Assembly (NCBI GenBank): GCA_963841435.1
Contig: CAWJCS010000005.1
Coordinates: 704,001 to 768,000, forward strand
Length of the DNA stretch: 64,000 nt
Reading direction: 5' to 3'
DNA from: an uncultured delta proteobacterium
GTDB taxonomy: Bacteria; Myxococcota_A; Polyangia; Polyangiales; Polyangiaceae
Part shown: positions 1 through 64,000 of the stretch, in pieces
How the letters are laid out: each line of letters opens with the position of its first letter
Position numbering within the stretch: position 1 is the first letter of the stretch
The notes under the pieces: model-generated
Databases searched by the model: none
Seen by the model: only the letters and a program-made list of their open reading frames with translations
Told to the model about the DNA's origin: nothing
Program-made: the position numbers and the translations under genes

Positions 1-521
1 CGCGCGAGCCGCGCGAGGCTCTCGGCGCGACCCGTGCCTCGCGCCTCGGCATACTGTCCCGTGTGAAGCTCGATCTGGCGCGCGCCCAGATCGACGCTCG
101 CCTGGACTTGATCCGCGTCCGCTTCGATGAACAGGCTCAGCTTGATGCGCCGTGCCTCGCACGCGCGCGCTACCTTTTCCACCTGCTTTCGCGTCGCGAG
201 CACGTCGAGACCACCCTCGGTCGTGAGCTCCTCGCGACGCTCGGGAACGAGCGTCACGACGTTGGGCACGATGCGCTCCGCAAACGCGATCATCTCGTCC
301 GTCGCCGCCATCTCGAGGTTCAGCATCGTGGTCAGCGACTGGCGCAGGCGCTCGATGTCGGCGTCGCGCATGTGCCGGCGATCCTCGCGGAGGTGGGCGG
401 TGATGCCGTCGGCGCCCGCGAGCTCGCAGAGCCCCGCGGCGAGCACGGGGTCGGGGTACACCGTGCCGCGGGCGTTGCGGATCGTGGCGACGTGGTCGAT
501 GTTGATGTGGAGGCGGACCAT
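1..521 (-). CDS. pdxJ: Pyridoxine 5'-phosphate synthase (3' end runs off the window)
   Basis: Not in the ORF track. Manual minus-strand translation from ATG at 521 gives MVRLHINIDHVATIRNARGTVYPDP...GADGITAHLREDRRH...LNLEMA...VTLVPERREELTTEGGLDV...SLFI...IELHTG, which are PdxJ signature motifs. Confidence 0.95.
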   Translation of the reverse strand, partial: MVRLHINIDHVATIRNARGTVYPDPVLAAGLCELAGADGITAHLREDRRHMRDADIERLRQSLTTMLNLEMAATDEMIAFAERIVPNVVTLVPERREELTTEGGLDVLATRKQVEKVARACEARRIKLSLFIEADADQVQASVDLGARQIELHTGQYAEARGTGRAESLARLA

Positions 522-695
522 GTTTCCCGCGCAGCCTAGCCTCGCTCGGCGCCGTTCCAAGGGACAGCCGCACGATCCCGGTGGGGACAGACGGGGCGCC
601 CGGCCCGCGCGCTGCGAAAGGCGGGCATTTCGCCCCGGTTTGGCAGGCGGCGGCTCGCCGTTCTGCCGGTCGGCTACGCTCCGCGAAAGAGCCGG

Positions 696-1853
696 GTGAC
701 GACGACGCATCCCAAAGAGCGGCCCACACGGCGCGCGCGCCGCGTGACAGCGGCAATCGTCGTCGTCGAGGTCATCGGGTTCGCGCTCATCATCGCCCCA
801 CCCGCGCCGAAGGCCCCGGTGCCGGCGCCGAGCGCGTCCAGCCGCGCACTTTTGGACCACACCTCCACGGCGGAGCCAGGCGACGCGGGCTCACCCGAAG
901 CCCCGACGCCCGAGAGCGCGCCGCTGCCTTACGTCGAGCTCGACGGGGGCACGCTCGAGGAACGAAATGACGTGCTCATCGTCAACATGCAGCGCGTGCT
1001 CGGGCTCTCGGAAGAACAGGTGGGCACCATCCAGGCCGTCTTCGCGGGGTCGGATCGCATCGGCCAGGGGAACCCCAAGATCTCCCGCCATCCGCTCACG
1101 CGCGCCGAGTGCCTCGTGCGGCGCGCGGAGGCGCCCCACCTTGCCGCCGCGGATCCGCGCTGCAGCGCCCCGAACATGGTGCCGCTCTACGATCCTGGCG
1201 CGGGGCAAACGCCGGAGCAAGCGCGCGTCTGCATCGATCAGTTCGAGTTTCCGGACATACCCTGTGAGCTTCCGGTGGTGTGGGCGCGCGCCAACGAAGC
1301 AGAGGACCTTTGCCACGCCGTCGGCAAGCGACTCTGCGACGCGCATGAATGGGAAGGCGCCTGCGCTGGCGCCCTGAAGAGCCCGGAAAGCGAATACGCC
1401 TTCGGCGAGCGCCGCATCATGATGCAGTACCTCCACAACAAGAGCCGCGAGATCGTGTGGGCCTACGGCAAGGAGCAGAACCACGCGCTCTGCGCCACGG
1501 GCTCGGCCAAGAGCCCGAAGTGCTTCGCCGGCGGCTGGCACCTCTGCGGCACCAACGACTACCCCGCGGGCTCCTTTCCCGAATGCGTGAGCCCGCTCGG
1601 CGTCTACGACCAGCACGGCAACGCCGCCGAGCACATGAACTTCCCCATGAAGCCCGAAGAGCTCGGCAGTCGCGGCGGCTCCGGCGAAACGGAGATGAAG
1701 GGCAGCTGGTTCATCTTCGCGCACGCCAACGTCCACGAGGACGACTGCCGCTTCCGCGCCCCCGACTGGCACGTCACGCGCATCGACGACAAGAACAGCC
1801 ACAGAAACTACCACCTCGGTTTTCGCTGCTGTCGCGATTTGCCTGGCGGGTAG
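696..1853 (+). CDS. SUMF1/FGE-sulfatase (formylglycine-generating enzyme-like) domain protein, membrane-anchored
   Basis: N-terminal hydrophobic segment; CIDQFE, GKRLC..HEWE.AC, GVYDQHGNAAE and GFRCC motifs typical of the fold. Confidence 0.8.
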   Translation: MTTTHPKERPTRRARRVTAAIVVVEVIGFALIIAPPAPKAPVPAPSASSRALLDHTSTAEPGDAGSPEAPTPESAPLPYVELDGGTLEERNDVLIVNMQRVLGLSEEQVGTIQAVFAGSDRIGQGNPKISRHPLTRAECLVRRAEAPHLAAADPRCSAPNMVPLYDPGAGQTPEQARVCIDQFEFPDIPCELPVVWARANEAEDLCHAVGKRLCDAHEWEGACAGALKSPESEYAFGERRIMMQYLHNKSREIVWAYGKEQNHALCATGSAKSPKCFAGGWHLCGTNDYPAGSFPECVSPLGVYDQHGNAAEHMNFPMKPEELGSRGGSGETEMKGSWFIFAHANVHEDDCRFRAPDWHVTRIDDKNSHRNYHLGFRCCRDLPGG

Positions 1854-1937
1854 CCATGCTCGACGGCAGAGGGCGGCCCGAAGCGCACCACGTTCGTCAA
1901 CGGCGAGGCCGCGCGATCGAGCGCCGAGCCGGCGGGC

Positions 1938-4900
1938 TCACTCGCCGCCGGTTCCGAGATCCCAGTCTTCGCCCAACGTTTCGGCCTTGGGCGTCGGCAA
2001 CGGCTCGCCGTTCGGTCCGTCGCGGCGCACCACCATGGTGTGACGGGTCGCCGTGTCCTCGCTCTCGCGAGCGACGACCGTGATCACGTTCATGCCGGGC
2101 TGAAGCTCGGCGTCGAACGCGAACTCGAGCCGCTTGGGATCGGCAGCCTTGCGATTGGACTGGTAGAACACCTTGCGCGGGCCGACGAACACGAACACGT
2201 CGCGCACCTTGTCGCTGTCGGTCGCGTGCCCGGCGACGTGGATCTTGGTGTCGCGCGTGGAAAGGCTCGCGGGCGCCACGTCGAGCAGGGGCGGCGAGTG
2301 CGTGAGCACGGGCTCGAAAACGATCTTCGGAGCGCCCGCGGACGCCGGTTTCAGCGCGCGCGTCTCGACGAAACCGAAGCGCGCGTCCCCGAGGCTCACC
2401 TTGGTGAAATCACCGAGCTGACCGAGGCGCTGGACGACGGAGCCCTTGTCGAGCTGCCCGACGACGGGCGCCACGCCGATTGGCTGGCCGCGCACCGCCG
2501 CGAGGACGGGCACGCTCACGAAGCCGGAGCTCGGCGTCACGGGCAGGGCGCTCTTCGAGACGCTAAGCTTGGCCCGCTCGCTCGACACCACGCGCAGATC
2601 GCGATCGGCCACGCTGATCTCGACGTTGGCCGCCGGATTCTTGCAGGGAATCGAGCACGTCGAAGGTGAAGGCCACGTTCTTCACGTCGCCGGGTTTCAT
2701 GTTGGAGATGTCGAAGCGGCCCGCGTGCAAGAGCAGACCGTCCCCCGTGAGATTGCGCAGGTTCGCCTGCGTCTCGTAGGACGCGCCCTTCCCCACGTTC
2801 TTGACGTTGAGATACACGGTGACCCCCTCGCCGAGCGCGAGCTGCCCGTCGCCGTTGCCGGGCCGATTGTCGGCCACCTGGTAGTTGTAGGCGAAGATCG
2901 GGCGCGGCTCGGCCGTGATGGTGGGCCGGAGCTCGGCGTCGCGCGGTGGCTCGCCACCTTCGGCGAAGAACTGAATGCGCACGACGTCCGCGCGCGTGTC
3001 GGCGTCGAGCGGGACGCGGCACACGCGCTTCGCGTCCTGCGGCACCGGCTTGGTCGAGCCGGGCTTCTTGCCGTCGACCTCGCAGAAGCCGAGCGGCGCC
3101 GTGGCCGTCTTGGTCTCGCCGGGTCCGATGCGACCGAACGCGAGCTCCTTCTCGTCCCAGTAGGGGCCGTCGCTCTTCGTGACGGCGCGCAGCTGGTAAA
3201 TCGGCGCCTTCGACTTGTTCTTCACGGACACGCTGAGCGACATCCCATCGCCCGCGACGATGGTGTCCTTCGCGCGATCGGTGGACACCTTCACCTCGTA
3301 GTCGCCCGCGCCCGGACCGCCCGCGAAGTCCTTGGGTGGAGCGGCCCAATCGATGCCAAGCTTCGCGAGATCGGCGCTGATGGCGTCGATCTCGGCGGTC
3401 TGCAGCTTGTCGAGATAGCCCTTGGCGGCACGCAGCTGGTCGCGCCGCTTGCCGCCGCTCAGGCGGCTCACGAGCCCCTGCCCGACCTTGATCGCGAAAT
3501 CGAGCTCGAAATCTTCGTCGAGGTCGTCGCCACGATCGCGGATCTCCGCGCGCGCCTTTTCGGGCAGATCGTAGCGAAGCGTGAAGGTCGGGCGCTCGGG
3601 GTTTCGGCGCGCGGCGCCGCTCAGGCTCTTCGTGAGATCCCGCTCGCGTAGCGCGCGGTCGGAGCGGAAGAGGTCCATCTCGAGCACGTCGGCGGTCATC
3701 GGGTCGAGCTCGACGTCGGGCGTCACGCCCACGCCCTGAATCGAGTAGTCGCCCGGCGTGAGGTACTGGGCGATCGTCAGCTTGAGCGCGGCATTGTCGG
3801 GTGTGACGCGTGGAAAGACGAGCTGCACGCTACCCTTGCCGAACGTCGTCTGACCGACGATCACGGCACGATCCAGGTTCTTGAGCGCGCCCGCCACGAT
3901 CTCGCTCGCGCTGGCGCTGGCGCCGTTGACGAGCACGACGAGCGGGTAGTCGGGCTCGGTGCCGGGCCGCGTCGCGCGCTTCTCGTCGCGACCCTCCATC
4001 GCCCCCACGGTCGAGACGATCACGCCGTCGTCGAGGAAGCGGTCGGCGACGAGCGCCGCCTGTTCGAGCAAGCCCCCCGGGTTGCTGCGAAGGTCGAGCA
4101 CCAGGCCCTTGAGGCGCTCCTTCTTGCGCAGCTCCGTGAGCGCCTGGTCGAGCTCGTCGGAGGTGCTCGACTGGAACTGCTTGAGCCGCACGTAGCCGAT
4201 GCCTGGCGCGAGCGAGCGGCTCTCCACCGATTTGACCTGAATGTCCTCGCGCGTCAGCTCGAAGGGCCGCGAGCCTTGCCAACCCTCGGCGCCGTCACGC
4301 TGAATCCAGATCGTGACCTTGGAGCCGGGCTTGCCGCGCAGGCGGGAAACCGCGTCGTCGAGCGGCATGTTGAGTGTCGACTCGTTGTTGATCTTCGTGA
4401 TGCGGTCGAGCCGCCGCAGGCCCGAGCGGCCCGCGGGCGTTCCCGCCATGGGCTTCATCACCGTCAACATCTGATCGCGGATCGAGATCACGATGCCGAG
4501 CCCGCCGAAGTGCCCCGAGGTCGAGAGGTTCATCTCGCGGTAGGCCTCGGGGCTCAGAAACACGCTGTGCGGATCGAGCGTGCGCAGCATGCCGTTGCAC
4601 GCCGCGTATTCGACCTCGCGCAGATCCGTGCCCGTGCCCTTGAGGTGCAGCTGCAAGAACCCGAACACCTCGCGCAGCCGCGCCGCGACGTCCCACGGAC
4701 CCTGCACGTTATCGACGCGGAAATCTTTGGACTCGGTATCGACCTGCACCCAGACCTTGGCGTTCTTCTCGTCGAAGCGGACGATCACCTCGGCCACTTC
4801 CTTCTGGATCTGGTTGAGCGCGCTCAAGAACATCAGCCGCGGCTTCACGCGACCGGGGTCGACGTACTTGTTGCGGATCGTGTTGAGCGTTTCCTTGACG

Positions 4901-5079
4901 GCGAGCAGCTGCGTCAGATCGTAGGGCGCGGGAGGCTGCCCGGGCGCCGCGACCGCATGCGCCGCGGCGAGCCCGCGCCACAGGCCGCCCGTACCGAAAT
5001 GCAGGGCGAGGTACGACGCGACGCCGAACACGCCGAGGACCACGATCAAACGGCCCAGCCGTTCTAGAAAGCGCAGCAT
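1938..5079 (-). CDS. S41 carboxyl-terminal protease, myxobacterial MXAN_5808-like (PDZ, S41, Ig-like and SH3-like C-terminal domains); split by a +1 indel at ~2638
   Basis: LDPHS, FGGLGI (PDZ), LDLRSNPGG, SASASE and TFGKGSVQ motifs. ORFs 2563..5079 and 1938..2612 join in frame if one T at 2638/2639 is removed (...DSLQDPAANVEISVADRD...). Confidence 0.85.
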
Positions 5080-5114
5080 CGTCGGGGGAGTCTAGTACAG
5101 GCGGCCCGGCGAGG

Positions 5115-6311
5115 TCAGGGCGCCGGAGCCCGCGCCTCGGCCGCGATGCCGCCCGAGACGGCAGCGCCCTGCCCTCGTGCGCCTTGTGCGGCTCGGCTCT
5201 CTCCGGCCCCGGGATCCTGCACGGGGGCCGCGAGGTCATCACGTCGGATCGAGTACCGGACGAGCGCCCGGAGAGCCTTGTTGCGCTCCACGTTGCCGAG
5301 CACGAGCTTCAGATCCTCGTAGACCGAGGGGTCGACGAGCAGCGCGCCGAGCGTCCCCTTGCCGGCCCGCACGTCGGAGACGATCTCCTTCAGATCCTGG
5401 CTCACGGCGTTGAGGTTGTGCATCAGGGCCTGGGACTGGTCGTCGCCGTAGATGATGCTCCGTGCGACACCGTTGCCCTCCCGGATGCCCTTGAGCGTCA
5501 GGCGGAGCTCGTCGGCGGCACCGCCGAACTGCGCGATGGCCCGCTCCGAGTCCCCCTCGTAGAGCACCTGGTGCACGAGGCCGGGGCCGGTCCGGATCTG
5601 GGCAATCACCTGGTTGACGCCCGCCACCGTCTGGCTGAGCTCGCCCGTCGTCCGCTCGAGATTCGAGGCGATTTTCGACAGGCGCTCGGCCTCCGCGGGG
5701 TCGGAAAGGACGCGGCCGAGGTACCCCTCGCGCCGGTCGAGCGACCCGAGCACGCCGTTCAGCGACGACGCGACGCCCTTGATGTCGGTCGTCAGCCCCT
5801 CGTCCGACAGCGCGGCCGTGGTGCGCTCCAGGTTGTCCACCACCTTCTCCACCTTGCCGGGCAGCGCGGCGAACTTGCCCATCATGGCAGCCAGGTCCTC
5901 GCTCTCGCGCGCCTCGATGGGGCTACCGGGCGGCAGCACGGCGGTCTTCTCCGTGCCAATGCTGATGGAGAGCATCTTGTCGCCGAGCAGCCCCTTTCCC
6001 TCGATGGTGGCCACGGAGTCCTTCTTGACGCGCTCCGCCTGGTCCGAGAGCACGGCGAGGGTAACGTGGATTTTGCGGTCCTCGGTGTCGTTCCCGTAGC
6101 CGACCTTGGTGACGCGGCCGATGTCCAGGCCGCCCATGCGCACCGTCGACCCCACCGTCAACCCCGACACGTCGTGAAACGACGTCTCGAACTCGACCTT
6201 CTTCTTGAAGAGCTGCCGCTCTTCACCAATCAAGAAGATCACCCCGCCGATCGCCATCATCCCGGCGAGGACGAAAGCGCCCACTTTGTATTCGCGGCTC
6301 TTTCTTGCCAT
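5115..6311 (-). CDS. mlaD: MlaD/MCE-family lipid transport protein with long helical C-terminus
   Basis: KVGAFV TM helix; F.DVSGL.VGS.V.MGG..IGRV and GLLGDK MCE motifs; GKGTLGAL..D..VY. Confidence 0.88.
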   Translation of the reverse strand: MARKSREYKVGAFVLAGMMAIGGVIFLIGEERQLFKKKVEFETSFHDVSGLTVGSTVRMGGLDIGRVTKVGYGNDTEDRKIHVTLAVLSDQAERVKKDSVATIEGKGLLGDKMLSISIGTEKTAVLPPGSPIEARESEDLAAMMGKFAALPGKVEKVVDNLERTTAALSDEGLTTDIKGVASSLNGVLGSLDRREGYLGRVLSDPAEAERLSKIASNLERTTGELSQTVAGVNQVIAQIRTGPGLVHQVLYEGDSERAIAQFGGAADELRLTLKGIREGNGVARSIIYGDDQSQALMHNLNAVSQDLKEIVSDVRAGKGTLGALLVDPSVYEDLKLVLGNVERNKALRALVRYSIRRDDLAAPVQDPGAGESRAAQGARGQGAAVSGGIAAEARAPAP

Positions 6312-6499
6312 ACGAGCGTCGAACAAGTGTTGCGCGTTCGGGGCCCGCCGTCACGTCTGCCCTTCACCACCCCCATTCCCGCGGGTCTTGCCTGCTCGAG
6401 GACCGCTTTTCCGTGACGGGCGATTCGAGCGCGTGTCTGGCTTCTTCGGCCCGACACGGCGCAAGTCGTTCGGCACCGCCCCGTGGTAAGTCCGTCGCC

Positions 6500-7894
6500 A
6501 TGCGGCTTTCCACGCTACTCGCGCCCGACATCAAGCGCATCCTCGAGGAAGATCCAGCGCAGGTGTACGACCTGCTCGACGAGATCCATCCCGAGGACCT
6601 CGCCGATCTCGTGAGCGAGCTCGAGCCGCACCAGGCGGCAATCTTGCTCGGGCGCATGCCGGCCGAGGGAGCCGCGCCGATCTTCGAGCGTCTCGAGGAG
6701 CACGAGCAGGAAGAGCTCGCCGAACACATGAGGCCGGAGTCGGTCGCCCGCATCGCGAGCGAGATGGCGCCCGACGATCGCGCGGATCTGTTCTCGATCC
6801 TGCCTCCCGGCGTCGCCGAGGACGTGCTCGAGAACCTCGCGAAGGTCGATCCCGAGGCCGCCGAGGACGTGCGCGAGCTCGCCAAGTACCCAGAGACGAC
6901 CGCCGGTCACTTGATGACGACGTTGTACGTCTCGGCACCGCCCACGGCGACGATCGCCCAGGCGTTCGACGCCATTCGCCTGCACGCCGAGGAGACCGAC
7001 ACGCCGATATACAGCGTGTACGCCTTGTCCGACGACGAGAGGCTGGTCGGCCTCGTCCCCCTGCGTGACCTGATCGTGGAGTCGAAGAACGGCACGGATC
7101 AACCCATCGGCGAGCTGATGCACACGAACTTCATCACGGTGCCGCCGGACATGGATCAGGAGGAGGTCGCGCGCCTCATGGCAAAGTACGACACCAACGC
7201 GATGCCCGTGGTCGACGGCGACGGCGTCTTTTTGGGCATCATCACCATCGACGACATCGTCGACGTGCTCACGGCCGAGCAGACCGAGGACGTGCAGAAG
7301 ATCGGCGGTGTCGCGCCCCTCGAGGAGCCGTACTTCCAGACGAGCTTCGGAGCGTTCATCCAGAAGCGCGGCGTCTGGCTTTTGGTGCTGTTCTTCGGCG
7401 AATTCTTCACACAGATGGCCCTTCGCCGACACGATCGCGTGCTGAGCGCGATCCACGGCGCCGCGTACTACGTGCCGCTGCTCATCAGCGCGGGCGGCAA
7501 CTCGGGCTCGCAGTCGTCCACTTTGATCATCCGTGGCCTCGCGGTGGGCGAAATCAAACCGGGCGACTGGTGGCGCATTCTCTGGCGCGAGGCGGGCATG
7601 GGGCTCGTGCTCGGCACGGGGCTCGCCATCATCGGCTTTTTCCGCGTGCTCATGTATCCAGACCAGCACCTCGATTTCGCAACGACCGTGGGGCTTGCCA
7701 TCGTCGGCATCGTGTTCGCGGGCTGCACCATCGGGGCGATGCTGCCGATCCTGCTCCGGCGTCTCGGGGTCGACCCGGCGACGAGCTCCACGCCGTTCAT
7801 CGCGAGCCTCGTCGACGTGACGGGCATCCTCATCTTCGTCTACATGGCGCGCATCCTGATGAGCGACGTGATCGCCGCCTATCCGTCGCACTGA
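6500..7894 (+). CDS. mgtE: Magnesium transporter MgtE
   Basis: MgtE N domain (HPEDLAD, MAPDDRAD), YPETTAGHLM, CBS pair, GGNSGSQS, DPATSSTPFIASLVDVTG. Confidence 0.96.
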   Translation: MRLSTLLAPDIKRILEEDPAQVYDLLDEIHPEDLADLVSELEPHQAAILLGRMPAEGAAPIFERLEEHEQEELAEHMRPESVARIASEMAPDDRADLFSILPPGVAEDVLENLAKVDPEAAEDVRELAKYPETTAGHLMTTLYVSAPPTATIAQAFDAIRLHAEETDTPIYSVYALSDDERLVGLVPLRDLIVESKNGTDQPIGELMHTNFITVPPDMDQEEVARLMAKYDTNAMPVVDGDGVFLGIITIDDIVDVLTAEQTEDVQKIGGVAPLEEPYFQTSFGAFIQKRGVWLLVLFFGEFFTQMALRRHDRVLSAIHGAAYYVPLLISAGGNSGSQSSTLIIRGLAVGEIKPGDWWRILWREAGMGLVLGTGLAIIGFFRVLMYPDQHLDFATTVGLAIVGIVFAGCTIGAMLPILLRRLGVDPATSSTPFIASLVDVTGILIFVYMARILMSDVIAAYPSH

Positions 7895-7904
7895 GTCGCA
7901 CTGA
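7885..7904. repeat. Perfect 10-bp tandem duplication GTCGCACTGA x2 spanning the mgtE stop codon
   Basis: Seen directly: GTCGCACTGA at 7885-7894 and 7895-7904. Confidence 0.9.
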
Positions 7905-8290
7905 TCGGTCGAGCGCCGGGCGTCGCAACCCGCGCGCGCGGAGCGCCGGACGGCGGCGCGCAGCGGCGAAGCGGGGCGCGGCGGGCGCAACGCGTCGCGC
8001 CACGTTCTTTTCCGCCGGAATACTTTAGCTTCGATGAACTGGAACCGCTTCCGGAAGTTGGCCTCGGGGGAGCAACGGAGTTGACAATCCGGGGACGGGC
8101 GTGGTGGGGGCGCGAACGCCCGAGCCTAATTTGGCTCTTTCGTGCTCCTCGGCGCGCCCCCACGACCCGGGGCCTCCCCAAACTCGTCACGTCCCGGACT
8201 CCTTCTGGCCGACCGCGCCGGGGTCAGAAAGAAACGATAATGAAAGTCGCCTTGCCAAGGTGCGAACCAGGTCGGAGATTAAGCAACAAC

Positions 8291-10703
8291 ATGGCTTTCA
8301 GCACGCGCCTTTCGCTCCTCTGCTCCACCGTTCTCCTGGTCTCGGGCATCAGCTGCAGTACGGGTGTCGACAAAGGCAAGGGCTTCGACGACAACGCGGG
8401 CGGAACCGGTAACAGCGGTGGAACCAGCGCTGGCAGCGCGGGGATCCGGCCGGGTGGCGGCAGCGGCGGCATCTCCGTGGAGAGCGCCGCTTGCGGGGAC
8501 GGCAAGCACCAGGACGGCGAGCAGTGCGACGACAGCAACAAGAACGACGGCGATTGCTGCAACTCGTTCTGCAAGGTCGAAGCAGACTGCGAATGTCCAG
8601 AGGTCGGGGCCTGCATGAGCTTCACGGCGTGCGGCGACGGCAGGCTCACGAGCGCCGAAGCGTGCGATGACGGCAACACGGTGGATGGCGACGGCTGCGC
8701 CGCCGACTGCAAGACGGTCACGCCCGGCTGGCAGTGCCGCGTGCCCGGAAAGAAGTGCGTCCCGTTCTGCGGCGACGGGCAGATCATAGGCGGCGAGAAC
8801 TGCGACGACGGCAACAACGTCTCGGGTGACGGCTGCTCGGCCACGTGCCTCATCGAGCCGGGTGCGACCTGCACCGGCACGCCCAGCGTGTGCACCACCG
8901 CGATGTGTGGCAACGGCATGAAGGAAGCGGGCGAGGGCTGCGACCTCGGTCCGCAGAATGGCCTCTTCTACGGCGACGCGACGGGCTGCTCGAAGACGTG
9001 CACGCAAGAGCCCAACTGCCGGCCCAGCGGGACCACGCAGGCCTGCTCCACCGCGTGCGGCGACGGCAATGTAGACACGCCCGACGGCGAAGAGTGCGAC
9101 GACGGCAACGCCTTGAGCGGCGACGGCTGCTCCGCCGACTGCAAGATCGAGGGCGGCTTCACCTGCACCGACGAGGAGAAGCCGGACACCGAGCCGTGCC
9201 CGAGCAACCCGAGCCTGCAGTGCCTGGTGCTCCCGGTCACCTATCGCGACTTCGACGGACAGCAGGCCGGCTCCACCGGTCACCCCGACTTTTTCTACAT
9301 GGGTGCCGCCAGCACCGCCGGCACGCCGGGCAACATCGGCACGAAGACGGCATGCGTCCCGAACGCCAGCGGCGCCAAGCTCCCGTGGGCTGCGGGCGAC
9401 TCGTGCCCGAACACCGACGCCGTCGGGCCGTGCACCGGCATCGCGGCGGCGGCGCTCAACGCCATGGGCAAGCCCGCGCTCGCCAAGGACACCTGCCCGT
9501 GCGTGTTCACCGACTGGGATCAGACCGGCGTGCTCACGGGCGTCACCGGGGTGCAGCAGTGCTGGGTCGAGAACGAAGGCAGCATGCGCGACCGCATCGA
9601 CACGACGGTCAAGGTCGTGAAGGACGCTACGAGCTTCGCCCAGTGGTACACGACCTCGACCATGAGCACCGAGTCGCACGGCACGCTCGAGCTCGCCGAC
9701 ACGGGCGCCGGCACCTACCAGTTCTCGAGCAGCGTCCCGGGTGCGGCCGCAGGCGCCATGGGCAGCACCGTCTCCGACGACATTCACCAGAACTGCCTCG
9801 GCACGGCGACGCCCCTGCACAGCGGGTTCTTCCCGCTCGACGGCAGCACGGGCACCGGCTCGACGACGCTCTGCAACCTCTGGCCCTACTGGAAGGCGGG
9901 GCTCACCCCGGCCAACTGCACGGCGGGCGCGGGCAACACGATCCTCGCGCAATGGGATCCGCTGGCGGCCTGGGACGCTTGCCCCACGCTCGGCGCGGGC
10001 GGCGGCTGGGTGCCGAAGTCGGACGGCACCGGCACGGCGCTACAAGGCGTGGCGCACGACTTCTACTTCTCGACGGAGGCGCGCTATCTCTTCCGCTACA
10101 CCGCCCCCGCGCAGCTCGCGTTCTACGGCGACGACGACGTTCTGGGTGTTCGTCAACGGCAAGCTCGCCCTCGACCTCGGCGCCCCGCACGAGCGCCTCT
10201 CCGGCACGGTCATGATCACCGACACCGCCTTCGGCCTCGAGGTCGGCCGCATCTACGAGATCGCCGTCTTCCACGCGGACCGCCACCCGCGCGAGTCGAA
10301 CTACCAGCTCACGCTCTCCGCCTTTGCCACACAGAAGTCGGCGTGCGAGCCGCGCTGCGGCGACGGCGTCGCGACCCTGACCGAAGAGTGCGACGAAGGC
10401 GCGAACAACGTGGACGGCGTCTACGGCGGTTGCAGCGCGACCTGCCACTTCGGCCCGTTCTGCGGCGACGGCAACACCGACACTCAGGTCAACCCCGACA
10501 CGGGCTTGCCCTACGAGCAGTGCGACAAGGGCCGCGACAACGTCAACGTGTACGGCACCGTGGGCGGCTGCTCGCCGAGCTGCCAGATCACGCCCGCCTG
10601 CGGTGACGGCATCATCGACAGCGCTTTCGGCGAGACCTGCGACGACGGCGCCATGAACGGCCAGGGCGCCTGCGGCCTCGACTGCACGAAGATCGTCCTC
10701 TAA
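8291..10703 (+). CDS. Lipoprotein with myxobacterial Cys-rich repeats (DUF4215-type) and a fibro-slime/PA14 domain; split by a +1 indel at ~10140
   Basis: Lipobox-like GISC; repeated CGDG...E.CDDGN...GDGCS..C units; YRDF...HPDF; FSTEARYLFRY...GDDD|VWVFVNGKLALDLG..H. Frames join if one T at 10140/10141 is removed. Confidence 0.88.
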
Positions 10704-10719
10704 CCCGGCACGAACGGGG

Positions 10720-10744
10720 GCTGCCCCCGCGCGGGGGCGGCAGC
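10720..10744. terminator. GC-rich hairpin between convergent genes, possible terminator
   Basis: GCTGCCCCCGCGCGGGGGCGGCAGC inverted repeat just after the fibro-slime stop; no U-tract. Confidence 0.35.
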
Positions 10745-10838
10745 GAACGTCCCGCGTCCTCGGCCTCACGGCCTCCGGGCGCGGGCGCCCGCCAAGCGTC
10801 CGCTCCGCGGCCGCGGGGGCGCAGCCACGTTTCCGTCC

Positions 10839-11627
10839 TCAGCTGTTCAGCAGCGCTTCGACGCTTTCCTTCACGGGCGCGCGGCCCTCGATGAAATCGG
10901 TGACGCGCGCGTCCGGGGAGGCGCGAAACTCGTCGACGGTGCCGGCGCAGATCACGCGACCCGAGTGCACCATCGCGATGCGGTCGCTGATGCTGAAGGC
11001 GCTCCGCATGTCGTGCGTCACGACGATGCTCGTGATTTTGAGCCTCTCCTGCAGGCCCGTGATGAGATGGTTCACGCGCGCCGTGTTGATGGGGTCGAGC
11101 CCGGTCGTCGGCTCATCGTACAACAGCACCTCGGGCTGGACGGCGATGGCGCGAGCGAGCCCCACGCGCTTGCGCATGCCGCCCGACAGATCGGCGGGCT
11201 GCATGGCCTCGATGCCCGGCAGATCGACGAGGCCGAGCGCCCAGGCCACGCGATCTTGTCGCTCCTTGACGCTCAGCTTGTCGCGAAAATGCTCCTCGAG
11301 GCCGTAGCCCACGTTTTCGCCGACCGTGAGCGAGTCGAAGAGGGCCCCACTCTGGAACAGCATGGCAATCCGGCGTCGCACGTCGGAAAGCTTGGCCTCG
11401 TTGAGCTCGGTCACATCGAGGCCATCGAACTGGATGTGCCCCGAATCGACCGCCAGAAGGCCGATCAGCATCTTGAGCATCACGCTCTTGCCCACGCCGG
11501 AACCGCCACAGATGGTGAGCACCTCGCCACGCCGCACGTCGAGGTTGAGCCCGGCGTAGACGATCTTGTTGCCGAACGCCTTGCGCACGCGCGAAAAGCT
11601 TATGTACGTGTCGTCCGAGCCGGCCAT
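10839..11627 (-). CDS. mlaF: ABC transporter ATPase, MlaF/Mkl family
   Basis: Walker A GGSGVGKS, FQSGALFDSLTV.ENV, LSGGMRKRVGLARA, LLYDEPTTGLDP, VTHD. Confidence 0.9.
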   Translation of the reverse strand: MAGSDDTYISFSRVRKAFGNKIVYAGLNLDVRRGEVLTICGGSGVGKSVMLKMLIGLLAVDSGHIQFDGLDVTELNEAKLSDVRRRIAMLFQSGALFDSLTVGENVGYGLEEHFRDKLSVKERQDRVAWALGLVDLPGIEAMQPADLSGGMRKRVGLARAIAVQPEVLLYDEPTTGLDPINTARVNHLITGLQERLKITSIVVTHDMRSAFSISDRIAMVHSGRVICAGTVDEFRASPDARVTDFIEGRAPVKESVEALLNS

Positions 11628-11685
11628 CTCCGACCGGCACCATAGCGCGGGCCGGGCGGACGCCCCAGCGGAGCCGTGCCGAACC

Positions 11686-13365
11686 TCACGAAACGCGCGA
11701 GAGCAGGAGCTCGACCGCGTCACCGCCGCGGAAGCGATCGCGCCGCAAGCGACCCGCGACGAGCACGCGGCCCGCAACGGAGGCCGCCCGAGCGCCGAGC
11801 CCGGGTCCGAAGGCGGCGAGGCGCTGACTTCCTTCCACTTGGAGCTCCAGCTGCAGGTGACCACCCTGCACCTCCCTCGCGCGGAGCACGTCGGCGGTCA
11901 GCTCGAGCTCGGGCAAGGGGTTGCCCTCGCCGCACGGCTCGAGCAGCGCGAAGTCGTCGAGCACCCGCGCGAGCGTGTCGCCCGGGGCGAGCGCGACAGA
12001 GGGCCCGTGCGCGGCGGGAGCGTCGCTGGGCGGCCGGTTGCCGATCGCGGCCACGAATGCCTCCCGCAGAGCATCGAGCTCTGCCGCCGCCACCTCGAGA
12101 CCGGCCGCGGCCTGGTGCCCCCCGAAGCGCACGAGCAAGTGCTGAACCTCGGAGAGGGCGTCGTGGAGGCGGGCACCACGCGGCCCGCGGACGGAGCCCC
12201 GCCCGTGCCCGCCCTCGAAGCCGACCACGATGACCGGCCGCGCGAAGCGGTCCGCGAGCCGCCCCGCGACGATGCCCACGACGCCCTGGCTCCAGCCCTC
12301 GCGCCCGAGCACGATGGCCGGGCGTTCCGCATAGCCCCGCTCGTTCACCTCCGCGAGCGCTTCGCCGAGCATGGTGTCCTGCAGACTGCGACGCAGAGCA
12401 TTTTGCTGCTCGAGGTCACCCGCCAGGGCGTCGGCCCGCGTCGGATTGGTCTCGAGCAGGAGCTCGAGCGTGAGCGCGGGCGACCCGAGCCGTCCGGGAG
12501 CGTTCAAGCGCGGCGCGATGCGATACGACACGTCGTCGGCCGCGAGCCTCGCACCGCGCTCGATGCCGGCGAGCTCGAAGAGCGCGCGCAGCCCCGGACG
12601 CCGCCCCTCGGCGAGCACGCCGAGCCCTGCGCGCACGAGCGCGCGGTTGTCGCCCGTGAGCGGCGCCACGTCGGCGATGGTCCCGATCGCAACCAGATCG
12701 AGCACCGCCTTCAGGTCGAGCGCACGCCCGAGCTCGGCACGCACCGCTGCGCCGAGGGAAAGGGCGAGCCCGCAGGAAGCGAGCCCTTTGAAAGCGAAGC
12801 CGCAGCCTGCGCGGTGCGGATTCAAAAAAGCGAGCGCCGGCAAGGGCTCGTCGGGCACGAGGTGATGATCGATGACGATGGCCTCGAGCCCGCGCCGGCG
12901 AAGCTCCGCAAGCGCCGCATGATCGGACGAACCGCAGTCGCAGGTCACGACGAGCGTCGCCCCCGTGGCGACGATGCGCTCCACGGCGGCCGGCGAAACA
13001 CCGTAGCCGCCTTCGTAGCGCACCCCGACGAGCGGCGCGACCTCGGCACCGAGCGCACGCAAGAGCTCGGTGAGCACGGCCGTCGCGGTGATGCCGTCGC
13101 AGTCGTAGTCGCCGAATACGGCGATGCGCTCCCGCGCGCGCACGGCGCGGGCCAGACGCTCGGCTGCGACGGCACGGTCGAGCATCGCGGTCGGGGTGCT
13201 GAGCTCGGCGAGCCGCGGCGAGAGAAAGCGCCGAACGGCGTCGGGCTCGGACCAGCCCTGGCTCGTGAGCCAAGTACAGAGCGTCCGCGAGAGCTTGAGC
13301 GTTCGGCCGAGCTCGGCGGCCGGTCCGTCGAGCTCACTCGCCGCCGCGTCGCTCACCGTTGCCAT
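11686..13365 (-). CDS. recJ: Single-stranded DNA exonuclease RecJ (DHH/DHHA1)
   Basis: GDYDCDG, TCDCG, IDHH, LNP, GTIAD, PRLNAPGRL, GSVRG, FGGH..AAG. Confidence 0.95.
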   Translation of the reverse strand: MATVSDAAASELDGPAAELGRTLKLSRTLCTWLTSQGWSEPDAVRRFLSPRLAELSTPTAMLDRAVAAERLARAVRARERIAVFGDYDCDGITATAVLTELLRALGAEVAPLVGVRYEGGYGVSPAAVERIVATGATLVVTCDCGSSDHAALAELRRRGLEAIVIDHHLVPDEPLPALAFLNPHRAGCGFAFKGLASCGLALSLGAAVRAELGRALDLKAVLDLVAIGTIADVAPLTGDNRALVRAGLGVLAEGRRPGLRALFELAGIERGARLAADDVSYRIAPRLNAPGRLGSPALTLELLLETNPTRADALAGDLEQQNALRRSLQDTMLGEALAEVNERGYAERPAIVLGREGWSQGVVGIVAGRLADRFARPVIVVGFEGGHGRGSVRGPRGARLHDALSEVQHLLVRFGGHQAAAGLEVAAAELDALREAFVAAIGNRPPSDAPAAHGPSVALAPGDTLARVLDDFALLEPCGEGNPLPELELTADVLRAREVQGGHLQLELQVEGSQRLAAFGPGLGARAASVAGRVLVAGRLRRDRFRGGDAVELLLSRVS

Positions 13366-13488
13366 AGCCCTCGGTAGCGTCCCCGTGGGCAGAGGGAAAG
13401 CGGCTTCCACTCCGCCCGCGCCGGACCGAGCGCGTCTCGTGACCCTGTCCTGCAGCGCGAAGCCCCTCGCAGCGGGTTGGGCCGGGCT

Positions 13489-13887
13489 CTAGTTGAGCTC
13501 TCGGGGATCGACCTCGGGAGCGTCGAGCGGGCGAGCCACGAACACCCAGCGGACCTGGCCGTCGGCGCCGTGGATGCGCACGTGCTCCTCGGGGACGGCG
13601 AGCAGCGTCACGCGAGGGCCCGACTCCGACGGCTCGACATCGACGAGCTGCATGCCGTCGAGCACCTCGAGACCGCGCAGCGCCTCGTCCATCTCGAGGC
13701 CAGCGCGCTTGCGCACCTCCCTGAGGCCGAGCGTCCGGTCCATACCAAAGCCATCGAGCAGCGCCTGTGCGCTCTCACAGGCCGCTCGGTACTCCACCGG
13801 CATGGCCGCCCAGACCTCGGTCGGGAACGTGAGCGGCGGCGTGGACGCCTTGGCGTGCGGTGAGGCGGGAAACATGGAGGCGAACAT
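13489..13887 (-). CDS. Small hypothetical protein, possibly winged-helix-like
   Basis: Good GC3 bias; LGLREVRKRAGLEMDEALRGLEVLDGMQLVDVE resembles a wHTH; lies between secF and recJ in the same orientation. Start uncertain (13887 or 13875). Confidence 0.6.
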   Translation of the reverse strand: MFASMFPASPHAKASTPPLTFPTEVWAAMPVEYRAACESAQALLDGFGMDRTLGLREVRKRAGLEMDEALRGLEVLDGMQLVDVEPSESGPRVTLLAVPEEHVRIHGADGQVRWVFVARPLDAPEVDPRELN

Positions 13888-14008
13888 CTCATTGAAACTT
13901 AAGGTCGCCTGGCCGGGTGTCAACGGGCGCGCCAAAAGGGGGCCAAGTGGGGGCGGAATTGGGGGCGCATCGCTGAAAGTCGCCGGCGACCGCCCTCTTT
14001 CGTTCGAC

Positions 14009-15259
14009 TCAAGCCGAGGCTTCCGCGGCGCGGCGCGCTGACTTCTGCCGCCCGCCACCACGACGGCCCCCGCCCTTCTTCCCACCCTTGCCCATGCGGG
14101 CAAAGATGACCTTGTCGAACCATTCGGTGGTCGGGAGGGCGACGTAGATCGTCGAGTACGTACCGAAGACCAGCCCGATCGAGATCGACAGGGCGAAGTT
14201 CTTGAGGGTGCCCGTGCCCCAGACGAAGAACGCGAGCAAGCTCATCTGCACCGTCGCCGTCGTGAGGATCGTCCGGCCGAGCATCTCCGAGGTGCTCACG
14301 TTGATGAGCTCGCGGAACGTGGCACCGCGCAATTTTCCCAAATTTTCGCGCACGCGGTCGTAAATGACGACGGTGTCGTTCACCGAGTAGCCGATGATCG
14401 TGAGCACGGCGGCAACCGTCGTGAGGTCGATCTCGCGCTTGAGCAAGATGAGGGCGCCCACCGTCCCCGTCGCGTCGTGCACGAGGGCGACGATGCCGCC
14501 CGGTGCGAAGCGCAGATCGAAGCGGAAGGCGATGTACGCCATGATGAACACGATGGCGATGAGGATGCTCTTGACGGCGCTGTCGCGAAGCTGGGCACCC
14601 GCGCGCGGGCCGATCCACTCCGCGCGCAACGCGGTGTCGGGCGCGCGTTCGCCGAGCGCATGCTTGAGCCCCGCGAGCAGCTGATCGCCCTTGCTCATGA
14701 GCTGGATCTCGACCTTGTGGTCGCGGGCGTTCTGCACGAGCGGGTTGTTGTCGCCCGGGCGGAGCCGGATGCCGCCGACGCCGGACGCTCGCTGCTTGAT
14801 CCAGGCGAGATCGGGCGCTTGCTCGAAGCGCGCCGTGATCTTGTCGCCGCCGGGGCTGAACCGGACCTCGGTGGCCCGCCGCGCTTCGGGGCAGTCTGCC
14901 GGCGGGGCGTTGGGCCCGAAGCAGAGTGCGCGCTCGGCGGCGGCCTCGGTCTCGAGCGAGAGCGTCGAAACCTCCTGAACGCGGATCATGTAGCGCGCGG
15001 GATGCTTCGGGTCGTCGACCTTGATGACGTCGGGCGTGCTGAAACCGGCCTCTTGCACGGCATCGCGGATTTCCTGGACGCGAACGCTCCCCTTGAAGGC
15101 GAGCTCCACCTCGGTGCCACCGCGAAAGTCGGTGCCGAGCATGGCTTGACCGCTGACCAAGAGGACGATCGACCCGATCGTGATGAAGATGCTGAGCCCG
15201 ACGAATAGGCCCCGCCAACGCATGAAGTCGTAGATCTTGCCGCTGGCGAAGAAGCGCAT
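14009..15259 (-). CDS. secF: Protein translocase subunit SecF
   Basis: LGTDFRGG, IGP..G.QL, ALVHD, GYSVNDTVVIYDRVREN, RTILT. Confidence 0.97.
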   Translation of the reverse strand: MRFFASGKIYDFMRWRGLFVGLSIFITIGSIVLLVSGQAMLGTDFRGGTEVELAFKGSVRVQEIRDAVQEAGFSTPDVIKVDDPKHPARYMIRVQEVSTLSLETEAAAERALCFGPNAPPADCPEARRATEVRFSPGGDKITARFEQAPDLAWIKQRASGVGGIRLRPGDNNPLVQNARDHKVEIQLMSKGDQLLAGLKHALGERAPDTALRAEWIGPRAGAQLRDSAVKSILIAIVFIMAYIAFRFDLRFAPGGIVALVHDATGTVGALILLKREIDLTTVAAVLTIIGYSVNDTVVIYDRVRENLGKLRGATFRELINVSTSEMLGRTILTTATVQMSLLAFFVWGTGTLKNFALSISIGLVFGTYSTIYVALPTTEWFDKVIFARMGKGGKKGGGRRGGGRQKSARRAAEASA

Positions 15260-15263
15260 CGTC

Positions 15264-17384
15264 CTATCCCAGCGCCAAGCGGCCCTGACGGCCGAGCAGG
15301 CGCACCCAGAGGTCGAACATGACGCGCGTCATTGCGACGCCCGTGAAGAGGCTGCACACCACGCCGACGAGCAACGTCGCGGCAAAGCCTTTGATGGGCC
15401 CCGTGCCGTACTGGGCGAGCACCACGCCCGCAATCACGCTCGTCAGGTGTCCGTCGAAGATGGCGCTGAAGGCGCGTTTGTAGCCGATTTCCACGGCCGC
15501 TCGGGCCGACTTCCCGAGATCGAGCTCCTCACGAATACGCTCGTTGATGAGCACGTTCGCGTCCACGCTCATGCCGATCGTGAGCGCGAGACCGGCGATG
15601 CCGGGCAGGGTCATCGACGCACCGAGCGAGGCGAGCACCGCAAGCTGGAGGAACAGGTTCACCACCACCGCGATGTCGGCGATGAGGCCGGCGCGCGTGT
15701 AGTAGATGACCATGAAGATCAAGACGAGCACGCCGCCGCCGAGCGCGCCCTGCACGCCGAGGTCGATGGCGTCGCGCCCGAGCGATGGCCCGATGCGCTG
15801 CTCGTTGGACGGCGAGATGGGCGCGGGCAGCGCCCCCGAGCGCAGCACCAGCTCGAGCTTGCGGGCGTCGCGCAGCTGCACCTCGGGGTCGCTCGACCCC
15901 ATACTGATTTGCGCGTGACCGCCGGGGATGCGCGTCTGGATCACCGGCGCGCTCTCCACGCGCCCGTCGAGGATGATGGCGAAGCGCCGCTTGATGTTCT
16001 CGGCGGTGATGCGCTCGAAGATGCGGCCGCCCTGTTCGGTGAAGGTGAGCGCGACGTGCCAGCCGCCCAGCGAGCCCGTCCCCTGATCCGGCTGTGCTGC
16101 AGCGTCGCGCACCAGATCGCCAGTGACCTCGGCGCGCGCCTTGAGGAGGTAGGTGCGGTAGCCGACCTCTTCCTCCTTGAGCGTGACCTCGTCGACGGTC
16201 CGCCGTTCGATCTCGAAGCCGAGCTCGCGATCGGGCGGCAGCTCGAGCGTCGATGCCCATTCTTTGAGGCGCTGGAGCGTCTGCTGGCTCGTCTCCTTCG
16301 CGCCCTTCTTCAAAAACGCGTAGGTGACCTGACGGTGCTTCACGTCGGACGACTTGTCGAGGCCGACGCTCACGGACTCCGTGTAGAATTCGAGTCCTTC
16401 GGGCAGGCTGTCGGGCGACGCCTTCTCCTGGACCGTCTTCATGTAGTCGGAATCGTCGTCGAGTAGCTTGAACTCGAGGCGCGCGGTCTGGCTGATGATG
16501 TCGCGGATGTTGGCGAAGCTCTTTTCGTCCTCGCCGGGCACCTCGATGACGATGTCCTCGTCGCGAGTCGAGACGGCCGCCTCGCGCAAACCGAGCTCAT
16601 CGACGCGGCGGTTGATGATTTCACGCGCCTGGCCCACGGCGCGCTCGCGGATGCTGCTTTCGACGCTCGAGCGGATGCGAAACTCGTAGTCTCGCCCATC
16701 CGAGCGGCGCGTGTACGAAAGCTCGCTCGTGAAGTGGGAGAGGAAGCGCTGATCGATCTTGGAGGGGTCGACGTCGGGCCCGAGCGTCAGATGGATGATG
16801 CCTGCTGGGCGGCGGGGCGCCTCGAGCGTCACCTTCTCGCGGAGCTTCTTGTACGTCTCCTCGGTCGGCCGCTCGTCACCCTGGTGCAGGCCGAGCACGC
16901 GCGTGAGCTCGAGCCGCATGTCCTCGTAGTAGTGGTCCCGCTTGTCCTTGACGGCCTCTTCAACGTCGACCGTGTAGACCAGGCGCATGCCGCCGCGAAG
17001 GTCGAGCCCCGCGACGAGCCTGAAGCTCACGTGCTCTTGGACGTAAGCGGGGCACGGGATACGGCCGCCGCTCATGCTGTGGAACGTGGGCCAGAGCGCG
17101 AAGATGCCCATCGTGACGACGGAGACGCACAGCGAGGCACGCATGCGCCAGCTCAGATCCAGCACGTCGACGGCTGCAAAGGCCGCCGTGAACGCCATCA
17201 GCCCGAGCACGACCATCGGCCAGAAGCTGGCGACCCAGGCCGCCCCGGCCGCCGAGGCCGCAAGCACCGCAGCGAGCCACAGCGCGACGCGGTGCCCACG
17301 TGCGACCCCGCCCGCCACCAGCAACCCGAAGGCGATGGCACCGAGGATGGCGGTCAGGACCTGCGACGTGTCGAGCGCGGGCAT
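15264..17384 (-). CDS. secD: Protein translocase subunit SecD with an extra hydrophobic N-terminal extension
   Basis: GLDLRGG, RRVDELG..E, AIILDG.V.SAP.I, LRSGALPA, IGPSLG, TLPGIAG..LTIGMSVDANVLINERIREE. Confidence 0.97.
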   Translation of the reverse strand: MPALDTSQVLTAILGAIAFGLLVAGGVARGHRVALWLAAVLAASAAGAAWVASFWPMVVLGLMAFTAAFAAVDVLDLSWRMRASLCVSVVTMGIFALWPTFHSMSGGRIPCPAYVQEHVSFRLVAGLDLRGGMRLVYTVDVEEAVKDKRDHYYEDMRLELTRVLGLHQGDERPTEETYKKLREKVTLEAPRRPAGIIHLTLGPDVDPSKIDQRFLSHFTSELSYTRRSDGRDYEFRIRSSVESSIRERAVGQAREIINRRVDELGLREAAVSTRDEDIVIEVPGEDEKSFANIRDIISQTARLEFKLLDDDSDYMKTVQEKASPDSLPEGLEFYTESVSVGLDKSSDVKHRQVTYAFLKKGAKETSQQTLQRLKEWASTLELPPDRELGFEIERRTVDEVTLKEEEVGYRTYLLKARAEVTGDLVRDAAAQPDQGTGSLGGWHVALTFTEQGGRIFERITAENIKRRFAIILDGRVESAPVIQTRIPGGHAQISMGSSDPEVQLRDARKLELVLRSGALPAPISPSNEQRIGPSLGRDAIDLGVQGALGGGVLVLIFMVIYYTRAGLIADIAVVVNLFLQLAVLASLGASMTLPGIAGLALTIGMSVDANVLINERIREELDLGKSARAAVEIGYKRAFSAIFDGHLTSVIAGVVLAQYGTGPIKGFAATLLVGVVCSLFTGVAMTRVMFDLWVRLLGRQGRLALG

Positions 17385-17390
17385 CGTTGC

Positions 17391-17783
17391 CTACCGCTTC
17401 TCCGCGGCGGCCTGCGTCTCGGGGCTGTCTTTGCCCAGGATACTCGAGCGAAGCACGTCGACCTTCACGCCTGGGGCGATTTCCACCTTCGCGACGCGCT
17501 CGCTCATTTCCAAAAACTTTCCGACGATCCCGCCCTGGAGCACGACGCGGTCGCCCTTGGCGAGACCGGAGAGCACTTTTTCCTGCTTCTTCTGCTGCGA
17601 CCGGCTGCTCCAGAACATGAGCAAGAGCAGCGGGGCGATCATCAGCAGCATGATCCACATGCCGCCGGGAGCCGGCTCGGACGGGGCGCCGCCGGCAGGC
17701 GCGGAGGGCTCGGGGTGGATCTCCCCCGGCTGGCGCCCGGGCGCCGGCGGAACGATCTGAGACAAGAGCGCGGCCGATGCCAA
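17391..17783 (-). CDS. yajC: Preprotein translocase subunit YajC (start uncertain)
   Basis: TM helix then QQKKQ...L.KGD.V...GGI.G; directly upstream of secD. Confidence 0.9.
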   Translation of the reverse strand: MASAALLSQIVPPAPGRQPGEIHPEPSAPAGGAPSEPAPGGMWIMLLMIAPLLLLMFWSSRSQQKKQEKVLSGLAKGDRVVLQGGIVGKFLEMSERVAKVEIAPGVKVDVLRSSILGKDSPETQAAAEKR

Positions 17784-17886
17784 GAGCGTGGGTCCGGGCT
17801 GAAAGCGCGGGGCCGGCCTATACCCAGAATCCACGACCCGCGCAAGGACGGTGGAGGCGTGCCACCAGAACGGCACCGGGCGGTGC

Positions 17887-17915
17887 TTGACAGCCCCTCG
17901 ACCGGGTTGTACTCC
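17887..17915 (+). promoter_or_regulatory. Putative sigma70 promoter for tRNA-Val/thrS
   Basis: TTGACA-N17-TACTCC, about 60 nt upstream of the tRNA; weak -10. Confidence 0.5.
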
Positions 17916-17974
17916 CTCTAGCCTGTTTTCCGGGAGATTCAGAGTTACGGCGGCCGAACGGGCCGCTGACCCGC

Positions 17975-18049
<75 letters not shown>

Positions 18050-18122
18050 CCTGGGAAGGCAGAGAAAACAACCGGATGCGCCCCCGCACGGGCCTCGCCG
18101 CCCGCTCGCGCACCACCACGGC

Positions 18123-20096
18123 ATGATCGCTGAGCCTGCGCGCAAGACGCCAGGCGAGCTGCTGAGGGAGCGCGGTCAGCTCGCCGACGACATCGTGGCC
18201 GTCCGTACGGGTGGTCGGGTCGTCGACCTGCACACGCCGGTCGCCACCGATGCCGAGCTCGTCCCGGTCCGTGCGAGCGAGCCCGACGGGCTTCGAGTGC
18301 TCAGGCACTCGGCCGCGCACGTGATGGCCGACGCCGTGCAGCGCCTCTTCCCCGGCACGCAGGTGACGATCGGCCCCGCGATCGATTCCGGCTTCTACTA
18401 CGACTTCGATCGCCCGAGCGGTCCGTTCACCGACGCCGACCTCGCGGCGATCGAAGTGGAGATGCACGCGATCATCGCGGCGAAGAAGCCCTTTTTCCGT
18501 GTCGAGGTCAGCCGCAGCGCGGCGCACGAGCTGTTCGAGGGCATGGGCGAGAAATTCAAGCTCGAGGTGCTCGACGCCATTCCGGGCGACGAGGCGATCT
18601 CGCTCTACCGCCACGGCAGCCCGGGGCGGCCGGAAGGCACCTGGGTCGATCTCTGCGAGGGCCCCCACGTGCCCGACACGGGCCACATCGGGGCCGTGAA
18701 GCTGCTTTCGGTGGCGGGCGCCTATTGGCGCGGCAGCGAGAAGAACCCGATGCTCCAGCGCATCTACGGGACGGCGTTTCCGGATCAGGCGAAGCTCGAC
18801 GAGCACCTGAAGCTGCTCGAGGAAGCGCGCGCCCGCGACCACAGAAAGCTCGGCAAGGAGCTCGAGCTCTTCATGTTCCACGAGTGGGCGCCGGGCATGC
18901 CCTTCCTCTTGCCGCGCGGCGCGGGGATCTACCACCGTCTGATCGAATATCTCCGCGGGCTCTACCTCGAGCACGGCTACGAGGAAGTGATCACCCCGCA
19001 GATCTTCGACAAGCGTCTGTTCGAAACCAGCGGCCACATCCCGAACTTCGTCGAGGGCCTCTACTTTCCGACGACGGCCGATGCCCTGCACGAGCACGGC
19101 GCCGAGCCCTTCGGCGAGGGCGCCGCCGTCGCCGAGCACGCGGCGCTCGGCTTCGGCCTCAAGCCGATGAACTGCCCTGGCCACTGTCTCCTGTTCGGGC
19201 ACCGGCGGCGCAGCTACCGTGAGCTGCCGTGGCGCGTGGCCGACTTCGGGCGGCTCCATCGCTACGAGCGCACGGGCGTGATGCACGGCCTCGCACGCGT
19301 CAGAAGCTTCTGCCAGGACGACGCGCACATCTTCTGCACCGACGATCAGATCGAGGCCGAAGCAACGTCGTTCATGCAGCTCGTGCGCGACGTCTACGCC
19401 GTGTTCGACCTGAAGCGGCTCGACATCAAGCTCGCGCTGCGCCCCGAGCATCGCATCGGGTCCGACGCGCTCTGGGACAAGGCGGAGGCGACCCTCGAGC
19501 GCGTGCTCCGTGCCGCGGACATGAGCTTCGAGACGATCGTGGGCGAAGGCGCCTTCTACGGCCCCAAGATCGAGTTCCACGTCGTTGACGCGCTGGGGCG
19601 AAGCTGGCAGCTCGGCACGATTCAGCTCGACTACTTCTTGCCGGAGCGCTTCGGGCTCGACTATGTCGCGAGCGACGGCGGGCTACGCCGGCCGGCAATG
19701 CTCCACCGCGCGGTGTTCGGCTCGCTCGAGCGGTTCTTCGCGATCTACGTCGAGCACGTCGCGGGAAAGTTCCCGACCTGGCTCGCCCCCGAGCAGGCCG
19801 TGCTCGTCACCGTGAGCGAGAAGCAGGCCGAATACGCCGAGCGCGTCCGGCGCGAGCTCGCCCAGCAAGGGTTGCGCGTGAGCGTCGACGCGGGGGCGGA
19901 GAAGCTCGGCGCCAAGATCCGCACCGCGCGGCTCATGCGCCACCCGTACATCGTCGTGCTCGGCGACAAGGAAGCCGCCGCGGGGACGCTCTCGCCGCGC
20001 TCGCGCGACGAAGGCGAGCTCGGCTCCCTCGCGATTGCCGAATTTGCCGCGCGTCTGCGCGCGGAAGCCAAGCCGCCCCGTCCGGGGGCAGGGTGA
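18123..20096 (+). CDS. thrS: Threonine--tRNA ligase
   Basis: RHSAAHVMA, GPAI..GFYYDF, DLCEGPH, RDHRKLG, KPMNCPGH, GL.RVR.F.QDDAH, AFYGPK, LHRA.FGS.ERF. Confidence 0.98.
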   Translation: MIAEPARKTPGELLRERGQLADDIVAVRTGGRVVDLHTPVATDAELVPVRASEPDGLRVLRHSAAHVMADAVQRLFPGTQVTIGPAIDSGFYYDFDRPSGPFTDADLAAIEVEMHAIIAAKKPFFRVEVSRSAAHELFEGMGEKFKLEVLDAIPGDEAISLYRHGSPGRPEGTWVDLCEGPHVPDTGHIGAVKLLSVAGAYWRGSEKNPMLQRIYGTAFPDQAKLDEHLKLLEEARARDHRKLGKELELFMFHEWAPGMPFLLPRGAGIYHRLIEYLRGLYLEHGYEEVITPQIFDKRLFETSGHIPNFVEGLYFPTTADALHEHGAEPFGEGAAVAEHAALGFGLKPMNCPGHCLLFGHRRRSYRELPWRVADFGRLHRYERTGVMHGLARVRSFCQDDAHIFCTDDQIEAEATSFMQLVRDVYAVFDLKRLDIKLALRPEHRIGSDALWDKAEATLERVLRAADMSFETIVGEGAFYGPKIEFHVVDALGRSWQLGTIQLDYFLPERFGLDYVASDGGLRRPAMLHRAVFGSLERFFAIYVEHVAGKFPTWLAPEQAVLVTVSEKQAEYAERVRRELAQQGLRVSVDAGAEKLGAKIRTARLMRHPYIVVLGDKEAAAGTLSPRSRDEGELGSLAIAEFAARLRAEAKPPRPGAG

Positions 20097-20151
20097 GGCA
20101 CAAAAACCTAGCGGGCCATCCGCCCGCGGAGAGGACGAGAGCGACACGTAC

Positions 20152-20952
20152 ATGCCTGTAGCAGGAGGCCGCCGCTTCAACCGGGACCCGCGAGGGCCCC
20201 AAATTCGCATCAACCACCGGATCCGCGTGCCGGAGGTGCGGGTCGTCGCCGAGGACGGCTCGAACCTCGGCGTGCTCTCCACCGAGCAGGCGCTCAGGCG
20301 AGCCCAGGAGGTAGGCCTCGATCTCGTCGAGGTGAACCCGAAGGCAACCCCGCCCGTCTGCAAGATCCTCGATTTCGGCAAATACAAGTACGAGGAAAAG
20401 AAGCGCCAGCGCGAAGCAAAGCGCAAGCAGACGATCGTCGAGGTGAAGGAGATCAAGATCCGGCCCAAGACGGACGACCACGACCTCGACGTGAAGCTCC
20501 GAGCGGCGCGAAAGTTCGTCGAAGCCGGCAACAAGGTCAAGATCGTGTGCCGCTTCCGCGGACGCGAGATCACCCACCCCGAGCGCGCCAGGATGCAGCT
20601 CGATGCCATCATCTCCAAGATGGAGGACCTCGTTAACGTCGAGCAGCGCCCGACCATGGAGGCGCGCACGATGGCCGTGCTCGTGGCGCCGAAGCCGATC
20701 GTGTTCCAGCGCCTCGCCAGCGAGCGCGCCCAAAAGGAGCGCGAACGAGGCAAAGACCAGCCGGACGGGTTCGACTCGGGCGAGGAGCACGACGACCAGG
20801 AGCACGACGAGGAGCTCCACGACGCGGACGACGCGGACGACGCGGACGACACGGACGACACGGACGACGCGGACGGCACGGACGGCGCGGAGGCCGCAGA
20901 GGCCGCGGAGGGCACGAAAGACGGAGACGCCGCCGACGGCAACGCGAGCTGA
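20152..20952 (+). CDS. infC: Translation initiation factor IF-3 with acidic C-terminal extension
   Basis: RINHRIR..EVR, LDLVEV.P.A.PPVCKILDFGKYKY, KEIK.RP....HD, G.KVK....FRGRE; follows thrS. Confidence 0.96.
   Translation: MPVAGGRRFNRDPRGPQIRINHRIRVPEVRVVAEDGSNLGVLSTEQALRRAQEVGLDLVEVNPKATPPVCKILDFGKYKYEEKKRQREAKRKQTIVEVKEIKIRPKTDDHDLDVKLRAARKFVEAGNKVKIVCRFRGREITHPERARMQLDAIISKMEDLVNVEQRPTMEARTMAVLVAPKPIVFQRLASERAQKERERGKDQPDGFDSGEEHDDQEHDEELHDADDADDADDTDDTDDADGTDGAEAAEAAEGTKDGDAADGNAS
20821..20890 (+). repeat. 9-bp tandem repeat (GACGCGGAC/GACACGGAC variants) encoding the DAD/DTD tract of the IF-3 tail
   Basis: gacgcggac gacgcggac gacgcggac gacacggac gacacggac gacgcggac ggcacggac... seen directly. 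Confidence 0.9.
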
Positions 20953-20964
20953 GCGCTCGCGCGC

Positions 20965-22365
20965 TCAGTGGGGGATGAGACCGCCGAAGTAGGCGGCCGC
21001 GGCGGCAGCGATCGCCACGACGACCACGACGACGCCGATGAGGCCGCTCTTCTTCGATCGCCCGACGGCGCTCAGCACGTCCTCGGGCGGTGCGTCCACG
21101 GCGCTCGGAGAAGAGCCCGGCGGCGTCGGCAGCGGCGCCGTCGGTTGCAGCCCCGCGGGCGTCGGCCTGCGGGGCAGCGACGGGCCGTCGTCCTCGTCCT
21201 CGAGCGCGGCCAGGTTGCCGAGCTCGTAGCTCATCGGGGCGCGGTCCCGAGCCCGGGGCGGCTCAGCGGACATCTCGTCACCCCAGTTGTGCACGTCCTC
21301 GAACGAGCCGATGCTGACGGGCACGGCGCCGACCGTGCTCTTGCTGGCGCGGTCACCGCTTTCGAGCGAGGAGAACTCGAACAGCGCCTCGTCGATCAGC
21401 GAGCCGATGATCGCGCCCTTGTCGACCTTGTCCTTCTTCTTCTTCTGCCGCTCGCGCCAGATCGGTAGGACGAGCTGAGAAACGTCGAACGACGAGACGG
21501 CGCGACCGATCTGAAACAGGATCTGGTTGAGATCGCGGCCGAATTCGCGCGCAGTCTGGTAGCGCTTCGCTGGATCCTGCGTCAGGCTCTTCGCGAGCAC
21601 GCGCTCGAGCTCAGGGGGGACCTTCGGGTTGAATTGGCGAAGCGGCGGGATTTCCGCCCGCTGCACCATGCGCACCGTCTCGAGATCGGTGTCGCCGAGA
21701 AAGAGCCGCCGGCCGGCGAGCATCTCCCAGAGGATGATACCGACCGCGAACACGTCGGTGCGCGCGTCGACGGGCTGACCCTGGGCGGCTTCCGGCGACA
21801 GGTAGCTGAATTTTCCCTTGATGATGCCCGGCTCGCTGTGCTCGAGCTGGCTGTTCGCCTTGGCGAGACCAAAGTCCACGATTTTCACTTCACCGAACCG
21901 CGTGAGCAGCACGTTCGGCGGAGACATGTCGCGGTGCACGATGTGCAGGTTGCGGCCCTTGCTGTCGGTGAGCTCGTGGGCGTAGGCGAGGCCCTCGCAG
22001 ATGCGCACGCAGATGAGCGTCGCCTCCTCGACGGGGAACGGCTTGCCGCCCTTCTTCCGGTGCTCGATGACACCCTTGAGGTCGGAGCCGTCCACGAACT
22101 CCATGACGATGAAGTACGTGTTGTCGCCGACGCCGATGTCGAAGACCTGCACGCAGTTCGAATGGGAGAGGTGTGCCGACACGCGCGCCTCGTCGAGGAA
22201 CATCCCGATGAACTGCTTCTTCTCCGACAGGTGCGGCAGGACGCGCTTGATGGCGACGAGCTTCTTGAACCCCTCGAGGCCGGCGCTCTCGGCCCGGAAC
22301 ACCTCGGCCATGCCCCCCGCAGCGATGCGCTCGAGCACCTTGTAGCGCTGGGCGGGTTGGGCCAT
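20965..22365 (-). CDS. Hanks-type Ser/Thr protein kinase with a C-terminal TM anchor
   Basis: GGMAEV, VAIK, HRDMSPPN, DFG, GKFSYLSPE, DVFAVG; hydrophobic C-terminal helix. Confidence 0.95.
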   Translation of the reverse strand: MAQPAQRYKVLERIAAGGMAEVFRAESAGLEGFKKLVAIKRVLPHLSEKKQFIGMFLDEARVSAHLSHSNCVQVFDIGVGDNTYFIVMEFVDGSDLKGVIEHRKKGGKPFPVEEATLICVRICEGLAYAHELTDSKGRNLHIVHRDMSPPNVLLTRFGEVKIVDFGLAKANSQLEHSEPGIIKGKFSYLSPEAAQGQPVDARTDVFAVGIILWEMLAGRRLFLGDTDLETVRMVQRAEIPPLRQFNPKVPPELERVLAKSLTQDPAKRYQTAREFGRDLNQILFQIGRAVSSFDVSQLVLPIWRERQKKKKDKVDKGAIIGSLIDEALFEFSSLESGDRASKSTVGAVPVSIGSFEDVHNWGDEMSAEPPRARDRAPMSYELGNLAALEDEDDGPSLPRRPTPAGLQPTAPLPTPPGSSPSAVDAPPEDVLSAVGRSKKSGLIGVVVVVVAIAAAAAAYFGGLIPH

Positions 22366-22530
22366 CGACGATCGTCCACCACGCCCCAGGTGGGCGCGGC
22401 CAAAGAGCCTAAGGCCCCGGCTCCACGACGGTCAAGCGAGGGGGCGCTTCGCGGGGGCAGCCGGGAGACGCGAGAACGCGGAAACGTTCGCTTGACCCCT
22501 CGAAACGAACGTAGAAAGACTCCCTCCGCG

Positions 22531-22953
22531 ATGAGCGATCCGAGTCACCACGGCCCGAGCGGGGCGAGCGCCGGACACGACGACCATCACTACGACGGCA
22601 TTCCGACGAACGAGCCCGGTCCGGGCGAGCCGCGCACGCCGGGCTGGCTCACACTCCTCGGAGTGGTCCTCGTGCTGGGCCTCCTCTTCGCACTCGCACT
22701 GGGGAGCCCCGAGGGCGAGAAGACGGCCGTCGCGGCCGCCTCGCCGGACACGACAACGACGGCGGCCGCCGAAGCGCCGGCACCGCCGGCGCCGCCCGTG
22801 CGCCGGCCGCCACCCGCCATGCCCAATGGCACCGCGCCGCGTCCCGTCCCCATGCTGAGCGCGTTCCCCCGCGTGCCGCGTCCGCCGGGCGCGCCCCGTC
22901 CGGGACCGCGTCCGCCGCGCGCCCCAAATGCCCGTCCTCCCGCCGCCCAATAG
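22531..22953 (+). CDS. Small single-TM protein, His-rich N-terminus and Pro-rich C-terminus
   Basis: MSDPSHHG...HDDHHYDGIP...PRTPGWLTLLGVVLVLGLLFALALG then a Pro/Arg-rich tail; normal codon bias. Confidence 0.7.
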   Translation: MSDPSHHGPSGASAGHDDHHYDGIPTNEPGPGEPRTPGWLTLLGVVLVLGLLFALALGSPEGEKTAVAAASPDTTTTAAAEAPAPPAPPVRRPPPAMPNGTAPRPVPMLSAFPRVPRPPGAPRPGPRPPRAPNARPPAAQ

Positions 22954-23025
22954 CGCGTGGTCCGAGCGGGCAGCCGGCCCTCGCCTTTGTGCTCGGGCTG
23001 TGCAAGGCTCCCGCTCCCTTTTCCC

Positions 23026-23098
23026 GGGGCCGTAGCTCAGCTGGGAGAGCGCATGACTGGCAGTCATGAGGTCTGGGGTTCGATCCCCCACGGCTCCA
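23026..23098 (+). tRNA. tRNA-Ala(GGC), CCA not encoded
   Basis: Acceptor GGGGCCG/CGGCTCC with G3:U70, anticodon arm CATGA-CTGGCAG-TCATG, T arm TGGGG-TTCGATC-CCCCA. Confidence 0.96.
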
Positions 23099-23111
23099 CC
23101 CCGTCACCGCT

Positions 23112-24131
23112 TCACGCGGTGCGCGAGGCCGTCGCGAGGCGCACGCCGAGCTCGATGGCGTGCATCATGCCGCGCGGATCGGCCTTTCGCTGCCAGGCGA
23201 TGTCGTAGGCAGTGCCGTGGTCCACGCTCGTGCGCACGATCGAAAGGCCCATCGTGACGTTCACCGCCTCACCGAAGGCCACGAGCTTCATCGGGATGGT
23301 CGCCTGGTCGTGGTACATCGCGACGACGCCGTCGTAGACGCCGGCGCGCGCCTTGCGAAAGGCCGTCTCGGCACCGAGCGGCCCCGTGATCTCGAGGCGT
23401 GCCGAGCGCCGGCGGGCCCGCGCGACACCCGGCGCGATCGCGCGGCGCTCCTCGGCTCCGAACATCTCGCCCTCGCCGGCGTGCGGGTTGAGCGACGCCA
23501 CGACGATCTTCGGGTGGCGATGGCCGAGCCGCTCGAGCAATCTGCCGAGCTCCACGGTGGCGAGCGCCACGCGCGCTGGCGTGAGGAGCGAGGGCACCTT
23601 CGCGAGCGGCACGTGCGTCGTCACGAGGCTCGTCGCGAGCCCGCCGCCGACGAAGCACATCACGCTCCCGCGCGCGTGATCGAGGCGCTCGAGCCATTCG
23701 GTGTGTCCCGTGAACCGCTTGGCGTCGGGAGCGCCCGAGGTGGCGACGGCATGCTTGCTCACGGGCCCCGTGACGAGCGCGCTTCTCGGCGTGCGCACGG
23801 CGAGCTGGTACGCCGCGTTCACGGCGAGAAGCTGTGCGGCCCCCGCCTGACGCCCGGGACGCCCGGGACGCCGGGCGGCACGTGGCAACGGCGGCCCCGC
23901 CTGCACCACGCCGATGCTGCCGGGTTGCGGCGGTGAGCCGTCGAAGGGCGTGAGGCGACGCTCGGCCACGCGGACGAGCGCCGCGGCCTCGAGCAGCGTG
24001 CCGATGTCGCCCACGATCACGGTGGGCACGCCGCGCAGGCGTGCCGCGGCCAGGACGCTCACCTCGGGGCCGATTCCCGAGGGGCACCCCATCGACACGA
24101 TCGCCATGGTCCTCGACGCGCGCTTGGCCAT
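23112..24131 (-). CDS. pdxA: 4-hydroxythreonine-4-phosphate dehydrogenase
   Basis: G.P.GIGPE, VTGPVSK, GHTE, TTHVPL, LNPHAGE, AMYHDQ, RTSVDHGTAYDIA. Confidence 0.95.
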   Translation of the reverse strand: MAKRASRTMAIVSMGCPSGIGPEVSVLAAARLRGVPTVIVGDIGTLLEAAALVRVAERRLTPFDGSPPQPGSIGVVQAGPPLPRAARRPGRPGRQAGAAQLLAVNAAYQLAVRTPRSALVTGPVSKHAVATSGAPDAKRFTGHTEWLERLDHARGSVMCFVGGGLATSLVTTHVPLAKVPSLLTPARVALATVELGRLLERLGHRHPKIVVASLNPHAGEGEMFGAEERRAIAPGVARARRRSARLEITGPLGAETAFRKARAGVYDGVVAMYHDQATIPMKLVAFGEAVNVTMGLSIVRTSVDHGTAYDIAWQRKADPRGMMHAIELGVRLATASRTA

Positions 24132-24166
24132 CGAAGAAAGCGTAGCACCGGGCCCAGCGGGACCCC

Positions 24167-24922
24167 TCAGCCTTCGCTGGCCTCAACGTCCCGGCTGCGC
24201 GACGATGAGTCGTCGGCGTCGGGGGCACGCAGCTTGTAGCCGGAGCCCCGCAGGGTCTCGAGGGGCAAGGCCGGGCCGAGCTTCGCGCGCAGGCGGCGCA
24301 CGTGGATGTCAACGGTACGCGGACCGCCCTCGTAGCGGTTGCCCCACACGCGCGCGAGCAAGTGTTCGCGCGAGAGCACCTTGCCGCGCCGCTCGCAGAG
24401 GTACGCGAGCAGCGCGAACTCCTTCGCGGTGAGCGGTACGGAGCGGCCGTCAACGTAAACCTCGTGGCCGGCCTTGTCGACGACGATGCCGGCAACCTTG
24501 TGCCGCTCCTCCGTCGCAAACTCGCTACGCCGCCACTCGAGCGCGCGAATGCGCCCGTAGAGCTCCTCCGGCACGTAGGGGTGCAACACGAAGTCGTCGA
24601 AGCCGCTCGACGGTTCGATGCGCGCGATCTGCCCGACGGTCACGGCAATGATCGCTCCCACGTTGTCGAAGTAGGGCTCTTTGCGCACCGCGCGTAGCGC
24701 TGCCACCGCGAGGTCCGGTCGATCGAGAGCTTCGAAAACGAGTGCACGGGGGCGAATCTCGAGCTCGTCGTCGTCGTCGTCGATGAGATTGACCGGATCG
24801 TCCCACAGGTCCAGCGTGCGCACGGTGGAGCCGAGCTGGCGCAGCGTGGTCGCCGCGCCCTCCTCGCGCTCGAGCATCGGACCGTGCCCCACGACGGCCA
24901 CGAAGCTCTTCGGTCGACCCAG
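24167..24922 (-). CDS. OmpR-family winged-helix regulator with an atypical (pseudo-)receiver, GlnR-like
   Basis: C-terminal LTAKEF.LL..L....G.V.SRE.LL..VWG..Y.GG.RTVDIHVRRLRAKLG; receiver has E in place of the phospho-Asp and HP in place of KP. Start uncertain (CTG 24922, GTG 24901, or an ATG inside tldD). Confidence 0.85.
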   Translation of the reverse strand: MGRPKSFVAVVGHGPMLEREEGAATTLRQLGSTVRTLDLWDDPVNLIDDDDDELEIRPRALVFEALDRPDLAVAALRAVRKEPYFDNVGAIIAVTVGQIARIEPSSGFDDFVLHPYVPEELYGRIRALEWRRSEFATEERHKVAGIVVDKAGHEVYVDGRSVPLTAKEFALLAYLCERRGKVLSREHLLARVWGNRYEGGPRTVDIHVRRLRAKLGPALPLETLRGSGYKLRAPDADDSSSRSRDVEASEG

Positions 24923-24926
24923 GGCT

Positions 24927-26387
24927 TTATCGAGTGATTTCGGTGCCGCCAACGGTAATCCGCCCGATTTTGAGGGTTGGGCAGCCGACTCCGACGGGTA
25001 CGCTCTGTCCATCTTTTCCGCAGGTCCAGATTCCATCTGAGAGGGCTACGTCGTTACCCAGCATGCTTACCTCGCGCAATGTTTCGGGACCGTTGCCAAT
25101 AAGGTTCACGTTTTTCAAAGGTGCAGTCAGTTGTCCGTTCTCGATGAGATAGCTCTCCGTGAGCGAGAACACGAAGTCCCCATTCGAGATATCCACCTGA
25201 CCGCCGCCGAACGTACGCGCGTAGATCCCACGAGAAACACTCTTAATGATGTCTTCCGGCGCTTCGGTCCCGGCCAGTAAGACGGTATTGGTCATGCGGG
25301 GCATGGGAGCGCAGGCGAAGCTTTCGCGTCGGCCGTTGCCGGTCGGACCCACGTGGAAGTGCCGCGCTGACAATCGATCCTGCAAGTACCCGAGCAGCCG
25401 ACCGTTTTCGATGAGGACGGTGCGCTCGGGTGTCACGCCTTCGTCATCGACGTTGATCGAGCCGCGGCTCTGCAAAAACGTGGGGTCGTCAACGACGGTA
25501 CAGAGCCCGCTCGCGACGAGCTCGCCGACCTGGCCGCTGTAGTTGCTCGTGCCCTTGCGGTTGAAGTCGGCTTCGAGCCCGTGACCCACGGCCTCGTGGA
25601 GGAGGATGCCGCTGTCTCCGGGGCTCAATACCACGGGCATTTGCCCGGCTGGCGCGGGGCGGGCGTCGAGCAGGACCAGGGCTTGGCGCGCCGCCTCCGC
25701 CGCATGCATCTCGGGGGTCTTGTCGTCGAAGTACGCGAGGGTCTTTCGCCCCCCGCCCCCGCTGCGGCCCGACTCGCGACGCCCCCCCTGCTCGGCCACG
25801 GCCGACACACCGAAGCGAAGCAGCGGCTGCACGTCGTACGCCGAACGCCCGTCGCTCGTGATCACGAGGATCTCGCGAATCTCTTCGGCGAAGGTGACGC
25901 TCACCTTGACGATGCGCGGGTCGAAGGCGTGGGCGGCTCGGCTCGCGCGCTCGAGCAAGGCGCGCTTCTCGAGGCCGGCGACGTCGATGCTCGGGACGTC
26001 GAGCCCGTAGCGATCGGGCAGCGTGAGGGGTTCGATCGCGACGGGCTCGAGCGTGGCGCCCGAGCTCGCGATGCGAGCTGCCGTTTCGGCGGCGCGCTGC
26101 ATCGACTCCCACTCGAGATCCTCCACGTGGGCGTAGCCCGTGGCGTCGCCCTTTTGTACGCGCACGCCGAGACCCAGGCTCACGCCGCGCGACGCGCTAC
26201 GCGTGATGCCCTCCTCGAAGGTGAGCCCGCCGCCGGCCCGGTACTCGAAGAACAGATCCGCGTACTCGCCGCCGCGCGAGAGGGCGATGCCGAGCAGTCG
26301 GGTGGCGAGGTCGTCGCCGATGGAGTGGCTTCCACCGGCACCGAACGGGGCGAAATAGCGCGAGGAGCGGGTCACGACTCCAAGCAT
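24927..26387 (-). CDS. tldD: TldD metalloprotease
   Basis: LLHEAVGHGLEAD, DDEG, TGNGRRES....P.PRMTNT, GGQV....G.F.F, TCGKDGQSVPVG.G.PT. Confidence 0.95.
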   Translation of the reverse strand: MLGVVTRSSRYFAPFGAGGSHSIGDDLATRLLGIALSRGGEYADLFFEYRAGGGLTFEEGITRSASRGVSLGLGVRVQKGDATGYAHVEDLEWESMQRAAETAARIASSGATLEPVAIEPLTLPDRYGLDVPSIDVAGLEKRALLERASRAAHAFDPRIVKVSVTFAEEIREILVITSDGRSAYDVQPLLRFGVSAVAEQGGRRESGRSGGGGRKTLAYFDDKTPEMHAAEAARQALVLLDARPAPAGQMPVVLSPGDSGILLHEAVGHGLEADFNRKGTSNYSGQVGELVASGLCTVVDDPTFLQSRGSINVDDEGVTPERTVLIENGRLLGYLQDRLSARHFHVGPTGNGRRESFACAPMPRMTNTVLLAGTEAPEDIIKSVSRGIYARTFGGGQVDISNGDFVFSLTESYLIENGQLTAPLKNVNLIGNGPETLREVSMLGNDVALSDGIWTCGKDGQSVPVGVGCPTLKIGRITVGGTEITR

Positions 26388-26418
26388 AAGGCCGGAGGCC
26401 CCGCGCCGCGAGTGTGGG

Positions 26419-28128
26419 TCAGCCGGGCTGTCTCAGCTCGACGACGAGGGGCGCGGGGGAGGGGAACGCGGGCTCGTCAACCTTCGGGGCCACGATCGAC
26501 TCGAGCCACGCGAGATGGGGCCGGATGCGATACCAGATGCTCCGTTCGGGCGTCCGGAAGGCCTCGAACTGCCAGGTTTGCAAGAGCGGCCGGCCGGGAT
26601 TGCCCGCGAGAACGATGGGCTGCCCCGTGAGCGGATCGGTCTCGTACACGAAGAACGAGTGAAAGTGCATGATCCGCGGCTTCCAGGGCTTGTCCCAGGG
26701 CGCGTAGCCGCGAATGAGAACGACGTCCCCGACTTGGAAACGGTCGGCCTCGCTCACGAGGGAGTCGGAGAGGCGTCGCGGGAACTTGAACGGCACGCGG
26801 TCGGCCTCGGGCACCTCGTAGAAATCGAACGACTCTGGATGGGCGCGTGCGTAATCGACGACGCTCGTTGCCCGACGCATGGTCTGGTCCTCGAGGGTTT
26901 TGAAGTCGAGACGACCGACGACGCGCTCGCGAGGAGCGCCACGGCGCCGCCACCAAGTACCACTCGCGCGCTCGAAAGTGTCGAAAACGAAGTCGACGCA
27001 CACTTCCGGAACGAGCGGCTGCCCGGCGTACCCGAACACCTGGTAGCGGTCCTTGTTGAACACGTAGTCGTTCTGACCGGCGTCGTAGGCCATGCGCCAG
27101 CGCGGGCGGAGCTTGCCGTCTTGCTGACCGTACTCGGTCAGGGGCTCGTCGAACGGCAGACCGTCGGCGATGCCGTCGGCGATGGCGCTCCGAAGCCCTG
27201 AAAGCACGGGCTTTCTGCGTTCGTGCTCGGCGCGAACGGCCGTGACGACCGAGGCGGCTTCGGCGCTCGGCGCCTCGCACTCGAGCTCGAGGTGTGCCCC
27301 CTGGGAGCGCAGCAGCGTACGGACCCAAACGCTCCGATAGCGCAGATCGGCGACGATGGCGTGCTCGCCCAGCCACACGAGCTTCGCGCGGTCGAAGCCG
27401 AGCCGCTCGCGCAACGCCCGGAAGTCGCGGTGCAGCGGCGGGGCCGGCGTACCGGTGCCGATGCGATCGAAGAGCAGGAGCTTGACGGGCTGACCCCGCT
27501 CGGGCCCGTCGGCGTACTCGTACTTGCCTGCCTTCGTGCGCACGGCCGTCAAGGTTCGCTCGCCGCGCTGGATCCAGATTTCCCTATCGCTGAAGAGCTG
27601 CTGCGCGGCGACGAGATCGACGAGCGCGAACGCGAGCTCCGGTTTTTCGGCGTAGAGGTACCCTTCACGCAGGAGCACCGAGCGACCGAGCTCCGGATTC
27701 GCGGAGAACACGCCCCAGAGGCGCTGCAGGTTGCTCCAGGGCGAGCCCGTCGTCGCTAGCAGCTGGCGATAGGCCTCGGACACGGCCCCACTGTGGGCGG
27801 GGGGCAGCGGTGTCCGCACGAACGCCGTGGGCTCGGCCTTCGTGTAAAGCAGCACGACGGCGCGGTTCTTGTCGAGTTTTGGCGTACCGGGCAGCGGGTG
27901 CTCCGCCAGCGCTTGCGCGAGCTGTCGCTCGCAGCTCAACGCGGGCGGGAGGAAATCCTCGGGTGGCTCCGGCGTGGGCGTATCGCGCAGCGGCGCCGGC
28001 ACGCGCGCGGCGAGCGGCGATGTTAGGCTCTCGGGAAACGCGCGCGCCGGCTCCGACCGCCCGCCGGTAACGGCGACCGCAGCGATGCCCCAGAACAGGG
28101 CGTGCACGAGCTGGAGGGGAGTGCGCAT
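26419..28128 (-). CDS. Secreted hypothetical protein with a putative C-terminal papain-like (NlpC/P60- or DUF1287-like) Cys-His domain
   Basis: Signal-like N-terminus; EVCVDFVFD...FQVGDVVLI...HFHSFFVYE spacing resembles NlpC/P60 catalytic motifs (inference). Confidence 0.65.
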   Translation of the reverse strand: MRTPLQLVHALFWGIAAVAVTGGRSEPARAFPESLTSPLAARVPAPLRDTPTPEPPEDFLPPALSCERQLAQALAEHPLPGTPKLDKNRAVVLLYTKAEPTAFVRTPLPPAHSGAVSEAYRQLLATTGSPWSNLQRLWGVFSANPELGRSVLLREGYLYAEKPELAFALVDLVAAQQLFSDREIWIQRGERTLTAVRTKAGKYEYADGPERGQPVKLLLFDRIGTGTPAPPLHRDFRALRERLGFDRAKLVWLGEHAIVADLRYRSVWVRTLLRSQGAHLELECEAPSAEAASVVTAVRAEHERRKPVLSGLRSAIADGIADGLPFDEPLTEYGQQDGKLRPRWRMAYDAGQNDYVFNKDRYQVFGYAGQPLVPEVCVDFVFDTFERASGTWWRRRGAPRERVVGRLDFKTLEDQTMRRATSVVDYARAHPESFDFYEVPEADRVPFKFPRRLSDSLVSEADRFQVGDVVLIRGYAPWDKPWKPRIMHFHSFFVYETDPLTGQPIVLAGNPGRPLLQTWQFEAFRTPERSIWYRIRPHLAWLESIVAPKVDEPAFPSPAPLVVELRQPG

Positions 28129-28244
28129 GAAACCGCGAGGAGGGCGGTATTCGCCCCCATGCTACAAAGTGTGCGGCCCGAGAGGCCTCGGCGCAAGCAT
28201 TGCGCCCGCTCGGGTGTCGTCCCGAGACCTACACCGCGGGCTCG

Positions 28245-30302
28245 CTAGTCGACGAGCTTCGAGAGCAGCCGGACGTAGGACGCCTGGTAGTAGATGGCAG
28301 GCTCGGTGAGCTCCCAGGACTTGTCGTACGGGTTCGACGGCTCGTAGCTCGTGTTCGAGTCGAGATAGGCCTTCTCGGGCGGCTGATCGCGGACGGGAGA
28401 CTTCGCGCAGGCGTGCTCCTTCGGGTCCTGACCCTCGCAGTAGCTCTTGTTGGGGCCGCCCGTGACGTAGCCTGGCGCGGGACCGAGCTCGGAGGTGCGC
28501 GCGTTGTCCCACTTGGGGTCCTTGTCGCGAAACCACGTGTGATACGCCTCGTCGGCGCAGGCGTCGCCACCCACGGCGTACATGTTCGTGAGGTAGACGA
28601 GCTGCATCGGGTTGACGCCGTGGAACGAGCTCACGATGCCGGCGACCCGCTCCTCGATGCTCGCACGCGCCGCCGGCTCGACGAGCCCGTGCTGGACGAG
28701 ATCGTAGTTGGTGTTGCCGAAAGCCGCCCGCGCGTTGTTGCTACCCCAGTGGTAGGAGTCCTTTCGCATGTATGCACGGTAGAGATCGAGCTCCGGGCGA
28801 AACCCGTAAATCTCGACACTCGCCGCCTGGGCCTTCTTGCGCTCGACGATGGCCTTCTTGGTGGCGGGGTCGGCCTTCGGAAGATCTGCGTAGTAGAGCA
28901 GGGCGTCGCCCTGGCTCTGGTCATAGACGGACCAGCGGTCGTCTTGGAACGGGCGCGTCTCGGTGAAGTGGGCGTTCACGTAGTCGCCGTAGGCGGCGTC
29001 ACCCGTGAGCGCGAACAGGTACACGGCAGAGGCGACGGCAGCCTGGTCTTGCTCCTTCTGCGAGCGGTCGGCGTCGCCCGACTTGATGGTGCCGTCGTCG
29101 CAGGCGTCGCTCTTCGGATGGGTCTGGTAGTACTGCCAGGCGCTCTTCGCGCGCGCGACGAGCTTCGGGACCTCGGCCTTGAAGCGCGGGAACCGCTCGA
29201 GGACGAGCGCGGCGTGAGCGAGCTCCCCCGCCATGACGATGGTCGAGGAGGAGCAGGGCTCCGGGTAGTAGTAGCGCAGGAATTTGCTCTGATCGGGCAC
29301 GGGATCGCCATACTCGACGTTGCCCATCTTGATGAGCGCACCGCCCTTCAGGTCGGCGGGCTGCATCTTCTTCAGCCACTCGAGCTCGACCACGATTTCG
29401 TCGATGAGGTCGGGCAGCCCGTTGCCGGATTCGGGGATGCCGAAGTCGTCGCCGAAGGTCTTCGGACGCTCCTCGTAGGCCGTGAGAAGCTGGTGAAACG
29501 CGTCGTTCGAGAAGGTCACGTACTTGTCGGTGTCGCCGGCGTCCCACCAGCCGCCGCTGAGGTCGCGCGCGGTCTTCGGGTTTTCGCGATCGGTAACACT
29601 GCGCGCCTCGCGGTCCTGGCCCTTGCCGACGTAGTCCGCGCCGAGCGACCAGCAGCGCTTCCCGACGCACGAATACGGCGGCTTCTTCGCGAAGTTCGCG
29701 CGATTGAAGTAGAAGGCCTTGAATGCGCTGACGAGCACGCTCCTGTAGACGTTCGCGGCGATCTCGAAGGGGTGGGAGCGGACGGCGTTCTTCGAGTCGA
29801 ACACGTAGTAGAGGCCCGGCTCCTTCAGGCTCGAGAAGTCGAACCAGGCGCCGCGATCGCCCGCCGTGTCGTCGAGCGCACCGCCGTTCCAGGGCGTGCT
29901 CGGCGCGTGGAAGACGACCGCGCCGTCCGACCACTTGCGAACCTCGAGCTCGGGGCCCGGCGAGTACGCGTCGGCCGCGTTCCAGCCGACCTCGGGGTTC
30001 ACGAGCACGGCGACCTTCTTCATCTCGGGCCGGTAGCCGAACTGATCGACGACGATGTAGCGCTGCAAGGTCACGGCGAGGCCCTGGCCGGGCGGCGGCG
30101 AAACGGGAGGCGGACCCTTGGGCGCTGCCGGATACGGAAACGACGCTCTCGTCGAAGGGGCTCTAGCCGTGGGCGCGGGGCTCGGGGTCGCGGCGGGCGG
30201 CGGGGCGGCGGGCGCGGCCGCGGGCTCGGGCGCCATGCAGCCGGAAAGCACGAGCGGCGGCAGCAGCCGGGCGACGAACGGCAGACGGAGGGAACGGGAC
30301 AT
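28245..30302 (-). CDS. Glycoside hydrolase family 9 (endoglucanase-type) lipoprotein with an N-terminal Ig-like domain
   Basis: Lipobox VLSGC; VDQFGY.P...K.AV (Ig-like N domain); DLSGGWWDAGD; IPESGNG.PD..DE; PGYVTGGPN; WELTEPAIYYQA (catalytic Glu). Confidence 0.93.
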   Translation of the reverse strand: MSRSLRLPFVARLLPPLVLSGCMAPEPAAAPAAPPPAATPSPAPTARAPSTRASFPYPAAPKGPPPVSPPPGQGLAVTLQRYIVVDQFGYRPEMKKVAVLVNPEVGWNAADAYSPGPELEVRKWSDGAVVFHAPSTPWNGGALDDTAGDRGAWFDFSSLKEPGLYYVFDSKNAVRSHPFEIAANVYRSVLVSAFKAFYFNRANFAKKPPYSCVGKRCWSLGADYVGKGQDREARSVTDRENPKTARDLSGGWWDAGDTDKYVTFSNDAFHQLLTAYEERPKTFGDDFGIPESGNGLPDLIDEIVVELEWLKKMQPADLKGGALIKMGNVEYGDPVPDQSKFLRYYYPEPCSSSTIVMAGELAHAALVLERFPRFKAEVPKLVARAKSAWQYYQTHPKSDACDDGTIKSGDADRSQKEQDQAAVASAVYLFALTGDAAYGDYVNAHFTETRPFQDDRWSVYDQSQGDALLYYADLPKADPATKKAIVERKKAQAASVEIYGFRPELDLYRAYMRKDSYHWGSNNARAAFGNTNYDLVQHGLVEPAARASIEERVAGIVSSFHGVNPMQLVYLTNMYAVGGDACADEAYHTWFRDKDPKWDNARTSELGPAPGYVTGGPNKSYCEGQDPKEHACAKSPVRDQPPEKAYLDSNTSYEPSNPYDKSWELTEPAIYYQASYVRLLSKLVD

Positions 30303-30387
30303 CGGCTCTCCTGGCTGGGGAAGATAGGGGCGCGCAGGATAGCCCAGGAGTCCGGTGCGCTCGCAAGCGTCGAGGCCGTGGCCGCGC

Positions 30388-30999
30388 TCAGAGCCCGATG
30401 CGCACGGCAACGCCGACGTCGAGCGAAGGCTCGGGGCGATCGTGCGTCACCCAGACCATGGGCTCGAGGAGCATCAGCTCGAGCACGGCGCTGTCGCTGA
30501 TGACGCAATCGATGCCCGCCGAGAGTCGCAGCGTGGGCCCGTTCCTGGGCAGGAAGCCGGCCCCGAAGCGCAGCGGCACGCCGAGCGCCGGACCCGGCAG
30601 GGGCAGGCGGTAGAAGAACGACACCTCGGGCAGCACGTTGTGCGCGCGACCTTCCTTGCCGCGCAGATTCGCGTACGAGACACCCAGCTCGAAGGCGCCG
30701 CGCGGCGTCCACGCGAACCCGAAGCGCGCACCGACGAGCTCGTTCACGAACTTCCCGCCGCGCAGCCCGAACGCCGTCGTCTCGGTAGGGACGAGCTGGT
30801 AGCGAGCCTCCATGCCGGTACCGCTCGCGGCGGGAGGAGCTTCCGGCGCCGTGGCAGCGGGAGGCGAAGGCTCGGCCGCGGCGACCCTGGGTGGCGCCGG
30901 CGAAGAGGCCGCGGCAGGAGGCGGCGCGGACTGAGCGAGAGCGCGCGCCGGAGCAAGCGCGAGCAGGAGCACGAGGGGCGTGACACGGCGACGAGTCAT
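30388..30999 (-). CDS. Small outer-membrane beta-barrel-like protein with a Pro-rich linker
   Basis: Signal peptide (..ALA-Q), Pro/Ala linker, then amphipathic strands (GARFGFAW, FELGVSYA, EVSFFYR, RLSAGID, DVGVAVRIGL); ATGA overlap with the upstream cytochrome gene. Confidence 0.65.
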   Translation of the reverse strand: MTRRRVTPLVLLLALAPARALAQSAPPPAAASSPAPPRVAAAEPSPPAATAPEAPPAASGTGMEARYQLVPTETTAFGLRGGKFVNELVGARFGFAWTPRGAFELGVSYANLRGKEGRAHNVLPEVSFFYRLPLPGPALGVPLRFGAGFLPRNGPTLRLSAGIDCVISDSAVLELMLLEPMVWVTHDRPEPSLDVGVAVRIGL

Positions 31000-33002
31000 G
31001 GTGCGTGTGCGGGGGCGGCGCCTCCGGCAGAGAGCGCCGCCTCGGCAGCGGCGAGCAGCATCCTCGCATAGCTCGGGTTGTGGACGTCGGCGGCGGGATC
31101 CTCGAGCACGAGCTTCACGTCGCGAAGAGCGCGCCCAAGCGCGACGTCGGGCGGGCGGGCGGCACCCGTCGCGTGCGGCGGCTCGCCGTTCCGGGGTGTT
31201 TGGCGTGGAGCGCCGAGCCGTTCAGCGAGGTCGCGCGCGCGGGCCGCGAGCGTCCGGTCCCGCGCGGGAGGTGCAGCGTGGCACGCGGCGCACGCGGCGG
31301 TTCCGGCGGCGAACGCATGGTTCGCACCGCGGCCGAGACCTTCGGGGCCTTCCGCGTGACACGAGAGGCAGCCCTGCGAGGCCGAGGCGTGGGGTGCGGT
31401 ACCTGAAAGCGCCTCGCCCGTCTTGGGATCGACTCCGCCGCGGCCGAGCATGAGCGCCGCAGCGCTTGCCTCCGGCGGGCCCTCGGCGTCGGCGGGCGCG
31501 TGGCAATTGAGGCAGACCCGACTCGCCCCGGCGAGGCCCTCGGGCAGCGCACCAAGCGCGGCCGGAACGGGGAGCGCCCGGAGAAGAGACGGGCGCACGC
31601 CGGACGTCGAGCTCCGCTCGGTCTCGTGGGGGTGCACGTCGTGGCACGTGGCGCAGCCTAGACCGAGCGTCGTGTCGTCGGGCGGGCGGTGGGAATCACG
31701 ACCGAGCGCACCGAACGTCGTGTGACAGCGCGCGCACGGCGCCGCGCGAGTCCGCGGGTCGTGATCGGCTGTCGCCATCCTCGAGGCTTCGAGCGCGCGA
31801 ACGTGGCCGTAGCTCGGAGGCGCGTCGTGGCACACCGCGCAGACGCCACGGCCGAGCAGCGCGAAGCGCGAGCTCTGGTCGGGTATGGCGCTCGGGCCGT
31901 GACACGCGAGGCAGCCCACGCCACCGAGCCGTCGGAGCGCCCGCGGCAAGTCGGAAAACGCGTGCGGTGGCGCGAGGTCGAGCTCGTCCTTGACCTGCTG
32001 GAAGCCGCCGTCGCGCGTGCCGGGCTCGCCGGTCGTGTGGCAGCGGAGCGCGCAGCCCGGATCCGCGAGGGCACGCGGCCCGTCGAGATCGCGCGCATAC
32101 GCGTGCGTCATCGGCGAGCTCGCCGCGCTCCGCGCAATCGTGCCGTGGCAGCCCGCGCGGCCGCAATCGAGCGGGGTCTGGTCGTACGCGCCGCTCTCGA
32201 TCACCGTGCGGCGCCCTCGGCCATCCTCGACCACGAAGCGTCCGGTGACGTCCGGCACGAGCTCGAAGAGCGAGCCGACCGCCCGAAGGTCGGCACGGGA
32301 GCCGTCCGGGACTTCGCTCAGGCGCAGCTCGTCGCCGCGCAGGAGCACCGGGTGGGTCACGGCGACGTTGCCGAGGCCGCTCGCGCGCGAGGTCGCCGTC
32401 ACCTCGAGCGTGCTCCGGTGCGTGCGACCGTCACGCAGGCGAATCATGAGCTCGATGGCCGTGCGCCCGACCTCGCCCGCGGCAATCGGCACGATGCCGT
32501 GGCCGACGTGTGGGGCGAGCGAACCGGGCGGAAGCGTGCGAAGACCGAGCGCGCGACCGCCGTCCGCCACCGCCACCGACCCGAGCGGCTCGCCACCGAT
32601 CACGGCCAGCGTGGCGCTCGCGTCCGCCGCGCTCGGGCAAGCGGGCTCGGCGCGGATCTCGAGCGGTTCATCGAAACCAAGGACGCGGACGCGGGGTCCG
32701 GCAGCAAAGAGGGCGCGCAGGCGGTGGCGGACGACGGTGCCGGGAGTCGGTGCCGGTTCTACGTCGATGGGACAGGCGAACGGCGCCTCGAGCGTGACGC
32801 GCGACGGGGCAGCGAGCCCGAGCAGCAGACGCCCACCCTGCTCGTGTCGCTCGGCCAGCGCGCTCGCCGGCTTCACCTGGACCTCGCCGAGGTCGAGCCC
32901 CGGCTCGGCTTCGAGCCACACCCAAAGCGTCACCGCCGGGTGCGGCGCGCAGCCGAGCACGAAGAGCATCGTGAGCAGCAACAGCGGCGTCGCCGTGCGC
33001 AT
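30996..33002 (-). CDS. Multiheme cytochrome c lipoprotein (up to 9 hemes)
   Basis: Lipobox VLGC; CGRAGCH, CALRCH, CLACH, CAVCH, CARCH, CATCH, CLNCH, CLSCH, CAACH; C-terminal D.AADVHNP.YA..LL helix motif. Confidence 0.9.
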   Translation of the reverse strand: MRTATPLLLLTMLFVLGCAPHPAVTLWVWLEAEPGLDLGEVQVKPASALAERHEQGGRLLLGLAAPSRVTLEAPFACPIDVEPAPTPGTVVRHRLRALFAAGPRVRVLGFDEPLEIRAEPACPSAADASATLAVIGGEPLGSVAVADGGRALGLRTLPPGSLAPHVGHGIVPIAAGEVGRTAIELMIRLRDGRTHRSTLEVTATSRASGLGNVAVTHPVLLRGDELRLSEVPDGSRADLRAVGSLFELVPDVTGRFVVEDGRGRRTVIESGAYDQTPLDCGRAGCHGTIARSAASSPMTHAYARDLDGPRALADPGCALRCHTTGEPGTRDGGFQQVKDELDLAPPHAFSDLPRALRRLGGVGCLACHGPSAIPDQSSRFALLGRGVCAVCHDAPPSYGHVRALEASRMATADHDPRTRAAPCARCHTTFGALGRDSHRPPDDTTLGLGCATCHDVHPHETERSSTSGVRPSLLRALPVPAALGALPEGLAGASRVCLNCHAPADAEGPPEASAAALMLGRGGVDPKTGEALSGTAPHASASQGCLSCHAEGPEGLGRGANHAFAAGTAACAACHAAPPARDRTLAARARDLAERLGAPRQTPRNGEPPHATGAARPPDVALGRALRDVKLVLEDPAADVHNPSYARMLLAAAEAALSAGGAAPAHAP

Positions 33003-33625
33003 CACGACTCCTCCCCGCAGCGACCACGATCGCAACGCTCACCGCCGCAATCGCGATCGAGCCAGCAGTCGGGCGCCCGGTCGCTCCGCGGCGGCACGAC
33101 GGCGCTCTTGCGCTCGTCGCACACGCGCTCGATGCCGCGCTCCTGGTCGAAGCGGCAAGCGTATTTTCCAGCACGGCCGCCGGGATAATCGGGTGACGGG
33201 TCAACACAGACGCGCTCGCCCGCCGGGTGACCGGCACCGCGCCGCAGGCCGCAGGAAAACCCGCGATCGGCCGGTGCTCTTACGACGCCGGCTGCCGGCT
33301 CCCCGCCGGCACACCAGACGACGCCGTCGCGCTCGGCGCAGCGCCACTCACCGTCGTCCGGCAGGCGGACGTGACGCTGGACGCAGCGACCGCCGTCGCA
33401 GACGAAGTCGCTGGCTTCGTCGGTGCGGGGGCGCGAGCGCCGGGCCCCGCCCACGCCGGTCTCGAGATACCCGAGCGCGGTGGGCGGCGGCAGGCACCGT
33501 GCGACGCGTCCGCCCGGCGCCGCGCAAAGCTCGCTCTTGCCCCGTGCGCCGGGCTCGCGAGCACACCCCGAAAGGAGAAGCAGGCCGAGCAGGGCTCGGA
33601 CCGGGCTACTCGCGCGCGACCGCAC
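33002..33625 (-). CDS. Cys-rich lipoprotein of unknown function
   Basis: GTG start; LLGLLLLSGC lipobox; 14 further Cys; TGATG overlap with the cytochrome start. Confidence 0.75.
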   Translation of the reverse strand: MRSRASSPVRALLGLLLLSGCAREPGARGKSELCAAPGGRVARCLPPPTALGYLETGVGGARRSRPRTDEASDFVCDGGRCVQRHVRLPDDGEWRCAERDGVVWCAGGEPAAGVVRAPADRGFSCGLRRGAGHPAGERVCVDPSPDYPGGRAGKYACRFDQERGIERVCDERKSAVVPPRSDRAPDCWLDRDCGGERCDRGRCGEES

Positions 33626-34490
33626 ACCGAGACCCTCGCCGCCGCCGCCCGAGCGCTGCCAGACAAGAGAGCAAGACGACGATCGAGCCTCGTGCTCCAG
33701 CGCGACGCGACACGGAGCAACCATCGAACCACGGCGACTCGATCGTCTCCTCGCACACCTCGACGTTCCCGCCCCCCGAGACCCAATCGACGAGGTCGCG
33801 TGTGACGGCGGCGAAGCAGGTCCTTCCAGCGTGCGTGGTCGAGCGAGCGATGCGAAGCTTGCCATCCTCGGGAAACGGATAGATCCCGATCTGCTTCGGC
33901 GGGCCGCTCTGGCCCGGGCTCGGATGCTCGGTTTCGAAGAGCAGCACGGCGAGCAAGCTTGGGCTCGCGTCGTCCTGCGCATGTCCGAGCTCGAAGTCGA
34001 AGAGGTAGCGATCCTCGAGCTCGTCCGTGCACGGATCACGGTCGCGAGACAAATCCCAGCTCGCGCCCGCGAGCCCGGAAAAGCGTGGTGACTCGAGGTC
34101 ATCCGAGCTGCCGACGCTGAACCCAATCTCCTTGGAGCGCCCCGAGCCGGTCGCGCTGCCGCGCAGGCTGGGCCACGCGAGCCGGTACGAGCCAGCCGAG
34201 AGGGGCAAGAGGGGCACGGCACGCAGGAGCCCCTCGGCCTCGTCGTAGGTCACGTCGACCGGCTGCTCGCCGAGCGTGGGCGACGTGAGCGTCACGGGCT
34301 CGCCGGCGTAGGCGGCGGGTGCGGCGTAGTGTGCCGATAATCGCGCATTCCGTGGGACCATGGCCGCTCCGTCCGGCGGGTAGGTGGCGTCGATATCGGG
34401 CACGCCGCACGGCGCACCCCAGGCGGGGAGCGCGATGCTGGCCGCTGCGCTCGCCAGAGCGACGAGCGTCGCGCGGGGAGCTCGCGTCAA
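33606..34490 (-). CDS. Ig-like (Big_5-type) domain protein with a MYXO-CTERM sorting signal
   Basis: TTG start overlapping the upstream stop (TTGA); signal peptide; TYPPDGA.MVPRNA; C-terminal GCSVS...IVVLLSCLAALGRRRR. Confidence 0.8.
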   Translation of the reverse strand: MTRAPRATLVALASAAASIALPAWGAPCGVPDIDATYPPDGAAMVPRNARLSAHYAAPAAYAGEPVTLTSPTLGEQPVDVTYDEAEGLLRAVPLLPLSAGSYRLAWPSLRGSATGSGRSKEIGFSVGSSDDLESPRFSGLAGASWDLSRDRDPCTDELEDRYLFDFELGHAQDDASPSLLAVLLFETEHPSPGQSGPPKQIGIYPFPEDGKLRIARSTTHAGRTCFAAVTRDLVDWVSGGGNVEVCEETIESPWFDGCSVSRRAGARGSIVVLLSCLAALGRRRRGSRCAVARE

Positions 34491-35188
34491 TCGCACCTCA
34501 CGTCGTCGCAATGTCCGACCATGTCCGAGCGACTGCCGTCGCCGTCGAGGTCGTAGCTGTCGAGGCAGCAATAGCCGTTGTCGAGGCAGCACTGCTCGAG
34601 CTCGCGCGAGGCCTTGTGCTGTCGAGCGATCCCTGCACATTCTGGAGGCGGCTCGGCCTCGCGGCACGGGCCGAAGCTCTGCCCGTCCCCGGCGCACTCC
34701 TGCTCGCCCCAGAAGGTGCAAAACGAATGCTGGCAGATCCGAACGCCGCCCGGCATGCACACCTCGCAACGTCTGGGGCATGCGCTTTGGCTGCCGGCGA
34801 TGCAGTAGCGAAAGCCGCCGTTTTCGCAAGCCTCGGGCGGCAGATCGTCAACCACGCCGTTGCAGTCGTCGTCGACGCCGTTGCAGCTCTCCGGCGACGG
34901 GACGCAGTGCTCGACGGGCGGCTCCTCGGGCTCGGGCACGACCGCGGCGTCCATCGGGACCTCGGCGTCGAGGTCGGCGTCCGGCGGCATTTCGGCATCG
35001 ATGCCGGCGTCCTCCGGCGCCTCGGCGTCCGGCGTTACCTCCGCGTCGCGCCCACCGCTCGAGCCTGCGTCGAAAACCGGGCGCGAGCCGCCGCCGCCAG
35101 GGACCTCGTCGTGATCGCCCGGCTCGAGCCCTGTCCGGCCGCAGCTCAGGACCAAAAGGAGCACGAAGGCCGCACCAACCCAGCGCAC
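34487..35188 (-). CDS. Cys-rich lipoprotein with an acidic DA-rich linker and ESCNGVDDDCNG repeat motif
   Basis: LLLVLSCGRTGL lipobox; DAxxP linker; ~19 Cys; DLDGDG Ca-binding-like motif. Start uncertain (GTG 35188 preferred). Confidence 0.8.
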   Translation of the reverse strand: MRWVGAAFVLLLVLSCGRTGLEPGDHDEVPGGGGSRPVFDAGSSGGRDAEVTPDAEAPEDAGIDAEMPPDADLDAEVPMDAAVVPEPEEPPVEHCVPSPESCNGVDDDCNGVVDDLPPEACENGGFRYCIAGSQSACPRRCEVCMPGGVRICQHSFCTFWGEQECAGDGQSFGPCREAEPPPECAGIARQHKASRELEQCCLDNGYCCLDSYDLDGDGSRSDMVGHCDDVRCD

Positions 35189-35198
35189 CGGCCAAGCG

Positions 35199-35214
35199 TG
35201 GCACGCGTTTGGCT
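35199..35214 (+). promoter_or_regulatory. Putative sigma54 -24/-12 promoter
   Basis: TGGCACG-CGTT-TGGCT with GG-N10-GC spacing, in the 48-bp divergent gap. Confidence 0.5.
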
Positions 35215-35236
35215 TTCGAGGGACCCTGATCGGTCC

Positions 35237-36302
35237 GTGCCTTCGAGGATCATTCATTTCGCATCGGCGCTCCGCCTGGCAACGGGGGCCTTTGCATATT
35301 TCGTGCTCCTCGCCGGTACCCCCCGGGAGGCGGCGGCGCAGGCAGCCGCGCCACCGGCCCCAACCGCAGTTGACACCCACCCTACAACCGCAGGTCACGC
35401 CGAGCCCCCGGCTGGGCCGACCTTGGCGCCCGCACCACCCCCCGCACCGGTCCCCGCGCCCGCTCCCAACGCGCCACCACCGCCAGAGCCGGCAGCACCC
35501 GCCCCAACACCGGCGCCACCCGCGCCGCCCGCGCCCGCTGCGGCCGTCACGCCGCGAACGACTGCCCCCATCCCGACCGCGACGCCCACGCCCGTGGCCC
35601 CGAGCGGGCCCATCGAGCCCCCGCTCCCGCCAACGCCTCCGCAAAACCCGCTTCCCCAGAGCGAACGCGCACGCAACGCGCACGCCGATCGCCTCCTCAT
35701 CGCACCGACGGCGGAAACCAATCCGAAGGGCTCCTTTTGGGGCACGAGCTACGAGATCCTCTTTTTGCAGGTCGGCTACGCGCCGACCGACGACACGCAG
35801 ATCTCGCTCAGCGGGGTGCCACCGCTCGGCGAGGATCCCATCGTCCCGCTCGACCTCAGCGTGAAGACCGTGGCGCTGAGATCGCCGAGCCTCAACATCG
35901 CCGTCATGGCCTCGGCGAGCGGGCTCGTCTCGGGCGAAGCGTCGGGCTTCATCGGTCGCGCTGGAGCGGCCGTGACGCTCTGCGACCCACCCGATGCCTG
36001 CGCACGCACGCTCACGCTAGCGAGCAACGTCCTGCTCATCGGCCCAGCATCGCTCCTTTTCACGGGGGCGGGCGCGACCATGCGGGTGTCGGATTCTCGC
36101 GACGTTGCTGTTCGAGGTCGACTCGGCGCTGCCGCTCGGCGACGCGGTCGGCCAAGCTCACGGGCTGCTGGGCGGTGCGGGCGTGCGCCTTTCGGGGCCG
36201 CGTTTCGGCGTGGACCTCGCGCTCCTGCGCGGCGGCAACGTGGGCGGCTCGCTCACGCCGTTCATCCCGTACGTCGTCGCGACGTACCGCCACCTGCCCT
36301 GA
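35237..36302 (+). CDS. Pro-rich secreted protein with a probable C-terminal beta-barrel domain; split by a +1 indel at ~36094
   Basis: Signal-like N-terminus (..AAA-Q), long Pro/Ala linker, DRLLIAPTAET.PKG, beta-strand pattern. Removing one T at 36094/36095 gives ...MRVSDLATLLFEVDSALPLG...VATYRHLP. Confidence 0.7.
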
Positions 36303-36310
36303 CGCGGACG

Positions 36311-37591
36311 CTACGGCGCCGGTGGGAGCGCGCTGAACGCATCCACGCGCTTGTTGATCCGGTAGCCCTCCTCGTCGAGGCGTGTGAGCACTTCGCTCAG
36401 GTGCTCGGGACCGCGTGTCTCGAGCACGAGCTCCACGAGTGTCTGGCCGAGCTCGACGCCCGCGAACGTTCGGTCGTGGTTGATGGCCATGATGTTGGCG
36501 CGCACGCTCGCGACGAGCTCGGTCAGCCGAGCGAGCTCGCCCGTCACGTCCGGCAGCACGAGTGACAGGCGCGCCAGGCGACCGGTCTTGACGAGGCCGC
36601 GCTCGATCACGCGCGACATCAGGTTCACGTCGATGTTACCGCCGCTCACGACGACTGCGACGCGTTGCCCTTGAAGCGAAAGGTGCCCGCGCACGAGCGC
36701 CGCCACACCGACCGCGCCCGCACCCTCGGCCACCGTCTTGTCACCCTCGAGCAAGAGCAGGATCGCCTCTGCAATCTCCTCCTCCTCCACGAGCTCGACG
36801 GCCTCGACCGTTTGCTTGACGAGCGCCTCGGTGAGCGCTCCAACGCGCCGCACGGCGATGCCGTCCGCGATGGTCTTGCCACCGAGCATGGCGGGGTAGA
36901 GCGCGCTCTCTTCGCTCGAAAGCGAGCCGCGTACGCTCGAGAGCGCTCGCTTCATGCCGGGAAACGCGCGTGACTCCACGCCATACACCCGCACGTGCGG
37001 AGCGACCGCCCGGAGCGCGCAGGCGATGCCGGCGATCAACCCCCCGCCGCCCACGGGGACGACCACGGCGTCGAGATCCGGGAGCTGTTCCGCCAGCTCG
37101 AGACCGATGCTCCCCTGCCCCGCGATGACGTGGAGATCGTCGAACGGATGGATCAAGACGAGGTCGTGCTCGGCGGCGAGCGCTTCAGCGTGCTCGGCCG
37201 CTTCGTCGTAGCTCGAGCCGTGGAGCACCACCCTGGCGCCCAGGCGATGGGCGGCCGTCGCCTTCACGAGCGGCGTCGCCTGGGGCATCACCACCGTGGC
37301 CGGGATGCCGAGCCGAGCCGCGTGGCGAGCCACCGCCTGGGCGTGATTGCCGGCGCTCGCGGCGATAACGCCGCGGGCGCGCTCGGCCTCGGAAAGCACG
37401 AGCAGCCGATTGCACGCGCCCCGCTCCTTGAAGCTGCCCGTCGCCTGGAGCGACTCGAGCTTGAGGAACACGGTGGCCCCACAGAGCTCGGAAAGCCGGG
37501 CGCTCTCGCGGCACGGTGTCTCGAGCACGTTGCCGCGCAACCGCACGCGAGCCTCCTCGAGGAAGGGCGCGAGCGAGGCCGGCGAGGTCAT
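36311..37591 (-). CDS. ilvA: Threonine ammonia-lyase (PLP-dependent, C-terminal ACT domain)
   Basis: K.E.LQ.TGSFKERGA, ASAGNHAQ, HPFDD..VIAGQG, VGGGGL, TIADGIAV, SGGNID. Confidence 0.93.
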   Translation of the reverse strand: MTSPASLAPFLEEARVRLRGNVLETPCRESARLSELCGATVFLKLESLQATGSFKERGACNRLLVLSEAERARGVIAASAGNHAQAVARHAARLGIPATVVMPQATPLVKATAAHRLGARVVLHGSSYDEAAEHAEALAAEHDLVLIHPFDDLHVIAGQGSIGLELAEQLPDLDAVVVPVGGGGLIAGIACALRAVAPHVRVYGVESRAFPGMKRALSSVRGSLSSEESALYPAMLGGKTIADGIAVRRVGALTEALVKQTVEAVELVEEEEIAEAILLLLEGDKTVAEGAGAVGVAALVRGHLSLQGQRVAVVVSGGNIDVNLMSRVIERGLVKTGRLARLSLVLPDVTGELARLTELVASVRANIMAINHDRTFAGVELGQTLVELVLETRGPEHLSEVLTRLDEEGYRINKRVDAFSALPPAP

Positions 37592-37727
37592 ACCCGGGAG
37601 TATGCCAGGTCGTAGCGCCGCCCGCGTGCCGGGCTTCTGCTGCCCCGTGCCGCCCCATCGCCGGTCACCGCACCCCCGACGGCCGCGCCAGGACGTGCAC
37701 GTCAGACGCGGCCGAGCCCCCTTAAGC

Positions 37728-37743
37728 AGTTTGAGGTCAAACT
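37728..37743. promoter_or_regulatory. Perfect AT-rich palindrome AGTTTGA-GG-TCAAACT, candidate transcription-factor operator
   Basis: 7-bp inverted repeat with a 2-nt spacer in the large intergenic region between ilvA and the TPR gene. Confidence 0.55.
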
Positions 37744-38295
37744 AAATGCTCGCCCGAAGCCGTGGGGTTTTCTGGCGCGCACCTGGCGTTCCGGCGGGTG
37801 AGCCCGCCTCGGTCCGAGACATGGTGAGCGAACGTGCGCCCTCCTCCGACATGCCCCCCGCACCGCCCGCGTCGGGAACGCGGCGTCTCGCGGAGCCAGG
37901 CGGAGCGTATTCTAGCCCAACTGAAAAGCGCTCGTGCAGGAGCGCGCCTCGCCGAGGCCACGATGGGCGGCGTCCGAGCAGGCGGCCGGTGCAACGCCTG
38001 CCGGCGCCCGAATTCGGCAGCGAGCCGCCGACGCATCAACCGTCCGGGTGGCGCGCCGCACCGATTGCCGCGGCAAACTCTGAAAAGGGCGAGAGCACTC
38101 GGACGCTTTCAACGGACGAGGCCAGGGTGCCGCGCCGGCCCCGATCGAACCCGCGGTAGGCTTGCCCCGAGCGCTCGGGTCGCGCCCATCCAGACCCCGA
38201 GGAGGGGCGATCGCGTCGAGCCGACACACCCGAAACCCCCTCCTACCTCGCCGTGCTCACCGGGAAAATCCCCAAGGATTTTGCCGAGCATCGCG

Positions 38296-38324
38296 TTGAC
38301 CGTGGGGGCGAGGGGCCCTATGCT
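38296..38324 (+). promoter_or_regulatory. Putative sigma70 promoter of the TPR gene
   Basis: TTGACC-N17-TATGCT, about 60 nt upstream of the start. Confidence 0.65.
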
Positions 38325-38383
38325 TTTGTGCTCCGGAGTGACCCTTTGTCGCGCGAGCACCCGCGCGCCCGGGTCGCCCGAAA

Positions 38384-41029
38384 TTGTCGCCACCCGTGTC
38401 CATCGACCGCGAGAAAACGCTGCAGGCTGCCCAGAAGTACATCGAGAAAAAGAAGTACGACCGGGCCATCGCCGAGTACCAGCGCCTCATCCAAGAGGAT
38501 CCGAACGACGCGCGCACGCTCCTGAAGATCGGCGACCTTCAAGCGCGCCTCCAGGCGTACCCCGAAGCGATAGCGACCTACGATCGCGTCGGCCAGTACT
38601 ACTCCTCGCAGGGCTTCGCGCTAAAGGCCATCGCCGTCTACAAGCAGATCCGCGAGCTCATCAAGAAGCACGCGCCCGATCTCGCCGATCGCTACGGGCA
38701 CATCGTCCCCAAGCTCGCCGAGATCTACCAGCAGCTCGGGCTCACGAGCGATGCGCTCGCCGCCTACGACGAGGTCGCCACCCGCCTCCAGCGCGGCGGG
38801 CGGGATCGCGAGGCGATCGACGTGTTTCGCAGCATGGTGGCGCTCGATCCGTCCAATCCCCTGCCGCATCTCAGGCTCGCGGAAGCGTGCTGCCGCGTGC
38901 AGAGCCTCGACGAGGCGATCGACCTGTTCTGGCGCGCGGCAGAGCTTCTGCTGGGCCTCGGCAGGCGCGAGGACGCGCTCAAGGTCGTGGAGCGCATTCT
39001 CCACTTTCGCGTGGACCCGCGCTTCGCGCGCGTCGCCGCCGAGCTCTACCTCGAGCGGGGCACGCGGGAAGACGGGCTGCAGGCGCTCGCCAAGCTGCAG
39101 GTTTGCTTCCAGGCGGACCCGCGCGATCTCGAGACCCTGGGGCTGCTCAGCCGCGCATTCCAGACCATCGGGCAAGAGAACAAGGCGCTCGAGGTCTACA
39201 AGGAGATGGCGCGCCTCGCCCGCGATCAGGGCAAGAACGACCTGTACAAGCAGCTGCTCGGCCACCTGCGCAAGATCGCGGGTGACGACGAAGGTGTCCG
39301 CGCGCTCGAGAGCATCCGCGCGCCGAGCTCGGCGCCTCCGTCAAGCCCGTCCTCCGGCATTCCCGTGAGCCTCAGCGACTCGGGGGTGGACGTTTACACG
39401 GAGGATTCCTCGCCGAGCAGCGCGGGCCGGCGTTCCTCGCCGAGCAGCACGGGCGGGCGCTCCTCGCCCAGCATGGCGCCGGACATCATCGTCGTCGAAG
39501 AGCACAACGACTTGGTCGAGGACGACGACCGGTCGTTCGACGCGCGGGCCCACGCGCGCAAAGCCATCGTCGACGCGGACTCCTTCCGCAAGCTCCGCCT
39601 GTTTCCCAAGGCCATCGAGACGTTGCACATCGCGCTCGAGATCGAGCCCCGCTCCATCGAGATCCGCTCGCGGCTGCGCGAGATCCTCATCGAATCAGGC
39701 GACCGCGACGGCGCCATCGCGGAAACGGTCAACCTGGCCGCGCTGCACCTCGATCGCGGAGACATGGCAGAGGCGGAGTCACTCCTGCGCGAGGTGATCG
39801 AGGTGGAGCCCACGCACGCCACCGCGCTCGCCATGCTCGAGCAGCTGGGCCCGACCGCGCTCGGCACGACGGAGGTCACGAGCACGACGACCTCGCGCGG
39901 CCGCCACGCGCTCGACACGTTCGACCCCGATGCACCGCTGCCCTCGTACGACCTCGAGGAAGTCAGCGCCGATCAGGCCTTGCATCGCGGCACCACCAAC
40001 ACGACGTCGCCGCGCCTACTCGTCGTCGACGAGCCCTTCGGCATGGATTCCCAGCCGCCACCCTCCGACGCACCGGGTCCCCTGCCAAGCTACCCGCTGA
40101 GCGAAGGCGGCACTGGCCCGGGTGAAATCGACATCGACGAGATCTCGGTCGTCGAAGAGCCGCCGCCTCCACCCTCGCGCGTCTCGGCCGAGGTCGAGGC
40201 GCTCGAAGACGTGCTCGACGAGGCGGAGTTCTTCGCCGCGCGGGGCCTGTTCGAGGACGCGCGCACCATCCTGCTCGAGCAGCTCAAGAAGACGCCGCAT
40301 CACCGCCTCGTGCTCGAGCGGCTGCGCGAGGTCGAGGAGTCGCTCGCGGCGTCGGGTGCGAGCCAGACCATCGAGCGCTCGATGCTGGGCGCCGCGGCCG
40401 ACGCCGGTGCGCCCGAGGTCGACGTCGCCGCGTCGCTCGGCGCGCTCGATCAGGTCGATTTGCCGCCCGAGAGCCTGGCCGCGTCCCAGGTGACCTCGAG
40501 CATGGTCGAGGTCGACGTTGACCAGGTCTTCGCGAAGTTCAAGGCGGGCGTGCGCGCGCAGGTGCAGGAGACCGACAGCGCAACCCACTACGATCTCGGC
40601 GTCGCCTACAAGGAGATGGGGCTCGTCAAGGAAGCGATCGCGGAGTTCGAGCAAGCTGCGCGCGACCAGCATCGCGAGTGCATGTGTTACGCGATGATCG
40701 GCCTCATCTACCTCGAGAAGAACGACCTCGACCGCTCGGCGGAAGCCTACGTGCGCGCCCTCTCCGCGCAGTCGAAGACGGTCGAGCAAGAGATGAATCT
40801 GTACTACGACCTCGGCACCGTTTACGAAATGAAGGGCGACAGCAAGGACGCTCTTTATTACTTCCAGAAGATTGCCCGACGCGACCCTGGCTATCGCGAC
40901 GTCGCCGACCGGCTGAGCGCGCTCGACCCCGGCGCCCCGCCGCCGAAAGAAAAAGTGTCGCAGCGGGCCGTCAACGACGACGACGACTTCGAGCGAGCCT
41001 TCGACGACCTGTTCGAGGGCAAGTCCTGA
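38384..41029 (+). CDS. Large TPR protein, SgmX-like (myxobacterial type IV pilus polarity activator)
   Basis: N-terminal TPR array (YDRAIAEYQRL...DP.D.R.L.KIGDL...Y...GF.LKAIAVYKQI), low-complexity middle, EAEFF...GL..DA, THYDLGVAYKEMGL..EAI.EF C-terminal TPRs. Similarity to M. xanthus SgmX is recalled, not searched. Confidence 0.75.
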   Translation: MSPPVSIDREKTLQAAQKYIEKKKYDRAIAEYQRLIQEDPNDARTLLKIGDLQARLQAYPEAIATYDRVGQYYSSQGFALKAIAVYKQIRELIKKHAPDLADRYGHIVPKLAEIYQQLGLTSDALAAYDEVATRLQRGGRDREAIDVFRSMVALDPSNPLPHLRLAEACCRVQSLDEAIDLFWRAAELLLGLGRREDALKVVERILHFRVDPRFARVAAELYLERGTREDGLQALAKLQVCFQADPRDLETLGLLSRAFQTIGQENKALEVYKEMARLARDQGKNDLYKQLLGHLRKIAGDDEGVRALESIRAPSSAPPSSPSSGIPVSLSDSGVDVYTEDSSPSSAGRRSSPSSTGGRSSPSMAPDIIVVEEHNDLVEDDDRSFDARAHARKAIVDADSFRKLRLFPKAIETLHIALEIEPRSIEIRSRLREILIESGDRDGAIAETVNLAALHLDRGDMAEAESLLREVIEVEPTHATALAMLEQLGPTALGTTEVTSTTTSRGRHALDTFDPDAPLPSYDLEEVSADQALHRGTTNTTSPRLLVVDEPFGMDSQPPPSDAPGPLPSYPLSEGGTGPGEIDIDEISVVEEPPPPPSRVSAEVEALEDVLDEAEFFAARGLFEDARTILLEQLKKTPHHRLVLERLREVEESLAASGASQTIERSMLGAAADAGAPEVDVAASLGALDQVDLPPESLAASQVTSSMVEVDVDQVFAKFKAGVRAQVQETDSATHYDLGVAYKEMGLVKEAIAEFEQAARDQHRECMCYAMIGLIYLEKNDLDRSAEAYVRALSAQSKTVEQEMNLYYDLGTVYEMKGDSKDALYYFQKIARRDPGYRDVADRLSALDPGAPPPKEKVSQRAVNDDDDFERAFDDLFEGKS
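39407..39472 (+). repeat. 27-bp tandem repeat (~2.4 copies) encoding SSPSSAGRR/SSPSSTGGR/SSPS
   Basis: tcctcgccgagcagcgcgggccggcgt tcctcgccgagcagcacgggcgggcgc tcctcgcccagc seen directly. Confidence 0.8.
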
Positions 41030-41065
41030 GCGTTCGGGGGGCGACCTGCTAGCCTTGTCGCCCTC

Positions 41066-43042
41066 ATGGCCGAGCTCGTAGCGCTGCGCACGGGAAAGAA
41101 GGGGCGAGACGCCCTTCCCCGCTCGGCGTTCTTGCCGACGAACCGCGAGGAGATGCGCGTGCTCGGTTGGGACGAGCTCGACGTCCTGATCGTCACGGGC
41201 GACGCGTACGTCAACCACCCGGCGTTCGGCCCGATCCTCGTGGCGCGGTTCCTCGCCGGGCGCGGCTACCGGGTCGGGGTCGTCGCGCAGCCGGACTGGC
41301 GAGGGCCGGCAGACGTGTCGCGCATGGGAGCACCGCGGCTGTTCGTGGGTATCAGCGCGGGCAATCTCGACTCGATGCTGAACAAGCTGACCGCACAGAA
41401 GAAGGTGCGCTCGGAGGACCAGTACTCGCCCGGCGGGCGGCCCAACCAGCGCCCGAACCGCGCGACCATCGTCTACGCGAACCTCTGCCGCCAAGCGTTT
41501 CCTGGCGTGCCGGTCGTCGTCGGCGGGATCGAGGCGTCGCTGCGTCGCATCGCGCACTACGACTACTGGTCGGATGCGGTGCGCCGCTCGATCTTGCTCG
41601 ACGCCAAGGCCGACCTTCTCGTGTTCGGCATGGGCGAGCGAGCCGCCTGGGAAATCGCGGAGCGCCTTGCCCAGGGCGCGAGCGTCGGCGAGCTTTGGGA
41701 CGTGCGCGGCACTGCGCACGTGAAAAATCCAGGCGAATGGGAGAAGATCGCGGCGCGTCCGAGCCGCTTCGTGACGGACGGCCTGCCGGTGCTGTTGCCT
41801 TCCTACGAGACCGTCCGGGAGGACAAAGCGGCGTTCGCGAGCATGTCCCGCGCGTTCCAGCTCGAAACCAACCCTCACAACGCGCGACCCGTGCTGCAGC
41901 CGCACGGAAGCCAGGCGGTGTACATGAACCGACCCGCGCTGCCGCTCGCAGAAGCCGAGATGGACGCGCTCTACGATCTCCCCTTCACGCGGCTCCCGCA
42001 CCCGAGCTACGAAGAAGAGCGCATTCCAGCCTACGAGACGGTCAAGCACTCGATCGTCACCATGCGCGGCTGCTTCGGCGGCTGCACCTTCTGCAGCATC
42101 ACCGAGCACGAAGGGCGCATCATTCAGAGCCGCTCGACCGAGAGCGTGCTCTCGGAGGTGCGTAAGCTCTCGCGCATGGAAGGCTTTTCGGGCGTCTTGA
42201 GCGACATAGGCGGCCCCACGGCGAACATGTACAAGCTCCGCTGCAAGGACGAGCGCATCGAGAGCGCTTGCCGGCGGCTATCCTGCGTTCATCCCAAGGT
42301 CTGCGAGAATCTCGACACGGATCACGGACCACTGCTCGAGCTCCTGCGCGCCGTGCGCCGCGAGAAGGGCGTCAAACGCGCGTTCATCGCCTCCGGGGTG
42401 CGCTACGATCTCGCGCAGAAGAGCCCCGAGTTCATTCGCGAGCTCGCCGAGCACCACACGGGGGGCCAGGTGTCCGTCGCACCCGAGCACACCGATCCGG
42501 ACGTGCTCAGGCACATGAAAAAGCCCGGTATCGAAAGCTACGAGCGCTTCGCGAGCGCGTTTTGCCAGGCGAGCGAGGCGGCCGGCAAGGATCAGTATCT
42601 CGTGCCCTACTTCATCACCGGGCATCCCGGTTCGACGCTCAAGGACACGATTTTTCTCGCCCTCTACCTGAAGAAGAAGGGCATGCGCCCGCGCCAGATC
42701 CAGGACTTCATCCCCACGCCCATGGCGGTCGCCACGGCGATGTACCACACGGGCATCGATCCGTTGACGGGGGAAACCGTACCCGTCGTCAGGGACCTCA
42801 GGGAGAAGCGACTGCTCAAGGCGCTACTTTTGTGGTGGGACGAAGCACAGTGGCCGCTCGCGCGCGAAGCCTTGATCAAAGCCGGTCGCCGCGATCTCAT
42901 CGGGCGCCGCCCCGAATGTCTCGTGCCGCCGGCGCAGGGCGACGGCCGGCGTCCGCGAGCGGGTGAGGCTAGTCGGCGCACTCCACGCGCGCCTCGGCCC
43001 ACGCCGCGCGATCCCGCGCCGTATCGTCGACCCCGTTCGTGA
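41066..43042 (+). CDS. ygiQ: YgiQ/UPF0313 radical SAM protein
   Basis: FLPT..EEM...GWD..D...VTGDAYV.HP, GGIEASLRR.AHYDYW, RGCFGGCTFC (CX3CX2C), GGPTANMY, SG.RYDL, PYFI.GHPG. Confidence 0.93.
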   Translation: MAELVALRTGKKGRDALPRSAFLPTNREEMRVLGWDELDVLIVTGDAYVNHPAFGPILVARFLAGRGYRVGVVAQPDWRGPADVSRMGAPRLFVGISAGNLDSMLNKLTAQKKVRSEDQYSPGGRPNQRPNRATIVYANLCRQAFPGVPVVVGGIEASLRRIAHYDYWSDAVRRSILLDAKADLLVFGMGERAAWEIAERLAQGASVGELWDVRGTAHVKNPGEWEKIAARPSRFVTDGLPVLLPSYETVREDKAAFASMSRAFQLETNPHNARPVLQPHGSQAVYMNRPALPLAEAEMDALYDLPFTRLPHPSYEEERIPAYETVKHSIVTMRGCFGGCTFCSITEHEGRIIQSRSTESVLSEVRKLSRMEGFSGVLSDIGGPTANMYKLRCKDERIESACRRLSCVHPKVCENLDTDHGPLLELLRAVRREKGVKRAFIASGVRYDLAQKSPEFIRELAEHHTGGQVSVAPEHTDPDVLRHMKKPGIESYERFASAFCQASEAAGKDQYLVPYFITGHPGSTLKDTIFLALYLKKKGMRPRQIQDFIPTPMAVATAMYHTGIDPLTGETVPVVRDLREKRLLKALLLWWDEAQWPLAREALIKAGRRDLIGRRPECLVPPAQGDGRRPRAGEASRRTPRAPRPTPRDPAPYRRPRS

Positions 43043-44702
43043 CCCGCAGCTTGATGCGGCTGTGACCCGTCACGGTGACGTCGATATCCTCGGCGTCGTC
43101 GCTGCCGCGCTTCACGTCACTCCGGTAGAGAAGCTCGTTGTCCGACCATACCTCGAACACCACCGAGCCCTCGTCGCCCTGGTCGTCGTCGACGCCGATG
43201 GTGGCCTTGAACGCCATGCAATCGGGCCCGAGCCGGTAGATGAGCGCGGACGGCGCGGCGATGCCGAGGCCCTTGTCGAACGTCTGCCCGCCCACGCTGA
43301 GCGGTCCGCCGTCGCCCGCCTGGTCGGAGCCGTTGTTCCGATCCTTCTCGTAGGGGCCGAGGGCGTTGACGGCGTAGATCGCGGGATGATCGGAGAGGTA
43401 CACCGTGCCGTGAGGCCGGTTCGGCTCACTGCCCGTGACGCGCAGCAGGCGCACGTCGTGCGACTTTACCGTGCCCGTGAAGTTGTCGCGGAACGTGCCG
43501 AGGTCCTCGTGCGACCAGAGATCGCGGACGTTGGCGTCGCCGCGGCGCAGCCCCGCGTCCGTGAAGCTCGCGCTCATGGACACGTCCTTGCCCGTGGCAT
43601 TCAAGAGCAGCACGGCGCGCGCCCCGCTTTCAGCGAGCGGCTTCGACCACACCATCAGGTTCCCGTCCTGCCACACCGGGACGGCCTGGATGCCGAGCGC
43701 ATCCTGGTCGATGCCAATCACCTCTTCGTTCGTGAGGGTCTCACGCGTCACGTCGGACATGTTCGCGAGGTTCGTGCCGGCGATGAGCGGCGCCGAAAAC
43801 ATCGCCCACAAGCTGAAGTGAGCGCGCGATTCGGCCTCGGCGCGCGCGCCGACGATGTTGCCGACCTCGAGCATGTCGGGGTCGTTCCAGCCGTTCGGCC
43901 CGTTGTACGCGGCGAACGCGGGAGTGCCGCGCGCGATGGTCATCACCGACCCCTGGTTGGGCATGTCGATGAGCGTCGAGTCCCAGACCGGGGTGATGTC
44001 CGTCGTGGTGCGCCAGAGCTCGCCCATCGTCGTGCCCCACTCGAAGAAATTCCACGCGCAGAGACTGAAAACGATCGGCTGCGAAACGCCCGCGAGAGCG
44101 TCGCTCATGCGTTGGTAGCCGGCCTGGCCCGCGGCGCTCGTGTCCTCGCCGTCGGCGATGTCCTCGTCCGTGAGGCAGTTGTCGTACTTCACGTAGTCGA
44201 CGCCCCAGGAGGCCCAGGTCTCGGCGTCGAGCACCTCGTGTTGGCGCGAGCCGGCGCGGTGACCGCACGTCTGGCTGCCACGATCGGAGTAGACGCCCAG
44301 CTTGAGACCGCGTTCGTGGACGTAGTCGGCGAGCGCGGCGATGCCGCTCGGGAAATCCGGGTCCGGCTGGAACACGCCGTCCTGGTCGCGATCGACCTGG
44401 GCCCAGCAGTCGTCGATGTTGACGTACTGGTACCCGACAGAGGCCATGCCGGACTCGACCATCGCGTCCGCGGCGGACTTCACGAGCGCCTCCGTCACGT
44501 CGCAGTGGTGCGCGTTCCAGCTGTTCCAGCCCATGGGCGGCGTCGGCGCGAGCCCCTCCGTCACGGGCAACGCGTCCTCGTCGCGCTCGACAGGACCAGG
44601 ATCGACGTAGGGCGCGGGCCCCGCCTGGTCGCCGCCGCAGCCCGCGAGCGTCAACGTCCACGCGGCCACAGCGAGTAGCCGGCGGACCCTCGCTGCCTTC
44701 AT
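42969..44702 (-). CDS. GH27 alpha-galactosidase lipoprotein with a C-terminal NPCBM/NEW2 module
   Basis: Lipobox LAGC; TPPMGWNSWN, NIDDCW, GVDYVKYDNC, WRTTTDI, WNDPDML; NPCBM-type E.DR.NG.....DG.PL...G..F.KGLG. Confidence 0.93.
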   Translation of the reverse strand: MKAARVRRLLAVAAWTLTLAGCGGDQAGPAPYVDPGPVERDEDALPVTEGLAPTPPMGWNSWNAHHCDVTEALVKSAADAMVESGMASVGYQYVNIDDCWAQVDRDQDGVFQPDPDFPSGIAALADYVHERGLKLGVYSDRGSQTCGHRAGSRQHEVLDAETWASWGVDYVKYDNCLTDEDIADGEDTSAAGQAGYQRMSDALAGVSQPIVFSLCAWNFFEWGTTMGELWRTTTDITPVWDSTLIDMPNQGSVMTIARGTPAFAAYNGPNGWNDPDMLEVGNIVGARAEAESRAHFSLWAMFSAPLIAGTNLANMSDVTRETLTNEEVIGIDQDALGIQAVPVWQDGNLMVWSKPLAESGARAVLLLNATGKDVSMSASFTDAGLRRGDANVRDLWSHEDLGTFRDNFTGTVKSHDVRLLRVTGSEPNRPHGTVYLSDHPAIYAVNALGPYEKDRNNGSDQAGDGGPLSVGGQTFDKGLGIAAPSALIYRLGPDCMAFKATIGVDDDQGDEGSVVFEVWSDNELLYRSDVKRGSDDAEDIDVTVTGHSRIKLRVTNGVDDTARDRAAWAEARVECAD

Positions 44703-44715
44703 CCCGAGAGCTCGC

Positions 44716-45330
44716 TCAGGGGGCCGTGGGCGGGGTCAGCGTGGGCGCCGTGAGCGGCTTGGGCATCCCAACGGGCTCCTTCGCCGACTTGGTGTCGCCG
44801 CCGTCGCCGGGTGCGCCCTGGTTGTACATGGTGATCACGCGGTCGGTGAGATCTAGGTCGCTGCGCACGTACGGCACGGCCTGCTTGTCGACGACAACGT
44901 CGTAGCCGTCCTGAGTCGCGAGGCGGCGGATGATACCCATCGCCTTCTGGAAGATCGGCTGCGTGAGCTCGTTCTGCTTCTTCTGCAGCTCCTTGTTGTA
45001 CTCGACGAAAACCGTCTGGAGCTGCACCATCTCGCGCTGCCACTTGTCGAAGCGCTTCGCGAGCGCCGTCTTGCTGAGGACGTCCTTCTGCTTGTCGATG
45101 TCGTCGCGCTCTTTCTGGAGATCCTCCTGCTTCTTGTCGAGCTCGCGCTGGCGGTTGTCGAACAGCTTCTTCAGCGTGGCTTGCAGGCGCAGGCCATCTT
45201 CGGTCTCCATGACCGCGCGTTGCGTGTCGATGACGGCCACCTTCATTTGCTGGGCGGACGCGGGCAGCGCGTAGAAAAGCGTGGCGAAAGCCAGCGCGAG
45301 GAACGGCAAACGAGTGACGAAAGCGAGCAT
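44716..45330 (-). CDS. skp: OmpH/Skp periplasmic chaperone
   Basis: Signal peptide; KVAVID.Q.A...T..G, coiled coil, GYDVV.D...V.Y....LDLTD.VI. Confidence 0.9.
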   Translation of the reverse strand: MLAFVTRLPFLALAFATLFYALPASAQQMKVAVIDTQRAVMETEDGLRLQATLKKLFDNRQRELDKKQEDLQKERDDIDKQKDVLSKTALAKRFDKWQREMVQLQTVFVEYNKELQKKQNELTQPIFQKAMGIIRRLATQDGYDVVVDKQAVPYVRSDLDLTDRVITMYNQGAPGDGGDTKSAKEPVGMPKPLTAPTLTPPTAP

Positions 45331-45427
45331 GGCGCGGGGAGTAGCGTTTGGCCCGCGGGCCGTCAAGGGCAGTCGCCAGCTTTTGAGACCCGAGGCGCCC
45401 ATTTGCCGCTCTCGCGGGGCTCGGGTC

Positions 45428-46759
45428 TCAGACCAGGATCAAATCGTCGAGGTCGGTCGCCTCGAGCGCGGCGGCGGCGGCCGTCTCCTCGTCCCGGGCC
45501 ACGGCGAGCTCGTAGAGGTCCACGAACACCTTGGGATGGGCACGCACGGTCTCGACGAAGCGGTCGCGGGGCAAAAGCAGCGTCACCGTCGGATGATGGG
45601 CGATGGCGCTGGCAATGGCGGGACGCCTGAGCACGAGGGCAACCTCGCCGAGCGCATCGCCCGGACCTAGGCGGGCAACGACCGTTTCGTCGTCCGTGTC
45701 GTCGCGATGCACGATCGCGACCTCACCCGAAGCGATCAAGAACAACCCGTCCGTCGTGTCCCCCTGCGTGATGAGACGCTCACCGGGCTCGAAAGCGCGG
45801 ATCGCGAAATGCTGCACGAGGTCGGCGCGTTCCGCGTGGCTGACGCTGCGCAGGATGGGGCTCGTCTTGACCAGGTTGTCGAGCATGCGCCGCCGGCAAT
45901 GCTCCGCAAACTCGCGACCCAGCTGTGGGTTCTTCTTGACGGCCCGGTCGAGCGAGTCCTTGCTCGCGACGAGCAGGAGCGCGGGAGAGGCGGAGGCGAC
46001 CGTGGCGGCGCGCGGCGCGCGAGAGAGCAGCGCCATCTCGCCGACGAGCGAGCCCGTGCCGAGCCGCGCGAGGTGCACGGGACCCGACTGCCCGAGCGCG
46101 AAGCGGCTCACGTCGAGCTCACCCTGCGCGACGACGAAGGCCTCCGTGCCGAGCGCGCCCTCCTCGACGACGGTCGTCAACGCCGCGCAGAGCCTCGGCT
46201 CGAAGATTTCGACGAAGTCGCGCAGCGCGGCCTGATCGAGCGACGAGAAAAGGACGGCCGGCGACAGCGGAGACTGACCCGACGCCTCCGTGAGCAGCGA
46301 CTCGCTGGAGGCTGCGACCGCCTTTTGTGCGCGCGCCACCAGCGCTGCGCCCGACAGCGAATCGGGGACCACGGCGGGCTTGGGGGCAGGACCGGGGAGC
46401 GCCGGCGGGGCCTTTCGCTTCAGCCGGGGCGAGCCGACACCGAACGCCTGGGCGGCCTGCTCGAAGATGGGAGCCGCTTCGAGGCCGAGCTCGCGCGCGA
46501 ACGCGCCCGCGGCAACGGCGAGCGGCAAGTTGCCGGCTTCGACGGCACGTTCCGCTGCGGCTCGCAGGCCCTCGGCGAACGGCGCGGCGTCGCCGCCGAC
46601 CTTTGCGCCGAGCACGGAGCAGAAAAGGAGCGCGAGCGCGTCCTCCTTCTTGACTTCGAGGACGCCGATGCTCGCGCGCAGCCCGGGTGCCAGGTCTCCG
46701 GACGCCCACGCCTCGAGCGCGCGGTCCAGCGGTCTGATCGCGGCATCGGCCATCGCCAT
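45428..46759 (-). CDS. Protein with two cyclic-nucleotide-binding domains
   Basis: LF..L, EEG..G...FVV..G, GEMALL...PRAATV in the first domain; QG...DGLFLI.SG, GEVALV in the second. Confidence 0.88.
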   Translation of the reverse strand: MAMADAAIRPLDRALEAWASGDLAPGLRASIGVLEVKKEDALALLFCSVLGAKVGGDAAPFAEGLRAAAERAVEAGNLPLAVAAGAFARELGLEAAPIFEQAAQAFGVGSPRLKRKAPPALPGPAPKPAVVPDSLSGAALVARAQKAVAASSESLLTEASGQSPLSPAVLFSSLDQAALRDFVEIFEPRLCAALTTVVEEGALGTEAFVVAQGELDVSRFALGQSGPVHLARLGTGSLVGEMALLSRAPRAATVASASPALLLVASKDSLDRAVKKNPQLGREFAEHCRRRMLDNLVKTSPILRSVSHAERADLVQHFAIRAFEPGERLITQGDTTDGLFLIASGEVAIVHRDDTDDETVVARLGPGDALGEVALVLRRPAIASAIAHHPTVTLLLPRDRFVETVRAHPKVFVDLYELAVARDEETAAAAALEATDLDDLILV

Positions 46760-46787
46760 GACGAGGCTAACACAGACGGCGGCGCGC

Positions 46788-47852
46788 CTACCCCGACTTC
46801 CCGGGCTCTCCGCCGGGCTGTCGGCTACGCGCGATGGCCGTGGTCGCGGCCTCGGCAGCGGCCGCCACGAGCGGGACGACAATCGGGTAGTCCATGCGAG
46901 TCGGCCCGATGACGCCCACGGCCCCGCCCGGCTCGCCGTGCTCCTCGTAGCGGGCCGCAACCACGCTCACCGGGTACGGGGCCGCCGCGTCCTCGGCACC
47001 GAGGAAGACCTCGACGCGATCGGAGCTCAGGGCGCGGTCCAGTAGGCCAACGAGGCGCTCGCGGTCTTCGAGCGCGCGAAGCAGCTCCCGCATGCGCTCG
47101 ACGCTCGCGAACTCCGGCCAATCGAGCAAGAGCGCGCGCCCCTCCATCACGACCTCGCTGATCCGCGGCGCGCTGACGGCGGCCGACCGCACCAGCTGGT
47201 AGCCGAGCTCGTGCAGGGTGCGGAGCTCGTCGCGCTGGCCGCTCATCCCCTCCGACACGGCGTCGCGCAAGTCCGCGAGTGTGCGCCCCGGGGTCATCTC
47301 CTCGAGCATCTCGTGAAGCCGGTCGAGCTCCGCGTCCGAGATCGGCCCCTCGACCCGGATGAAGCGATTCTCGACGGTGCCGTCCTCGAACACGGCGACC
47401 GCCAGGAGCTCGCCCGGGCGCGTGGCGATGAAGCGCAACTTCAAGAGCACGCGGCCGTCCGGCGGCGAGCGCATCACGACGGCCGGGGCACCGCTGAGAT
47501 CGGAAAGCAACTTCCCAGTTTCGCGAGGGATGTCGGCGTCAGGGCGCAAATCCGCGAGCCACTCGCTGATGCGACCCGCGTCGTTGGCCGGCAGCCGGCG
47601 CACCTGCATGAGCGCGTCGATGAAGAGGCGGAAGGCCGCATCGGTCGGCCGGCGCCCCGCCGACGTGTGGGGCTGCCGGAGGTACCCCGCATCCTCCAGG
47701 TCGGCGAGCACCATGCGAATCGTCGCCGGCGACAGCGAAAGACCGTACTTCTTGCTGAGCGTGCGGCTCCCGACGGGCTCCCCAGTGGCGATGAACTCGG
47801 TGACCACCGCGTATAGAACGGAGCGGGCGCGCTTGGAGAGGGGGCTCAGCAT
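46788..47852 (-). CDS. hrcA: Heat-inducible transcription repressor HrcA
   Basis: FIATGEPVGSRTL, SPATIR...ADLE..GYL.QPHTSAGR.PT, GVIGPTRMDY. Confidence 0.96.
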   Translation of the reverse strand: MLSPLSKRARSVLYAVVTEFIATGEPVGSRTLSKKYGLSLSPATIRMVLADLEDAGYLRQPHTSAGRRPTDAAFRLFIDALMQVRRLPANDAGRISEWLADLRPDADIPRETGKLLSDLSGAPAVVMRSPPDGRVLLKLRFIATRPGELLAVAVFEDGTVENRFIRVEGPISDAELDRLHEMLEEMTPGRTLADLRDAVSEGMSGQRDELRTLHELGYQLVRSAAVSAPRISEVVMEGRALLLDWPEFASVERMRELLRALEDRERLVGLLDRALSSDRVEVFLGAEDAAAPYPVSVVAARYEEHGEPGGAVGVIGPTRMDYPIVVPLVAAAAEAATTAIARSRQPGGEPGKSG

Positions 47853-48000
47853 GCTTCGATAAATGACATTTTGGCTCTTTCACCCCCGGCCGGTCAAACG
47901 GAGGGCCGAGCGCGGGCCGGCGCCTTCGGGGGCGCGCAGGCGATACGCGGGCCGAGAGCGCGGAAGACCGGACGGCTGACGAGCCTCCCCGTTGAAATCC

Positions 48001-48029
48001 TTGACAGTATTGGGACCGAATCCGATGAT
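48001..48029 (+). promoter_or_regulatory. Putative sigma70 promoter of the romR-like gene
   Basis: TTGACA-N17-GATGAT, about 40 nt before the TTG start. Confidence 0.6.
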
Positions 48030-48067
48030 CGCGCTCCGTCCGCTTTTACCCCTCGGGAAACCCTGAC

Positions 48068-48943
48068 TTGACCACCACCCTGCTGGCCGTCGACGACAGC
48101 AAAACCATGCGGAAGGTGATTGAGATCACCTTCTCCGGCGAGGACTATCGTCTCCTCGTGTGTGCCAGCGCCGACGAGGCGATGGCCAAGCTCTCCGAGC
48201 GGCCGAGCATCGCGCTCGTCGATGCCGGTCTCGACGGCACGAGCGGCTACGAGCTTTGCCGCAGGCTCAAGGCGGCGCAGCCCGGGCTCGGGGTCGTCAT
48301 CCTCTCGAACAAGCAGCAGCCGTACGATCGGGCGCTCGGGGGTCAGGTCGGTGCCGACGACTTTGCCGACAAGCCCTTCGACACGCAGCAGCTCATCGAC
48401 AAGATCGTCGCCCTCGCCAAGAAGGTAGGCGCCAGCGCCGGGACCCCTGCCGCCGCCCCGGTCGCGGCCGCACCGGGACCAGCAGCTCCGCGTACTGGCG
48501 CCACCACGCTTCAGTACGGAGCGAGCCCAGTCGCCGGAGGCATCCCCGCCGCACCGGTGATGGCTCCCGTGGGCCCTGCCGGAGCAACCCGCCCCACCGC
48601 GCCGGGCATGCCGGGCGGCACCGGTTTGACGCCGCGCGCTCCCACGATGATCAGCACGGGAGGAGCACCGCCCGAGATAGCGCGGCCCGCAGCGCCGGCC
48701 GCCCCCCTGGCGCCCGCAAAGCCCTCACCGGCCGCGCCGGCCGCACCCGTCGCCGCAGCGTTCTCGGGAGCAAACGGCGCGGACTTCGCCAAGAAGCTCG
48801 GCGGGCTCGGCCTTACCTCGGAGCAGGTCGAGGGAGTGCTCAACCTTTCACGTGACGTGCTCGAGCGTGTCGCGTGGGAGGTCGTGCCCACGCTGGCCGA
48901 GACCATCATCCGCGAAGAAATCCAGCGCCTGACGCGCGAGTGA
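48068..48943 (+). CDS. romR: RomR-like polarity response regulator (receiver, Pro/Ala linker, conserved C-terminal helix)
   Basis: Receiver with DD, D and KPF; C-terminal SRDVLERVAWEVVPTLAETIIREEIQRL matches the RomR C-terminal motif. Confidence 0.88.
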   Translation: MTTTLLAVDDSKTMRKVIEITFSGEDYRLLVCASADEAMAKLSERPSIALVDAGLDGTSGYELCRRLKAAQPGLGVVILSNKQQPYDRALGGQVGADDFADKPFDTQQLIDKIVALAKKVGASAGTPAAAPVAAAPGPAAPRTGATTLQYGASPVAGGIPAAPVMAPVGPAGATRPTAPGMPGGTGLTPRAPTMISTGGAPPEIARPAAPAAPLAPAKPSPAAPAAPVAAAFSGANGADFAKKLGGLGLTSEQVEGVLNLSRDVLERVAWEVVPTLAETIIREEIQRLTRE

Positions 48944-48977
48944 CGCGGCAAAAGGGCCGTGCCCGGCCACCCCTCAC

Positions 48978-49934
48978 GTGACGCGCTTCGTCTACAAGGC
49001 ACTCGGCACGGTCGCGGGATTGGCAGCGGCGTCGTCGGCGCTTTTCCTCGCCATGCCCAAAGCGCGCCCCGAGGCCGATCGCGCGGCCGTCCTCGCGGTG
49101 AGCGCCGAGTGCCAGGTGCTCGTCGTCGGGCCAAGCTACGTGAAGGAGGTCCTACCCGAGGTCTTCGACGCCGAGGCCGCGCGCGTCGGCTTCGACAAGC
49201 GAGCGTGCCGGCTCGGGCGCACGAACCTGAGAGGCTACGAGCTCGAGCACGAGCTCGACGTGCTGCTCTCGCACCGTTGGCCGAAGCTCGAGCGCGTCGT
49301 CATCGACATCACGCTCGGTGACTCGCTGTCGTTCGATCCGGAGAACTGGTTCAAGCCGCGCGTCATCGCCTGGCACACGTTCAGAGCCATCCCCTGGCTC
49401 CATCGCTACTACGTGCAGCATTTCGCACGGGAATCGAACCCCATCACGATGATCGCTGCCCACGCGGGACACATCGCCGCCAACTATCTGTCGCTGGGCC
49501 GCGCGGCGGAGCTGTTCCCCGGCGGGGGGACGACGACCGAGCCCACGCGCAAAACGCCGAAGGCGCGCAAAGGATCGAACCGCTCCCACCAGGCCAAGCT
49601 CTCGGCGCTCAAGCGGAAGAAGCGCCTCATCACCGCCAAGCACCAGACCACGTCCGCGCGCTGGGCTCTCGAGCTGCGCCGCGTCGTGCGCAGGCACGGC
49701 CACGAGCCGATCTTTCTCTACAGCCCGGTTTGGTCGGGCCTCAAGCCACCGCTCCGCGTGGGGCACGGCGAGGACCCGCTCGTGCTGCTCGACTTCGACG
49801 ACCCCGCGCGCTTTCCGGAGCTTTACACGGCTGACGTGCGTGGTTCCACCCAGCACCTCAACGATCGCGGCGGCCACATCTATTCGAAGCTCTTGGTGCG
49901 CGAGCTCCAGGCAATCTGGGACGAACCCAAGTGA
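48978..49934 (+). CDS. Extracytoplasmic SGNH-like partner of an MBOAT (DltD/AlgJ/PatB-like role)
   Basis: N-terminal anchor; VVGPSY (block I-like) and QHLN..G (block V-like); GTGA overlap with the MBOAT gene. Confidence 0.65.
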   Translation: MTRFVYKALGTVAGLAAASSALFLAMPKARPEADRAAVLAVSAECQVLVVGPSYVKEVLPEVFDAEAARVGFDKRACRLGRTNLRGYELEHELDVLLSHRWPKLERVVIDITLGDSLSFDPENWFKPRVIAWHTFRAIPWLHRYYVQHFARESNPITMIAAHAGHIAANYLSLGRAAELFPGGGTTTEPTRKTPKARKGSNRSHQAKLSALKRKKRLITAKHQTTSARWALELRRVVRRHGHEPIFLYSPVWSGLKPPLRVGHGEDPLVLLDFDDPARFPELYTADVRGSTQHLNDRGGHIYSKLLVRELQAIWDEPK

Positions 49935-51328
49935 TCTTCACCCAGCCGGTCTTTTTCTTGTTCTTCGCCGTGGTGGCCGCGGTCCATTGGGCGCTGCGCG
50001 GCAACGCGTGGCAAAAGCGCTGGCTTCTCGTCGCGAGCTACTTCTTCTACGGCTACTGGGACTACCGCTTCTTGGGGCTGATCTTCCTTTCGACGTGCAT
50101 CGATTTCGCCGCGGGGCTCGGGCTCGGCACGGTGCAGAAACCAAGCGCTCGGCGCGCGCTCATCACGCTGAGCCTGTGCGCGAACCTCGGCATCCTCGGC
50201 TTCTTCAAGTACTACAATTTCTTCGTCCATTCGGGGACGCAGCTCCTGCGCGCCCTCGGGCTCGACGTCGGCGAGGCGACGCTTTCCGTCGTGCTCCCCG
50301 TGGGCGTGAGCTTCTTCACCTTCCAGAGCATGAGCTACACGATCAACGTCTATCGGCGCGTGCTCGCTCCGGAGCGGCGCTTCTTCGACTTTGCGCTGTT
50401 CGTCTCGTTCTTCCCGCAGCTCGTCGCCGGCCCGATCGCGCGCGCCAGCCACTTTCTGCCACAGCTCGCGACGACGCGTGCCTCGAGCGCGATCGACGGG
50501 CGACGCGCGCTGCTCCTGTTTCTCGTCGGGTACTTCAAGAAGGCCTGCGTCGCCGACAACATCGCCTCGGCGATCGATCCCGTCTTTTCGCACCCGGCCG
50601 CGCACGCCGCCGGCTCCAGGGTGCTCGGCTCCACGCTCTACTCGGTCCAAATCTATTGCGACTTTTCGGGCTACACGGACATGGCCATCGCCGTGGCCGC
50701 GCTGCTCGGCTACGACCTCGCCAAGAACTTCGACGCTCCCTACCTGAGCCTGAACGTGCGCGAGTTCTGGCAACGCTGGCACATCAGCCTCTCGAGCTGG
50801 CTGCGCGACTACCTGTACATCCCGCTCGGCGGTAACCGCGGCGGCCCATGGCGAGTCGCGCGCAGCCTCATGCTGACGATGCTGCTCGGCGGACTCTGGC
50901 ACGGCGCGAACTGGACCTTCGTGCTGTGGGGATTCCTTCACGGCGCAGCGCTCGTTTTGCACCGCTTCTTGCCGCGCCGTCAGGAGTCGAAAAGCCGCGC
51001 GGTGCGCTTCGCCTCGTGGTTCGCGACGTTCGCCTTCGTGGCGTTTTGCTTCACCATCTTCCGTTGCCCCGACATGGGCACGGCCTGGGAGCTTTTCACC
51101 GCGCCCACACGCGCGAAGGGCGCATCGCCCGTCTCGTCGCTCTGGTGGCTCGCGATCTTGTCGCTCGGCGCGATCCACGCACTGCTGTTCCGCTATCGCG
51201 CCGAGCTCGTGCGCCGAGCGCGCGCTCTCTCCGACGCGCTCTTTTACCCCGCGTTCGGAGCGTGCTGGGCCTTGCTCCTCTTCATGACGCCGCTCAGCGC
51301 AGAGCCGTTCATCTACTTCCAGTTCTGA
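49931..51328 (+). CDS. MBOAT O-acyltransferase (AlgI/PatA/DltB family)
   Basis: LPVGVSFFTFQSMSY, FFPQLVAGPI, QIYCDFSGYTDMA, NF..PY....EFWQRWHISLSSWLRDYLYIPLGG, GLWHGANWTF, FIYFQF. Confidence 0.96.
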   Translation: MIFTQPVFFLFFAVVAAVHWALRGNAWQKRWLLVASYFFYGYWDYRFLGLIFLSTCIDFAAGLGLGTVQKPSARRALITLSLCANLGILGFFKYYNFFVHSGTQLLRALGLDVGEATLSVVLPVGVSFFTFQSMSYTINVYRRVLAPERRFFDFALFVSFFPQLVAGPIARASHFLPQLATTRASSAIDGRRALLLFLVGYFKKACVADNIASAIDPVFSHPAAHAAGSRVLGSTLYSVQIYCDFSGYTDMAIAVAALLGYDLAKNFDAPYLSLNVREFWQRWHISLSSWLRDYLYIPLGGNRGGPWRVARSLMLTMLLGGLWHGANWTFVLWGFLHGAALVLHRFLPRRQESKSRAVRFASWFATFAFVAFCFTIFRCPDMGTAWELFTAPTRAKGASPVSSLWWLAILSLGAIHALLFRYRAELVRRARALSDALFYPAFGACWALLLFMTPLSAEPFIYFQF

Positions 51329-51356
51329 CGCCGCAGCCGTCGGCGGCCGTGGCGAG

Positions 51357-52553
51357 CTACCAGCTCAGCGATTTTCGGACCACGATGGGCTCGCCGCTGT
51401 ACGACGGCATGTGAGCACGCCCGAACGCGCGCAACACGCAGCCGTTGACGGCAACGCTGTCGAAGGACTTGAGCAGCGCGACGGACTGGACGGTACCGGT
51501 TCCGGAGAAGGTCACCTCGACCCTGCCGGACTGGGGGCCCTCCTCACAGGAACGCGCCGCGTAGCTGGCGCGACCGATGGCCGCGGCCACGCTCTCCCGG
51601 GGCGAGGGAGGCGGACCCGAGCGCCGGCGCCGGGTGGGGGTCGGCGCGGACTCCGTCGAGCTCTTTTCTGTCACCGAGCGGCGAGGCGCTTCGGTTTGCT
51701 CCGATGTCGTGGCGCGCTCGGTCGTGGTCTGGAGGGAGGCTCGCGACACGGCGTGTCGCGACTGACCGGCGAGCGGGAGTGCGTCGAGCGGCACGGGGCT
51801 CGGCACGGGCGCTTCGTCCGAATTTGCGCTCTTTGCGTCCGCCGTGGCCGCGTGAGCGCTGCGAGCCGAAGCCGAAGGAACGGGACAGCGCGGCGGTGCG
51901 GTCGCCGCGGCGGCGACCACGGACGTGAACTGTGGCGGCGTCCCCTCCGAATCGGCGGTCGCGATCCGGCTGCGCACGCCCCAGGTCGTCAGCGCGACGA
52001 GCGCGCCGATGCCGGCGCTCAACGCAATCGTGCCGAGCAGGCGCCAGCGTCCGACCCAGTCGGAGGCGCGCGACGGTGGCACCGTTCGCGCGGACTGGGT
52101 CATCGCCATCGGCGGCAACGAGCTCGGCGCGACGCGCGGCACCATCTGTGGCGCCACCGGCTGCACCGACGCGGGCGGGATGGTCGACTGCAGCGCTCGC
52201 GATGACGGATGCGGGACGACCACGGCGCTCGGCGGAGGCGGCGGCATGACCCGATGCAGCCCCGCTCGCGCCGGCGGCGCCGAGCGGCGCGCCATTTGGG
52301 CCAGCGTTTCGAGGGACGCGTTGGTCGGCTCCTCGTCCGGGGCGGCCGGCGGAGGGATTGTGTTCTTGCGATGCTCGAGCCGAATCACCGGGTTGGTCTC
52401 CGGGTCGGCCGGTGGCTTGTCGCCGGCGTCCGGAAGGTCGCGGAGCGATCGCCGGCGAACGCGCTCGCTGCTCGGTGACGTGCTGCGCGGCGAGCGCTCG
52501 TCGCGCACGACCTTCGCGGCATCGCTTCGTCTAGTCTTGCTCCGCCCTGCCAT
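51357..52553 (-). CDS. Single-TM Pro-rich protein with a C-terminal TonB_C/AgmX-like disulfide domain
   Basis: Disordered N-terminus, one TM helix, Ser/Thr/Pro linker, then A..C......G.VEVTF...G.V.......V..CV...F.....P...G. Confidence 0.7.
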   Translation of the reverse strand: MAGRSKTRRSDAAKVVRDERSPRSTSPSSERVRRRSLRDLPDAGDKPPADPETNPVIRLEHRKNTIPPPAAPDEEPTNASLETLAQMARRSAPPARAGLHRVMPPPPPSAVVVPHPSSRALQSTIPPASVQPVAPQMVPRVAPSSLPPMAMTQSARTVPPSRASDWVGRWRLLGTIALSAGIGALVALTTWGVRSRIATADSEGTPPQFTSVVAAAATAPPRCPVPSASARSAHAATADAKSANSDEAPVPSPVPLDALPLAGQSRHAVSRASLQTTTERATTSEQTEAPRRSVTEKSSTESAPTPTRRRRSGPPPSPRESVAAAIGRASYAARSCEEGPQSGRVEVTFSGTGTVQSVALLKSFDSVAVNGCVLRAFGRAHMPSYSGEPIVVRKSLSW

Positions 52554-52680
52554 TGCCTGTCTCCGAGCCTCGCCTATTTTCCTGTTATGCCGATATCGGC
52601 CGGTCAGCAAGCCGAGATTTCGCTCGCGAGAAAACCTTTCGAAACGCGAAGTACTGGAAAATTAACCGCCCCGCACTGGG

Positions 52681-52696
52681 GCATTCCGCGTGCCGA
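52681..52696 (-). promoter_or_regulatory. Putative sigma54 -24/-12 promoter for the 51357-52553 gene
   Basis: Minus strand TCGGCACG-CGGA-ATGC (GG-N10-GC) with an AT-rich tract just upstream. Confidence 0.5.
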
Positions 52697-53089
52697 CATC
52701 TTATTTGCATTACTGCCTTTCACTAAGAGCGTGCTGCAGTAGCGATATCCTCGCTCTCACGACGCACTCGTGCGCCGCCGGTCGCGAGAAATGCGCACGC
52801 CGCCCACGGCGACCGAACGCTGCGGCACCCGCGGTTCGCCACGGACTGCTGAACGAACGAACCGCGTGCGTCAGTGACCGAGCAACGAGCGTTCACCCAG
52901 AGGTATGAAGAGGGCTCCACTGGGACTGAACTTTCGATGACGGAGCCCGTGCCCGGAGCGGCCCGCGCGTCCGCGGAACGGACGCGAGAGAACCCGCAGG
53001 GCGGCCAATTTTGCCTGGGATCGTGCCGGATGGCAGCCGTCCGAGGCCGGCTGGTCTAAGGGGTGCCGAGCCCCTAAACTCCGCGCCCC

Positions 53090-55885
53090 ATGTCCGAGCT
53101 TCCGAAAGCCTACGACCCTGCTGACGTCGAGCCGCGCTGGTATGCGTTCTGGGAGGAAAACGGCGTCTTTCGGGCCTCGCTCGCACCAGATGACGCGCGC
53201 CCGACTTACGTCATCCCGATGCCGCCCCCGAACGTGACGGGGTCGCTGCACATGGGGCACGCGCTCTACACGATCCAGGACGTGCTGATCCGCCATGCGC
53301 GCATGCGGGGGCTCAACGTGCTGTGGCAGCCCGGCATGGACCACGCCGGCATCTCGACCCAGGTCGTCGTCGAACGGCAGCTCAAGCGCGAGGGCAAGAC
53401 GCGCCACGACCTCGGTCGCGAGGCGTTCATCGAACGGGTCTGGCGCTGGAAGGAACAGAGCGGCGGGAGAATCTTCGAACAGATGCGCGTGCTCGGCTTT
53501 TCTGCGGACTGGGAGCGCGCGAAATTCACGATGGATGCCGATCTGTCGCGGGCCGTGCGCGAAGCGTTCGTTCGGCTGTACGAGGAGGGGCTCATCTACC
53601 GCGCCACGCGCCTGGTCAACTGGGACGTCGAGTCGCGCACCGTGCTCTCGGATCTCGAGGTCGAAACCGAAGAGAACGTGCAAGGCGAGCTCTACGAGTT
53701 CGCGTACCCCGTCATCGACGCTGATCCCCGCGAGGGCGCCGTGGAGCTCGTGGTCGCGACGACGCGCCCCGAGACGATGCTGGGCGACACGGCAGTCGCC
53801 GTCCACCCCGACGATCCGCGCTACCTGCATCTGCACGGAAAAAAGCTGAAGCACCCGTTCGTACCCCGCGAGATCCCCGTGATCACCGATCCAGTGCTCG
53901 TCGACATGGCGTTCGGCACGGGCGCGGTGAAGGTCACGCCGGCCCACGATTTCAACGATTTCGCAACGGGCAAGCGCCACGGCCTCGAGGAGATCAGCAT
54001 CCTCGCGCTCGACGGCACCATGAACGAAAAGGCCGGGGAGTTTGCCGGGATGGATCGCTTCGCGGCGAGAAAGGCGGTCAAGAAACGCCTCGCCGAGAGC
54101 GGGCTCGCGCGAGGCTCGAAACAGCACATGATGACGCTGCCCCGCTCGCAACGCACCGGCACCGTCGTCGAGCCGCTGATATCGACCCAGTGGTTCGTGA
54201 AGATGCAACCGCTCGCCGAGCCGGCGCTCGAGGCCGTGCGCAGCGGACGCACGCGCATCGTGCCCGAGGAGTGGGTGAAGACGTGGGAGCACTGGCTCAC
54301 GAACATCCAGGATTGGTGTATCTCCCGGCAGCTCTGGTGGGGGCACCAGATCCCCGCGTTTTACTGCGCTGCCTGCGGGGCGGTCGCCGTCACGCGCACC
54401 GACCCCGAGGCGTGCCCGAAGTGCGGCACAGCCGGGCCCACGCGCGACCAGGACGTGCTCGACACCTGGTTCTCGAGCGGCCTCTGGCCGTTCTCCACGC
54501 TCGGCTGGCCCGACGAGACGCCGGCGCTTCGGCGTTTCTACCCCGCGAGCGACCTCGAGACCGGCTACGACATCCTGTTCTTCTGGGTCGCCCGCATGAT
54601 GATGATGGGCCTTAAATTCACGGGGGAGGTGCCGTTCCGACGCGTCCTTTTGCACGGGATGGTGGTCGACGAAACCGGCGACAAGATGAGCAAGGTGAAG
54701 GGAAACACGCTCGATCCGCTCGATCTGATCCACGGGGCCGAGTTCGACGCCATCGTGAGGAAGCTGTTGCCCGACGCGCCACCCGAGGAAGCGCTCGCCA
54801 AGTTCAAGAAGGCGTACCCGTCCGTGGCCCAGATGGGCAAGGGCTTCGCTGCCTGCGGCACGGACGCGCTCCGCTTCACGCTCGTGAGCTATTCGCCGCA
54901 GGCCAAGCGCATCGCTCTCTCGCCGGCGCGCATCGACGGCTATCGAAAATTTTGCAACAAGATCTACAACGCCACGCGCTTCGCGCTCGACTACGTCGAG
55001 GGGGAGAAGCCGAGCGGGCATCCGCCCGTCGTGACGCTGCTTTTGAACCGCTGGATCCTGTCGCGCCTCAGCGCGGCCACCGTCGCAAGCACGCGCGGCA
55101 TCGAGGACTTCAGGCTCGACGAGGGGTCGAGCGCCCTCTACCACTTCTTCTGGGACGAGCTTTGCGACTGGTACCTCGAAATGACCAAGCCGGTTTTCGC
55201 CGAGGGTAGCGCCGAGGCCAAGCAGGAAACGCGGCGCACGCTGGCGCACGCGCTCGAAGCGGCGCTGCGCGCGCTGCACCCGTACGCGCCGTTCATCACC
55301 GAGGAGCTCTGGCAGCGCCTGCCGCGTCCCGAAGGGCGCCCCCTCTCGATTGCGCTCGCCCCCTACCCGGGCTCCGGCGACGGGCGTCTCGACCCGGAGG
55401 CCGAGCGCGAGATGGACCTTTTGATGGGAGCCGTCAGCTCGGCGCGCACGGCGCGCAGCGAGCACGAGATCCACCCCGCACAGCGGGTCAAACTCGAGCT
55501 TCGCGCCGCCGACCCCGGCGTGCGGGCGCTTCTCACGCGCGAGGCGCGCTTCATCGAGTTCCTCGTCGCCAGCGAAGGCTCGCTGACGGTCGGCGAGACG
55601 GGCGGTCCGCGCCCGCCCGGAACGGTGATGGACGTGAGCCATGACATCGAGGTGCTCGTCGGACTGCGCGGGCTCGTCGACCCGAGCAAAGAGTCGGAGC
55701 GCGTGGCGCGCTCGCTCAAGAACGTCGAGAAGGACATCGCGGTGATGAAAAAGCGCCTCGAAAACCAGAAATTCTTGAGCAATGCGCCGCCCGACGTCGT
55801 CGAGGCGGCTCGGGCGCAGCTGGCCGAGCTCGAGCGCAAAAAGGAGCGCCTGCTCGACGCCGCTCGGCTCGTCACGGAGCTCTGA
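53090..55885 (+). CDS. valS: Valine--tRNA ligase
   Basis: PPPNVTGSLHMGHA, DHAGI.TQ, ATTRPET, GTGAVKVTPAHD, WCISRQLWWGH, DVLDTWFSS, KMSK, C-terminal coiled coil. Confidence 0.98.
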   Translation: MSELPKAYDPADVEPRWYAFWEENGVFRASLAPDDARPTYVIPMPPPNVTGSLHMGHALYTIQDVLIRHARMRGLNVLWQPGMDHAGISTQVVVERQLKREGKTRHDLGREAFIERVWRWKEQSGGRIFEQMRVLGFSADWERAKFTMDADLSRAVREAFVRLYEEGLIYRATRLVNWDVESRTVLSDLEVETEENVQGELYEFAYPVIDADPREGAVELVVATTRPETMLGDTAVAVHPDDPRYLHLHGKKLKHPFVPREIPVITDPVLVDMAFGTGAVKVTPAHDFNDFATGKRHGLEEISILALDGTMNEKAGEFAGMDRFAARKAVKKRLAESGLARGSKQHMMTLPRSQRTGTVVEPLISTQWFVKMQPLAEPALEAVRSGRTRIVPEEWVKTWEHWLTNIQDWCISRQLWWGHQIPAFYCAACGAVAVTRTDPEACPKCGTAGPTRDQDVLDTWFSSGLWPFSTLGWPDETPALRRFYPASDLETGYDILFFWVARMMMMGLKFTGEVPFRRVLLHGMVVDETGDKMSKVKGNTLDPLDLIHGAEFDAIVRKLLPDAPPEEALAKFKKAYPSVAQMGKGFAACGTDALRFTLVSYSPQAKRIALSPARIDGYRKFCNKIYNATRFALDYVEGEKPSGHPPVVTLLLNRWILSRLSAATVASTRGIEDFRLDEGSSALYHFFWDELCDWYLEMTKPVFAEGSAEAKQETRRTLAHALEAALRALHPYAPFITEELWQRLPRPEGRPLSIALAPYPGSGDGRLDPEAEREMDLLMGAVSSARTARSEHEIHPAQRVKLELRAADPGVRALLTREARFIEFLVASEGSLTVGETGGPRPPGTVMDVSHDIEVLVGLRGLVDPSKESERVARSLKNVEKDIAVMKKRLENQKFLSNAPPDVVEAARAQLAELERKKERLLDAARLVTEL

Positions 55886-55890
55886 GGGCC

Positions 55891-56376
55891 ATGGCGGACA
55901 GGGGGTACGCAGCGGACGTTGTGAGAAACACGCTCGTGGTGGTGTGGAATGGCGACCCGACGATCGACCGACTGGAGGCCACGTTCAAAAAGCTCGTGGA
56001 CCTTTCGAAGCGCTACCCTGACGGCGTGTTCATGTACAACGTGATCCTGCCGAGCACGGGCATGCCGGGGCCCCATGCGCGCAAGCTCTTGCAGCACCAG
56101 TTCGAGTCGATGCGCGGGGCGCTCAAGGGGGCCGTCGTCGTGCTCGAGAAGTCCGGCATCGAGGGCACGCTGTCACGCACGATCATCTCGACGCTGCTCG
56201 TGCTGAGTAGAAAGCCGTTCGCCATGAAGGTGTTCGGACTGCGCAGGGAGGCGAGCGAGTGGCTGGCCAGCCACGGCAATAGTCGCGACGGCGAGCTCTG
56301 GATAGCGCGCGCGGCTGCGCTCACGGGACAACTGGAAACCGAGGCGAATCGCTCGGCAACCCGCTTTGCGCCCTGA
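55891..56376 (+). CDS. Small alpha/beta protein, STAS/SEC14-like
   Basis: 5 nt after the valS stop; strand-helix pattern ending P..VF....EA..WL, typical of small myxobacterial STAS-like proteins (inference). Confidence 0.65.
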   Translation: MADRGYAADVVRNTLVVVWNGDPTIDRLEATFKKLVDLSKRYPDGVFMYNVILPSTGMPGPHARKLLQHQFESMRGALKGAVVVLEKSGIEGTLSRTIISTLLVLSRKPFAMKVFGLRREASEWLASHGNSRDGELWIARAAALTGQLETEANRSATRFAP

Positions 56377-56391
56377 CCCCGAGCGCTCGAG

Positions 56392-57171
56392 TCAGAAGCG
56401 GAAACGGCCGAGCAGGCCGATCTGACGGATATCGAACGTTCCGCCGCTGCCGAACAGGTTGTTGAACTGCAGCACGCCGCCGAGATCGACGTTGTTCGTG
56501 AGCGACACGATCACCCCGCCTTCGAGAGGGATCTCGTGCCGGTTGCCGAAGCCCTCCAGGCGCCCGCCGAGCCCAGTCCCCACGAACGGCGCCACGCTGC
56601 GCGTCACCTGGAAGTAGAACCAGACGGGTAGCCAGAGAAAATCCTTGTTGCCGCCCTGCGCGTCGTCACGCCGGCTGAGGCCGATCTGCAGTGACGGATC
56701 GAAGACCAGGGCCACGACGGAGCCGAGGTTCGCGCGCATGAGCACGCCACCGCGCACGGCGAGGAAGGTCGGATCGAGCGACAGGAACTCGGGCGCGGTG
56801 ACCTCGAGGTCGGCCTCGAAGCCTGCCGAGCGCACGAGACGGTACAGGATGCCGAACCCCACGTCGTTGTAGACGCGGCCGCAGTTGAAGCAGGGGCCTC
56901 CCCAACGGTAAAATGGGCCCACCTCGTGGGTGATGCCCAGCGTGAGGGAGTCGGTCACGCCGAAGTACACGTGGAGCGGCACGTGGAACGGCTCGAGGTG
57001 CGAGTCTTGCGAAATGTCGAGCCCGAGGATCGTCGGGCGCGCAGGCATGCCCGTGAGCTCGACGGAATGCCGGGGCAACACGTAGCTGCGGCGGGTAAAC
57101 TCCTCTGCCATCGCGGTGGGGGCGAAGAGGACGACCAACGTCGAGAACAGCGAAAGGAGCACGGCGCGCAT
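56392..57171 (-). CDS. Outer-membrane beta-barrel-like protein
   Basis: Signal peptide (..AMA-EE), amphipathic strands, C-terminal Phe (GRFRF), CFNC loop. Confidence 0.75.
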   Translation of the reverse strand: MRAVLLSLFSTLVVLFAPTAMAEEFTRRSYVLPRHSVELTGMPARPTILGLDISQDSHLEPFHVPLHVYFGVTDSLTLGITHEVGPFYRWGGPCFNCGRVYNDVGFGILYRLVRSAGFEADLEVTAPEFLSLDPTFLAVRGGVLMRANLGSVVALVFDPSLQIGLSRRDDAQGGNKDFLWLPVWFYFQVTRSVAPFVGTGLGGRLEGFGNRHEIPLEGGVIVSLTNNVDLGGVLQFNNLFGSGGTFDIRQIGLLGRFRF

Positions 57172-57184
57172 GGCGCCGGGAACT

Positions 57185-58709
57185 TTAGCCCGGGTTGAAC
57201 ATGATGGGGTAGCTCACACGCACGAGGCCGTCTTTGGGCGCTGGGAACGAGACGCCGTAGAACGCGCTCACGACGCAGCCGACGACCTTGCTGTCGGGCA
57301 GATCGCTGCCGCCGTTGGTCGCGTTCGAGACGACCCCGTCGCGGTCGATGATGAAGCGCGTGGTGACGCGGCCCGTGAGGTTCGGATTCGTTCTGAGCCC
57401 GAGCTCGTAGCAGCCGCGGAAACGTCCGAAGTTCTGGCGCACGACGCGCTGGATGAGCTCCGGCGCGAGGTGCCCGCCGAGCACGGTTTCGCCGACGGCA
57501 CGCAGCGTCGGCCCGGAGGTGTGGTGCCCGCGCCCGAGTCGCCCGAGCCCCGTACCTTCCCCGTGCCCGCCGCGCCCGAGGCCGCCCCCACCCGTTCCCA
57601 TGCCACAGTCGGTGCCGCAGGTACCGATGCCGCCGAGGCCAATCCATTCGCCGCGGTCGCCGCCGCCGCTGCCGATGCCGCTGAGGTCGAGGCCGCCCGC
57701 GCCGCCGCTCTCGCCGATGCTCTCGCCGTACAGGTTGCCCCAGGCATCGGTCGCGTCAGGTCCGTTCGCGACCGACGCGCCCCAGAGCGCCGTGGGGAGC
57801 GCACGGCCGTTCATGCTCGCGAGCATGCCGACGAGTCCGAACGTGCGCGCCTCGGCGATGGCCGCTTCGCGCGACAACACGCGCTCGCCGCTACCGGCGA
57901 TGGCGACGCGCTTGTCCGTGACGGGACGGTTGGGACGCCCCATCGCACCGCGTGGACCGGCCGCTTCCGCGCCGGGCGTCCCACCGCCCGGCGTCGCATC
58001 GCCCGGCACCTCGGGGCGGCGCTCCTCGCGCTCGGCGAGCGCGTCGAGGTAGGGCCGCAGCACGGCCAGCTGATCCCGGTCGAGCCCATCGTCGAGCGAG
58101 GCGCCGAGGGCGGGCGTGTAGTACGCGAGCACACCGAGGAACGCCGCCACGGCCCCGAACGAGCAGGCGAGCGCCGCACCGAGACGGCCGGAATCCTGGG
58201 CCATGGCGCGAGGCACGCGCGCGCCCGCCGTCACGGCGGCGATGCGAAACGTGATCGCCCCGAGCTCCAGATCGACGCGAACGTCCGGGACCGAGCGCGA
58301 GATCACCGTCGGCCGCCGCGCCCTCCGCGCGGCGCACCCTGCCGCCGGGTGGCACGACGACGCGCGGCCCCGCGGGTCCGAGCTCGACGATCGGCGCGCG
58401 CGCGAAGCCAGCGACCTCAGCGGGCAGCAAGAAGTTGACCGTCGCGCCGTCGCCGTGCCCGACGAAGAAGGGTCGCGGTGGCGCGAGGTGAGCGACCTCG
58501 AGCACACTCGTACCCCAGAGCACCAACACCTCGACGGCCTCGGTACCCACCTGCTCGCACTCCCCCGCGGCGAGCGGCTCCGCGCTCCGGACGAGCACGT
58601 AAGTGTCGCGCTCGGCACGCGGAAGGGCGGGCGGCGCGTTGACCGGAACGGCAGGGATGGACTCGAATGAGGTGGACGGAAAAAGGGCAGACGGGTGCTC
58701 GGTGGCCAT
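57185..58709 (-). CDS. AgmX/PglI C-terminal (TonB-like) domain membrane protein; split by a +1 indel at ~58288
   Basis: AAGGAG RBS and ATG at 58709; EVLVLWG N-terminal domain; TM helix; Gly-rich linker; IQRVVRQNFGRFRGCYE.GL..NPNL.GRV...F.I...G.V...CV...F....FP.P..G.V.VSYP. Frames join if one G at 58287-58289 is removed. Confidence 0.88.
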
Positions 58710-58796
58710 GGGCAAAGCTCCTTGGTTCGCGACGCACGCGACCCGGCCCGGCGGTTTCTCCGCTGCCTCGCGCGTGATCTCGTCGCTTGCTCCAGC

Positions 58797-58824
58797 ATCG
58801 ACAGGTCCGCGCCGCCGAAGTTCC
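58797..58824 (-). promoter_or_regulatory. Putative ECF sigma (RpoE-type) promoter
   Basis: Minus strand GGAACTT-N15-GTCGA, about 90 nt upstream of the 58709 start. Confidence 0.65.
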
Positions 58825-58915
58825 TGAGCAGCAATATTTGCGGACGGGATCGCGCCGGCCGAAATTCGACTGCACCGGCCGGCACGCCTGGTGTAGGTTT
58901 TGATATGAGGCTCTC

Positions 58916-59866
58916 GTGAGCGACGACCGCGCCCCCGGAGACTATGCGCTCGAGGAGGACGATCCGGCGGAGCGTACGGCGGTCGTTTCGCTTGGCGATC
59001 TGCGTAGCCCACGCCGGCAGGCCAAGGACCGGCACCTCTTGATCCGCGCGCGCGGCGCGCAGCTCGGCCACGTGACCCGCCTCGGTGTCGGCGCGCACAA
59101 GGTAGGCCGCGCCACCGACTCGGAAATCTGGTTGAGCGACGATGGCGTGAGCCGCCGCCACGCCGTGGTGACCCAGGAGGGGCACGGCTACGTCATCGAA
59201 GACACGCAGTCGGCGAACGGCACGTTCGTCGCCGGCCAGCGCATCGAGCGCGCCGTGCTGCGCGACGGCGACCTGATCCAGTTCGGGCCGCAGGCGATGT
59301 TCCGCTACTCGATCGCCGACGAGGCGCAGGAGCAGCTGCTCCGGCAGCTCTACGAAGCGAGCGTCACGGACGCGCTCACCGGCGCCAACAACCGGGAGTC
59401 CTTCGACAGCCACCTTCGCATGGAGCTTTCCTACGCGCGCCGCCACAACACCGACTGCGCGCTCGTGCTGTTCGACGTCAACCACTTCAAGCGCGTCAAC
59501 GACGGCTACGGGCACCCCGTGGGTGACGAAGTGCTCGTCGAAATCTCCAAAGCGGCGCGCCGTGTGGTGCGCAACGAGGACGTTTTTGCCCGTTACGGCG
59601 GCGAGGAGTTCGCGTTGATCCTGCGCGGCATCGCGCTCGATGGCGCGCGCGCCGTCGGGGAACGGCTGCGCGAGCGCATCGCTGCCCTGAGCATCCCGAC
59701 CGAGCAGGGGCCGCTCACGGTCACGGTGAGCGTGGGCTGCGCCTCGGTGAGCACGACGCCGGACCTGAGCGCCGAGGCACTCGTCCAGGCCGCCGACCGA
59801 CGCCTCTACGTCGCCAAGCGCAGCGGACGCAACCGCGTCGTGGCCGCCGACCCGCCTGAAGAATGA
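58916..59866 (+). CDS. FHA-GGDEF diguanylate cyclase
   Basis: FHA motifs (GR, SRRHA, S.NGTFV); D.LTG..N, HFK.VND.YGH..GD, RNED I-site, RYGGEEF, AD..LY.AK..GRN. Confidence 0.95.
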   Translation: MSDDRAPGDYALEEDDPAERTAVVSLGDLRSPRRQAKDRHLLIRARGAQLGHVTRLGVGAHKVGRATDSEIWLSDDGVSRRHAVVTQEGHGYVIEDTQSANGTFVAGQRIERAVLRDGDLIQFGPQAMFRYSIADEAQEQLLRQLYEASVTDALTGANNRESFDSHLRMELSYARRHNTDCALVLFDVNHFKRVNDGYGHPVGDEVLVEISKAARRVVRNEDVFARYGGEEFALILRGIALDGARAVGERLRERIAALSIPTEQGPLTVTVSVGCASVSTTPDLSAEALVQAADRRLYVAKRSGRNRVVAADPPEE

Positions 59867-59914
59867 GCTTGGGGCGGGCGAGCGGTGGAGTTAGCCGCCC
59901 GAGCCGCGCGCGCG

Positions 59915-60982
59915 TCAGGCGTCGCGCCGGTACACGACCCAGCGCATGTCGATGGGCGTCTTCTGTGCGGGCAACGCGAACACGTTGACGCCGCGGGTCC
60001 ATTCCACGAACCAGCCGGTCGGTGGCCAGGCACTCTCCGGCAAGCGCTTCTGTTCGTAGTCGCACACCGACTCTTCGGAGATCTGACTGAGCCCGAGCCC
60101 GGCTGACGCGTCGGCAAGCTCCTGTCGCGTGTAGAGCGTCGACCAGAACACCTGCGAGAGCTCGCGGGCGAGCGCATCGGGCTGGTAGCCGCCCACGGGC
60201 AAGAACACGCTGAACGCGAGCAGCCCGCCGGGCGAAAGCAGCTCCGAGGCTCGCTCGAAGAGCCGGCGGAGCTCGTCCACGCCCCGGAAATGCGACACCA
60301 CCTCGCAAAGGACGATCAACCTGAAGTGCGAGGCGGGCAGGCCGAGCGGCGCGCGCAGCACGTCGCCCTCGACGAGCTCGACGTGCAGGCGCTCCTTCTT
60401 GGCATCGTCACGCAAGATCTTCGCGAGATCGGGGCTCAGCTCGACGGCGCTCGTGGGGTGGCCGGCCCGCGCGAGCGGCAGTGTGTTTCGACCCGTGCCC
60501 GCACCGACGTCGAGCACGGGAGCAGACCCGGGAGGTCCGAGGCTCTTCGCGAGGTCCATTACCTTGCTGTCGGGGTGCGTTCCGAAGAGCGGCGGCGTGC
60601 GTTGAGCGACCCAGGTCGCGTACTCCTGTTCGATCGTCGAGAGCTCGAGTGAAACGAAGTAGGACAGGCTCGTCTTCGGCGGGTCATCGGTCTGGAACCG
60701 CACGATGACGTACGAGTACGGTGAAGACGCGAAGCCTTCGCTGAGCTTCTTCTGCAAGATGCCGCGAAGCGCTTCGACCTCCTCCGGCTTGAACTTCCGC
60801 CCGTGGACCGAGAAGATCCGAACGAGGCTCTCCGTGTAGTGGTCGAGCAACGCCGGCACGGCCGGCAAGCGCAAGCGGCCGGAAGCGTGGAGGCGCTTCG
60901 GCAGGCGCCGGATCATCGACTCACGAAGCGTCGACGCGTCGAGCTCGTGCCCACGGGCGACCTTCGGGGGGCTTTCGCTCAT
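59915..60982 (-). CDS. Class I SAM-dependent methyltransferase with an uncharacterised N-terminal domain
   Basis: VLDVGAGTGRN motif I, AVE, GD, L.PGG. Confidence 0.88.
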   Translation of the reverse strand: MSESPPKVARGHELDASTLRESMIRRLPKRLHASGRLRLPAVPALLDHYTESLVRIFSVHGRKFKPEEVEALRGILQKKLSEGFASSPYSYVIVRFQTDDPPKTSLSYFVSLELSTIEQEYATWVAQRTPPLFGTHPDSKVMDLAKSLGPPGSAPVLDVGAGTGRNTLPLARAGHPTSAVELSPDLAKILRDDAKKERLHVELVEGDVLRAPLGLPASHFRLIVLCEVVSHFRGVDELRRLFERASELLSPGGLLAFSVFLPVGGYQPDALARELSQVFWSTLYTRQELADASAGLGLSQISEESVCDYEQKRLPESAWPPTGWFVEWTRGVNVFALPAQKTPIDMRWVVYRRDA

Positions 60983-61095
60983 CGCCGGCCGAACATACGC
61001 CGGGGGTGGCGAAATGGGCAGCTTTGTGCCGCGCGCGGCGCCCGGCGAGCAACCGCGCGCGGACCGCCGTCGCTGCGCTACGCTCCGCCCGCCCC

Positions 61096-63945
61096 ATGCC
61101 CGACGAGCAACGCGGCAACGAAACCACGGTCCCGCCGGAAGGTGTGACCCCGCCGGACGAGGCGCCCGCGACACCGGACGAGAGACCCGCGACGCCGGAC
61201 GTAGCGCCCACGACACCGGACGATGGCGGCGAGCAACGCCTGTTCCCGCGCGGCAATCCCACGCGTCCGCGCAGCCTGGTCGCCGCGCTCTTCGCCTTCG
61301 CCGTGCCGTTCCTACTCATGGCGACCGACGGGCATCATGCCGTGTCGATCCCGCTCGGCACCCTCGCGTGCGTCACGGGGAGCCTCGCGCTTCTCGACTT
61401 CCTCGGCACGTTCGACGACCCCTACGAGGGGGCCCCGCGCGAGGTCGGACGACTGCTGCCACGGCTCGGCGAGCTCACCGCCAGCATCGTGGTCGTCGTC
61501 GCCGTGCTGCGGCTGGCCGTGGCCGGACGTCTGCCGTGGTCCCTGGCGAGCGCGGCGCTCCTGATCACCGCGAGCAGCTTGTGGGTGGTGACGAGCGTCT
61601 TTCGCCTGCTCGTTGCGCTCGGCGCCATTGACGGCTCACGACCGCTGACGAAGCGCTGGGGATTCTGGCTGATCGTCGCCGGCACGCTGCTCTACCTGCC
61701 GCTGCTCGGCAGCTACTCGCTGAGCGACCCCTGGGAGACGCACTACGGCGAAGTGGCCCGCGAAATGCTGGCGCGCGACGACTGGATCTCGACCTGGTGG
61801 GCACAGGAAAACTGGTTCTGGTCGAAGCCGGTGCTCGACTTCTGGCTGCAGGCGCTGTCCTTCTCGCTCTTCGGCGTGCGGTTCCAGCCGGACCAGATGC
61901 TCGCCGCGGCGACGCACGGCCTCGTTCCGCGGCCGGAGTGGGCCGCGCGCCTGCCGAACGTCGTTTTGACCCTGGTCGCCGGCTACGCCCTCTACCGGGC
62001 CGTGGCCCAGCGCTTCGGCGGCCGCGCGGGGTTTCTCGGCGGGCTCGTGCTCTTCACCCTGCCGTATTGGTACGTGATCGGCCGGCAGAGCATTACGGAC
62101 ATGCCGTACGTCGCGCCGATCACCGCCGCGCTTTCGTTCGTGCTCGTCGCCATGGCGGCCGACCCGGACGCCACGGTTCGTGTCCATCCGATCCGCATCG
62201 GGCGGCGCGTGTTCGGCGTCTCCGCGTACCACCTCCTGTTCACGCTGATCCTCTGCAGCGTGGTGCCGCAGATCCTCTACCTTGCCTCGCGTCACCTCAC
62301 GCTCGTGCTCGAGGCGCCGCCCTACGGCTTTCGCGCCCACCTCGACGAGATCCTCTACGGGTCGCCGGGCAACTGCGGGCTGCCGGGCAACGACGATTGC
62401 CGCATGGTGGCACCTGCCGACCCCGCGCTTCAGCCGGGGCTGCTCGGGCTCGGGACGGCGCTCGTCATGACGCTCTTTCTCTGGGCAAATCGCGGCGAAC
62501 GCCGGCTGCAGCGGCTCGCCTTCCTTTCGGCCTGGTACGCGGTGGCGCTCTCGGCGGCGGCAAAAGGTGCTCCGGGCCTCGTGCTGCCGATCGTGGTCGT
62601 GCTGCTCGCGCTCACCGTCGCGCATCGCTTTCGCGACTTCGCGCGCGCGGAGCTCGTCGGGCTCGTGCTCTTGTTCGTGATGGTGTGCTTGCCCTGGTAC
62701 ACGGCGATGGTCGGGCGCCACGGCTCGGCCTTCACCGATCGACTGCTTTTTCACGACATGTACAAGCGTGCCTTCGTGCACGTCCACGACACCAACACGG
62801 GCGACGACGTGAGCTTCCGCTACTACGTGTGGCAGCTCGGGTACGGCCTCTTTCCGTGGACGGGGCTCGCGACGTTCGGCCTTTTATCGTACCAGCGGGA
62901 AGGCAACGAATCCCGGAGCTCGCGTGCGGAGGCGCTCGCATTCCTGGCGCTCTGGTTCGTGATCGCCTTCTCGCTTTTCAGCTCGTCGCTCACCAAGTTC
63001 CACCACTACGTGCTCCCGGCGGTGCCGCCCATCGCCGTGCTCACCGGTATCCTGCTCGACAGGATGCTCCCCGAGAAGGGGCCCGGCGGGCGACGCCTCG
63101 TCCCCTACCTTCTGGCGGTCGGAGCGGCCGCGCTGCTTCTGCCCTACGGCCTTTTGCGTCTCGCGGGTGGCTCGCTGCTCGGCACCGTGCCGGGGCCCGG
63201 GCCCGCGCCACTCGTCGGAGCGCTGAGCCTCGCTGGCGCTGCGGGCCTTCTCATCGTCGCCCGGCGGCTCTGGCCCGCAGAGGATGCGGCATCGCCGACG
63301 CGTGCGTGGGACGACGCCATCACGGGCGCCTTCGCGATCGCGGCGGCCGCGCTCGTGTTGCTCGTGGGCCGCGACCTCTTCTCGCCCGACGACCCGGAAG
63401 GCCCCGCACGCCTCACGCAGCTTGCAAGCTACAACTACCGGCGACCCTGGCCCGCGACGCTCGATTTCAAGAGCACGCTTCTCGCGCTCTCGCTCGCGGC
63501 GAGCCTCGCAACGATCGCGCTCTCGGCGAAGGCGTTCCGGCACCACGCCGTGGCCCTGATGGTGGGCATCGGCGTCTGGGCCGCCGCCTGGGGCGCGGAC
63601 GCGTACGTCGTGCGGGCGGCCCCCCATTGGGGTCAGCGCGACACCATCATCGAATACTACCGCCGGCGCCGCGGCCCCGAAGAGCCGTTCGTCGCCTACC
63701 AGATGAACTGGAAGGGCGAAAATTTCTATACCGGCAACCATCTGCCGGCGTTCGTCGCCTCGGGCGCAAAATTCAAGAGCTGGCTCGCCGAGCAGCGCGA
63801 CCTCGGTACGCGTGTCGTCTTCTTCACGACGGAGCACTCGCGTGAAAGCAGCCTCAAAGCCGACCTCGGTAAAGTACGACGCTACGAGCGGCTCACGAAC
63901 AAGGCGCTCGACAACAAGTTCTTCGTCGCCCGCGTCGAGCTCTGA
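61096..63945 (+). CDS. GT-C (ArnT/PMT_2, GT39/83-like) polytopic glycosyltransferase
   Basis: L.DPWE.HYGEVAREM..RDDW, KPVL.FW.QA.S, WAARLP, D.P, AKG..G, LPWY, Y.......FPW, TKFHHYVLPAVPP.A. Confidence 0.9.
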   Translation: MPDEQRGNETTVPPEGVTPPDEAPATPDERPATPDVAPTTPDDGGEQRLFPRGNPTRPRSLVAALFAFAVPFLLMATDGHHAVSIPLGTLACVTGSLALLDFLGTFDDPYEGAPREVGRLLPRLGELTASIVVVVAVLRLAVAGRLPWSLASAALLITASSLWVVTSVFRLLVALGAIDGSRPLTKRWGFWLIVAGTLLYLPLLGSYSLSDPWETHYGEVAREMLARDDWISTWWAQENWFWSKPVLDFWLQALSFSLFGVRFQPDQMLAAATHGLVPRPEWAARLPNVVLTLVAGYALYRAVAQRFGGRAGFLGGLVLFTLPYWYVIGRQSITDMPYVAPITAALSFVLVAMAADPDATVRVHPIRIGRRVFGVSAYHLLFTLILCSVVPQILYLASRHLTLVLEAPPYGFRAHLDEILYGSPGNCGLPGNDDCRMVAPADPALQPGLLGLGTALVMTLFLWANRGERRLQRLAFLSAWYAVALSAAAKGAPGLVLPIVVVLLALTVAHRFRDFARAELVGLVLLFVMVCLPWYTAMVGRHGSAFTDRLLFHDMYKRAFVHVHDTNTGDDVSFRYYVWQLGYGLFPWTGLATFGLLSYQREGNESRSSRAEALAFLALWFVIAFSLFSSSLTKFHHYVLPAVPPIAVLTGILLDRMLPEKGPGGRRLVPYLLAVGAAALLLPYGLLRLAGGSLLGTVPGPGPAPLVGALSLAGAAGLLIVARRLWPAEDAASPTRAWDDAITGAFAIAAAALVLLVGRDLFSPDDPEGPARLTQLASYNYRRPWPATLDFKSTLLALSLAASLATIALSAKAFRHHAVALMVGIGVWAAAWGADAYVVRAAPHWGQRDTIIEYYRRRRGPEEPFVAYQMNWKGENFYTGNHLPAFVASGAKFKSWLAEQRDLGTRVVFFTTEHSRESSLKADLGKVRRYERLTNKALDNKFFVARVEL

Positions 63946-64000
63946 ACGGGCGACCTGCGCGCGGCGGCGGAGCGTCGCCGGGCGCCGCCGTTCCACGCTG

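Follow-up and report, generated by a model that had tools for sequence, protein, structure and literature searches.

OcwA (Thermincola potens, PDB 6I5B; NrfA/c554/MccA structural family) is described as a nine-heme terminal reductase of the cell surface that belongs to the NrfA family and accepts both nitrite, which it reduces, and hydroxylamine as substrates (PMC6703420). In the MtrCAB and Geobacter porin-cytochrome conduits, a multiheme lipoprotein is encoded together with outer-membrane beta-barrel genes, and electrons are exchanged at the outer membrane. In myxobacteria, surface sorting by the MYXO-CTERM signal is described as involving a tripartite tail that consists of a Cys, a transmembrane (TM) helix and an Arg tail (PMC11980579), and a Lys at position +2 is reported for 8 of 12 inner-membrane lipoproteins of Myxococcus xanthus (PMC3222651). 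The locus analysed here, from a diderm soil myxobacterium, lies in a window of 64 kb (the whole stretch of DNA that was analysed) and resembles each of these systems in part.

Inspection of the window confirms five minus-strand ORFs (E, D, C, B and A; Table 1) with an overlap at each of the four junctions, just as the preliminary description had them. The junctions are TTGA at 34487-34490 (E stop/D start), a 20-nt overlap between the D stop at 33606 and the GTG start of C at 33625, TGATG at 33000-33004 (C stop/B start) and ATGA at 30996-30999 (B stop/A start). The start of D may alternatively be GTG 34496 or TTG 34511, and the overlap with E is kept with either; for E, ATG 35257 is possible instead of GTG 35188. 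The GC3 of the five ORFs, 0.80-0.84, matches the expectation for real genes because the genome is 69% GC. The five genes E-D-C-B-A are real, translationally coupled and syntenic. An export signal had been claimed for every product, and this claim holds: B, C and E have lipoboxes, and the signal peptides of D and A are of the Sec type. Additionally, a sixth, divergent gene, F, which had been overlooked, belongs with the cluster: it is present in 27/57 testable loci and is an intact single ORF in the same place in 6/6 syntenic same-genus loci. The apparent 1-nt frameshift of F in the window lies near 36090. The GH9 lipoprotein gene downstream (28245-30305) is syntenic in none of the related loci and is not a member of the cluster.

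Table 1. Genes of the cluster, with positions in the window
Gene	Positions	Strand	Features of the product
F	35237..36299 (about)	+	signal peptide, Pro/Ala-rich linker, ~210-aa beta-rich domain; probable outer-membrane barrel; apparent 1-nt frameshift
E	34487..35257	-	lipoprotein; low-complexity linker; ~140-aa domain with 18 invariant Cys
D	33606..34496	-	secreted; CopC-like Ig domain, FN3-like domain, C-terminal Cys + TM helix + Arg tail
C	33002..33625	-	small lipoprotein; 10 invariant Cys; predicted cytochrome subunit
B	30996..33002	-	lipoprotein; three Ig-like domains (~25-270) and nine-heme c-type cytochrome domain (~275-660)
A	30388..30999	-	signal peptide, Pro/Ala-rich linker, ~140-aa probable 8-stranded outer-membrane beta-barrel

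The sequence of B agrees with its earlier designation as a nine-heme cytochrome lipoprotein: the lipobox LFVLGC is followed by nine putative heme-binding motifs, namely seven CxxCH, one Cx3CH (317) and one Cx4CH (280). Eight of the nine are conserved in 71/71 homologues and the ninth in 67/69. Conserved candidate distal ligands number eight (6 His and 2 Met) for the nine hemes, and the two Met residues, M298 and M409, are conserved in 71/71 and 68/71 homologues, respectively. Four Pfam families match B above their cut-offs (PF14522, PF22678, PF14537 and PF09699). The MtrC/MtrF domain PF22113 remains below its cut-off (20.8 bits against 30), the NrfB and DmsE models of NCBIfam fall far short of theirs, and neither a CXXCK motif nor another known catalytic signature is found in the B sequence. 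In the AF2 model, the N-terminal part is well predicted (pLDDT ~90) and is recognized by Foldseek and VIA as Ig-like tandems, whereas the heme domain, modelled with the hemes absent, folds poorly (pLDDT ~35-60); helices are placed at 583-595, 620-634 and 643-658 in this low-confidence region. The fold search with the heme-domain model, which is too poor for the purpose, returned Ig-like matches alone.

The best PDB relative of B is OcwA (6i5b_A; profile E 4.5e-4), at 21.9 bits, a similarity that is too low to establish family membership. The alignment is collinear in three segments, including the C-terminal helix with ...VHN..., and both proteins have nine heme-binding motifs; a C-terminal helical region with this conserved His, predicted at low confidence in B, would be a further common trait. 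Further weak profile matches are to cytochrome c554 (E 0.049) and NrfA (E 0.11-0.19). Taken together, these matches hint that the heme domain of B is not an orphan and may be distantly OcwA/NrfA-like. Both proteins would also be extracytoplasmic and attached to the cell envelope, as far as the location of B can be read from its sequence. The hemes of OcwA are numbered by CXXCH motifs in the cited account (PMC6703420), whereas the motifs of B include a Cx3CH and a Cx4CH. In addition, B carries a lipobox and three N-terminal Ig-like domains and has an obligate Cys-rich lipoprotein neighbour (C), and its host is a diderm, whereas that of OcwA is Gram-positive.

That neighbour, which has the lipobox LLLSGC, is encoded directly upstream of B in 71/72 testable loci. 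Its 112 homologues have neither a Pfam domain nor an informative name, and a profile search of C against the PDB gave chance-level matches only. Complex prediction supports binding of C to B, with a score of 0.62 compared with 0.00 for the best of three controls; the mark used for this score is reached by 116/157 solved complexes and by 2/215 mismatched pairs. At least 82% of the contacts are shared between prediction runs, and the partner pLDDT is at least 78. The predicted interface comprises residues 272-303 and 337-364 of B and 84-93 and 109-119 of C, segments that coincide with invariant motifs of both families. C would lie against the heme domain next to two of its heme motifs, the first (Cx4CH) and the third. 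An interface between the cytochrome and its partners, which was to be looked for, is predicted with one Cys-rich lipoprotein, C. In four loci of other families, the neighbours of the C-B pair bear no relation to one another.

A structure comparison of the AF2 model of D (pLDDT 87.5, pTM 0.77) reveals a CopC fold in its first domain. Residues 32-131 superpose on CopC 5icu_A (Z 11.9, rmsd 2.1, 96 aligned), and a second CopC, 6nfq_A, matches at Z 11.7; FN3 domains match D at Z ~9-10. The NCBIfam CopC model finds a single D orthologue, at E 0.22. Copper ligation in CopC involves an N-terminal His brace. Unlike the periplasmic copper proteins CopC/PcoC, mature D begins with Ala-Pro-Cys (A-P-C-G) and lacks a conserved His at its N-terminus for such a brace. 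At the other end, G259 and C260 are invariant in seven orthologues, and across the family (n=47) C260 is invariant and G259 nearly so (at least 90%); a predicted helix (269-285) and RRRR follow. This tripartite layout of Cys, TM helix and Arg-rich end, with the Gly-Cys, spacer, hydrophobic helix and Arg cluster, is shared with MYXO-CTERM proteins, the substrates of myxosortase MrtX such as TraA (PMC11980579). Despite the lookalike tail, the earlier label of MYXO-CTERM protein for D is not confirmed by profile: the family HMM TIGR03901 matches 0/7 D proteins at E<=10, and the position of D is absent from the 61 TIGR03901 matches in the genome, 32 of which exceed the membership cut-off of 20 bits. 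The partner of D, lipoprotein E (lipobox LLVLSC), adjoins it in 31/31 D-holding loci. E contains a weak PF11617 motif (19.5 bits, below the cut-off of 27), and its profile search against the PDB yielded chance-level matches and no relative.

A and F are probably small outer-membrane barrels. The orthologues of A end in ...R(V/I/L)(A/G)F, its Atlas neighbour cluster (score 0.96) has PF13505 in 46% of members, and one A orthologue gives sub-threshold matches to PF13505 (E 0.071) and TIGR04565 (E 0.035). For F, no Pfam family was found and the Atlas matches are unnamed Myxococcota clusters only; PDB profile searches with either protein gave chance-level matches. The mature domain of A comprises ~140 aa and the domain of F ~210 aa, which bears out the earlier view that the barrel is too small to sheathe a cytochrome. 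A lies downstream of B in 38/70 testable loci, and barrels of its family are found in unrelated contexts in six genomes without B. By hhalign, no paralogy is detected among the modules (probability 10% for A versus F, 5% for C versus E and 0.2% for D versus the B N-terminus).

The lipoproteins may be placed in the envelope by their sorting signals. A lipobox is found by pattern in 28/31 B, 29/36 C and 9/10 E sequences, and Lys occupies position +2 in 1/28, 3/29 and 0/9 of these, respectively. Because this Lys, the inner-membrane mark of M. xanthus, is rare, we infer that B, C and E are targeted to the outer membrane. The surface location suggested here is drawn from sorting signals only, with rules taken from a distant myxobacterium.

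The electron-transfer context distinguishes the locus from known conduits. It shares with MtrCAB and the Geobacter porin-cytochrome systems a multiheme lipoprotein encoded with outer-membrane barrel genes and, plausibly, a function in outer-membrane electron exchange. However, neither barrel here would enclose a cytochrome, the window contains no gene for an MtrA-like periplasmic decaheme protein, the N-terminal part of B consists of three Ig-like domains, in contrast to the MtrC/OmcA architecture, and, as partners, B has lipoproteins rich in disulfides together with a sorted Ig-like protein. A Pfam search of the 36 other ORFs of the 64-kb window finds housekeeping genes only, with no large porin, second cytochrome, quinol dehydrogenase or other local redox partner, in line with the claimed absence of a nearby inner-membrane quinol oxidase. 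No electron route across the outer membrane is encoded at the locus or in the window. Elsewhere in the genome, a NapC/NirT gene occurs with 22-, 12-, 12- and 13-heme ORFs. As a separate observation, this genome and those of uncultured relatives hold many very large multiheme cytochromes.

The conservation of the cluster was examined in 80 related loci of Polyangia/Myxococcota; every one of them stems from a metagenome-assembled genome, and none from an isolate. The gene order, which was to be looked for in related genomes, is indeed conserved: F|E-D-C-B-A is complete in 25/53 testable loci and is held down to ~37% B identity. The other layouts among the 53 loci are E-D-C-B-A (3), C-B only (24) and an E-like gene with C (1), and in the B tree the six-gene and C-B-only layouts correspond to two clades. 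D and E occur together in 31/60 testable loci. The cluster is composite: it combines two more ancient gene pairs, C-B and E-D, which lie apart in about half of the lineages. In three genomes (G028, G033 and G036), C-B stands alone and the E-D pair lies elsewhere. D is detected at E<=1.6e-27 in 13/41 related genomes, all 13 of which belong to the 17 genomes that match B strongly, and the 22 genomes without a B match give just two weak D matches. Within the genus, A and D are restricted to B-holding genomes. A single stretch of one genome, G006, retains only the C-terminal parts of F and A and two B fragments, and E, D and C are missing between them; this decay, together with the apparent frameshift of F in the window, indicates that the cluster is dispensable. 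None of the partner proteins belongs to a curated family, in keeping with the earlier description of the module as uncharacterised. Literature searches found nothing on Polyangia multiheme cytochromes with extracellular electron transfer and nothing joining Myxococcota, multiheme cytochrome and lipoprotein; among the matches listed for Myxococcota multiheme proteins, none features this family in its title or the start of its abstract.

The reading that we tentatively prefer, at somewhat short of an even chance, is that this conserved cell-envelope operon of Polyangia encodes an uncharacterised multiheme redox complex of the outer envelope. In such a complex, the three Ig-like domains of B would form a stalk that holds the OcwA/NrfA-like heme domain off the membrane, and D, lipid-anchored via its C-terminal Cys tail, would join E in a second disulfide-rich pair, serving the complex as scaffold or for docking, and A and F would anchor the complex without sheathing it. 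Periplasmic or inner-membrane cytochromes with genes elsewhere would supply the electrons, and B, at the outer face of the envelope, would either hand these to an extracytoplasmic acceptor or receive electrons from a donor. The operation of the complex in the reverse direction, as an outer-envelope oxidase that passes electrons inward from an external donor (Fe(II), Mn(II) or reduced humics), appears improbable: M298 and M409 could give high-potential His/Met hemes and the anatomy is otherwise the same, but Cyc2-, MtoA- or multicopper-oxidase-like genes are not found in the window.

A stronger competitor, although still rather unlikely, is that B-C is a membrane-anchored, periplasm-facing enzyme that acts on a small soluble substrate (nitrite, hydroxylamine or a sulfur oxyanion), like NrfA, HAO, OTR or MccA relatives, with the unusual Cx3CH or Cx4CH heme, or one of open coordination, as the active site, and that E, D, A and F are envelope proteins merely co-regulated with it in one clade. 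NrfA family members are often soluble-substrate enzymes, which favours this alternative, and the best, though weak, relatives of B are OcwA, cytochrome c554 and NrfA. Nine hemes with only eight conserved His/Met candidates, C-B standing alone in 24/53 testable loci and a window that encodes no trans-outer-membrane conduit are consistent with it, as is the activity of OcwA itself on nitrite and hydroxylamine (PMC6703420). However, B lacks CXXCK or another known catalytic signature, its lipid anchor and three Ig-like stalk domains are atypical for such enzymes, E-D accompanies B at the genome level even where the two are not linked, and the six-gene order is stable over a deep clade. We give little credence to the idea that the cluster is no single system, its envelope genes C-B, E-D, A and F being independent of one another and adjacent by chance in one lineage. 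The modules are separable across loci, share no detectable homology or domain, and the A family lies away from the cluster beside GT2 glycosyltransferases in 3/5 loci examined; yet start and stop overlap at every junction, the same order recurs in 25/53 loci over a wide range of B identity, A and D follow B within the genus, and the G006 remnants of F, B and A still lie together.

A more specific form of the preferred outer-envelope complex, and an unlikely one as matters stand, is a Polyangia-specific porin-free apparatus in which the surface-displayed, stalked, OcwA-like nine-heme lipoprotein, with the disulfide-rich lipoprotein C as a cap, is held by two small barrels and by a second lipoprotein that pairs with a C-terminally lipidated Ig-like protein. 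If true, it would be a third route, besides the Mtr-type and Pcc-type conduits, for electron exchange of diderms with the outside.

Polyangia myxobacteria are abundant in soils and sediments and are usually viewed as aerobic predators and polymer degraders. As a module, the operon is widespread and clade-stable, no curated family covers any of its five non-heme partners, and the compact B-C pair lends itself to expression and structural studies. If the module acts at the cell surface, extracellular electron transfer would extend to more organisms and more architectures than are known for it, and the C, D, E, A and F families would gain a testable role.

All four overlap junctions reported in the preliminary description for five chained minus-strand genes are present, namely TTGA at the E stop and D start (34487-34490), a 20-nt overlap of D and C (33606-33625), TGATG between C and B (33000-33004) and ATGA between B and A (30996-30999), and every product carries an export signal, as had also been stated. 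The five-gene observation is confirmed, and it is extended here by a sixth, divergent gene, F. Long spurious ORFs are common in this genome (69% GC); despite this, the ORFs A-E are credible genes, with GC3 of 0.80-0.84 against GC2 of 0.53-0.65 and homologues of each at the matching relative position in other genomes. All six syntenic same-genus loci first examined have F as one unbroken ORF. The window copy contains a one-base frame shift near 36090, so that here F is a pseudogene with a genuine lesion or else the assembly is in error. Directly downstream of A lies a gene for a GH9 endoglucanase-like lipoprotein (28245-30305, minus strand; PF00759, E 3e-38, plus a CelD_N domain), which is never beside the cluster in any related locus.

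Genes of the cluster, in window positions
Gene	Position	Strand	Product features
E	34487-35257 (alternative start 35188)	-	lipoprotein; signal peptide ends in lipobox Cys
D	33606-34496	-	Sec-type signal peptide
C	33002-33625	-	lipoprotein; signal peptide ends in lipobox Cys
B	30996-33002	-	lipoprotein; signal peptide ends in lipobox Cys
A	30388-30999	-	Sec-type signal peptide
F	~35237-36299	+	signal peptide, Pro/Ala-rich linker, ~210-aa beta-rich domain ending ...YR(Y/H)(V/L)P

Matches to B, the cytochrome, are found in 19 of 41 related genomes at E<=0.001 and are strong (E<=1.4e-14) in 17. In this sample the full E-D-C-B-A order with divergent F occurs at six same-genus loci, and C-B alone at four, of which one (G016) belongs to the genus and three lie outside the family. 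At one C-B locus of another family (L021, G037:C10), a DUF1552 (HXXSHH) gene stands beside a DUF1592/1588/1595/1585/1587 gene upstream of the pair (11974-15830), a combination typical of Planctomycetes-type cytochrome-domain proteins. A wider scan of species-representative genomes covered the best 80 of 85 loci, all of them in MAGs with labels such as Polyangiaceae, Polyangia, Polyangiales, Myxococcales or Sandaracinaceae, which were scored over six-frame ORFs with HMMs from alignments made here; the two samples overlap, several contigs of exactly equal length apparently being in both. Among these best 80 loci, C lies directly upstream of B on the same strand in 71 of the 72 with at least 700 bp upstream, D is present in 31 of the 60 with at least 2.7 kb upstream, E in the same proportion (31/60) and always with D, F in 27/57 and A in 38/70. 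The proposed check for conservation of the five-gene order gave, where both flanks suffice (53 of the best 80 loci), F|E-D-C-B-A in 25, E-D-C-B-A lacking F in 3 and C-B alone in 24, and one locus has an E-like gene with C.

A midpoint-rooted FastTree phylogeny of 71 B sequences including that of the window, built after removal of ten sequences of less than 520 aa, appears to divide in two, one clade of C-B-only loci and one of full-cluster loci, with one exception, the full-cluster locus L095, which falls among C-B loci near the root. Nine C-B tips within the full-cluster clade are uninformative because the upstream flank is below 1.7 kb in all nine. In three genomes of the C-B type (G028, G033, G036), an overlapping E-D pair is located on a separate contig or at a separate position. 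D is strongly matched in 13 of the 41 genomes, all of which have B, and the 22 genomes that have no B match yield just two weak D-like matches. A is less specific: within the genus it occurs only in genomes with B, but in other families six genomes encode an A homologue and no B, and a GT2 glycosyltransferase gene adjoins A in three of the five A loci examined. In G006 (L033, G006:C290, ~5900-6960), a contiguous remnant of the cluster consists of two B fragments (residues ~237-308 and ~490-546) and the C-terminal portions of F and A. E, D and C are absent between them, which suggests a single large deletion. These observations indicate that the system arose from two old modules of two genes each, C-B and E-D. 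A single deep clade joined them to A and F in a stable operon, and the cluster as such is dispensable.

The description of B as a nine-heme lipoprotein fits its lipobox and nine heme motifs, comprising seven CxxCH, one Cx3CH (C317) and one Cx4CH (C280). Motif conservation was first viewed in 31 sequences and then in 71 aligned homologues, which without exception (71/71) retain eight motifs; the last one is retained in 67/69. Six conserved His (H457 and H562, 71/71; H641, 70/71; H610, 68/71; H400, 67/71; H538, 62/71) and two conserved Met (M298, 71/71; M409, 68/71) outside the motifs are candidate distal ligands; with eight candidates for nine hemes, one heme could be open-coordinate or have another ligand. 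In Pfam, B is placed above the cut-offs in cytochrome c7/c3/NrfB-like families, and the MtrC/MtrF domain model scores under its cut-off. The AF2 model from 31 sequences contains three beta-sandwich domains at residues ~25-270 (pLDDT ~90) and a poorly folded heme domain (pLDDT ~35-60), and its structure matches are tandem Ig-like proteins only (Foldseek, VIA).

The complex prediction proposed for the cytochrome with the barrel and the lipoproteins was run for B (19-668) and C (60-207), with each protein given its own alignment. The score is 0.62 (runs 0.65, 0.56 and 0.62) versus 0.00 for the best of three controls; among solved complexes 116 of 157 reach the score mark, and among mismatched pairs 2 of 215, counts that calibrate this score only roughly because alignments made here were used. 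At least 82% of contacts are common to the runs, with a partner pLDDT of at least 78. B residues 272-303, around Cx4CH, and 337-364, where the invariant LPRALRRLGGVGC runs up to heme motif 3, are placed against C residues 84-93 and 109-119; the predicted interface consists of invariant motifs of both families. The model supports binding of B to C, short of demonstrating it; we know of no like complex.

Both Cys-rich lipoproteins were correctly recognized, with ten invariant Cys in C and 18 within ~140 aa in E. Of the 112 homologues of C (207 aa) in the databases, none has a Pfam domain, and the only name that any source assigns is "hypothetical protein". C contains the invariant motifs RLPDDGEW and EPAAGVV. 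The C76/C81 pair (numbered as in the window protein) is present in 31 of 36 aligned sequences, and in the other five both Cys are missing together, as would be expected for a dispensable disulfide; loss of just one of the two is not seen. E has one sub-threshold MopE-type motif. Elsewhere in the window, a 903-aa ORF (7895-10603, plus strand) with a DUF4215 Cys-rich repeat (E 4e-24) encodes another disulfide-rich secreted-type protein. The D model (47 sequences; pLDDT 87.5, pTM 0.77) comprises a CopC-like fold at residues 32-131 (5icu_A, Z 11.9, rmsd 2.1, 96 aligned), in which no conserved N-terminal His is found and which also occurs as repeats in giant proteins, and an FN3-like domain at 133-258 (Z ~9-10). 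Its assignment as a MYXO-CTERM protein stands in tail layout only: an invariant Gly-Cys, a predicted helix (269-285) and RRRR match the tripartite tail as described in PMC11980579, but TIGR03901 matches none of seven D proteins at E<=10, and a six-frame scan of the window genome misses the D tail. The scan yields 61 matches at other places, and 32 exceed the cut-off, so this organism does have the surface-sorting system of myxobacteria. For A, a small outer-membrane barrel is probable. Its orthologues end in an aromatic residue, a neighbouring Atlas cluster has PF13505 in 46% of members, and its HMM matches are sub-threshold; the barrel fold of A and F is inferred. No homology was found between A and F, C and E, or D and the B stalk.

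With regard to the electron source, the remaining window genes are of housekeeping type (SecDF, tRNA synthetases, IF3, PdxA, threonine dehydratase and similar), and no quinol dehydrogenase, cytochrome b or cytochrome maturation gene lies within the 64 kb, in agreement with the earlier statement that no quinol oxidase is encoded nearby. Other parts of the genome contain ORFs with 22, 13, 12, 12, 10, 8 and 8 CxxCH motifs. A cluster on contig C2 at ~146.9-155.8 kb (L035, G000:C2:140000-159999), with ORFs of 22, 12, 12, 4 and 3 CxxCH and a NapC/NirT-family gene (PF03264, E 3e-13) inside it, is a candidate electron-export system.

The top PDB match of the B profile is 6i5b_A (E 4.5e-4, 21.9 bits). 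The alignment falls into three collinear segments, and the C-terminal "...DPAADVHNP.YA..LL.AAE" helix is aligned in one of them; cytochrome c554 and then NrfA follow with E-values near chance. 6I5B is OcwA, a nine-heme cell-surface terminal reductase of Thermincola potens that is by structure a member of the NrfA family; two of its hemes are open-coordinate, and it is capable of nitrite reduction (PMC6703420). We read B as a lipidated Ig-like stalk bearing a distantly OcwA/NrfA-like nonaheme domain, and as a candidate member of that family. The main rival, a periplasm-facing NrfA-like enzyme, draws on the same kinship, and we regard it as rather unlikely. In M. xanthus, Lys at position +2 was reported for 8 of 12 lipoproteins of the inner membrane (PMC3222651), and it is rare in the lipoboxes here (B 1/28, C 3/29, E 0/9), which argues for delivery of B, C and E to the outer membrane if the M. 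xanthus rule carries over to Polyangia.

No paper on the B family was found in the literature on multiheme cytochromes of Polyangia and Myxococcota. The most likely reading, which we favor tentatively at slightly less than an even chance, is an outer-envelope multiheme redox complex with the B-C pair as its core and OcwA as its closest functional analogue. Envelope multiheme cytochrome modules are already known; here, the cytochrome is accompanied by five partner families without a curated description.
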